The notes: generated from the sequence alone by a model not told the origin. Shown: positions 1 through 32,000, numbered from the stretch's first letter. The stretch: 32,000 nucleotides of DNA from Geotalea daltonii FRC-32 (GCF_000022265.1 NC_011979.1:1650001-1682000); one strand, 5' to 3'. Numbers and translations: made by a program.

Positions 1-2
1 AC

Positions 3-137
3 ATCGACCCGAACATGGTGCTTGTTGACGGCAGGGTTGGCTGCCTGACCTGTCATGACCCGTTGAATCGGAACGCACCCCATCTGGTGGCGAGCAATGA
101 TCGCAGCAACCTCTGTCTGACCTGCCACATCAAATAG
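3..137 (+). CDS. C-terminal fragment of a multihaem c-type cytochrome (5' end lies outside the window)
   Basis: My translation of frame 3 gives IDPNMVLVDGRVGCLTCHDPLNRNAPHLVASNDRSNLCLTCHIK*. It has two CXXCH haem-binding motifs in a paired-CXXCH-like spacing and a TAG stop at 135-137. It is absent from the ORF track because no start codon lies in the window. Confidence 0.7.
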   Translation: MDPNMVLVDGRVGCLTCHDPLNRNAPHLVASNDRSNLCLTCHIK

Positions 138-181
138 GGATGCGAGTAGTAAGCAACGGACCAACCTGGGAGGATACGGCC

Positions 182-634
182 ATGGGATACAGATACGTAG
201 CACCTGAAGAAAAGGCAGGGGAAGGTGTTTTCCGGATCATGGAAGTAGTGATGGTGAAAAAGGGGCCAGTTGGCGTGGGAATGACTTCAAGCCAGATTCT
301 GACTGTGGATAATCATTGGGATACCTTGAGGTATGTCCAGGAAAATATGGATGAAATAATTGCCACGATGGTCAAGGTGATGAGAATGGAAACGAACAGT
401 CGCAGGAAAATCGATGAGAATGCCAGGCTCTTTGAGAAAAACCTGGAACCGCTGTTTTCACTGATTTCGGCAACGAGTAAAGAGAACCTGATGGACAAGC
501 TGTCCAGTTCACTGAAAAAGGCATTGCTCTTGATGGCCTTGGATCGTTATCAATGTGACCGGGATACCATCTGTCGGGCCCTGGGGATCACCAAGGACAA
601 ACTGGACAAGGAGATGAAGGCCTGTGGGTTGTAA
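182..634 (+). CDS. Small hypothetical protein with a C-terminal Fis-type helix-turn-helix
   Basis: The ORF track gives 140..634. The ATG at 182 has a GGAGG Shine-Dalgarno (169-173) 8 nt upstream, whereas the ATG at 140 has none. The C-terminus LLLMALDRYQCDRDTICRALGITKDKLDKEMK resembles Fis/NtrC-type HTH_8 tails. I recognise no other domain. Confidence 0.5.
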   Translation: MGYRYVAPEEKAGEGVFRIMEVVMVKKGPVGVGMTSSQILTVDNHWDTLRYVQENMDEIIATMVKVMRMETNSRRKIDENARLFEKNLEPLFSLISATSKENLMDKLSSSLKKALLLMALDRYQCDRDTICRALGITKDKLDKEMKACGL

Positions 635-691
635 GGCTGCGCTGCAGGGAAGGAAGCGGCAGAAGGCCAACATGGAAAAGGATATTGATGG

Positions 692-732
692 AAAAGATAA
701 GGCGGAAGATGTTTGTTCCGCCTTATCTTTTT
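692..732. terminator. Bidirectional Rho-independent terminator between convergent genes
   Basis: Perfect 16-bp inverted repeat aaaagataaggcggaa (692-707) / ttccgccttatctttt (716-731) with an 8-nt loop. The GC-rich core is followed by a T-run on both strands. It lies between the stop of the + gene (634) and the stop of the - gene (736). Confidence 0.6.
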
Positions 733-735
733 CCG

Positions 736-2496
736 TCAGCAGCTATGGCGCTGGGCACGTCGGAAGAAAAATACCCCGCCGAAGATTATCAGGATAAGCG
801 GCAGTGCCAGGCTATGTTCAACGAAGAAGATGACTGGGGCAAGGACCACTCGGCACAGGGTTCTTGCTGTGGCATGTTCGGCTATGAATGCTGCCAGAGG
901 CGGACTGACGCGGTAGTAGAGGGAGACGAAGGCCCTGCCGGGTGCATTCGTCAGCAGGTAGTGATCCCGGAACTGGCGCAGGAGCGTGACCTTTGGATGG
1001 AGATAGCTGCCGTAGGCAGCAGTGGCGATGAAGCAGCCGCTTTTGCCTCCCGATGAAGCAGTTGTGGTGCCGCCTGGTAGCGAGGGGAGCTGGGAGCCAT
1101 CGGTATTGAAGTAGGCTACCTGGTTGTCGGACGAGCTGTTGTTGCAGATGAGCAGCATCACTTCTTCTGTCCCGGAGGCGTTGAAGGATGGAATGGTGAT
1201 GGTGCCGTCGGCAGCCTGGGAAAACTGGTCGATGCTGCCGCTTGTGTTCTTCCTGAAGGCTGCAACCTTGATTCCCTGAGACTGGGATAAACGGAGCACC
1301 AGATCCTGCGGCGCGGTGGCTGACTTGACGAACCTGTAAAAGGCAAAGGAATAATGGGGCAGGCCGGGAGACGTGCCACTGCTTACCGGATAGGCTGAAA
1401 ATGCCTGTTTAGGTACGACGGGGTGAATCAAAGATATGTCATTCTTGTGGCTGAACCAATCGCGCAGATACAGCCTTTTGCTGAAGGAGAAGAAATCGTT
1501 GTCAATACTGCTTCCCTTGGACCTGAGTACCGTGTCGATGACCGGCAGCATCGGTATATCGGCGCCTCCGCCAGGTGAAGACTGCGTTGCCAAATGCTCC
1601 CAGATCTGCCTCACCACCGGGCTCTGGGCATACCGCTCCGTCAGATAGCGGTTGAAGATCCAGCGGCCGTATTCGCTGTTGTCGCCGCTTTGAGCAGCGG
1701 CATCAAGGGACATGGTTTTGGTAAGATAATTGTTAACGTACAGGTAAAGCTGGTTAACCCCGTCATATACTTCGTCTTCGATCCAGGTGGCGGTAACTTC
1801 GGCAAACCAGATGTCGAAATAATAGTTGTAACCATACTGGATGGCGTGGTGATATTCATGGGCGGCTGTGATTTGCAGAGCCTTCTGCGGCGTGTATTCA
1901 GTGATCTGTGTGCCGAATTCGCCGGCGGAGAAGTCGTTGTCGATGGTAATGAAGCTGGTGAAAGAGTTTGATCCGGGAGAGGACTGGATATCGGTCTCGG
2001 TTATGCCAAAGGCCCTGGCTCCCATATTCTGTAAATATATGTCATATGGCCCGGCTGACGTCGGAGCTGCCCGATAACCCATCTGCACAACTTCCGAGTT
2101 ATATACCTCCTCGAAGGTGGCGGCCACCGTCTGCACCCAGGCTGTTGAAGGAGGGGCATCTACCCCGCTTCCTGCATAGTGGATCTTAAAATGCCCACCT
2201 GTAGAAATGTAAACCTGTTCGTCTGCCCAGCTGGGTTTTGCAAGGTATTTAGCCAGGGTTTTCCGGGTCTCGGTGGACAGTTTCGGCCAATCCCTTGATA
2301 GCCCGTGATGGAGGGGGGTAAGGCAGCGTTCTCTGGGGCTTGCCGGTTGACTGGAGACAACCCCGGCGGTTTGCTGCTGAGTTCCGTACAGGGCGCCGAA
2401 GCGCTGCAGGTAATAGGTGTCAAGGGTTCCTGCCGTTACCAGAGATGGGAACAGGGCCAGCAGGGTAACCAGCAACAAACGAAGATTTTTCATCAT
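736..2496 (-). CDS. Secreted HExxH zinc metalloprotease with a CFIATAAYGS-type C-terminal domain and a terminal TM helix
   Basis: N-terminal signal peptide (KNLRLLLVTLLALFPSLVTAG). HExxH motif in ITAAHEYHHAIQYG, with downstream Glu residues (WFAEVTATWIEDE). C-terminus is GGKSGCFIATAAYGS...LRQFRDHYLL...YYRVSPPLA... followed by the hydrophobic stretch LALPLILIIFGGVFFF and RRAQR. The track start at 2499 is TTG. The ATG at 2496 overlaps the upstream TGA (TGATG), suggesting translational coupling. Confidence 0.8.
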   Translation of the reverse strand: MMKNLRLLLVTLLALFPSLVTAGTLDTYYLQRFGALYGTQQQTAGVVSSQPASPRERCLTPLHHGLSRDWPKLSTETRKTLAKYLAKPSWADEQVYISTGGHFKIHYAGSGVDAPPSTAWVQTVAATFEEVYNSEVVQMGYRAAPTSAGPYDIYLQNMGARAFGITETDIQSSPGSNSFTSFITIDNDFSAGEFGTQITEYTPQKALQITAAHEYHHAIQYGYNYYFDIWFAEVTATWIEDEVYDGVNQLYLYVNNYLTKTMSLDAAAQSGDNSEYGRWIFNRYLTERYAQSPVVRQIWEHLATQSSPGGGADIPMLPVIDTVLRSKGSSIDNDFFSFSKRLYLRDWFSHKNDISLIHPVVPKQAFSAYPVSSGTSPGLPHYSFAFYRFVKSATAPQDLVLRLSQSQGIKVAAFRKNTSGSIDQFSQAADGTITIPSFNASGTEEVMLLICNNSSSDNQVAYFNTDGSQLPSLPGGTTTASSGGKSGCFIATAAYGSYLHPKVTLLRQFRDHYLLTNAPGRAFVSLYYRVSPPLAAFIAEHATARTLCRVVLAPVIFFVEHSLALPLILIIFGGVFFFRRAQRHSC

Positions 2497-2972
2497 CAAT
2501 CGACCATCCTTTTCCCGCCTCTTATGGCGGCCAAGGTGTTTTTGCCTTTTTCGATCCTGATTTTCTTCGAGAAAGGTGCGTATTTTACCTCGTACTGCCC
2601 GGCCGGCAGTGACAGGAAGAGGTATCCCGTTTCGCCGGTGCGGGCCATGAGCTTGATCCTGGTGCCGTTGACTTCAATGGGAGCGCCGGCAATGGGATGG
2701 TAACCTCCCGTGCCGGTCAGTTTTCCGCCGGACTGCTGCACATAGCAGAGCAGGGCTAGGCCACCGCTGCCAGCCGGCAGTTTTGCCTGTTTAGCCGGTG
2801 CTTTTTCATTTTCGGCAGAGGGGAGATAGCCATCCACGGCGGATATGGACGTAACGCCGGTGCTGGCTCCTTCCTGGAAGGCAGTGCCGTCGAAATGAAA
2901 TTGAGCCGCTTGGGCCATGGCCAAGCCGGCAATCGCCAGCAGCATAAGGACTGGTGCAAATAGTCTCTTCAT
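2496..2972 (-). CDS. Small secreted protein, carboxypeptidase-regulatory-like (Ig-like beta-sandwich) fold
   Basis: The ATG at 2972 (MKRLFAPVLMLLAIAGLAMA-QA signal peptide) has GGAGA 6 nt upstream. The track start at 2999 lacks an SD. The C-terminal segment GAPIEVNGTRIKLMARTGETGYLFLSLPAGQYEV resembles the CarboxypepD_reg pattern. The stop overlaps the protease start. Confidence 0.65.
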   Translation of the reverse strand: MKRLFAPVLMLLAIAGLAMAQAAQFHFDGTAFQEGASTGVTSISAVDGYLPSAENEKAPAKQAKLPAGSGGLALLCYVQQSGGKLTGTGGYHPIAGAPIEVNGTRIKLMARTGETGYLFLSLPAGQYEVKYAPFSKKIRIEKGKNTLAAIRGGKRMVD

Positions 2973-3001
2973 CGGTGATCTCCATTGGAAAGCTGGCATC
3001 C

Positions 3002-3030
3002 ACGATATTTCAGATGTGAGGAAAAAGCAA
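3002..3030 (-). promoter_or_regulatory. Weak sigma70-like promoter candidate for the 2972<-736 operon
   Basis: The minus strand reads TTGCTT-17 nt-TATCGT (-35 at 3025-3030, -10 at 3002-3007), about 30 nt upstream of the ATG at 2972. The match to consensus is poor. Confidence 0.25.
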
Positions 3031-3032
3031 CG

Positions 3033-3075
3033 GCTAAAATAAGAGCCCCTTCTCCAATTTAGAGAAGGGGCTCTT
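3033..3075 (-). terminator. Rho-independent terminator of leuA
   Basis: 13-14 bp perfect stem agagccccttctc (3042-3054) / gagaaggggctct (3062-3074) with a 7-nt loop. On the minus strand it is followed by TTATTTTA. It sits 24 nt after the leuA stop. Confidence 0.8.
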
Positions 3076-3097
3076 TGTGCAAAAACTGTGAAGATGA

Positions 3098-4648
3098 TCA
3101 GAGGCTTTCCATCGGTCTTTCTACCTTGAAATGAAGTTTATTCAAGGCATCAATATAGGCTTTTGCCGAAGCTTCGATGATGTCGGTGGATGAGCCCTTG
3201 CCGATAACGGTGCGCGAACCTTCGGCGAGACGGACGTTGACCTCACCTTGGGCATCGGTGCCGCCGGTGATTGAACCCACGTTGTACTGCTGTAGCTTTG
3301 CCTTGGTCTTGGTGAGTTTCTTGATGGCCTTGAGGGTGGCATCCACCGGCCCGTCTCCCAGTTCGGCGGTGCGGACCGGGTTGCCTTCGATTTCCATCTG
3401 TACGGTGGCGGTGGCCACGGCAAAGGAACCGCAGGTGACTGTAATATGGCTCAATTTATAGACTTCGTGGGCTCTCATGATCTCGTCGGCCACCAGTGCA
3501 TCCAGATCTTCGTCAAAAACTTCCTTTTTCAGGTCGGCAAGAGCCTTGAACCGCTCGAATGCCTGATTGAGTTTTTCGTCGTCCAGATCATAACCCAGCT
3601 CTTCCAGACGCTTTTTAAAGGCATGTCGACCTGAATGCTTGCCGAGCACCAACGAGCTTGATTTGAGCCCCACCGACTCAGGGGTCATGATTTCATAGGT
3701 GGTCTTATCCATGAGCATGCCGTGCTGATGAATGCCCGCTTCATGGGCGAAGGCGTTGGCGCCGACAATGGCCTTATTGGGCTGAACGACGATGCCGGTT
3801 ACGGTCGTTAACAGGCGGCTTGCCGGGGTAAGGTGTTCACTGGCCACGTTGGTCTTGAACGGCAGAATGTCCGGCCTGGTCTTGATGGCCATGACGAATT
3901 CCTCGAGCGAGCAGTTGCCTGCCCGTTCGCCAATACCGTTGATGGTGCATTCCACCTGGCCGGCACCGGCCTGGACGGCGGCAATGGAATTTGCCACGGA
4001 TAGGCCGAGATCGTTGTGACAGTGGACGGAAATGGTCGCATTCTCCACGTTGGCCACGTTGTCCTTCAGGTATTTTATAATGTTGAAGTATTCAAAAGGA
4101 ATGGTATAACCGACCGTGTCGGGGATATTGACCACTGTTGCTCCGGCATCGATGACCGCGCCAACGATCTCGGCAAGGAACTTGATCTCGGTGCGCACCG
4201 CATCTTCGCAGGAGAATTCCACATTGGGGGTATAGCTTTTCGCCCTTTTAACGGCCTTAACCGCCGACTCAAGGACCTCCTTTGGCGACATTTTCAGCTT
4301 GTATTTCATATGAATATCCGAGGTGGCGATGAAGGTGTGAATGCGTCCCCTGTCTCCGGCATACTGCAGGGCTTCCCAGGCCCGGTCTATGTCCTTGAAG
4401 CTGGAGCGGCACAAGCCGGCTATTTCCGGCCCCTTGATGGTCTGGGCGATTTTTTTCACTGCTTCGAAATCTCCCTCTGAAGCAATGGGGAAACCCGCCT
4501 CTATGACATCCACCTTCAGTTTGACCAGTTGGCTGGCGATACGCAGCTTTTCGCTGATGGTCATGCTGGCGCCGGGAGACTGTTCCCCGTCCCTGAGCGT
4601 GGTGTCGAAGATCTTGATTGTCTTGTGCTCCGATTTCTTTGTAGCCAT
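3098..4648 (-). CDS. leuA: 2-isopropylmalate synthase
   Basis: 516-aa ORF. It contains IFDTTLRDGEQSPG and SVHCHNDLGLSVANS catalytic motifs, and its length is consistent with a C-terminal LeuA regulatory domain. A purine-rich SD (AAGGGGG) lies upstream, and a Leu T-box leader precedes it. Confidence 0.97.
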   Translation of the reverse strand: MATKKSEHKTIKIFDTTLRDGEQSPGASMTISEKLRIASQLVKLKVDVIEAGFPIASEGDFEAVKKIAQTIKGPEIAGLCRSSFKDIDRAWEALQYAGDRGRIHTFIATSDIHMKYKLKMSPKEVLESAVKAVKRAKSYTPNVEFSCEDAVRTEIKFLAEIVGAVIDAGATVVNIPDTVGYTIPFEYFNIIKYLKDNVANVENATISVHCHNDLGLSVANSIAAVQAGAGQVECTINGIGERAGNCSLEEFVMAIKTRPDILPFKTNVASEHLTPASRLLTTVTGIVVQPNKAIVGANAFAHEAGIHQHGMLMDKTTYEIMTPESVGLKSSSLVLGKHSGRHAFKKRLEELGYDLDDEKLNQAFERFKALADLKKEVFDEDLDALVADEIMRAHEVYKLSHITVTCGSFAVATATVQMEIEGNPVRTAELGDGPVDATLKAIKKLTKTKAKLQQYNVGSITGGTDAQGEVNVRLAEGSRTVIGKGSSTDIIEASAKAYIDALNKLHFKVERPMESL

Positions 4649-4713
4649 TACTGTACCCCCTTTTATTTTGCCATGTTATTATTCCACACCATTTCCGGAA
4701 AGCGAGCGGGAAA

Positions 4714-4746
4714 CAAAAAAACCTCCGCCCCGACAAGGGGCGAAGG
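4714..4746 (-). terminator. Intrinsic terminator (expression platform) of the T-box leader
   Basis: The minus strand reads CCTTCGCCCC-TTGTC-GGGGCGGAGG followed by TTTTTTTG. The 5' arm lies directly 3' of the T-box sequence, which allows the usual antiterminator alternative. Confidence 0.8.
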
Positions 4747-4976
4747 TTCTATCTCCGCGGTACCACCCTCATTCATCCCGAATCGATCAGCAACGATTCA
4801 AGACCTTGTTTGACCCTTGACGCGGGCAACGTCTCCAATTACACAGGAATCAGAATGATGATTCCCTTTCACGGGAGAAGCTCCGAGGCGAGTTCATCGT
4901 CTTCACCTGCTGACTCGCACCTGCCGTCAGCTCTCTTTGAGGTGATCGAACGACTACTACTCCTCTTCACAGCTTT
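4714..4976 (-). promoter_or_regulatory. T-box riboswitch leader, predicted Leu (CUC) specifier, controlling leuA
   Basis: On the minus strand:
- K-turn/specifier 5' side: GTGAAGAGGAGTAGTA.
- AG bulge: AAAGAGAGC.
- Distal loop: GGTGCGAG, closed by gctgac/gtcagc.
- Specifier-loop 3' side: GAA-CUC-G (the codon is the complement of 4890-4892).
- Conserved T-box sequence: GAGGGTGGTACCGCGGAG (complement of 4756-4768 core).
- Terminator follows.
The UGGU in the T-box bulge matches an A73 discriminator, as in tRNA-Leu. Confidence 0.85.
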
Positions 4977-4989
4977 TTGAATTGATCCG

Positions 4990-5019
4990 ATAATAGAAAA
5001 ATCCCTTAACATCTGTCAA
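4990..5019 (-). promoter_or_regulatory. Sigma70-like promoter for the T-box/leuA transcript
   Basis: The minus strand reads TTGACA (complement of 5014-5019), an 18-nt spacer, then TATTAT (complement of 4990-4995). It lies just upstream of the start of T-box stem I. Confidence 0.5.
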
Positions 5020-5028
5020 GGGATTTTC
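4993..5028 (-). terminator. Candidate terminator of the ilvD...pssA operon
   Basis: 10-bp stem aaaatccctt (4998-5007) / aagggatttt (5018-5027) with a 10-nt loop. On the minus strand the stem runs into TTTTTCTATTAT. The stem is AU-rich, so this is only moderately convincing. It overlaps the leuA promoter. Confidence 0.45.
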
Positions 5029-5108
5029 TTAAGTATTTCCATAAGTTTTGCAATTATAAACTTACGTTTGATTTAGGTAAAAATAAAGCACGCTTTGCTG
5101 CTGTCGTG

Positions 5109-5891
5109 TTATTTTTTGCCGGGAGGACGCAATTCCTCATGCCCCCTGTGCATGGCCCGCTTGAGCCGGAGTCGTCGCGGCAGCGTCAGCACATAGCCGA
5201 CCGGTCCGGAAAGCATGTAGCCGCAGAAGATGACGAAAAGCATGATCACCGGTTCGGCGGCAATGACGATGAGAAGAATGACCGCCAATACCAGGAAGGC
5301 GAATGGCTGGCGCTTGATTAGCTCCGGGTCTTTGAAGGAGTAGTAACGCACATTGGAAACCATGAGCAGGGCCAGGAAGTAGATGAGCAGGAGGATGGCC
5401 AGTTTTTTGAAAGAACTGGGCCAGCCGAAATGATAGAAAAGCAGGACGGTGGCCGAAACCATGCTGGCTGCCGCCGGCGTCGGCAGGCCGACGAAGCGCT
5501 TGCTCTCGACCGTTTCGACCTGCACGTTGAACCGGGCCAGGCGTAAGGCAGCGCAGGCGACGAAGAGGAACGCAGCCAGCCAGCCGATGCGACCGAATGG
5601 CTTCAGCGCCCAGGCATACATAAGCAGTCCGGGGGCAGCACCGAAGGAAACCAGGTCCGCAAGGGAATCGAACTCGACACCGAATTTGCTGGCGGTGCCA
5701 GTCAATCGTGCCACTTTGCCGTCAAGGCCGTCGAAGATGGAAGAGGCCAGTATCCACAGTGCCGCAGTCTTGTAATCATAGTTGAGCGTGGAGACCATGC
5801 AGTAAAAGCCGGCAAAAAGGCTGCCTGCAGTGAACAGGTTCGGCAGGATGTATATCCCTTTTCGCATCCCCTCCATATTTTCCCTGCTCAT
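5109..5891 (-). CDS. pssA: CDP-diacylglycerol--serine O-phosphatidyltransferase
   Basis: 260-aa polytopic membrane ORF. It carries the CDP-alcohol phosphatidyltransferase motif DGLDGKVARLTGTASKFGVEFDSLAD (DG-x2-AR-x8-G-x3-D-x3-D). Its ATG overlaps the psd stop (ATGA). Confidence 0.9.
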   Translation of the reverse strand: MSRENMEGMRKGIYILPNLFTAGSLFAGFYCMVSTLNYDYKTAALWILASSIFDGLDGKVARLTGTASKFGVEFDSLADLVSFGAAPGLLMYAWALKPFGRIGWLAAFLFVACAALRLARFNVQVETVESKRFVGLPTPAAASMVSATVLLFYHFGWPSSFKKLAILLLIYFLALLMVSNVRYYSFKDPELIKRQPFAFLVLAVILLIVIAAEPVIMLFVIFCGYMLSGPVGYVLTLPRRLRLKRAMHRGHEELRPPGKK

Positions 5892-6529
5892 GTCGTTACC
5901 CCCAGGATGGTTTCTCCGGCAACCGTCTGATCCCCCATCGTTACCTGCAGTTCCGTATCCAAGGGTAGATATACGTCCAACCTGGAACCGAAACGGATCA
6001 GGCCGTAGCGTTCACCCCGCCTGAGCATGGTGCCGATGGTAGGATAGCAGACGATGCGCCTGGCGATGAGACCGGCAACCTGTACGACCACCAGCCTGAT
6101 CCCATTTGCAGTTTCAAGAACCAGCCCTTTCTGCTCGTTTTCAAAAGTGGCGCTTTCATGGCGAACATCGAGGAATTTCCCCGGCCGGTAGAACTGATCA
6201 ACAACTCTGGCGGATATGGGGACCCGATTGATATGCACATTGAAGACGGACATGAAAATGCTGATTTTCATCATATCCTGGTCAAGATGCGGCTCGCGGG
6301 CGGGGCCCAGATAGATGACGACTCCATCGGCAGGAGAGACGACTGCCTTTTCATTTGCCGGCGTAACCCTCTTGGGATTGCGGAAGAAGAAGATGATGAA
6401 AACGGTGACAACGATGAAGAAGGCGGCACCTACTTTCCAGCCGATAATGATGAAAATGGCGCTGATCAGGGCCGCACCAGCGACAAACGGCAGCCCTTCC
6501 ACAGCAATGGGAACATTGTTATTACGCAT
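5888..6529 (-). CDS. psd: Phosphatidylserine decarboxylase proenzyme (short form)
   Basis: 213 aa with an N-terminal TM segment. The C-terminal LIRFGSRLDVYLP contains the G-S self-processing (pyruvoyl) site. It is adjacent to, and translationally coupled with, pssA. Confidence 0.9.
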   Translation of the reverse strand: MRNNNVPIAVEGLPFVAGAALISAIFIIIGWKVGAAFFIVVTVFIIFFFRNPKRVTPANEKAVVSPADGVVIYLGPAREPHLDQDMMKISIFMSVFNVHINRVPISARVVDQFYRPGKFLDVRHESATFENEQKGLVLETANGIRLVVVQVAGLIARRIVCYPTIGTMLRRGERYGLIRFGSRLDVYLPLDTELQVTMGDQTVAGETILGVTT

Positions 6530-6633
6530 TACCCGTCCTTGATTGGTCTAACGTCAAAGAGGCCGGTCCGGGCACAACTCACGAATGGGAGTAAATGGTC
6601 CGAATCCGGCCTCCGGTGCAACGAAAGAATAAT

Positions 6634-7662
<1,029 letters not shown>

Positions 7663-7682
7663 TTATATGAAGCTTCCTGCTT

Positions 7683-8174
7683 TTAACTCTTCCATCCCTT
7701 GGCGCCGCGGCCGATGGCCACAGCCCCGGTCCTCACCAGTTCCTTCAGTCCCAGGGGCCTGAGCAGCTCCAGTATGGCGTCAATCTTAAGCGGAGCTCCG
7801 GTTGCTTCGATGGTATATGACTTGGGTGTGACATCGATGATTTTAGCGCGGAAAATATCGACGATTCTCAGTACCTCGGCGCGACTGTCGTCTTCAGCGT
7901 TGACCTTGATCAGCGCCATTTCACGCTCAATGGCATTTCCTTCGTTGAAATCGATGACCTTGATGACGTCGATCAGCTTGTTCAGCTGCTTGCATATCTG
8001 TTCCAGTATCTGCTCGTCACCACGGGTGACGATGGTCATGCGGGAAATGGTTTCCTCGTTGGTTGGAGCCACCGAAAGGGAATCGATATTGAAGCCGCGG
8101 CCGGAGAAGAGCCCGACCACGCGGGAAAGCACACCGAATTCATTTTCCACCAGCACTGATATTGTATGTTTCAT
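7683..8174 (-). CDS. ilvN: Acetolactate synthase small (regulatory) subunit
   Basis: 163 aa with an ACT-domain N-terminus (HTISVLVENEFGVLSRVVGLFSGRGFNIDSL). It lies directly downstream of the large subunit. Confidence 0.95.
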   Translation of the reverse strand: MKHTISVLVENEFGVLSRVVGLFSGRGFNIDSLSVAPTNEETISRMTIVTRGDEQILEQICKQLNKLIDVIKVIDFNEGNAIEREMALIKVNAEDDSRAEVLRIVDIFRAKIIDVTPKSYTIEATGAPLKIDAILELLRPLGLKELVRTGAVAIGRGAKGWKS

Positions 8175-8238
8175 TGAATCCCTCCGATTACTTTCAAGGG
8201 GCTATTGTTTCCCCCTCATGGAGCCTTATCTGTAAGGA

Positions 8239-9939
8239 TCAGGATGCCAGCACCATCTCCGTCAACGATGCTCCGGCGGGCACCATGGGAAGAACCTTTT
8301 CTTCCCTGGCGACCTTGAACTCCATGATCACCGGCCCGGGGGTAGCGAATCCTTTCTTTATCACCGCTTCCACTTCTTCGGGTTTGGTTGCCTGAAAGCC
8401 CTTGGCGCCAAAGGCCTCGGCCAGCTTGATGAAATCGATGGGCAATTCCATACATGTTTGGGAATAGCGCTTGTCGAAGAACAGTTCCTGCCACTGGCGG
8501 ACCATGCCAAGGAAATTGTTGTTCAGGATGCAGATTTTGACCGGAAGCCGGTTCTGAACCAGGGTTGCCAGTTCCTGCATGTTCATCTGAAAACCGCCGT
8601 CCCCACAGACGACGATCACCTGCCGCTTGGGGAATGCTGCCTGGGCACCCATGGCAGCAGGGAGGCCGAAACCCATGGTGCCGAGGCCACCGGAAGACAG
8701 CAGTGTTCTCGGCCGGTTGAATTTGAAGAACTGGGCCGTCCACATCTGGTGCTGGCCCACGTCCGTTGAGACGATGGCGTCCGGTTTACTCAATTCCCGC
8801 AGCTTCTGGATGACCAGCTGGGGCTTGATTACGGAAGCGCTGCTCTTGTATGTCATGGGGTGCTTGGCCTTCCAGGCCTCTATTTCCTGTGACCAGGGTA
8901 CAATTTGCTTTTGGAAGGTAGCTGCTTTTTCAGCCTGACCGGCAAGTACCTTCAACAGCTGCTTGAGCACGTCCTTGACGTCGCCGACAATGGGCAGGTC
9001 AACCCGGACATTTTTCTTGATGGAGGTGGGATCCACATCAATATGGATAATCTGTGCATGTGGCGCAAATGAAGCAATCTTCCCGGTGACGCGGTCGTCG
9101 AAGCGGGCACCGACGGCTATCAGTAGATCGCAGTGCGAGACTGCCATGTTGGCATAATAGGTGCCATGCATGCCGAGGAGCCCGAGTGAAAGCGGATTAT
9201 CCTCTGGAAATGCACCAAGCCCCATGAGGGTTGTAGTTACGGGCGCATTAAGCAGCTGGGCCAGCTTCGTCAGTTCCTCGGCGGCATTTCCCAGAATGAC
9301 TCCGCCTCCAACATAGATAACCGGCTTTTTTGCTTCCAGAAGCAGTGTAATGGCTTTCTCTACCTGCTTCGGATGGCCGCCGACCGTCGGTTTGTAGCCG
9401 CGGATATCCACTGTTTCGGGATATTTGAATTCTGTGGTTGCTATCTGCACATCCTTGGGCAGATCGATGAGAACAGGACCGGGCCGGCCGGTCCGGGCGA
9501 TGTAGAAGGCCTTTTTGACGATGGTCGCCAGGTCCTTCACATCCTTGACCAGAAAGTTGTGCTTGGTGCAGGGACGGGTGATGCCGATGATGTCGGCTTC
9601 CTGGAAAGCGTCATTGCCGATCAGTCCAGTGGGAACCTGACCGGTGATAATGACCATGGGGATGGAATCCATATAGGCGGTGGCGATGCCGGTTATGGTA
9701 TTGGTGGCACCGGGGCCGGAGGTGGCAATGGCCACGCCGACCTTGCCGGTTGCCCGGGCATAACCGTCGGCGGCATGGACACCGGCCTGTTCATGGCGGG
9801 GCAGGATGTGACGGATCTCCTTGAATGAAAAAATCTCGTCATAAAGATTGATGACCGTACCGCCGGGATAACCGAAGACCGTATCGACCCCTTCAAGCTT
9901 CAGACATTCCAGAAGAATTCTTGCCCCGTTCATTTTCAT
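8239..9939 (-). CDS. ilvB: Acetolactate synthase large (catalytic) subunit
   Basis: 566 aa. It has GYPGG and the ThDP-binding motif [37 protein letters not shown] lies 6 nt upstream of the ATG. Confidence 0.95.
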
Positions 9940-10015
9940 AATAAATCTCCTGCCACTGTAAAACCGACTGGCGGTTTACAAGCTTTAGACTGCACCTTGC
10001 CGAGTTTGATTGGTA

Positions 10016-11677
10016 TTAATCTGCAGAAGTAACTGCACCGGTGTTGGCGGAGGTGACTACCTTGGCATAGCGTGCAAGCCAGCCGGTGCGGATCTTGGGC
10101 GCCGGCGCCTGCCAGTTGCGGCGGCGCTTTGCCAGGGTTTCATCATCAACCAGGAGTTGCAACCGACGGCCGGGAATATCCAGCTCGATCCGGTCCCCTT
10201 CTTCCACCAGGGCGATGGGTCCACCTTCGGCAGCTTCGGGCGAGATATGGCCGATGCAGGGGCCGCGGGTGCCTCCGGAAAAACGTCCGTCGGTAATGAG
10301 GGCTACGGAGTCCCCAAGGCCAAGTCCCATGATGGCGGCGGTTGGAGCCAGCATCTCCCTCATCCCGGGACCACCCTTCGGGCCTTCATAGCGGATCACG
10401 ACACAGTCTCCGGCAACTATCTTCCCTTCCATAATGGCAGCCATGGCGGCTTCTTCCGAGTCGAAGCAGCGAGCGGTGCCGGTGAAATTCATCATGGCCG
10501 CCGACACACCAGACTGTTTGACTACCGCACCTTTCGGGGCAATATTGCCGGAGAGGATGGCAATGCCTCCCTCTTTCTTGACCGGATTCGACAGGGGGCG
10601 GATAACCGTTTCGTCCACATTGGCGATGCTTGCAGCCAGTTGTTTGATGGTCAATCCCATAACCGTGGGATTATCCTTTATCTTGTCCCCCAGTTGCATG
10701 AGCACGCCTGCGACGCCTCCTGCCGTATCAAGATCTTCCATGAAGTGCTCCCCGGCCGGATTCATGGATGCCAGCTGCGGCGTTTCCTTGGCAAGAATAT
10801 CGAAGGTTTCCAGAGGGAGTTCTACCTCGGCTTCATGGGCAATTGCCAGAAGATGCAGGACGGTATTGGATGATCCGCCCAATGCCAAATCGACGCGGAT
10901 GGCGTTCTCGAAGGCGGCCCGGGTAAGGATGCTGCGCGGTGTCACATTATCTTTCACCAGATCGACGATGCGCTCTCCCGAGGCAAAGGCAATGCGGCGC
11001 TTCAGGGCGGATACCGCCAGGGCGGTGCCGCAGCGGGGCAGGCTCATGCCGAGGGTTTCAGTGAGGATGGCCATGGTGTTGGCGGTGAAAAGCCCTTGGC
11101 AGGAACCCATGCCGGGACAGGCGTTGTCTTCACAGACCTGCAGCTCCTGGGCATCGATGACACCGGCTTTGTAACGGGCCATGGCTTCGAAAGTGTCGGT
11201 AACAAATGAATATTTACGTCCTGCTTCGCCGCGGCCACTCATCATCGGCCCGGCGGTCACGACGATACAGGGGATGTCCAGACGGGCAGCAGCCATGAGC
11301 ATGCCGGGGGTGATTTTGTCACAGTTGGTCAGAAGCACGAGTCCGTCAAGACGATGGGCCTCGGCCACCGATTCCACCATGTCGGCAATCAGTTCGCGGG
11401 TCGGCAGGCTGTAATGCATACCCTTGTGGCCCATGGAGATACCGTCGCACACTCCGGGAATACCGAAGAAAAATGCATAACCTCCGCCGCTGTGAATGCC
11501 CTTCTCTATATATCGTTCAAGATCCCGCATGCCCACATGGCCGGGAATCAGATCGGTAAAACTTGTGGCAACGCCGATGAACGGCTTCTCCATCTGGCTC
11601 TGGGGGACGCCGGTGCCCTTGAGGAGCGCCCGGTGCGGAGTCCGCTCCAGTCCCTTCTTGATCATATCGCTACGCAT
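10016..11677 (-). CDS. ilvD: Dihydroxy-acid dehydratase
   Basis: 553 aa with the motifs [10 protein letters not shown] and [22 protein letters not shown]. Confidence 0.97.
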
Positions 11678-11712
11678 GGTAAACCCCTGACTGCACGAAA
11701 AAGTGAATATCG

Positions 11713-11741
11713 AAAATAATACATTATCCGGCAGCTGTCAA
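11713..11741 (-). promoter_or_regulatory. Sigma70-like promoter for the ilvD-ilvBN-ilvC-psd-pssA operon
   Basis: The minus strand reads TTGACA (complement of 11736-11741), a 17-nt spacer, then TATTTT (complement of 11713-11718). It lies about 35 nt upstream of the ilvD ATG. Confidence 0.45.
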
Positions 11742-11851
11742 CTGCAATAAAATGTCGTTATAACTGCTAAATTATGCTGGAAAGGCCTGTTTTCGATATG
11801 AACGAACCCATGGCGTGCGCGTGCGATGGCAAGTCAGAACGGTACCGGTGG

Positions 11852-12700
11852 CTAAAGGGATGCAGGGTCGGTAAACGGTACCGGCTTTGGCTTCCCCTGC
11901 GATTTTTCAGCGGGTGCCGGTAACGATGATGGTTGTCTACCGGAGGAGGCTGGCGCTGAATGGGTCCGGGGAGACAGCGTAATATGGTAACGAAGGGGGT
12001 TGTGGGGCGAGGATAGATCCACTGGCGCCGCCGGGCTCTTCATATTACCCAGCAAAGAGTCCGACTTGAAGGCCTGGAGCAGGTAAGGCCGAGGTCTTAC
12101 TATTTCAATGACATATTCTCCACTGGCATCAGTAGGCGTACTGATGTAGATCCTGTTCCTGCCATTACTGGGCTGGTCAGGGTCCAGCAGGTTAACTACC
12201 GCCAGGGAGACAGGATTGCCTGCCGGGTCGCGTACGGTTCCCGTTACCGTGACAAGTTCCGTATCTTTTGATCGACTGCCGGTGGGGGAGGTTTCATGTG
12301 GCGGCAAGTTGCTCCTGTCATTACTCCGCGTCAGCGTTATGGTCGAGTTATTGGTTACAGTGACAATCTGAGCAAGGGGACCTTCAATCGGCAAACGGCG
12401 CTTTGGATCAGGCTGCGTTGCAAAAACACCGCTGCCGATGCTGATGCCGGAGGCGATCAGGTAGGTCCCCGGGGGGAGCATCATGGAGAATGCACCGTCC
12501 GCTCCACATGGAACAGCAAAAAACGGTGCGGAGTAGGACGAGGTTGGAGCTTTATCAGTGGTATAGGCAAAGGCCGCGCAACGCAGGGGTTCCTTTTCCA
12601 TCTGCAGTCGCCCGTTTATCGTGCCATAGGCAAAGCTGGAGGTGGCAGTAGTGAAAAGGAACGCCACTGAGTATGTCAGAGTTTTCATTATTCCTGCCAT
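11852..12700 (-). CDS. Secreted protein with two carboxypeptidase-regulatory-like beta-sandwich domains and a Pro/Ser/Lys-rich tail
   Basis: Signal peptide MKTLTYSVAFLFTTATSSFA-YG. The start is ATG 12700 or ATG 12688, and both have weak SDs. The second domain, VTGTVRDPAGNPVSLAVVNLL...TPTDASGEYVIEI, fits the CarboxypepD_reg pattern. The last ~50 aa are low-complexity (SAPASSGRQPSSLPAPAEKSQGKPKPVP). It starts 20 nt after the stop of the 2291-aa gene. Confidence 0.65.
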   Translation of the reverse strand: MAGIMKTLTYSVAFLFTTATSSFAYGTINGRLQMEKEPLRCAAFAYTTDKAPTSSYSAPFFAVPCGADGAFSMMLPPGTYLIASGISIGSGVFATQPDPKRRLPIEGPLAQIVTVTNNSTITLTRSNDRSNLPPHETSPTGSRSKDTELVTVTGTVRDPAGNPVSLAVVNLLDPDQPSNGRNRIYISTPTDASGEYVIEIVRPRPYLLQAFKSDSLLGNMKSPAAPVDLSSPHNPLRYHITLSPRTHSAPASSGRQPSSLPAPAEKSQGKPKPVPFTDPASL

Positions 12701-12720
12701 AGTCGTTGCCGTTTCTCCGT

Positions 12721-15700
12721 TTATGGGCAGTAGTTTTTGCTTCCGTCGAAGCCAGGCATGGCAATGCTTGCCGGTGTGCTTGCCGTTCCGTAGGAGATGA
12801 CCTCAACGTTGTCGATAAGGGTGCGTAGTTCAGTCGGAGCAGCGTTTGTACGATTGTTGAAGGTAACTATCCAGACGTAGTCGGGAGTCATGGTGCTAGT
12901 TTCCTCATTGGATGTTGTCTGGCTCCAGCCGTTACCAGCCTTGCGGTAATAATGCATCGTTTTGCCGCGTCTGCTGGCCTTGATGCCGCTGGCCTGCAGT
13001 TTTTCTCCGGTGTACCAGGAGCCAATCGTAGTGCCAACACCCCGAACCCATTTGATACTGTCAAAGTATGGCCCATAGGTACTGTTGTCGTAGCCGAAAC
13101 CCACATCATTCCTCAGAGTGCCGGCTGCACTGTTGGGGAAATAGATGCGTAAACGGTTGTATACGTTGTAGGCATTCATGGTATCGGGAATAGTACCTGG
13201 CAGATCGATAGTGAAGTCATAGTTGATATCAAAATCGCCGGTAAAGAAATCGAGGCGGTTCAAGCCGAGCTGGGCAAAGTTGTAAGAGTTTACCGCGATG
13301 CCACCTGGAACTTGTGTATAAAGCTCTGCTTTGCCCGATGTATCCCACGATACCCGCACCGTGCCATCGATATCGGTGGCATTAACCGGCGGTGTAGTAA
13401 AATCTTCATTGCCGTCGCCGTGGCGGTGTCTGCCCCATGGTGCCCAGTCGGTGAGGGATAGCCCGGCAGAGAAGTCATCGAAGAAGCGGCGATAGGGCCG
13501 GACGCGGTAGGTGCGGTTTGCTCCGGGAAAAAGTCCGCTCTTGTCGGTAAAGGTAAGTTCCGGCATGGCTACCAGTGCCAGCGTCTTGATGGTTCCGTCA
13601 GCCTCGATGGCCTCCACAACATGACCGTCGATGGTTACGGTTGCAGACCCCGGTGTCCAGGAGACAGTGGTGGCAAATGGGTTTTGCGTTATCACCGTAA
13701 CGGTGGGGGCACCCATGGCAGAGGTCCGGCCGCACAGTTCCTGCCCGATAGTCGAGTCACCGTTGGCATTTGTAGCTGCCAACGCGTAACAGTATACGGT
13801 GTCCGGCTGGAGATTCGAGTCTGTTACCACTGCGGTTCCTGCCTTGGGCGCTGCACACGAGATGGTCGGGTAGACAGACCCGCAATAATCTTCGAAATAG
13901 GGAAACGCTGCTGTCTTTATGTAATTCTGTCCTGCTGCGAGGCTGCCATCGCGGCGGTAGATCTTGTAGGATTCGGCCCCCTTTGTCAGGTGGAAAGCTA
14001 TTTCCATGCTGGTGTCGGAGAGCTGGCGGGGCATAGGGTCCTCGGGGGGGCTGGGGACCGTTACCACCTGCACCGCAGGGGAAGGCACAGAGTCTCCGCC
14101 GCCATTGACTGCTTTGACACGGTACCAGTAGTTTCCACCGGCTGTGAGGCCGCTGTCCGGATAGGATAGGACATTCTGGTTGCTGACCAGTGTCCACGTT
14201 GCATTATCGGTGGAGCGTTCCAGCTTGTAACCGGTGGCACCGGTAGAACTGCTCCAGTTAACTGTTGCCTGGGTGGCTGTCACTGCCGAGACGGAGGTGA
14301 TAGCCGGAGCTGTGCAAAGCGTCCAGAAGTTCTGGACTACTGCGTTGTTGGATTCCGTGGACTTACCCATTGACTCGACTTTTAACTGATATTGGGTCCC
14401 GGGAACAAGAGCGCTAATGGTCAAAGGACTCGGCGTCCAGTTGTGGGGCGCCGACAGTGGCCCGCTCCAGGCACTGTCGGCTGTTTTCTTGTAATAGATG
14501 TTATAGGAATACGCTTCATCAATTCGGCTGTAACTTACGGTGGCGGAGTAATCTGTCGACATAACCGAGGAGACAGCCGGCGGATTGGGCATAGTCTGGA
14601 CATATTTGTCAGTAGGACTTATCGTCTGCGATTCGATTACAGTACCGTAGAAGTTCATCTTGACAGACCCCATGATGCCTGTGCCTCGCGAGGGGGTGTA
14701 AGTGTAGCTGCAGCTTTGGGTCGCGCAGCTGACAGTGGTTAACAGACTGGCTGAGGACCAGTAGGCCGGATAGGTTTCCGGAAGACCACCGGCATAGTAC
14801 TGGTATGGTTGCACGTAAATATCAAAATTTGCGGCAGCCGGATAACGGGTATTATTCCAGTCAAATCGGATCGTTGTTGCCGTTTGGGTTGAGAGTGTCA
14901 GTGACGGTGGAGCCGGAGGAGCCTGGGCAGTATTGCAGGATTCTGCCGAAAAGGCATCTGCCGGGCCACCGGCGGCTGTATACGCTCTGATTCGATAACA
15001 ATATTCGATGCCGTTGGCGACTGTCGTATCGGTCCAACTGAGGGTGTTGGCGGCAAGTCCCGACTTGACGGTTGTCCAGTTGGTATCCGGGGGCAGGCGG
15101 CGCTGGACATCGAAATAATCCTCCGTCGTATTGGTCCATACCGGTTTCAACTGAGTGGAAGCCGGTATTTCCACGTTAGTCAGGGTTACGGCAAGAGGCA
15201 TGAAGACGAGAATCTTGTTGCTGTCGATAGAATTACCCCCGCTGTTCTTGGCACCGACAGAGACGTTATATGCGCGGTAACCGCCGTAAGGGGACACCGT
15301 GCCGTTGGTAACGTCGGCTGCCAGAGAGATATAGCTAGGGTTGCTGTTATTACAGTAGGTAGCGGGACTGGTAGTAATCTCGCTTACGGTACCGTAGCAG
15401 GCATAGGCTCTCAATTCATACCCCGTATTGCCGGTAACCTGGGACCAGGAGCCGTTGATGGAGGTCGTGCTGTTGGCTGTGGCGGTCAGCAATGTCGGCG
15501 GGTTGAGCCATGTTGTCACAGATATCTCAGGGCTTGGTGTGGGGTTCTCAATTCCCTTGTAGACCGAGAAATAGCGGTAAAAATAGGTCGTATTCGGTAA
15601 TAGCCCGCTGTCGTCAAATCTTGGATGAGTCCCGATTGCCACGATATTGCCGACGGTGGACCATGTTCCTCCAGTGCCCGTTTTACGCTCGACACGGTAA

Positions 15701-18700
15701 TCCGTTACATTGTTGGCAGCGTTGAATGATCGAATGGTCAACGTTGACGCACCGGTGGCATAGTAATCGATCCAGCCCCTGGTAATGGGTTCCGGCATAG
15801 TCGGCACCATGAATTCCGGCGAAGGCAGAGAAAAAAAGCCGCTGATATTCCTGGCGGAGAGGCGGTAATAATAAGTGGTTTGTGGTGTCAATAACGAATC
15901 GTCATAAAAAACGGTGTTGGCCGGCAGGTCGGCGATGGTTTGCCAGGCGCCGCCGGTGTCGGTTTTGCGTTCCAGGCGGTAGCCGGTATTTCCTGCAACA
16001 TTCGACCACAGGGTGCGTGCAGAGGTTGTGGTGATGTCGGCATATGAAGAAATCACAGGTGCGTCCAGGGTAGTTGTGGAGCATATCTCGGTGTGACGGG
16101 TTGTTACCGAATTGAAGGATGCATATATGCGCCAGCAGTACTCGGTGTTTTTTCCCAAGCCGCTGTCGGTGAAGGTGGTTGCATTGGCTGCCAGTTGGCC
16201 GTTTGTCGTGCCCTGCGGTGCAACCCAGACGCCGGAATCCTTGATGCTGCGCATGACATAGGGTGTCGCCCCACTGGTAACGTTTGACCAGGCAAGGACA
16301 ACCTTGGTGTAATCGGCCTGGGGCGTTGCTGTCACTCCAAAGGGCATTATTGCCAAGTCGTTGACAACCTTTAGAGCTAGAAAGTCCTTGTCTCCAGAGG
16401 CAGAAGTGGTGTAACCGGCGACAAAACCCTCACCGAACTTATTGACGGCGATTGTTGCAGCGTGATCGTCCTTGCTTGCCGCTCCGTTATAGAGGAACGA
16501 TTTGACATAGTCCAGGCTATCGGTATAGATGGCCGCTATGATATTGGTGTTGGGGGATGCGCCGCTGTCCGCTGAAAGGTATACATAGCCCGATGGGTCG
16601 ATGCTCAAGCCGGTAAGGATATCGTCGCTGCCGGGATTGCGCAGCTCAGCCTGCTTTTTAAGGGTCCCGGCAGTATCGTAGCGGAGCAGCGTAAGATCGC
16701 GGTCTGTGGTATGGGAATAGCCATCTCCGGCCACGACTACTTCATTGGCAAAGGGATCATAGGCTATCTTGCGGGAAGCGAAACTGGTTGCCGATGTATC
16801 GAGGGGATAGGTCCTGGTCCATCTGCGATCGGCCGTGCCGTTTGCCTCTCCCCAGTATTTGATGGTCGTCATTCTGGTATACCCTGATGCACTGTCGGTG
16901 ATATAGCCGGTTACGTACACATCATTATTGGCGTCAATAGTCAGGGACAGGGCCCGGTTGTCTCCCGTATTGCCATAGGTGTCACTCCAGACCATTGAAC
17001 CGCTCACAGCATCGAACTTTGCCGTAAACCAGCTGTTGTTGCCGGTTTTTTCCACCCGTCCTGCGACAATGACGTTGCCTGCGGTGTCGACAGCCACGGC
17101 TGCCGGGTATTCATTGCCCCCCAGATCCTTTTCGGCGGTGAATTGAACTGTACCGGTGGCGGAGAGCTTCCTGACAAAAAGATTTATGTTGGTGAGATCG
17201 GCGTTGCCATGACCGGCAACGGCAATCCAGTAGGGAGCTACCCCCTGCACGGCCACCACATCCGACTGATCGGCGAGTCTGCCGCTGCTGTTCAACTGGT
17301 CTGTCCACACGGGCTCAGCTTCACCCAGGCCGTCAAGTGCCGGTGAAAGTGCATACTTGAGGGTCCAGACGGAAGGAATGTTGCCGACTCCAGTCACATT
17401 CTGCATGGATGTGCCGGTAACTATCGTTTCCCTGTTCTGGTCTACGGCCAGGGCTACGATCTCATCATCCTCGTCATAGCCCCCATCACGCTGATCTTTC
17501 CAATTCAGAGCAAAATCAGTGCGATTGAGCTTGATTGTGTAATAGTCCTTTGACGGGGTGCTGATACCGTTTTGATCGGAGAATACTGTACCGGTAACTA
17601 CCAAGTTTCCTCCCCAGTAACAGGCAGCGTCAGTGGCCATGTCGTCCCCGTTTGCCGGGTCTCCATAGGAATATGTCAGCACAGGTGCAGAGAAATTGAC
17701 AATTCTCGTCAGGGCAGCGGCCTCTGGGGAATAGTCGCTGTAAGTAGTGTTGTCGAAGGCCCTGACTCTGAAATAGTATTCCGTATCGGCAAGGAGGTCG
17801 GAAATTTCATAGGAAACGGCATTCATCCCTGCCTGGTCCGGAGCGGCAATGGTATAGGCATTGTTGGTCCAGGCGCCGTTTACTCCGATCTTGATATCCA
17901 CCAGAAAGCTGGTTTCCGTTTCCGAGTTGTCCTGAAAGGTCAGCCGCACCGAAGCATTGCTCAGCACCTCGGTGGACAGACCTGTCGGGGGATCGAGAAG
18001 TCCTTTTTCCTGGCGCAGTATAAGCAGGTCGATGTCGTCCTTGTCGTAAACGTAGTACAGGTCTCCTGCAGCAACCGCATAGGGGAGCGCTTCGGCGGAA
18101 GCAAGGAACAGGGTGGTGGCGTCGTTGCCTTGAATGCGGCGGAAAACGTCCTTGTTCTGGCTGCTGACCATGTAGAGGGAGTATCCAGCCCATTGGTTCG
18201 GCGTCCAGGACTTGCTGCTGTTCCGGAGGTCCGTTTTTGAACCGCCGGTTGCTGCCTGGGTGCCTCCGTCGAGGGGTTGCGTACGGTCTGTCCAGGCAGC
18301 GGCAGCAACTCCTTGTCCGGCAAGACCTATGCCCACCGGCAAAGAGCTGTTGCCGATTATCCCGCTCCATTCCTTGTTCCAGAGGATTCGCCCGTTTTTT
18401 CGGCTCAATTTCATGGTCACGATTTTTTTGATTCCGGCATAATCGCGCCACCCGGCAATGAATATGCCGCTGGAAGAGTCCACCGTAAGGGCGGTTGCGC
18501 CGGCGGCATTGGCCGATCCTGCATCGAAGGTCGTGCTCCATACGGTATCGGGAACAGGTGTGCCATTCTTGTGATACTTGATGGCATGGAGCTTTGAAAA
18601 TGCAGGCAAGGTGCCGATGGTTGCCGCAACATAAACATCACCCGACGAATCCATGGCAATCGCTACCGGTTGATCATCGAAACCGGCATCGTGACTTGCT

Positions 18701-19596
18701 TCCCAGACAGGCGTTGCCGATGCAGGCGTAAGTTCGGCGGTGTAGAGATCGCCGCCACGGCCATTGGTAAGGTAGCCGGTGACCACAACATTGCCTGTCG
18801 CAGAAAATGCCAGAGCGGTCCCACGGTCGTTAAATGAAGTCAGTCCTCCTTTGGGCCAGACGCCGATGCGAGTGCCGTCCGCCTGCCACATGACCGTTGC
18901 CATGTCCAGATCGGTACCGTTGAATGTTTCACCAGTGAGGGCAATGGTCGCACCATCTGCGGAGACGGCCACGGCGTAGGCGCGGTCCTTACCAGTGCCG
19001 TTATGGGTACGTGTCCACAGCGGGGTATTGTCACCGGTTCTGTTGTTGTCGAAAGCGAGAAGCAGGTAGTCATCATCATTGCCGTTGCTGCTGTACCCTC
19101 CCAGATAAACCCGGTCCATGACCGGATCATATGCCAGTGCCTGGGTAACATCCGCCATGGTGCCGGTCCCGGACCATGTTTTGCTCCAGACCTCGGCAGG
19201 GATGCTTGTGCCGTTATCATGGTACCTGGTCACATGAACGTCATAACCGCCGCCATTCATAACAGTGGCGGCGACAATGGCATCCCCCCATTTATCGATG
19301 ACCACTGCAGTGCCCTGATCACTTCCTCCTGAAAAATCTTTGCTTGCACGCCAGATAATTGAGCCGTCGGCGGCGTACTTGACGGTATAGAGATCGTCAT
19401 TGCCGTCGCTGGCAAGGCTCTGGAATCCGGTGACAACCATTGCCCCGGTGGAAGGAATAACGGCTGATGCCTTCCCTTCCTGTTTACCTTTGCGCTGGTC
19501 CAGAAGAGGGTGACCGGGCAAATCGCTGCCGCCACTGCCGAAAACAGTCGAGGCTAAAGAAAGGAACATGGCTATGGATAAAAAGGTCTTTTTCAT
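12721..19596 (-). CDS. Giant secreted/surface protein: two beta-propeller-like repeat regions, ~11 FN3-like modules, C-terminal ConA/LamG-like domain
   Basis: 2291-aa uninterrupted ORF with GGAGA SD 6 nt upstream of the ATG.
- Signal peptide: MKKTFLSIAMFLSLASTVFG-SGG.
- aa ~55-435 and ~640-1080: repeats of the type D..G.AVAVD..GNVYVTG.......D..T.KY...G...W (SBBP-like).
- aa ~535-630 and ~1085-2035: FN3-like modules with recurring W..V.GATGY.LER....G.W and Y.YRV.A motifs.
- aa ~2037-2270: ends in ...LIDNVEV, typical of ConA-like jelly-roll domains. Confidence 0.85.
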   Translation of the reverse strand: MKKTFLSIAMFLSLASTVFGSGGSDLPGHPLLDQRKGKQEGKASAVIPSTGAMVVTGFQSLASDGNDDLYTVKYAADGSIIWRASKDFSGGSDQGTAVVIDKWGDAIVAATVMNGGGYDVHVTRYHDNGTSIPAEVWSKTWSGTGTMADVTQALAYDPVMDRVYLGGYSSNGNDDDYLLLAFDNNRTGDNTPLWTRTHNGTGKDRAYAVAVSADGATIALTGETFNGTDLDMATVMWQADGTRIGVWPKGGLTSFNDRGTALAFSATGNVVVTGYLTNGRGGDLYTAELTPASATPVWEASHDAGFDDQPVAIAMDSSGDVYVAATIGTLPAFSKLHAIKYHKNGTPVPDTVWSTTFDAGSANAAGATALTVDSSSGIFIAGWRDYAGIKKIVTMKLSRKNGRILWNKEWSGIIGNSSLPVGIGLAGQGVAAAAWTDRTQPLDGGTQAATGGSKTDLRNSSKSWTPNQWAGYSLYMVSSQNKDVFRRIQGNDATTLFLASAEALPYAVAAGDLYYVYDKDDIDLLILRQEKGLLDPPTGLSTEVLSNASVRLTFQDNSETETSFLVDIKIGVNGAWTNNAYTIAAPDQAGMNAVSYEISDLLADTEYYFRVRAFDNTTYSDYSPEAAALTRIVNFSAPVLTYSYGDPANGDDMATDAACYWGGNLVVTGTVFSDQNGISTPSKDYYTIKLNRTDFALNWKDQRDGGYDEDDEIVALAVDQNRETIVTGTSMQNVTGVGNIPSVWTLKYALSPALDGLGEAEPVWTDQLNSSGRLADQSDVVAVQGVAPYWIAVAGHGNADLTNINLFVRKLSATGTVQFTAEKDLGGNEYPAAVAVDTAGNVIVAGRVEKTGNNSWFTAKFDAVSGSMVWSDTYGNTGDNRALSLTIDANNDVYVTGYITDSASGYTRMTTIKYWGEANGTADRRWTRTYPLDTSATSFASRKIAYDPFANEVVVAGDGYSHTTDRDLTLLRYDTAGTLKKQAELRNPGSDDILTGLSIDPSGYVYLSADSGASPNTNIIAAIYTDSLDYVKSFLYNGAASKDDHAATIAVNKFGEGFVAGYTTSASGDKDFLALKVVNDLAIMPFGVTATPQADYTKVVLAWSNVTSGATPYVMRSIKDSGVWVAPQGTTNGQLAANATTFTDSGLGKNTEYCWRIYASFNSVTTRHTEICSTTTLDAPVISSYADITTTSARTLWSNVAGNTGYRLERKTDTGGAWQTIADLPANTVFYDDSLLTPQTTYYYRLSARNISGFFSLPSPEFMVPTMPEPITRGWIDYYATGASTLTIRSFNAANNVTDYRVERKTGTGGTWSTVGNIVAIGTHPRFDDSGLLPNTTYFYRYFSVYKGIENPTPSPEISVTTWLNPPTLLTATANSTTSINGSWSQVTGNTGYELRAYACYGTVSEITTSPATYCNNSNPSYISLAADVTNGTVSPYGGYRAYNVSVGAKNSGGNSIDSNKILVFMPLAVTLTNVEIPASTQLKPVWTNTTEDYFDVQRRLPPDTNWTTVKSGLAANTLSWTDTTVANGIEYCYRIRAYTAAGGPADAFSAESCNTAQAPPAPPSLTLSTQTATTIRFDWNNTRYPAAANFDIYVQPYQYYAGGLPETYPAYWSSASLLTTVSCATQSCSYTYTPSRGTGIMGSVKMNFYGTVIESQTISPTDKYVQTMPNPPAVSSVMSTDYSATVSYSRIDEAYSYNIYYKKTADSAWSGPLSAPHNWTPSPLTISALVPGTQYQLKVESMGKSTESNNAVVQNFWTLCTAPAITSVSAVTATQATVNWSSSTGATGYKLERSTDNATWTLVSNQNVLSYPDSGLTAGGNYWYRVKAVNGGGDSVPSPAVQVVTVPSPPEDPMPRQLSDTSMEIAFHLTKGAESYKIYRRDGSLAAGQNYIKTAAFPYFEDYCGSVYPTISCAAPKAGTAVVTDSNLQPDTVYCYALAATNANGDSTIGQELCGRTSAMGAPTVTVITQNPFATTVSWTPGSATVTIDGHVVEAIEADGTIKTLALVAMPELTFTDKSGLFPGANRTYRVRPYRRFFDDFSAGLSLTDWAPWGRHRHGDGNEDFTTPPVNATDIDGTVRVSWDTSGKAELYTQVPGGIAVNSYNFAQLGLNRLDFFTGDFDINYDFTIDLPGTIPDTMNAYNVYNRLRIYFPNSAAGTLRNDVGFGYDNSTYGPYFDSIKWVRGVGTTIGSWYTGEKLQASGIKASRRGKTMHYYRKAGNGWSQTTSNEETSTMTPDYVWIVTFNNRTNAAPTELRTLIDNVEVISYGTASTPASIAMPGFDGSKNYCP
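13492..16344 (-). repeat. Tandem array of ~10 FN3-like protein modules (diverged, ~85-110 aa each) inside the 2291-aa gene
   Basis: By eye there are module boundaries at about aa 1085, 1178, 1266, 1365, 1467, 1560, 1670, 1762, 1848 and 1960. Recurrent motifs include NTGYRLERKTDTGGAW, VTDYRVERKTGTGGTW, ATGYKLERSTDNATW, and Y(Y/W)YR(L/V) near module ends. Repetition is at the protein level; I saw no long exact DNA repeats. Confidence 0.6.
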
Positions 19597-19608
19597 GTCA
19601 TTTCTCCA

Positions 19609-22600
19609 TCACTTGCTGTAGCTGCGGGGTGGCACGCTGCTCGGCCATGGCGTTACATTGTTCCACATGTTTTCCTGGGGCCATTGGTCCGGGACTGTCT
19701 GGAATTCATCTATGACGGAGGGGTAAGGAGGCGTAATGGTAATATCTGTCCGCCGTAAATGGCATTGGGTAAAGGCTTCATATTTGTACGGGTCTGCCTT
19801 GTAAGCTGCATCGCTTGGCAGTATTTTGTCCGTGATGGTACCCCCAATGGGAAAACCCCAGTGGCCACCGGTCAAATCTCCCCCGTACGTGGCGCTAAGG
19901 TCTGTGGCCGCAACCTTGCCTCCGGATGAGAGCCGGCCCCGATGCTGGTAGTCCAGGCAGTTTGTAACCATCAGCCGCGGCAGTCCCGATGAGTGGGGCT
20001 GGTGGCACTTGGAGCAGGTAAAAGAATGCTCGGTATTGGCTCCCCAGCCCTTGACGGTTTCGTGGACTCGGTCACGGGATTTCCAGGGGGTGTTCTTGTT
20101 GATGCCGTCGGTAAGTTTTTCCTGCTGATGGCAGCGCGTGCACAATCCGGCAAACTGCCTGTCATTTTCGGCAACACGGCTGGTATTGAAGGTATTACGA
20201 TCACTGTTCCAGCCAAGCAGCACAGGAACTGTAGGCCTTCTGTTGTCCCAACCTGTGGGCACACTGTAATCCCTGGCAGGGGGGCCACCCCAGCTGTAGG
20301 GAGGAATTGCCCTGCCACCACTGGTACTCAGAGGTGGTGCATCTTCCTTATAGGGGTTGGTCATCCAGGTTCCCTTCAGCAGCGGCACAGCATAGGGCAT
20401 CTGCTCTCCCATTGTCGGCGAAACGCCATGGGGATCGTGGCAGGGTGTACAGAGGCCGTTGATGCGCTCATGGGTCGTATAGTTGAGCAAGCTGGAGGCG
20501 GAAAAGTGGGTGCCGGCAACGGTTGTCTTGCTGCGGTAGGGGAAACGGGTGTAGCGCCCCTTGGTACCGCCGCCGAATTTGGGGCTGTCATCGTAGCCAA
20601 TGATCGGCTGGCTGGCGCTGAAGGTGGACTGATACCCCCAGGGCCTGGTTAAGGAAGCATTCTGGGTTTCATGACAGTCGAAGCATTGACCGGCCCCGGC
20701 TTCATAGGCATTCTTGCCCGTTGCATTCTTCTGCGCCATGTACGTCGTGGCATATCCTCCCTTGCCGTTCTGTGTTTCCTTGAGATTTCCCCCGTTACGG
20801 GTGTTGTTGAAGGTCACGTAGCTGGTGGTGGTTCCGTTGACCTTTGAGCCGTGAGAGTTGTGGCAGTCATAACACTGAACATTAATTGAACTTGCTCTGG
20901 TATTGGGGGGCGCGGCGTCATAGCCGTTTGCCGCATCCCATCCTCCCTGGTTGGCGGTTGCATTGCCGTGGGCTGAGAATGCCTTGACGACGGTATCCTT
21001 GCGGTTGGCGTTGGGCCAGCTGCCGGAATTGACCTTGCCCCAGGTGGTGGTTCCCTTCTGCTGATAGCGTGAGGCGATGGATTGTCCATCCCATGCATAC
21101 TGGCGCGGAGTCTTGCAGTCATTGAAAGGGGTAGCGGAATTATTCTGATCGGAATGGCAGGAGATGCAGTGGTTGTTGAGTTTACCTACCTCCTCTCGCT
21201 CATTGACCGTGGCAATGCGGTTGGCGGTGAACTGGATGGCGGAAGTTGCGCTGTAGAAGGTGGGACGCCGCTCCTTCTGCCAGACGACCAGGTCGACCTT
21301 TGCATCTTTCACTCCGGAGTAGGAATTGAAGTTGAAGCCTTCATGGTAGGTGGCATCGATGGTGCCGAACTCGGTTGCCTCCCAGTGACAGGCATAGCAC
21401 TGGCGGCCGGTCAGCGTTACTCCCTGTACATGATGGGAATTGCTGTTGAACTGGCCTATCACATCTCCCCGGTTACCGATGGATCCCGCATGACATTTGA
21501 CGCAGACAACCGGCAAACCGAAGGCCACGTGCTTGGGTACCGGCTTGGCATTGCTGTGACAGGAGTTGCAGGGCTGGGAATCGGCGTGCCCGTCGGCGAA
21601 GCGGTGCATGTGGCAGGTGGTGCAGATCTTGTTGGAATTGTGGCCGTCACTGAAATTGCTCAGATAATGTTTCGAATCGGGTCCGTGGCAGACATTGCAG
21701 AGTCTAGTTGAGTCACCGGCATAATCGAGGCCCCTCGTCTTTTGGGTAAAGGATACTGCGGCCCTGGTAATCGGGCGTCCATACTTGCCATCGGTGGTGG
21801 TGGCTACCTGGCTTTGGATCATGTAGATATTGCTGTCGCCGTGGGGATCATGGCAGTCCCAGCAGAATTTGCCTCCTTTCCAGACGCCGTTTGTCTGGTA
21901 GGAATTCCAGTGCTTTTTGCCGAAGTGTGCGGCCGAGGCCCGTGCCTGCTTCGGTTTGATGAACCCTGTTCCCGGATTGTAGCCCAGGGAGTATTTGCCG
22001 GGGTTGCTTGGCGGGGGCGCGTGGCAGAATGTACACTGTCCGCCCGAATCGTCGTCATGGCACTGCAGGCAGACACCCATCATTACGTACTGATTCTTTA
22101 TGTCCGCTTTCTGGGCGGTGGTCCATGTTCCGGCACCAGTGGAATGCCCTTTGTGTCCGCCTGAAGAGAAAAGACCGTCGTCGCTGTCGTGACAGCCGGT
22201 AGCGGTGCAGCCATTCAGCCAGCCATGATCCGGCCAGTCCGTGCGCGTCTCCCCCGTTCTCAGTTTTACCATGATGCCGCTCATGGTTGCCTGGGGGGCA
22301 AGACTCTCAGTCTGGCTCACATGGCACTGGATACATTCATAATCCTTGTGTTCCATATGGCAGTATGCGCATTCCTTGTCGAAGCGCTGCTCGTACTGGG
22401 GGTGCTTTTTCAACCTGAAATAGTTTTCCTCGCCCCCGTGGACGACGGTGTTGTCGTGGCAATACCAGCAGGGGTTACTGGGGAAATTGGCAGCAGGATT
22501 ATTGGACCAGGGATAGCGGCCTGCTGTGGAATAACGGCCATGTCCGGTGGTCACCCACTGGCTCAGGTTAACTTTTGCCATGGTGCCGTTATTGAAGGCG

Positions 22601-24648
22601 GTAAAGGTGTCGACATCGGTATCCATGGTCCCGTGACAGTTCAGGCAGATGATGCTGGAATCTATGGATGCCCCCCACTGCGGGTTGGAAGTACCCGTAT
22701 GGCAACGGGTGTTTGAGCACGTCTTGCTACTTCTGTTGTATGAACCTCCTGCCCTGAACAAGACGTCGCTGATCTTGTTGACGTGATAGGCCGGGTTGAT
22801 ATGGGCGATTTCGCCCATGTTGCCGGCAGGGAGTCCCCCTGCATGGCAGGTCTCGCAATCACCATTGACGACAGTGGCTGTATGGCAGTTACCGCATGTG
22901 AATGATGTTCCGGTATGGCGGGGGTGGGAGTTTGCCCTTACTTCACCAGGCCCTTCATTGCGGAATATGGGCATCGCAGCACGCCATTCCGAACCTGTGG
23001 TCCAGCCGGTATAGACCGCCCAGGTTCTGCCGTCGTGGGTGGTACCGTCATGACAGCCGGAGGCGTTGCAAGTTCCGGTAATGGGGTGGCCATGGCAGGC
23101 ATTGCAGCGTGACCATCCCTTGTTGGGCCAATTAGGCTGCTTAACTTCCTCGTCCAGGGGGTTGGCCGTACCGTCGGAGTGGCAGTAGACGTTGCTGCAG
23201 ATTTTGGAATCCGGATTATAGGAGGGCGCAGGGCGCCCATCTATTGCCCATTGAGAATCGATTACCACCTGCTTCGAGCCATCGGCATGTCTGGTCATGT
23301 CCTTGATACTTCCTGCTGCATTCACTGTCTGGTTATGGCAGTAGCTGCAGGGATACTTGCGGATCCACTGGGGCCCCACATGCTTGGCATGGGCATTGGT
23401 GGAGATATTGACGAAGGGGGTACAGGCGCCGTGTTCGCTGTCCCAGACCCCGCCGATCTCGGCGCAATTGGCTACAGTAGAGTCGGAGGTGAGCCCCTTG
23501 TGGCAGTAAAAGCATTTATACGGTCCCGCTTCGTTCCATGCCGGTGTCCTGAAACCCTGCTGGCCAAGGGCGTTGGAATGACAGTAGGTGTTGGTGCATT
23601 GCTTTGTCGACTCGCCGAAACTGCCACCCTCTTTTAATGCAACATCCTTCTGCCCGTCAACATGCCTGTTCCGGTCACTAATGGCTGCCGAGCCAGTGAC
23701 GGTGGTGCTGTGGCATTTGTCGCACTGGTACTGGTAATCACCGGCATGCTTGTCGTGACGAGGACTCATGGAGGAGGTATCGCTGTTTCCGCCATGGCAG
23801 CCGGTACAAGTGACGCTTCCTCCCCAGGTGGGGGTGGCGGAGACGGTACCCCTGCCGTCAGGACTGCCGTTGGAATGGCAGTAGATGCCGCTGCAGGTGC
23901 CATTTCTATTCTTATTTTGTGAAGGCAGATAATTAGTGTTCGTCATGACACCTGAATATGAGCCGCCACCGTTTGGGTGCGTTGTAAATTGAAGTAGGAT
24001 GGGCCGATGTCCGGCGCTAGTTGCATGGGAAAAGGTGTTGTGGCCGGGATGGCATTTGCTGCAGCTGTGCTCGTCGGTACCGTAGTAGTCGCCATGTTTC
24101 TTCCCGGAACCAGTGGTGGCAGGGTGACTGCCGTTGGCGGGGGGGAGGCCATGGCAGTTGCCGCAGGCAGGCTGATTCTGAGGAAACGGGTTTCCCCACA
24201 GGGGGGTATCGGACTCGAAGTGGCAATTGACGTTGGTGCACTTGCCGAGGACAGGTTCTGCCGTCTGGGGGAACGGTGTTGTCCAGTTGCGGAATGCCGA
24301 GGTGTGGTTCTTGTAAAGCGCCGGTTCTGGCGAAGGGGAATTATTTATGTTCGGGGTGAGGCTGATCAGCCCGTCACGGTGGGAGGACGTATAGTCCTGG
24401 CTGCCGCGGTGGCAGATGCTGCAGCTTGCCGGTCCGGCTGCCAGGGGAAGATGTGCTCTGTGTTTGCCCTGAAAGCCGCCGGTGGTGATATTGCGGTAGG
24501 TGTCGTCAACCGGCCGGTAATCATGCGTACTGCGAGAGCCGTGACAGTCGTAACAGGAAATGGACGCTGCCGCAGTTCCGGATAACAAAGTCAGCAACAT
24601 CAATGTCCATAAGCAGCTTGTCATCCGCCTTATAACGGTGCCGTACAT
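19609..24648 (-). CDS. Giant multihaem c-type cytochrome (29 CXXCH + 7 CX4CH motifs)
   Basis: 1679-aa ORF with AGGAGG SD 4 nt upstream of the ATG and a signal peptide (...LWTLMLLTLLSGTAAA-SIS).
- CXXCH motifs counted by hand start at aa 32, 76, 162, 196, 281, 309, 379, 434, 515, 585, 598, 668, 727, 760, 772, 860, 872, 929, 984, 1009, 1027, 1049, 1084, 1161, 1259, 1322, 1400, 1503 and 1545.
- CX4CH motifs start at aa 137, 252, 351, 484, 527, 644 and 814. Confidence 0.9.
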   Translation of the reverse strand: MYGTVIRRMTSCLWTLMLLTLLSGTAAASISCYDCHGSRSTHDYRPVDDTYRNITTGGFQGKHRAHLPLAAGPASCSICHRGSQDYTSSHRDGLISLTPNINNSPSPEPALYKNHTSAFRNWTTPFPQTAEPVLGKCTNVNCHFESDTPLWGNPFPQNQPACGNCHGLPPANGSHPATTGSGKKHGDYYGTDEHSCSKCHPGHNTFSHATSAGHRPILLQFTTHPNGGGSYSGVMTNTNYLPSQNKNRNGTCSGIYCHSNGSPDGRGTVSATPTWGGSVTCTGCHGGNSDTSSMSPRHDKHAGDYQYQCDKCHSTTVTGSAAISDRNRHVDGQKDVALKEGGSFGESTKQCTNTYCHSNALGQQGFRTPAWNEAGPYKCFYCHKGLTSDSTVANCAEIGGVWDSEHGACTPFVNISTNAHAKHVGPQWIRKYPCSYCHNQTVNAAGSIKDMTRHADGSKQVVIDSQWAIDGRPAPSYNPDSKICSNVYCHSDGTANPLDEEVKQPNWPNKGWSRCNACHGHPITGTCNASGCHDGTTHDGRTWAVYTGWTTGSEWRAAMPIFRNEGPGEVRANSHPRHTGTSFTCGNCHTATVVNGDCETCHAGGLPAGNMGEIAHINPAYHVNKISDVLFRAGGSYNRSSKTCSNTRCHTGTSNPQWGASIDSSIICLNCHGTMDTDVDTFTAFNNGTMAKVNLSQWVTTGHGRYSTAGRYPWSNNPAANFPSNPCWYCHDNTVVHGGEENYFRLKKHPQYEQRFDKECAYCHMEHKDYECIQCHVSQTESLAPQATMSGIMVKLRTGETRTDWPDHGWLNGCTATGCHDSDDGLFSSGGHKGHSTGAGTWTTAQKADIKNQYVMMGVCLQCHDDDSGGQCTFCHAPPPSNPGKYSLGYNPGTGFIKPKQARASAAHFGKKHWNSYQTNGVWKGGKFCWDCHDPHGDSNIYMIQSQVATTTDGKYGRPITRAAVSFTQKTRGLDYAGDSTRLCNVCHGPDSKHYLSNFSDGHNSNKICTTCHMHRFADGHADSQPCNSCHSNAKPVPKHVAFGLPVVCVKCHAGSIGNRGDVIGQFNSNSHHVQGVTLTGRQCYACHWEATEFGTIDATYHEGFNFNSYSGVKDAKVDLVVWQKERRPTFYSATSAIQFTANRIATVNEREEVGKLNNHCISCHSDQNNSATPFNDCKTPRQYAWDGQSIASRYQQKGTTTWGKVNSGSWPNANRKDTVVKAFSAHGNATANQGGWDAANGYDAAPPNTRASSINVQCYDCHNSHGSKVNGTTTSYVTFNNTRNGGNLKETQNGKGGYATTYMAQKNATGKNAYEAGAGQCFDCHETQNASLTRPWGYQSTFSASQPIIGYDDSPKFGGGTKGRYTRFPYRSKTTVAGTHFSASSLLNYTTHERINGLCTPCHDPHGVSPTMGEQMPYAVPLLKGTWMTNPYKEDAPPLSTSGGRAIPPYSWGGPPARDYSVPTGWDNRRPTVPVLLGWNSDRNTFNTSRVAENDRQFAGLCTRCHQQEKLTDGINKNTPWKSRDRVHETVKGWGANTEHSFTCSKCHQPHSSGLPRLMVTNCLDYQHRGRLSSGGKVAATDLSATYGGDLTGGHWGFPIGGTITDKILPSDAAYKADPYKYEAFTQCHLRRTDITITPPYPSVIDEFQTVPDQWPQENMWNNVTPWPSSVPPRSYSK
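22456..24240 (-). repeat. Five tandem CX4CH...CXXCH...CXXCH protein modules in the N-terminal third of the cytochrome
   Basis: The modules start at aa 137 (CTNVNCH), 252 (CSGIYCH), 351 (CTNTYCH), 484 (CSNVYCH) and 644 (CSNTRCH). Each is followed 19-26 aa later by a CXXCH and then by another CXXCH. The period is ~100-160 aa. From memory this resembles the Geobacter CxxxxCH...CXXCH domain family. Confidence 0.7.
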
Positions 24649-24918
24649 GTTGCCTCCTGCAAGCCTGACAGGCCAAAGCTGTTGCCGTACGGCCAGCTTG
24701 TCCTATAGGCGGCTATTAATGTTATTTCTTTATAATGAGTTCTTAATCTCGCGCGTGAGCTATCGGTATATACTTTTTAAATAGAAAATTCCCGCTGAAA
24801 TACAGGCAAGATCAGCCGGAACAATGGCTTATTGGCGGCCTCGATTGTCACTGGGAGGCGATAAACACCTGAAATAACTAAAAAATACCGTGGCAGAGGC
24901 ATAAGGTGTAAAAAATAA

Positions 24919-24934
24919 TGCAAATATACAACCA
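24919..24934 (-). promoter_or_regulatory. Sigma54-like -24/-12 element candidate upstream of the cytochrome operon
   Basis: The minus strand reads TTGGTTGTATATTTGCATT, with GG-N10-GC spacing and a perfect TTGCA -12 box, but only TGG of the TGGCAC -24 box. It is ~270 nt upstream of the ATG and only ~45 nt after the tsaB stop. This is a weak call. Confidence 0.2.
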
Positions 24935-24976
24935 AATTGTATTAATTAAAACACGTTGTGAAAATGGCGCAGTGGT

Positions 24977-25666
24977 TCAGGGGTGCCTGTGAAGTTTGGC
25001 CAGTTCGGCTTCGGACGGCCTTATATAGATGGGATTAAGTTCGGCAAGCGGAATGGTTTTGCCTTTGGTGAAAAGGTCTGCTGCAAGGAGAGCCCCGGCA
25101 GAGGCGCGGGGTTGATGGACATTCCAGGGGGCGAAGAAGGCATCGGCTCCCTTGGATGAGGTGATCAGGTCCCGGTATTTTTCCGCCCCCTCACCGACGA
25201 ATATGGCCGGACCGATGATCTGTTTCAGAAAATCGGCCGGAGGAAGGACGCAATCAGCAGCCAGAGGCAGGGGCACTTCATTGCAGCGGTATGCACCTGC
25301 GTAAACCTCTTTTTTCCGGGCATCGAACATGGGACAAACCGTATATGAGCTCCACGGGAGATTCCCGGCTAGCATGGCCAGTGAAGAAAAGCCGACGACC
25401 GGTTTGTCTGCGGCCAGCGCCAGGCCTTTTACCGTTGCCACTCCGACTCGTACCCCGGTGAATGAGCCGGGTCCAAGGGCGACGGCAAAACCGTCCAGAT
25501 CGCAGGTCCGAATCCCGGCATCGCTTAGCAGGGTATCGACGCAGGACAGAAGCCGGTTGGTCAGTGTTCTGTCAAGCTGGAGCAGGTACTCTCCCGCCAG
25601 ACGCTGATCAATGGTCAGTGCTACACTGCAGGTGCTGGTGGAGGTGTCGATGGTGAGAAGCTTCAA
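24977..25666 (-). CDS. tsaB: tRNA N6-threonylcarbamoyladenosine modification protein TsaB (YeaZ)
   Basis: The N-terminus KLLTIDTSTSTCSVAL and the G-rich FAVALGPGSFTGVRVG motif are typical of TsaB. The track start at 25684 is a TTG without an SD. The second in-frame TTG at 25666 has AAGGAAG 7 nt upstream and gives MKLLTIDTS. Confidence 0.85.
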   Translation of the reverse strand: MKLLTIDTSTSTCSVALTIDQRLAGEYLLQLDRTLTNRLLSCVDTLLSDAGIRTCDLDGFAVALGPGSFTGVRVGVATVKGLALAADKPVVGFSSLAMLAGNLPWSSYTVCPMFDARKKEVYAGAYRCNEVPLPLAADCVLPPADFLKQIIGPAIFVGEGAEKYRDLITSSKGADAFFAPWNVHQPRASAGALLAADLFTKGKTIPLAELNPIYIRPSEAELAKLHRHP

Positions 25667-25699
25667 TGGGTGGCTTCCTTGCAAAGGTCATTACGGTAG

Positions 25700-26770
25700 T
25701 TATTGATTTTGTCCGATGAAGTATCTGGCAATATCGTTATAGAAAGCAAGGACCATCAGGCTTATCAACAATACCAGGCCAATCTGCTGGGCGATTTCCC
25801 GCGCTTTTGGACTGATCGGCTTCCGGAATACTATTTCCCAGAGGTAGAAAAAAAGATGGCCCCCATCCAGAATCGGCACAGGAAGCAGGTTTAAAATTCC
25901 AAGGTTGACTGAAAGAAGTGCGACGAAGGCGAGAAAACTGACACTTCCTTCAGCGGCCTGCTGGCCGGCCATCTTGACGATCATGATCGGTCCGCCGATG
26001 GTATCCAGCGGAATGGCTCTTTCTACCAGTTTTACCAGGGACAGGACAGTTATCTTGATGACATTCCAGGTCTGGGCGCTACCTTTGGTAAACGCATCAA
26101 CCGGACCGAAATGATCGATGACGATTTCCCCAGCCGAAACGATTCCCAAAACCGGTGTAGTAACAGTGTCCCCCAGGAGATTCTTTGCTGTTCGTTTTTC
26201 AGGAGTTATGCGGAAGTTGAGAGTCTTGCCCTCCCTCTGCACCTGCAGTTCCACCGGTTGTCCCTTTCCTTCGATAATGGTGGAGGAAAGTTCTTCCCAG
26301 CGATTGACAACCTTACCGTTAATGGCGGTAACCATGTCTTTAGCCTGCACTCCGGCGCGGGCTGCAGGCTTGTCCTTGACGACTTCGCCGATTTTGGTGG
26401 TTGCTGCCGGTACACCGACCATATAGACGATGATGAAGATGAAATAGGCAAAAAGAAGGTTAAACAAAGGTCCCGCGGCAACAATGACTATTCTTTGCAG
26501 GGGAGGCTTGGCTGCAAAGGAGCGGGCTTTGTCCTCTTCGGTAAGCTCGGCGTCTTCTCCTTCGCCGACCATTTTCACATAGCCGCCAAGGGGAAATGCG
26601 GAAAGAAGGTACTCGGTTTCGCCAATCTTTTTGCCGATTATCTTGGGACCGAAACCGAGGGAAAACTTGTCGACGCCGACGCCGAACCATTTGGCAAAGA
26701 TGAAATGCCCCAGTTCGTGGATGAAGATAAGAGCCCCAAGGGCGATGATTGCCGATATTACGCTCTGCAT
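25700..26770 (-). CDS. rseP: RIP (site-2) zinc metalloprotease RseP
   Basis: 356 aa. HELGHF (HExxH) lies in the first TM segment, there is a central PDZ-like region, and the LNLLPVPILDGGH motif is present. Confidence 0.9.
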   Translation of the reverse strand: MQSVISAIIALGALIFIHELGHFIFAKWFGVGVDKFSLGFGPKIIGKKIGETEYLLSAFPLGGYVKMVGEGEDAELTEEDKARSFAAKPPLQRIVIVAAGPLFNLLFAYFIFIIVYMVGVPAATTKIGEVVKDKPAARAGVQAKDMVTAINGKVVNRWEELSSTIIEGKGQPVELQVQREGKTLNFRITPEKRTAKNLLGDTVTTPVLGIVSAGEIVIDHFGPVDAFTKGSAQTWNVIKITVLSLVKLVERAIPLDTIGGPIMIVKMAGQQAAEGSVSFLAFVALLSVNLGILNLLPVPILDGGHLFFYLWEIVFRKPISPKAREIAQQIGLVLLISLMVLAFYNDIARYFIGQNQ

Positions 26771-26825
26771 TCGTTTCCCCTGTAAAATGTTGCTGGAGTA
26801 AAATTCATATTTTCAAGCATACGAC

Positions 26826-27980
26826 TCAAAAGGATTGGAGAAGTTCCGAACACCTCTCGCGGCCCCATTGATCGATTTCAATTACATCTTCGATGCTGGA
26901 AAGGCTGCGGGGATGATGAAGATCCATGGTTTTTTCAATTGAACGGGCGATGTCCGTGAACTTTATTCTGCCGGATAAAAACGCAGCTACAGCCACTTCG
27001 TTGGCGGCATTCATGACGGTCGGCATGCTCTCCCCATCTTTCATTGCCCGGTAAGCCAGTTGCAGCGCCGGGAAGCGTACTACATCCGGATTAAAGAAGG
27101 TAAGTCCTGAAAGCGTTGTAAGATCCAGCGGCTTTACCCCAGTCGGCACCCTGCCGGGATAGGTGAGGGCGTAGGCGATCGGTGCCTTCATGTCTGGAAT
27201 GCCCATCTGGGCCATGACACATCCATCATTATATTCTACCATGGAATGAATGATGCTTTGCGGATGGATATTAACCGAGATTTTCTCTGCCGGCATGTCG
27301 AACAGCCAACTGGCTTCGATGACTTCAAGTCCCTTGTTCATCATGGAGGCTGAATCGATGGTGATCTTCTGTCCCATGCTCCAGTTGGGATGATTGAGGG
27401 CGTCCTTTACCGTCACCTGTGCTAGTTTTTCTCCTGAGAGGTTGAGGAACGGGCCGCCGGAAGCGGTGAGAATGATCCGCCTTACGTCCTCCTTGCGATG
27501 TCCCTGCAGCGATTGAAAGACGGCGCTGTGCTCGCTGTCTACAGGATAGAGCTTGACACCACGGGTCTTGACCATATCCATGATAAGGCGGCCAGCCGTG
27601 ACGAGAGTCTCTTTATTGGCAAGAGCGATATCCTTGCCTGCCTCGATGGCTGCGGACGTGGGAAGCAATCCGGCAGCTCCGACGATGGCTGCGACTACCA
27701 TGTTGGTATCCGAGGCTGTTGCAGCAGCGATCATTCCCTCTACACCATACATGACTGCGGTCTTTCTGCAGGAAAGCATTCCTTCCAGTTTCAAGGCAAG
27801 CTCTTCATTCTTGACGGCGACCAGCTGCGGCGCAAATGCATCGATCTGCTCCTTCAGCAAATCAATATTTTCTCCGGCTGTAAGAGCAATGATCTTGAAT
27901 TTTTCCGGGTGTGCCGCGACTATTTCCAGCGTGCTGACGCCGATCGATCCGGTGGAACCGAGGATGGTAAGATTTTTCAT
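26826..27980 (-). CDS. dxr: 1-deoxy-D-xylulose 5-phosphate reductoisomerase
   Basis: 384 aa with the motifs ILGSTGSIG (NADPH binding), LANKETLV and [11 protein letters not shown]. Confidence 0.97.
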
Positions 27981-28005
27981 TGCGCCTCACTTTGAAGAAT
28001 ATGAA

Positions 28006-28770
28006 TCATGGTCTGAAAATGAAATAGGCGTAGAAGAAAGCCGCCGGGGCAGCAAAAAGTATGCTGTCGAGACGATCAAGAATTCCGCCGTGGCCGGGGA
28101 TAATGGTTCCCGAATCCTTGACACCGCAACTCCTCTTGAGAAGGGATTCGAAAAGATCGCCCAACTGCCCGAGCACGCCAAGGAGAACGGCGGTCAGGAT
28201 ACAGTCCAAAAAAGAGAGTTGGGGAAAAAAAATCAGTTTTGTTGCCACTGCACCGAAAATGCTGCCGAAGAGGCCGCCAAGGGAGCCTTCGACGCTTTTT
28301 TTCGGGCTTACTTCGGGGTAGAGCCTGGTCCGGCCCCAGGTCGAACCGCAGTAGTAGGCGGCGCTATCGCCGCTCATGACGATGACGAGCATGAGCAGAA
28401 TCCACTGTTTGCCATATTCGAGATTGCGCAGCAGGATGAGATGCCCCAGTAGCAGCGGAACATATAGCAATCCCATCATCATCAGCGCCGATTCCTGGGC
28501 GGCTTGCCTGATGTCCCGGAACCTGAAGAGAATGACAAGTGAAAAGCAGAGGACAAAGGCTGATATGGCGGTAAGAATAACGATGCGATCGGCAGGGAAA
28601 AAGGATGTCAGGACCAATGCACCGGCAACTGCTGCCACTCGTCCCTCCGTCTTTCTGTCGGGCATTGCCATCTGATAAAATTCAGCAAGTCCCAGGAGGG
28701 AGACAATGATAATGAAACAGGAGAAGGCGAATGGAGTCCCCTTGACGATGAGCAGTATGAGCAGGGGCAA
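28006..28770 (-). CDS. cdsA: Phosphatidate cytidylyltransferase (CDP-diglyceride synthase)
   Basis: Polytopic membrane ORF with the C-terminal signature SLLKRSCGVKDSGTIIPGHGGILDRLDS. The track start at 28770 is TTG. The reading frame stays open and CdsA-like (IKRLATAIVLL) up to 28800, so the true start may lie upstream (see findings). Confidence 0.9.
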   Translation of the reverse strand: MPLLILLIVKGTPFAFSCFIIIVSLLGLAEFYQMAMPDRKTEGRVAAVAGALVLTSFFPADRIVILTAISAFVLCFSLVILFRFRDIRQAAQESALMMMGLLYVPLLLGHLILLRNLEYGKQWILLMLVIVMSGDSAAYYCGSTWGRTRLYPEVSPKKSVEGSLGGLFGSIFGAVATKLIFFPQLSFLDCILTAVLLGVLGQLGDLFESLLKRSCGVKDSGTIIPGHGGILDRLDSILFAAPAAFFYAYFIFRP

Positions 28771-28829
28771 AAGAACTATTGCAGTGGCTAGCCGTTTGAT
28801 ATGTCACTCCTCTTCCGTACTGTGGCTTG

Positions 28830-29579
28830 TCAAGCGGTAGGCATTCCGGTCTGCAGCTGGTCGCTGGTTTTGCCGAACCTGCGTTCCCGCGATTGATAAT
28901 GGTGGAATGCCTTATACAACTCCTTTTTGTCGAAATCAGGCCAGTTCACATCGCTGAAGTAAAGCTCGGTGTAGGCCAACTGCCAGAGGAGAAAATTGCT
29001 GATCCGCATCTCTCCACTTGTTCTGATAAGAAAATCGGGTTCCGGCATGGCTGCAGTGTAAAGGTAATTGTTGAAGGTCTTCTCGTCGATTTCCTCTGGT
29101 TTGATGTTGCCTGCAGCAACATCACAGGCAATCTTCCTGGCAGCACCGGCTATTTCCTGTCGCCCTCCATAGGAGAGAGCAAGAGTCAGGAGCATACCAG
29201 TGTTGGTCTCGGTCTTGGCGATGGCCGCACTGATTTCCGCGTTGATGTCGGCGGGCAGTTCGGTCCGATTGCCGATGACATTGAAACGGATGTTGTTGCT
29301 CATCATGCGGCCGAGTTCGGATCGGACAAATTTCTTCAGCAGGGCCATGAGGGCTTTTACTTCTGTTTTCGGCCTCAACCAGTTCTCGGCTGAGAAGGCG
29401 AACAGCGTCAGATAGGCAATTTCCAGCTTTGAGCATTCTTCCACTATCAGGCGGACGGTTTCCACGCCCTTCTGATGTCCAACGATTCTTTTCAACATCT
29501 GTTGCTTTGCCCAGCGTCCATTACCATCCATAATCACTGCCAGGTGGTGGGGGAGACTGCTCTTGTCAAATCTGTGCAT
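28830..29579 (-). CDS. uppS: Undecaprenyl (di-trans,poly-cis) diphosphate synthase
   Basis: Motifs HLAVIMDGNGRWA and ISNFLLWQLAYTELYF. The track start at 29591 is a TTG without an SD. The ATG at 29579 is preceded by GAAGGTG. Confidence 0.93.
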   Translation of the reverse strand: MHRFDKSSLPHHLAVIMDGNGRWAKQQMLKRIVGHQKGVETVRLIVEECSKLEIAYLTLFAFSAENWLRPKTEVKALMALLKKFVRSELGRMMSNNIRFNVIGNRTELPADINAEISAAIAKTETNTGMLLTLALSYGGRQEIAGAARKIACDVAAGNIKPEEIDEKTFNNYLYTAAMPEPDFLIRTSGEMRISNFLLWQLAYTELYFSDVNWPDFDKKELYKAFHHYQSRERRFGKTSDQLQTGMPTA

Positions 29580-29666
29580 ACACCTTCCCAAGAAATCGAC
29601 ACCGTCAGGCTATCTGACGATAGAACATGCTGTTACCGGGTACTGGCCAAGGAACATCTCTTCAAA

Positions 29667-29693
29667 TAAAAAAATCCCCTGGTGAGAGGGGGA
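29667..29693 (-). terminator. Weak terminator candidate after frr
   Basis: The minus strand has a short stem (CCCCT/AGGGG, 5-6 bp, 6-nt loop) followed by ATTTTTTTATTT. The T-run is good but the stem is weak. Confidence 0.3.
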
Positions 29694-29753
29694 AACCGCT
29701 TTTCAAGTATAGTGCAAGGCAAATTGTGCTGCCAATTGCTGACAGAGGAGGCA

Positions 29754-30311
29754 TCAAACTTCCATAACCTCTTTTTCCTTGTGGAGCAACACTTCGTCAA
29801 TCCGTGCCACATGGCTGTTGGTCACATCCTGGACATCCTTCTCCGCACGTTTCAAGTCATCTTCGGAGATTTTCTTTTCCTTTTCCAGCTTCTTCAGGTC
29901 GTCGATTGCTTCACGGCGGATATTCCTCACCGCGACTTTCGCATCCTCGGCAAATTTCTTAAGCTGCTTGACGATCTCTTTGCGCCTTTCCTCTGTAAGA
30001 GGAGGGAGGTTCAGACGGATGAGCTTACCGTCATTGGCGGGGGTGAGCCCCAGGTTGGCATTCATTATTGCCTTCTCAATGGGGGGGATCATTTTTGCAT
30101 CCCAAGGCTGCAGGGTTATGGTACGGGGCTCGGGGACTGCAAGGGTTGCAACCTGATTCAGCGGTGACAGCGTACCATAGAAGTCGACCTTTATCTCATC
30201 GAGAAGGCTGGTGCTGGCGCGACCAGTGCGAACCTTCTGGTATTCCTTGCGCAGTGAATCAATAGTCTTGTCCATATGACTGCTCATGCCGCTAATGACA
30301 TCCTTGGTCAT
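29754..30311 (-). CDS. frr: Ribosome recycling factor
   Basis: 185 aa, the typical RRF length, with typical sequence ([13 protein letters not shown]..., a charged helical C-terminus). Its ATG lies 1 nt after the pyrH stop. Confidence 0.97.
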
Positions 30312-30312
30312 G

Positions 30313-31107
<795 letters not shown>

Positions 31108-31117
31108 TTATTGCCTG

Positions 31118-31768
31118 TCAGGCGCCGGCAGCGGCAGCAACTTCCGCTGCAAAATCGCTTTCTTTCTTTTCCAACCCTTCGCCGAGATTGAATTTTGCGA
31201 ACCGTCGGATGCTGATATTCTCACCGATGGTGGCGATCGTCTCATTCAGATACGTTTGGACGGTTTTGTCCGGGTCCTTGACGAACGCCTGCTCAAGGAG
31301 GCAGATATCGCCATAGAATTTGTTGACCTGCCCCTCAATGATCTTCTCGACTATGTTGTCGGGTTTGCCGCTTTCCTTGGCCTTTGCCCGGTATATTTCC
31401 TTTTCCCGCTCCAGTACGGAAGGATCGACCTCTTCACGGCGCACGTAGAGCGGGGATGCCGCGGCAATGTGCATGGCGACGTCTTTGACGAAATTCTGGA
31501 AACCTTCATTCTTGGCGACGAAATCCGTTTCGCAGTTTACTTCGACAAGCACGCCGATCTTCCCGCCGGCATGGATGTAAGAGCCGACCAGACCTTCGGT
31601 GGCAGCCCGACCGGCTTTCTTGGAAGCGGCGGCAAGTCCCTTCTTGCGCAGGTAATCGACAGCCTGCTCGTGATCTCCACCGGTTTCCGTCAGCGCTTTC
31701 TTGCAATCCATCAGGCCTGCGCCCGTAGCTTTTCTCAATTCATTAACTTGCGTAGCTGTAATACTCAC
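31118..31768 (-). CDS. tsf: Elongation factor Ts (short, 216-aa form)
   Basis: N-terminus [25 protein letters not shown] (the UBA-like EF-Ts N-domain). GTG start with GGAGGA SD 5 nt upstream. Confidence 0.95.
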
Positions 31769-31815
31769 TTTTATCCTCCAAGATCAGTGCTGATCTGAAT
31801 GCGTTTTTTTTAAAA

Positions 31816-32000
31816 TTATGCTTCAGCAACAGTTCCTTCGCCTGTTTCTTCACCTGCAGCAAACTCAGCTCCCTCAGTGTCTGTTTGAAGCTGGGTATTG
31901 CGCGCCTGGCCTCCTTCGATCATGGCGTCGGCGACCTTGCTGGTGAGAAGGCGAATGGCACGAATGGCGTCGTCGTTGCCAGGGATAACGTAGTCGATGT
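31816..32000 (-). CDS. rpsB: 30S ribosomal protein S2, C-terminal fragment (5' end outside the window)
   Basis: My translation of the minus strand gives ...[60 protein letters not shown], with a TAA stop at 31816-31818. The [11 protein letters not shown] motif is characteristic of S2. It is not in the ORF track because no start lies in the window. Confidence 0.9.

What the first reader, a model, noticed from the sequence alone, without database searches (positions are those of the whole stretch)
11852..24976. 12.8-kb operon of three secreted proteins (giant cytochrome, giant propeller/FN3 protein, small beta-sandwich protein) splitting two housekeeping blocks
Seen in sequence:
- Three same-strand ORFs (1679, 2291 and 282 aa) are separated by only 12 and 20 nt.
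- Each has its own SD and an N-terminal signal peptide.
- A 328-nt AT-rich non-coding region precedes them.
- I could find no convincing terminator before the ilvD promoter.
- The flanks are universally conserved core genes: ilvD on one side and tsaB-rseP-dxr on the other.
- There is no integrase, transposase, tRNA or flanking repeat, and GC content looks host-like.

Established knowledge: Geobacteraceae use outer-surface multihaem cytochromes for extracellular electron transfer. From memory, the ilv/leu block and the tsaB...rpsB block are close neighbours in Geobacter sulfurreducens; this needs checking.

Inference: this is a lineage-specific accessory module. A cytochrome with about 36 haem motifs is co-expressed with a huge adhesin-like scaffold and a small Ig-like partner. 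It could be a cell-surface electron-transfer/attachment complex that has not been characterised. It lacks the porin-like component of known porin-cytochrome conduits.
Basis: partly seen in the sequence, partly recalled or inferred. Interest (0 to 1): 0.7.

Follow-up and report, generated by a model that had tools for sequence, protein, structure and literature searches.

The report
Giant cytochrome with conserved propeller partner
A 36-haem cytochrome gene in Geotalea daltonii is followed, as in about 70 loci from other metal-reducing bacteria, by a giant propeller/fibronectin protein whose conserved C-terminal cysteine tail tends to be lost together with one cytochrome cysteine, which points to an undescribed, possibly covalently linked electron-transfer pair.

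Summary
The window is the Geotalea (Geobacter) daltonii FRC-32 chromosome. Geob_1513 (1679 aa, 29 CxxCH + 7 CxxxxCH), Geob_1512 (2291 aa) and Geob_1511 (282 aa) lie on the minus strand with 12- and 20-nt gaps, inserted between tsaB and ilvD. In relatives tsaB abuts ilvD directly.

The module is not lineage-specific. In 79 genome loci (Geobacteraceae, Desulfuromonadaceae, Nitrospirota, Desulfobulbia) a Geob_1512 homologue follows the cytochrome homologue wherever downstream DNA exists, with one exception. Genomes often carry 2-4 copies. The small protein belongs to a CarboxypepD_reg family found in about half of the loci.

New here: most partner proteins end in the tail SYSNE..VTTPAY..GD.TC(P)-COOH. 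Seven paired cytochromes lack the otherwise conserved Cys1178. In six of them the partner's tail has also lost its Cys; one is discordant, and these probably represent a single evolutionary event.

Best reading: a secreted, porin-less cytochrome/scaffold complex for extracellular electron transfer, possibly disulfide-tethered, and possibly sigma-54 controlled. Function and location are untested. I found no paper describing the pairing.

The parts
24919..24934 (-). Candidate sigma-54 (-24/-12) promoter TGGTTGTATATTTGCA, about 270 nt upstream of the cytochrome start codon
   Evidence: It is the only TGG-N8-TTGCW match in the 32-kb window on either strand. It is conserved in the orthologous leaders of L002 and L007. 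The same motif lies upstream of the cytochrome gene in 19 of 74 related loci, against about 2 expected from the background rate. NtrC-type sigma-54 activators lie near the pair in 8 loci. Activity was not tested.
24649..24976 (-). 328-nt AT-rich upstream region and long 5' leader
   Evidence: GC is 41.8%. No Rfam family matches it at E<=1. A weak sigma-70-like site lies at 24964-24936 and a weak hairpin plus T-run at 24806-24791.
19609..24648 (-). Geob_1513, a 1679-aa secreted multihaem c-type cytochrome (36 canonical haem motifs) of the CxxxxCH/CxxCH family
   Evidence: NCBIfam TIGR01904 scores 129 bits against a cutoff of 27, in 5 stretches. Pfam Cytochrome_C7, Cytochrom_c3_2 and GSu_C4xC__C2xCH match. 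There are 754 homologues at E<1e-10. The C-terminal 820 aa has 222 representatives of 50%-identity clusters at E<=1e-30. No PDB sequence relative was found.
21115..21117 (-). Codon of Cys1178 (motif PF-N-D-C-K-T-P-R-Q-Y-A-W-D), a conserved non-haem cysteine and the candidate attachment point for the partner's C-terminal Cys
   Evidence: Cys is present in 68 of 71 paired cytochromes. The three that lack it are exactly the three whose partner tails lack Cys. Further pairs are L088, L122 and L123 (concordant) and L086 (discordant).
12721..19596 (-). Geob_1512, a 2291-aa secreted partner protein
   Evidence: A homologue follows the cytochrome homologue on the same strand in every one of 79 related loci that has downstream DNA, except L055.
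16357..19485 (-). N-terminal region of Geob_1512 (aa ~38-1080): two SBBP/delta-60-type beta-propellers separated by one FN3 domain. This is the part conserved across the whole partner family.
   Evidence: The AF2 model of aa 1-1100 has mean pLDDT 87.5 and is all-beta. Foldseek against PDB gives the CylK propeller at E 1e-17 and Sevenless/ROS1/LRP2 ectodomains (propellers plus FN3). SBBP, NHL and DUF5122 give weak Pfam hits and LipL53 SBBP a weak NCBIfam hit. Distant homologues are 30-37% identical over this region.
13507..16299 (-). FN3 array of Geob_1512 (aa ~1100-2030, roughly ten FN3 domains)
   Evidence: Pfam fn3 hits occur in successive 300-aa slices. PDB sequence hits are to titin FN3 arrays.
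12802..13479 (-). Clade-specific, fast-evolving ~230-aa domain of Geob_1512. It appears to be inserted between the F strand of the last FN3 domain (YRVRPYRR) and the conserved tail. Its fold is unassigned.
   Evidence: Identity here is only ~30% between orthologues that are ~57% identical overall. See alignment A4. There is no Pfam hit and no PDB hit with a profile. Most homologues lack it: their tail follows an FN3 domain directly.
12724..12789 (-). Conserved C-terminal tail of Geob_1512, ending ...PASIAMPGFDGSKNYCP-COOH (family consensus [S/P]YSNEATVTTPA[Y/F]xxGDxTC[P/Q]-COOH)
   Evidence: 47 of 57 ORF ends in the family carry a Cys within the last 4 residues. The position-by-position consensus comes from 34 complete pairs. 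There is no transmembrane segment after it (by inspection).
11852..12700 (-). Geob_1511, a 282-aa (278 aa in RefSeq) secreted protein with two CarboxypepD_reg-like beta-sandwich regions and a Pro-rich tail. It is the facultative third component.
   Evidence: Pfam CarboxypepD_reg scores 42 bits against a cutoff of 32.3. Close orthologues occur only in the Geotalea clade. The family profile matches the recurrent neighbour cluster c2 with hhalign probability 99%, E 3e-18, over 174 columns. A gene of this kind directly follows the partner gene in 15 of 43 loci and lies within the locus in 21 of 43.
11713..11741 (-). Sigma-70-like promoter of ilvD (TTGACA-17-TATTTT). It marks the downstream boundary of the cassette.
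   Evidence: No terminator-like site lies between 11852 and this promoter.

Best explanation
Geob_1513, Geob_1512 and Geob_1511 form one transcription unit. It encodes a Sec-exported, porin-independent redox module built around an obligate pair.

- **The pair:** a ~36/37-haem cytochrome forms a long intramolecular haem wire (tens of nm; inferred). Its partner is a giant protein with two beta-propellers, an FN3 stalk and a short conserved C-terminal Cys tail.
- **How they connect:** I propose that the partner is the structural scaffold, anchor or adhesin of the cytochrome. The tail would dock on the conserved C-terminal module of the cytochrome, probably through a disulfide between the terminal Cys and Cys1178.
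- **Third component:** the small CarboxypepD_reg protein is a facultative accessory subunit.
- **Function:** the complex most likely works outside the cytoplasmic membrane, at or beyond the outer surface, in extracellular electron transfer to insoluble or polymeric acceptors.
- **Regulation:** transcription probably starts at a sigma-54 promoter.

**Shown:** gene anatomy; near-universal synteny of the pair; the conserved tail; co-loss of the two cysteines in one clade; the propeller/FN3 architecture; insertion at an otherwise empty tsaB-ilvD site.

**Inferred:** physical complex, disulfide, surface location, electron-transfer role, sigma-54 control.
For: - **Operon anatomy:**
- **Synteny:** the cytochrome is followed by a partner homologue on the same strand in every one of 79 genome loci with downstream DNA, except L055. 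The loci span Geobacteraceae, Desulfuromonadaceae, Pelobacter, Geothermobacter, Trichloromonas, Nitrospirae/Thermodesulfovibrionia and Desulfobulbia. It is also seen in G. metallireducens and Geobacter sp. OR-1.
- **The pair moves as a unit:** its genomic contexts differ between loci. Single genomes carry 2-4 copies.
- **Tail:** conserved in 47 of 57 ORF ends whatever domain precedes it.
- **Cysteine co-variation:** Cys1178 is conserved in 68 of 71 paired cytochromes. All 3 exceptions, plus L088, L122 and L123, have partners whose tails lack Cys. No C1178-containing cytochrome is paired with a canonical tail that lacks Cys.
- **Partner structure:** the N-terminus models confidently as double propeller plus FN3, an ectodomain-like architecture.
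- **Export:** signal peptides are present and lipoboxes absent.
- **Taxonomy:** the family is concentrated in metal-respiring lineages.
- **Sigma-54:** the motif is enriched about 10-fold upstream of family members and activators lie nearby.
Against: - There are no experimental data for any family member. I found no paper on these genes.
- Cellular location is not established, and no secretion or anchoring machinery is encoded in the window.
- The cysteine co-loss is probably one evolutionary event: the Cys-less cytochromes cluster together and several share rplM-rpsI-argC synteny. It therefore carries little statistical weight.
- L086 is discordant: the cytochrome has Phe at 1178 but the tail keeps its Cys.
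- Four or five partners (L012, L018, L024, L027) end differently, without the tail, while their cytochromes keep C1178.
- The AF2 model of the cytochrome was too poor (pLDDT 47) to show whether C1178 is exposed.
- The sigma-54 motif is short, and three matches per window are expected by chance.
Confidence: 0.5

Rival explanations
1. Periplasmic module. The cytochrome is a trans-periplasmic wire or electron store, and the propeller/FN3 protein is a periplasmic partner. Neither protein leaves the cell.
For: All three proteins have only Sec signal peptides. No outer-membrane porin, lipobox or known surface-sorting signal is present. Soares et al. 2024 (PMC11492766) note many long-wire multihaem cytochromes predicted to be periplasmic.
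Against: A ~2300-3500-aa protein with two propellers and about 10 or more FN3 domains would extend far beyond the periplasmic width (inference). Propeller-plus-FN3 architecture is typical of surface ectodomains. Some loci sit beside type-II-secretion-like genes. Soares et al. predict the comparable 27-haem wire cluster to be extracellular.
Confidence: 0.2
2. Redox enzyme complex. The beta-propellers of the partner form a catalytic or substrate-binding site (for example for a mineral, sulfur or organic polymer substrate), and the cytochrome only delivers or removes electrons.
For: The best structural match of the propeller is an enzyme, CylK. The propeller region is the part of the partner conserved across the family. 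NosD-like beta-helix proteins recur next to the pair.
Against: No catalytic family is detected by Pfam or NCBIfam. Identity to CylK is about 16%, with TM-score ~0.46 on the target. No cofactor-binding motif was identified. Multiple divergent paralogues per genome fit a binding or scaffold role better than one enzymatic reaction.
Confidence: 0.15
3. Co-transcribed but functionally independent. The giant protein is a generic adhesin or surface-layer component that merely shares an operon with a cytochrome, and the cysteine pattern is coincidence.
For: FN3/SBBP giant proteins are common bacterial adhesins. The cysteine co-loss may be a single event with one discordant pair.
Against: Gene order is kept in about 70 loci across phyla and across paralogues that are only 40-50% identical, in unrelated genomic contexts. 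A conserved tail that tracks a cytochrome residue is not expected for independent proteins.
Confidence: 0.1

Closest known systems
Porin-cytochrome conduits (Geobacter OmaB-OmbB-OmcB and ExtABCD; Shewanella MtrCAB)
   Same: They are gene clusters of multihaem c-type cytochromes in metal-reducing bacteria, thought to carry electrons out of the cell. The genes are co-transcribed and several paralogous clusters occur per genome.
   Different: There is no beta-barrel porin gene here or recurrently in 79 related loci. There is no lipoprotein cytochrome. One 36-haem polypeptide replaces 8-12-haem subunits. The invariant partner is a propeller/FN3 giant.
Long single-chain 'molecular wire' cytochromes (GSU1996 dodecahaem; the 27-haem cluster and OmcA/OmcG/OmcH-type proteins surveyed by Soares et al. 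2024, PMC11492766)
   Same: Many haems lie in one chain. c7/c3-type modules are detected. The comparable cluster is predicted to be extracellular and not part of a porin-cytochrome operon.
   Different: That survey does not report a conserved partner gene, a C-terminal tail or cysteine co-variation. I did not test whether the window protein belongs to their cluster 2 or is related to GSU2882-2884.
Cytochrome nanowires OmcS, OmcE and OmcZ
   Same: They are extracellular haem chains of Geobacter. In OmcS, subunits are linked by a residue of one chain completing a haem site of the next, which is a precedent for inter-chain bonding (my own knowledge). Accessory gene blocks are linked to maturation and secretion (PMC12977616).
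   Different: Those are small (4-8 haem) subunits that polymerise. Here the wire would be a single giant chain tied to a non-cytochrome protein. There is no sequence similarity to solved structures.
NHL/beta-propeller proteins encoded beside outer-surface cytochromes (D. ferrophilus DFE_0451 and DFE_0463, PMC9769857; G. metallireducens NHL-repeat proteins needed for Fe(III) oxide reduction, recalled from memory of Smith et al. 2013)
   Same: A beta-propeller repeat protein is genetically linked to multihaem cytochromes implicated in Fe(III) oxide reduction.
   Different: Those are much smaller NHL proteins. No FN3 stalk, C-terminal Cys tail or one-to-one pairing with a 33-37-haem cytochrome is described. 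Homology to Geob_1512 was not tested.
Giant multihaem cytochromes fused to S-layer domains in ANME/Methanoperedens archaea (my own knowledge; compare PMC9012536, listed)
   Same: A very large multihaem cytochrome is combined with a large non-haem surface-structure module, proposed for extracellular electron transfer.
   Different: In the archaea the two are fused in one polypeptide. Here they are two adjacent genes, possibly joined after translation. The domains are unrelated.
Sevenless/ROS1/LRP-type ectodomains
   Same: They alternate beta-propellers with FN3 domains (Foldseek E 1e-13 to 1e-11).
   Different: The resemblance is architectural only (about 9-10% identity). They are eukaryotic receptors and no homology is implied.

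Membership tests
CxxxxCH/CxxCH domain c-type cytochromes (TIGR01904 / PF09698) | Repeated domain with a CxxxxCH motif followed by CxxCH | tested here: met
   NCBIfam scores 129.4 bits against a cutoff of 27, in 5 stretches. Pfam PF09698 scores 53.7 bits against 21.7. There are 7 CxxxxCH and 29 CxxCH motifs.
Porin-cytochrome (Pcc/Mtr/Ext) conduit | An adjacent gene for an outer-membrane beta-barrel porin | tested here: not met
   There is no such ORF in the window cassette. No recurrent porin-like cluster appears among 874 ORFs of 85 related loci. The recurrent clusters are cytochrome, partner, CarboxypepD_reg/NosD, sigma-54 activators, ResB-like proteins and others.
Porin-cytochrome (Pcc/Mtr/Ext) conduit | An outer-surface lipoprotein cytochrome (lipobox Cys) | tested here: not met
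   The signal peptide ends ...GTAAAS-ISCYDCH. The first Cys belongs to a CxxCH motif, and there is no L-[AS]-[GA]-C lipobox (by inspection).
Polymerising cytochrome nanowires (OmcS/OmcE/OmcZ) | A small 4-8-haem subunit homologous to a known filament protein | tested here: not met
   The protein has 1679 aa and 36 haem motifs. phmmer finds no PDB chain at E<=0.01.
Polymerising cytochrome nanowires (OmcS/OmcE/OmcZ) | Head-to-tail polymerisation into filaments | not testable with these tools
   This needs cryo-EM or biochemistry.
MtrC/OmcA/UndA outer-surface decahaem family | MtrC-type pentahaem domains II/IV flanked by beta-barrel domains | tested here: inconclusive
   PF22113 is listed among the precomputed Pfam domains of many homologues; where a strength mark is given (L001, L086, L087) the hit is 'faint'. 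It is not detected in the window protein at E<=0.01. The AF2 model is too poor to judge.
SBBP / delta-60 repeat beta-propeller proteins | Tandem ~55-60-aa repeats that fold into beta-propeller blades | tested here: met
   Sequence hits are weak: SBBP 17 bits against a cutoff of 20.5; delta_60_rpt 29 against 76.5; LipL53 57.8 against 400. Structure supports the assignment: the AF2 model has pLDDT 87.5, is all-beta, and its best Foldseek matches are propeller-containing proteins — CylK at the top, then Sevenless/ROS1/LRP2 ectodomains and Sec12/WD40 propellers. This is fold membership only, below the curated sequence thresholds.
Fibronectin type III domain proteins | FN3 domains above the Pfam threshold | tested here: met
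   PF00041 scores 94.1 bits against a cutoff of 25. There are hits in six successive slices and titin FN3 hits in PDB.
CarboxypepD_reg-like (transthyretin-like beta-sandwich) proteins | PF13620 domain above threshold | tested here: met
   Geob_1511 scores 42 bits against a cutoff of 32.3. Its profile matches the recurrent neighbour family with hhalign probability 99%.
Known C-terminal sorting signals (LPXTG, PEP-CTERM, GlyGly-CTERM, MYXO-CTERM, T9SS CTD) | A signature motif followed by a transmembrane helix and basic residues, or an ~80-aa beta-sandwich CTD | tested here: not met
   The tail ends 0-3 residues after the Cys, with no hydrophobic segment. No NCBIfam or Pfam sorting-domain hit was found.
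Genomic island / mobile element | Integrase or transposase, a tRNA target, flanking direct repeats, or atypical composition | tested here: not met
   There is no tRNA and no boundary repeats. Cassette GC is 55.5%, against 52-55% for the flanks. No such ORFs are present. The site is nevertheless empty in relatives.
Sigma-54-dependent operon | A -24 GG / -12 GC promoter with correct spacing, plus dependence on RpoN and an enhancer-binding protein | tested here: inconclusive
   The motif is present, unique in the window, conserved, and enriched in 19 of 74 loci. Activator genes lie near the pair in 8 other loci, but none is in this window. RpoN dependence is not testable here.

The most novel reading that the evidence does not exclude
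These pairs are a new, porin-independent class of extracellular electron conduit. A single-chain ~36-haem wire would be covalently tethered, through a disulfide between Cys1178 and the C-terminal Cys of a dedicated docking tail, to a giant propeller/FN3 scaffold that positions it on the cell surface or on minerals. The system would be spread in multiple specialised copies across Desulfuromonadia, Nitrospirota and Desulfobulbia.
Probability: 0.25. Interest if true: 0.85.

Novelty: new variant of a known kind. Interest (0 to 1): 0.68.

Why it matters
- **An open problem:** Geobacter-type bacteria encode many giant multihaem cytochromes whose roles are unknown, and sequence alone annotates them poorly (PMC12977616, PMC11492766).
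- **A handle on one family:** this large family (222 representatives of 50%-identity clusters at E<=1e-30) comes with an obligate non-cytochrome partner. A specific, mutable contact is predicted: Cys1178 and the C-terminal Cys tail.
- **A testable question:** how does a very long haem wire get positioned outside the cell without a porin-cytochrome complex? G. metallireducens is genetically tractable and carries a homologous pair (L001).
- **A practical marker:** the tail motif and the gene pairing could be used to find such modules in metagenomes from iron-reducing and subsurface environments.

Tried and rejected
- **Riboswitch in the 328-nt leader:** I looked for a GEMM-type c-di-GMP riboswitch, known upstream of Geobacter FN3 and cytochrome genes. 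There is no Rfam hit even at E<=1.
- **Mobile-element origin:** rejected. No tRNA, repeats or integrase, and normal GC.
- **Second 'GGC...TTGC' motif next to the ribosome-binding site (about 24660-24680):** the spacing is wrong for sigma-54 and it is too close to the start codon. My first pattern search also used the wrong spacer (N9) and was redone with N8.
- **AF2 model of cytochrome residues 860-1679:** mean pLDDT 47, so unusable. I ran no fold search on it.
- **PDB sequence searches:** nothing for the cytochrome, for Geob_1511, or for the C-terminal inserted domain with a profile. 'ConA-like' therefore stays unverified.
- **Scaffold running the length of the wire:** haem number does not correlate with partner length (Spearman rho 0.23, p 0.15, n=41).
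- **Radical-SAM/SPASM modification of the tail:** rSAM genes occur in only about 4 loci, and their neighbours are heterogeneous (permease, cupin). Dropped.
- **C1564 plus C1629-H1630 as one long-spaced haem site:** C1564 is replaced in L080 and L055 while the CH is kept, so it is not obligatory.
- **Independence of the Cys1178 losses:** P0091 only shifts the Cys by 3 residues. P0121, P0130 and P0124 share synteny. Independence could not be shown.
- **Literature:** searches for the locus tags, CxxxxCH, NHL/SBBP/FN3 with multihaem, TIGR01904/PF09698, and G. metallireducens with fibronectin found no description of the pairing. Two look-ups of exact proteins (P0033, P0039) found no contig on record.

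Full report
**1. Observation**

The window is part of the Geotalea (formerly Geobacter) daltonii FRC-32 chromosome. Exact look-up names the three products: Geob_1513 'cytochrome c, 37 heme-binding sites', Geob_1512 'fibronectin type III repeat protein' and Geob_1511 (hypothetical). The flanking products are dihydroxy-acid dehydratase (IlvD) and TsaB.

The three minus-strand ORFs are at 19609-24648 (1679 aa), 12721-19596 (2291 aa) and 11852-12700 (282 aa). The gaps are 12 and 20 nt, and each start is preceded by a GGAG-type ribosome-binding site.

The cytochrome has 29 CxxCH and 7 CxxxxCH motifs. It also has six other cysteines: C12 (in the signal peptide), C395, C409, C1178, C1564 and C1629-H1630. 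All three proteins begin with Sec-type signal peptides and none has a lipobox (inspection).

The 328-nt upstream region is 41.8% GC, against 55.5% for the cassette. The cassette matches its flanks in composition. There is no tRNA, no boundary repeat and no integrase. No terminator-like site separates Geob_1511 from the ilvD promoter-like site at 11741-11713.

**2. What the proteins are**

- **Cytochrome.** It belongs to the CxxxxCH/CxxCH family (TIGR01904, 129 bits; Pfam PF09698, Cytochrome_C7, Cytochrom_c3_2). It has no relative among solved structures by sequence. Fourteen diverse homologues align along the whole length, with dense invariant positions in the C-terminal two-thirds.
- **Geob_1512.** It consists of a double beta-propeller interrupted by one FN3 domain (aa ~38-1080), an array of roughly ten FN3 domains (aa ~1100-2030), a ~230-aa domain with no detectable relatives, and a short tail. 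The AF2 model of aa 1-1100 is confident (mean pLDDT 87.5) and all-beta. Foldseek matches the CylK propeller and Sevenless/ROS1/LRP2 ectodomains, which alternate propellers with FN3 domains.
- **Geob_1511.** It carries a CarboxypepD_reg domain.
- **Failed model.** AF2 on cytochrome residues 860-1679 gave pLDDT 47, so I did not use it.

**3. Comparative genomics**

The cytochrome has 754 homologues at E<1e-10 in the word-indexed search. Its C-terminal 820 aa has 222 representatives of 50%-identity clusters at E<=1e-30. A second copy in G. daltonii itself is 55% identical.

A scan of one genome per species returned 79 loci. They come from Geobacteraceae, Desulfuromonadaceae, Pelobacter, Trichloromonas, Geothermobacter, Geoanaerobacter, Nitrospirae/Thermodesulfovibrionia, Desulfobulbia and one Polyangiaceae MAG.

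- **The pair is near-universal.** tblastn and all-against-all ORF clustering show a Geob_1512 homologue (2000-3500 aa) following the cytochrome gene on the same strand in every locus with downstream sequence. The one exception is L055.
- **Other genomes show the same.** G. metallireducens has a 1521-aa cytochrome followed by a >3400-aa FN3/DUF2341/LamG protein. Geobacter sp. OR-1 also has the pair.
- **The pair moves as a unit.** The surrounding genes differ between loci. Several genomes carry 3-4 copies, for example OR-1 (L009, L013, L027) and a Desulfuromonadaceae MAG (L034, L037, L072, L081).
- **The third gene is facultative.** Close orthologues of Geob_1511 exist only in the Geotalea clade. 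Its family profile nevertheless matches the most frequent neighbour family, small or NosD-fused CarboxypepD_reg proteins, with hhalign probability 99%. Such a gene directly follows the partner gene in 15 of 43 informative loci and lies within the locus in 21 of 43.
- **No porin-like family recurs**.

**4. Insertion site**

Among metagenome contigs carrying a TsaB 56-71% identical to the window's, nine show dxr-rseP-tsaB followed within ~90-170 nt by ilvD(-ilvB): L090, L093, L094-L098, L100 and L102. L091 carries the cassette at the same site. The cassette also sits after tsaB in L002, L007, L008, L022 and in the more distant L048.

**5. A conserved C-terminal tail and a co-varying cysteine (new here)**

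Of 57 partner ORF ends, 47 carry a Cys within the last four residues. The consensus is [S/P]YSNEATVTTPA[Y/F]xxGDxTC[P/Q]-COOH. In most homologues the tail follows an FN3 domain. In the Geotalea/OR-1 clade a fast-evolving ~230-aa domain lies between the last FN3 F strand and the tail; it is ~30% identical between proteins that are ~57% identical overall. The tail has no transmembrane segment and matches no known sorting signal.

- **First set.** Among 71 cytochrome/partner pairs, Cys1178 (motif PF.DCKTPRQYAWD) is present in 68. The three exceptions (L046, L076, L083; Tyr/Tyr/Phe) are exactly the three complete pairs whose tails read ...GDNV[G/N]P without Cys.
- **Follow-up pairs.** L088, L122 and L123 have Tyr or Phe at 1178 and Cys-less tails. 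L086 has Phe at 1178 but its tail ...EATVCPE keeps the Cys, so it is discordant.
- **Converse.** No cytochrome with C1178 is paired with a canonical tail lacking Cys. Four or five partners end in unrelated sequences (L012, L018, L024, L027).
- **Caveat.** The Cys-less cytochromes are mutually closest (74-76% identity) and several share rplM-rpsI-argC synteny. The co-loss may be one event, with L086 as an intermediate. It is a lead, not a statistical proof.
- **Other cysteines.** C395/C409 are gained or lost together, which fits a local disulfide. C1564 is replaced in L080 and L055. C1629-H1630 is invariant and may be the '37th' site.

**6. Regulation**

The only TGG-N8-TTGCW match in the whole window lies at 24919-24934 on the correct strand, ~270 nt upstream of the start codon. 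It is conserved in L002 and L007. The same motif occurs upstream of the cytochrome gene in 19 of 74 loci, against about 2 expected from the background rate. NtrC-type activators and hybrid kinases recur nearby. No riboswitch is present.

**7. Mechanism**

Best reading (confidence ~0.5): a secreted cytochrome/scaffold complex.

- The 36/37-haem chain would be a long intramolecular wire. From the ~0.8 nm per haem rise of OmcS (my own knowledge), that is tens of nanometres.
- The propeller/FN3 protein would be its dedicated structural partner, docking through the C-terminal tail and possibly forming a disulfide to Cys1178.
- The CarboxypepD_reg protein would be an optional accessory subunit.
- The role would be extracellular electron transfer without a porin-cytochrome conduit.
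- That the pair is a functional unit is well supported (~0.8). The electron-transfer role (~0.55), surface location and disulfide (~0.35) are inferences.
- The rivals are a periplasmic wire, a propeller enzyme fed by the cytochrome, and mere co-transcription.

**8. Comparison and novelty**

The genes are annotated and the cytochrome domain family is catalogued. Surveys note long-wire cytochromes outside porin operons (PMC11492766) and rapid cytochrome turnover (PMC12977616). Beta-propeller (NHL) genes beside cytochromes are noted in D. ferrophilus (PMC9769857).

I found no description of the near-universal cytochrome/propeller-FN3 pairing, the tail, or the cysteine co-variation. The searchable library is limited to open-access papers.

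I rate this a new variant of a known kind (outer-surface multihaem electron-transfer systems), with interest 0.68.

Noticed in passing
window 4733-4979 (-): A T-box leader (Rfam RF00230, 121.9 bits against a gathering score of 93) lies just upstream of the 516-aa ORF at 3098-4648. From its position in the ilv/leu block that ORF is probably leuA.
   Followed up: no
window 24791-24806 (-): A weak hairpin followed by a T-run lies inside the long 5' leader, between the candidate sigma-54 promoter and the cytochrome start codon. The sequence is conserved in G. toluenoxydans. It could be an attenuator or a chance match.
   Followed up: no
window 19609-24648 (-), residues 1629-1630; also 1564: A lone Cys-His (TQCH) near the C terminus is present in all 72 aligned cytochromes — every member of the family examined. 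It may be the 37th haem site counted in GenBank, as a single-thioether site. Cys1564 is nearly invariant but is replaced in L080 (Ala) and L055 (Gly).
   Followed up: partly
P0124, P0114, P0073, P0130, P0053 (homologues), at positions equivalent to window residues 644-649 and 814-819: Some homologues replace the CxxxxCH sites with CX5CH or CX6CH spacings (for example CLNASGCH and CSGTGASCH). Spacing at these haem sites therefore varies within the family.
   Followed up: no
L005 17056-26855; L031 635-9173; L021; L067; L018: A looser accessory neighbourhood recurs in several loci: CarboxypepD_reg-NosD/beta-helix fusions (680-850 aa), a ResB-like protein (7 loci), a DsbD_2/NicO membrane protein, an ArsP-type permease, and radical-SAM/SPASM plus PqqD-like genes. 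It may include a dedicated haem-attachment or thiol-redox system for the unusual CX4CH sites. The window has none of these genes.
   Followed up: partly
L022 (Geotalea toluenoxydans JCM 15764, NZ_BBCJ01000003): In this draft assembly the cytochrome and partner genes are broken into many short ORFs. A newer G. toluenoxydans record has intact 1679-aa and 2291-aa proteins, so the breaks look like assembly frameshifts and not pseudogenes.
   Followed up: partly
window 12689-12700 (-): RefSeq starts Geob_1511 four codons downstream (MKTL..., 278 aa, WP_195892565), whereas the GenBank and ORF start gives 282 aa (MAGIMKTL...). All four orthologues conserve an upstream Met (alignment A7), which slightly favours the longer form.
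   Followed up: partly
L004/L009 17100-26000 (Geobacter sp. OR-1): The closest non-Geotalea orthologous pair lies next to type-II-secretion-like genes (T2SSB, an ExeA-like AAA+/PG-binding protein, and a MshEN/T2SSE ATPase) and MacB-type ABC transporter genes. This is a possible export route for the pair, seen in one genome only.
   Followed up: no
L018, P0164, P0167, P0173; L027, P0177: Two alternative partner C-termini replace the canonical tail: ...C[TS][IL]T[IVM]D.D..[IV]TG[TS]F[QRH], which also contains a Cys, and ...SVEQS.I..VTAN. The partner cytochromes examined (L018, L027) keep Cys1178.
   Followed up: partly
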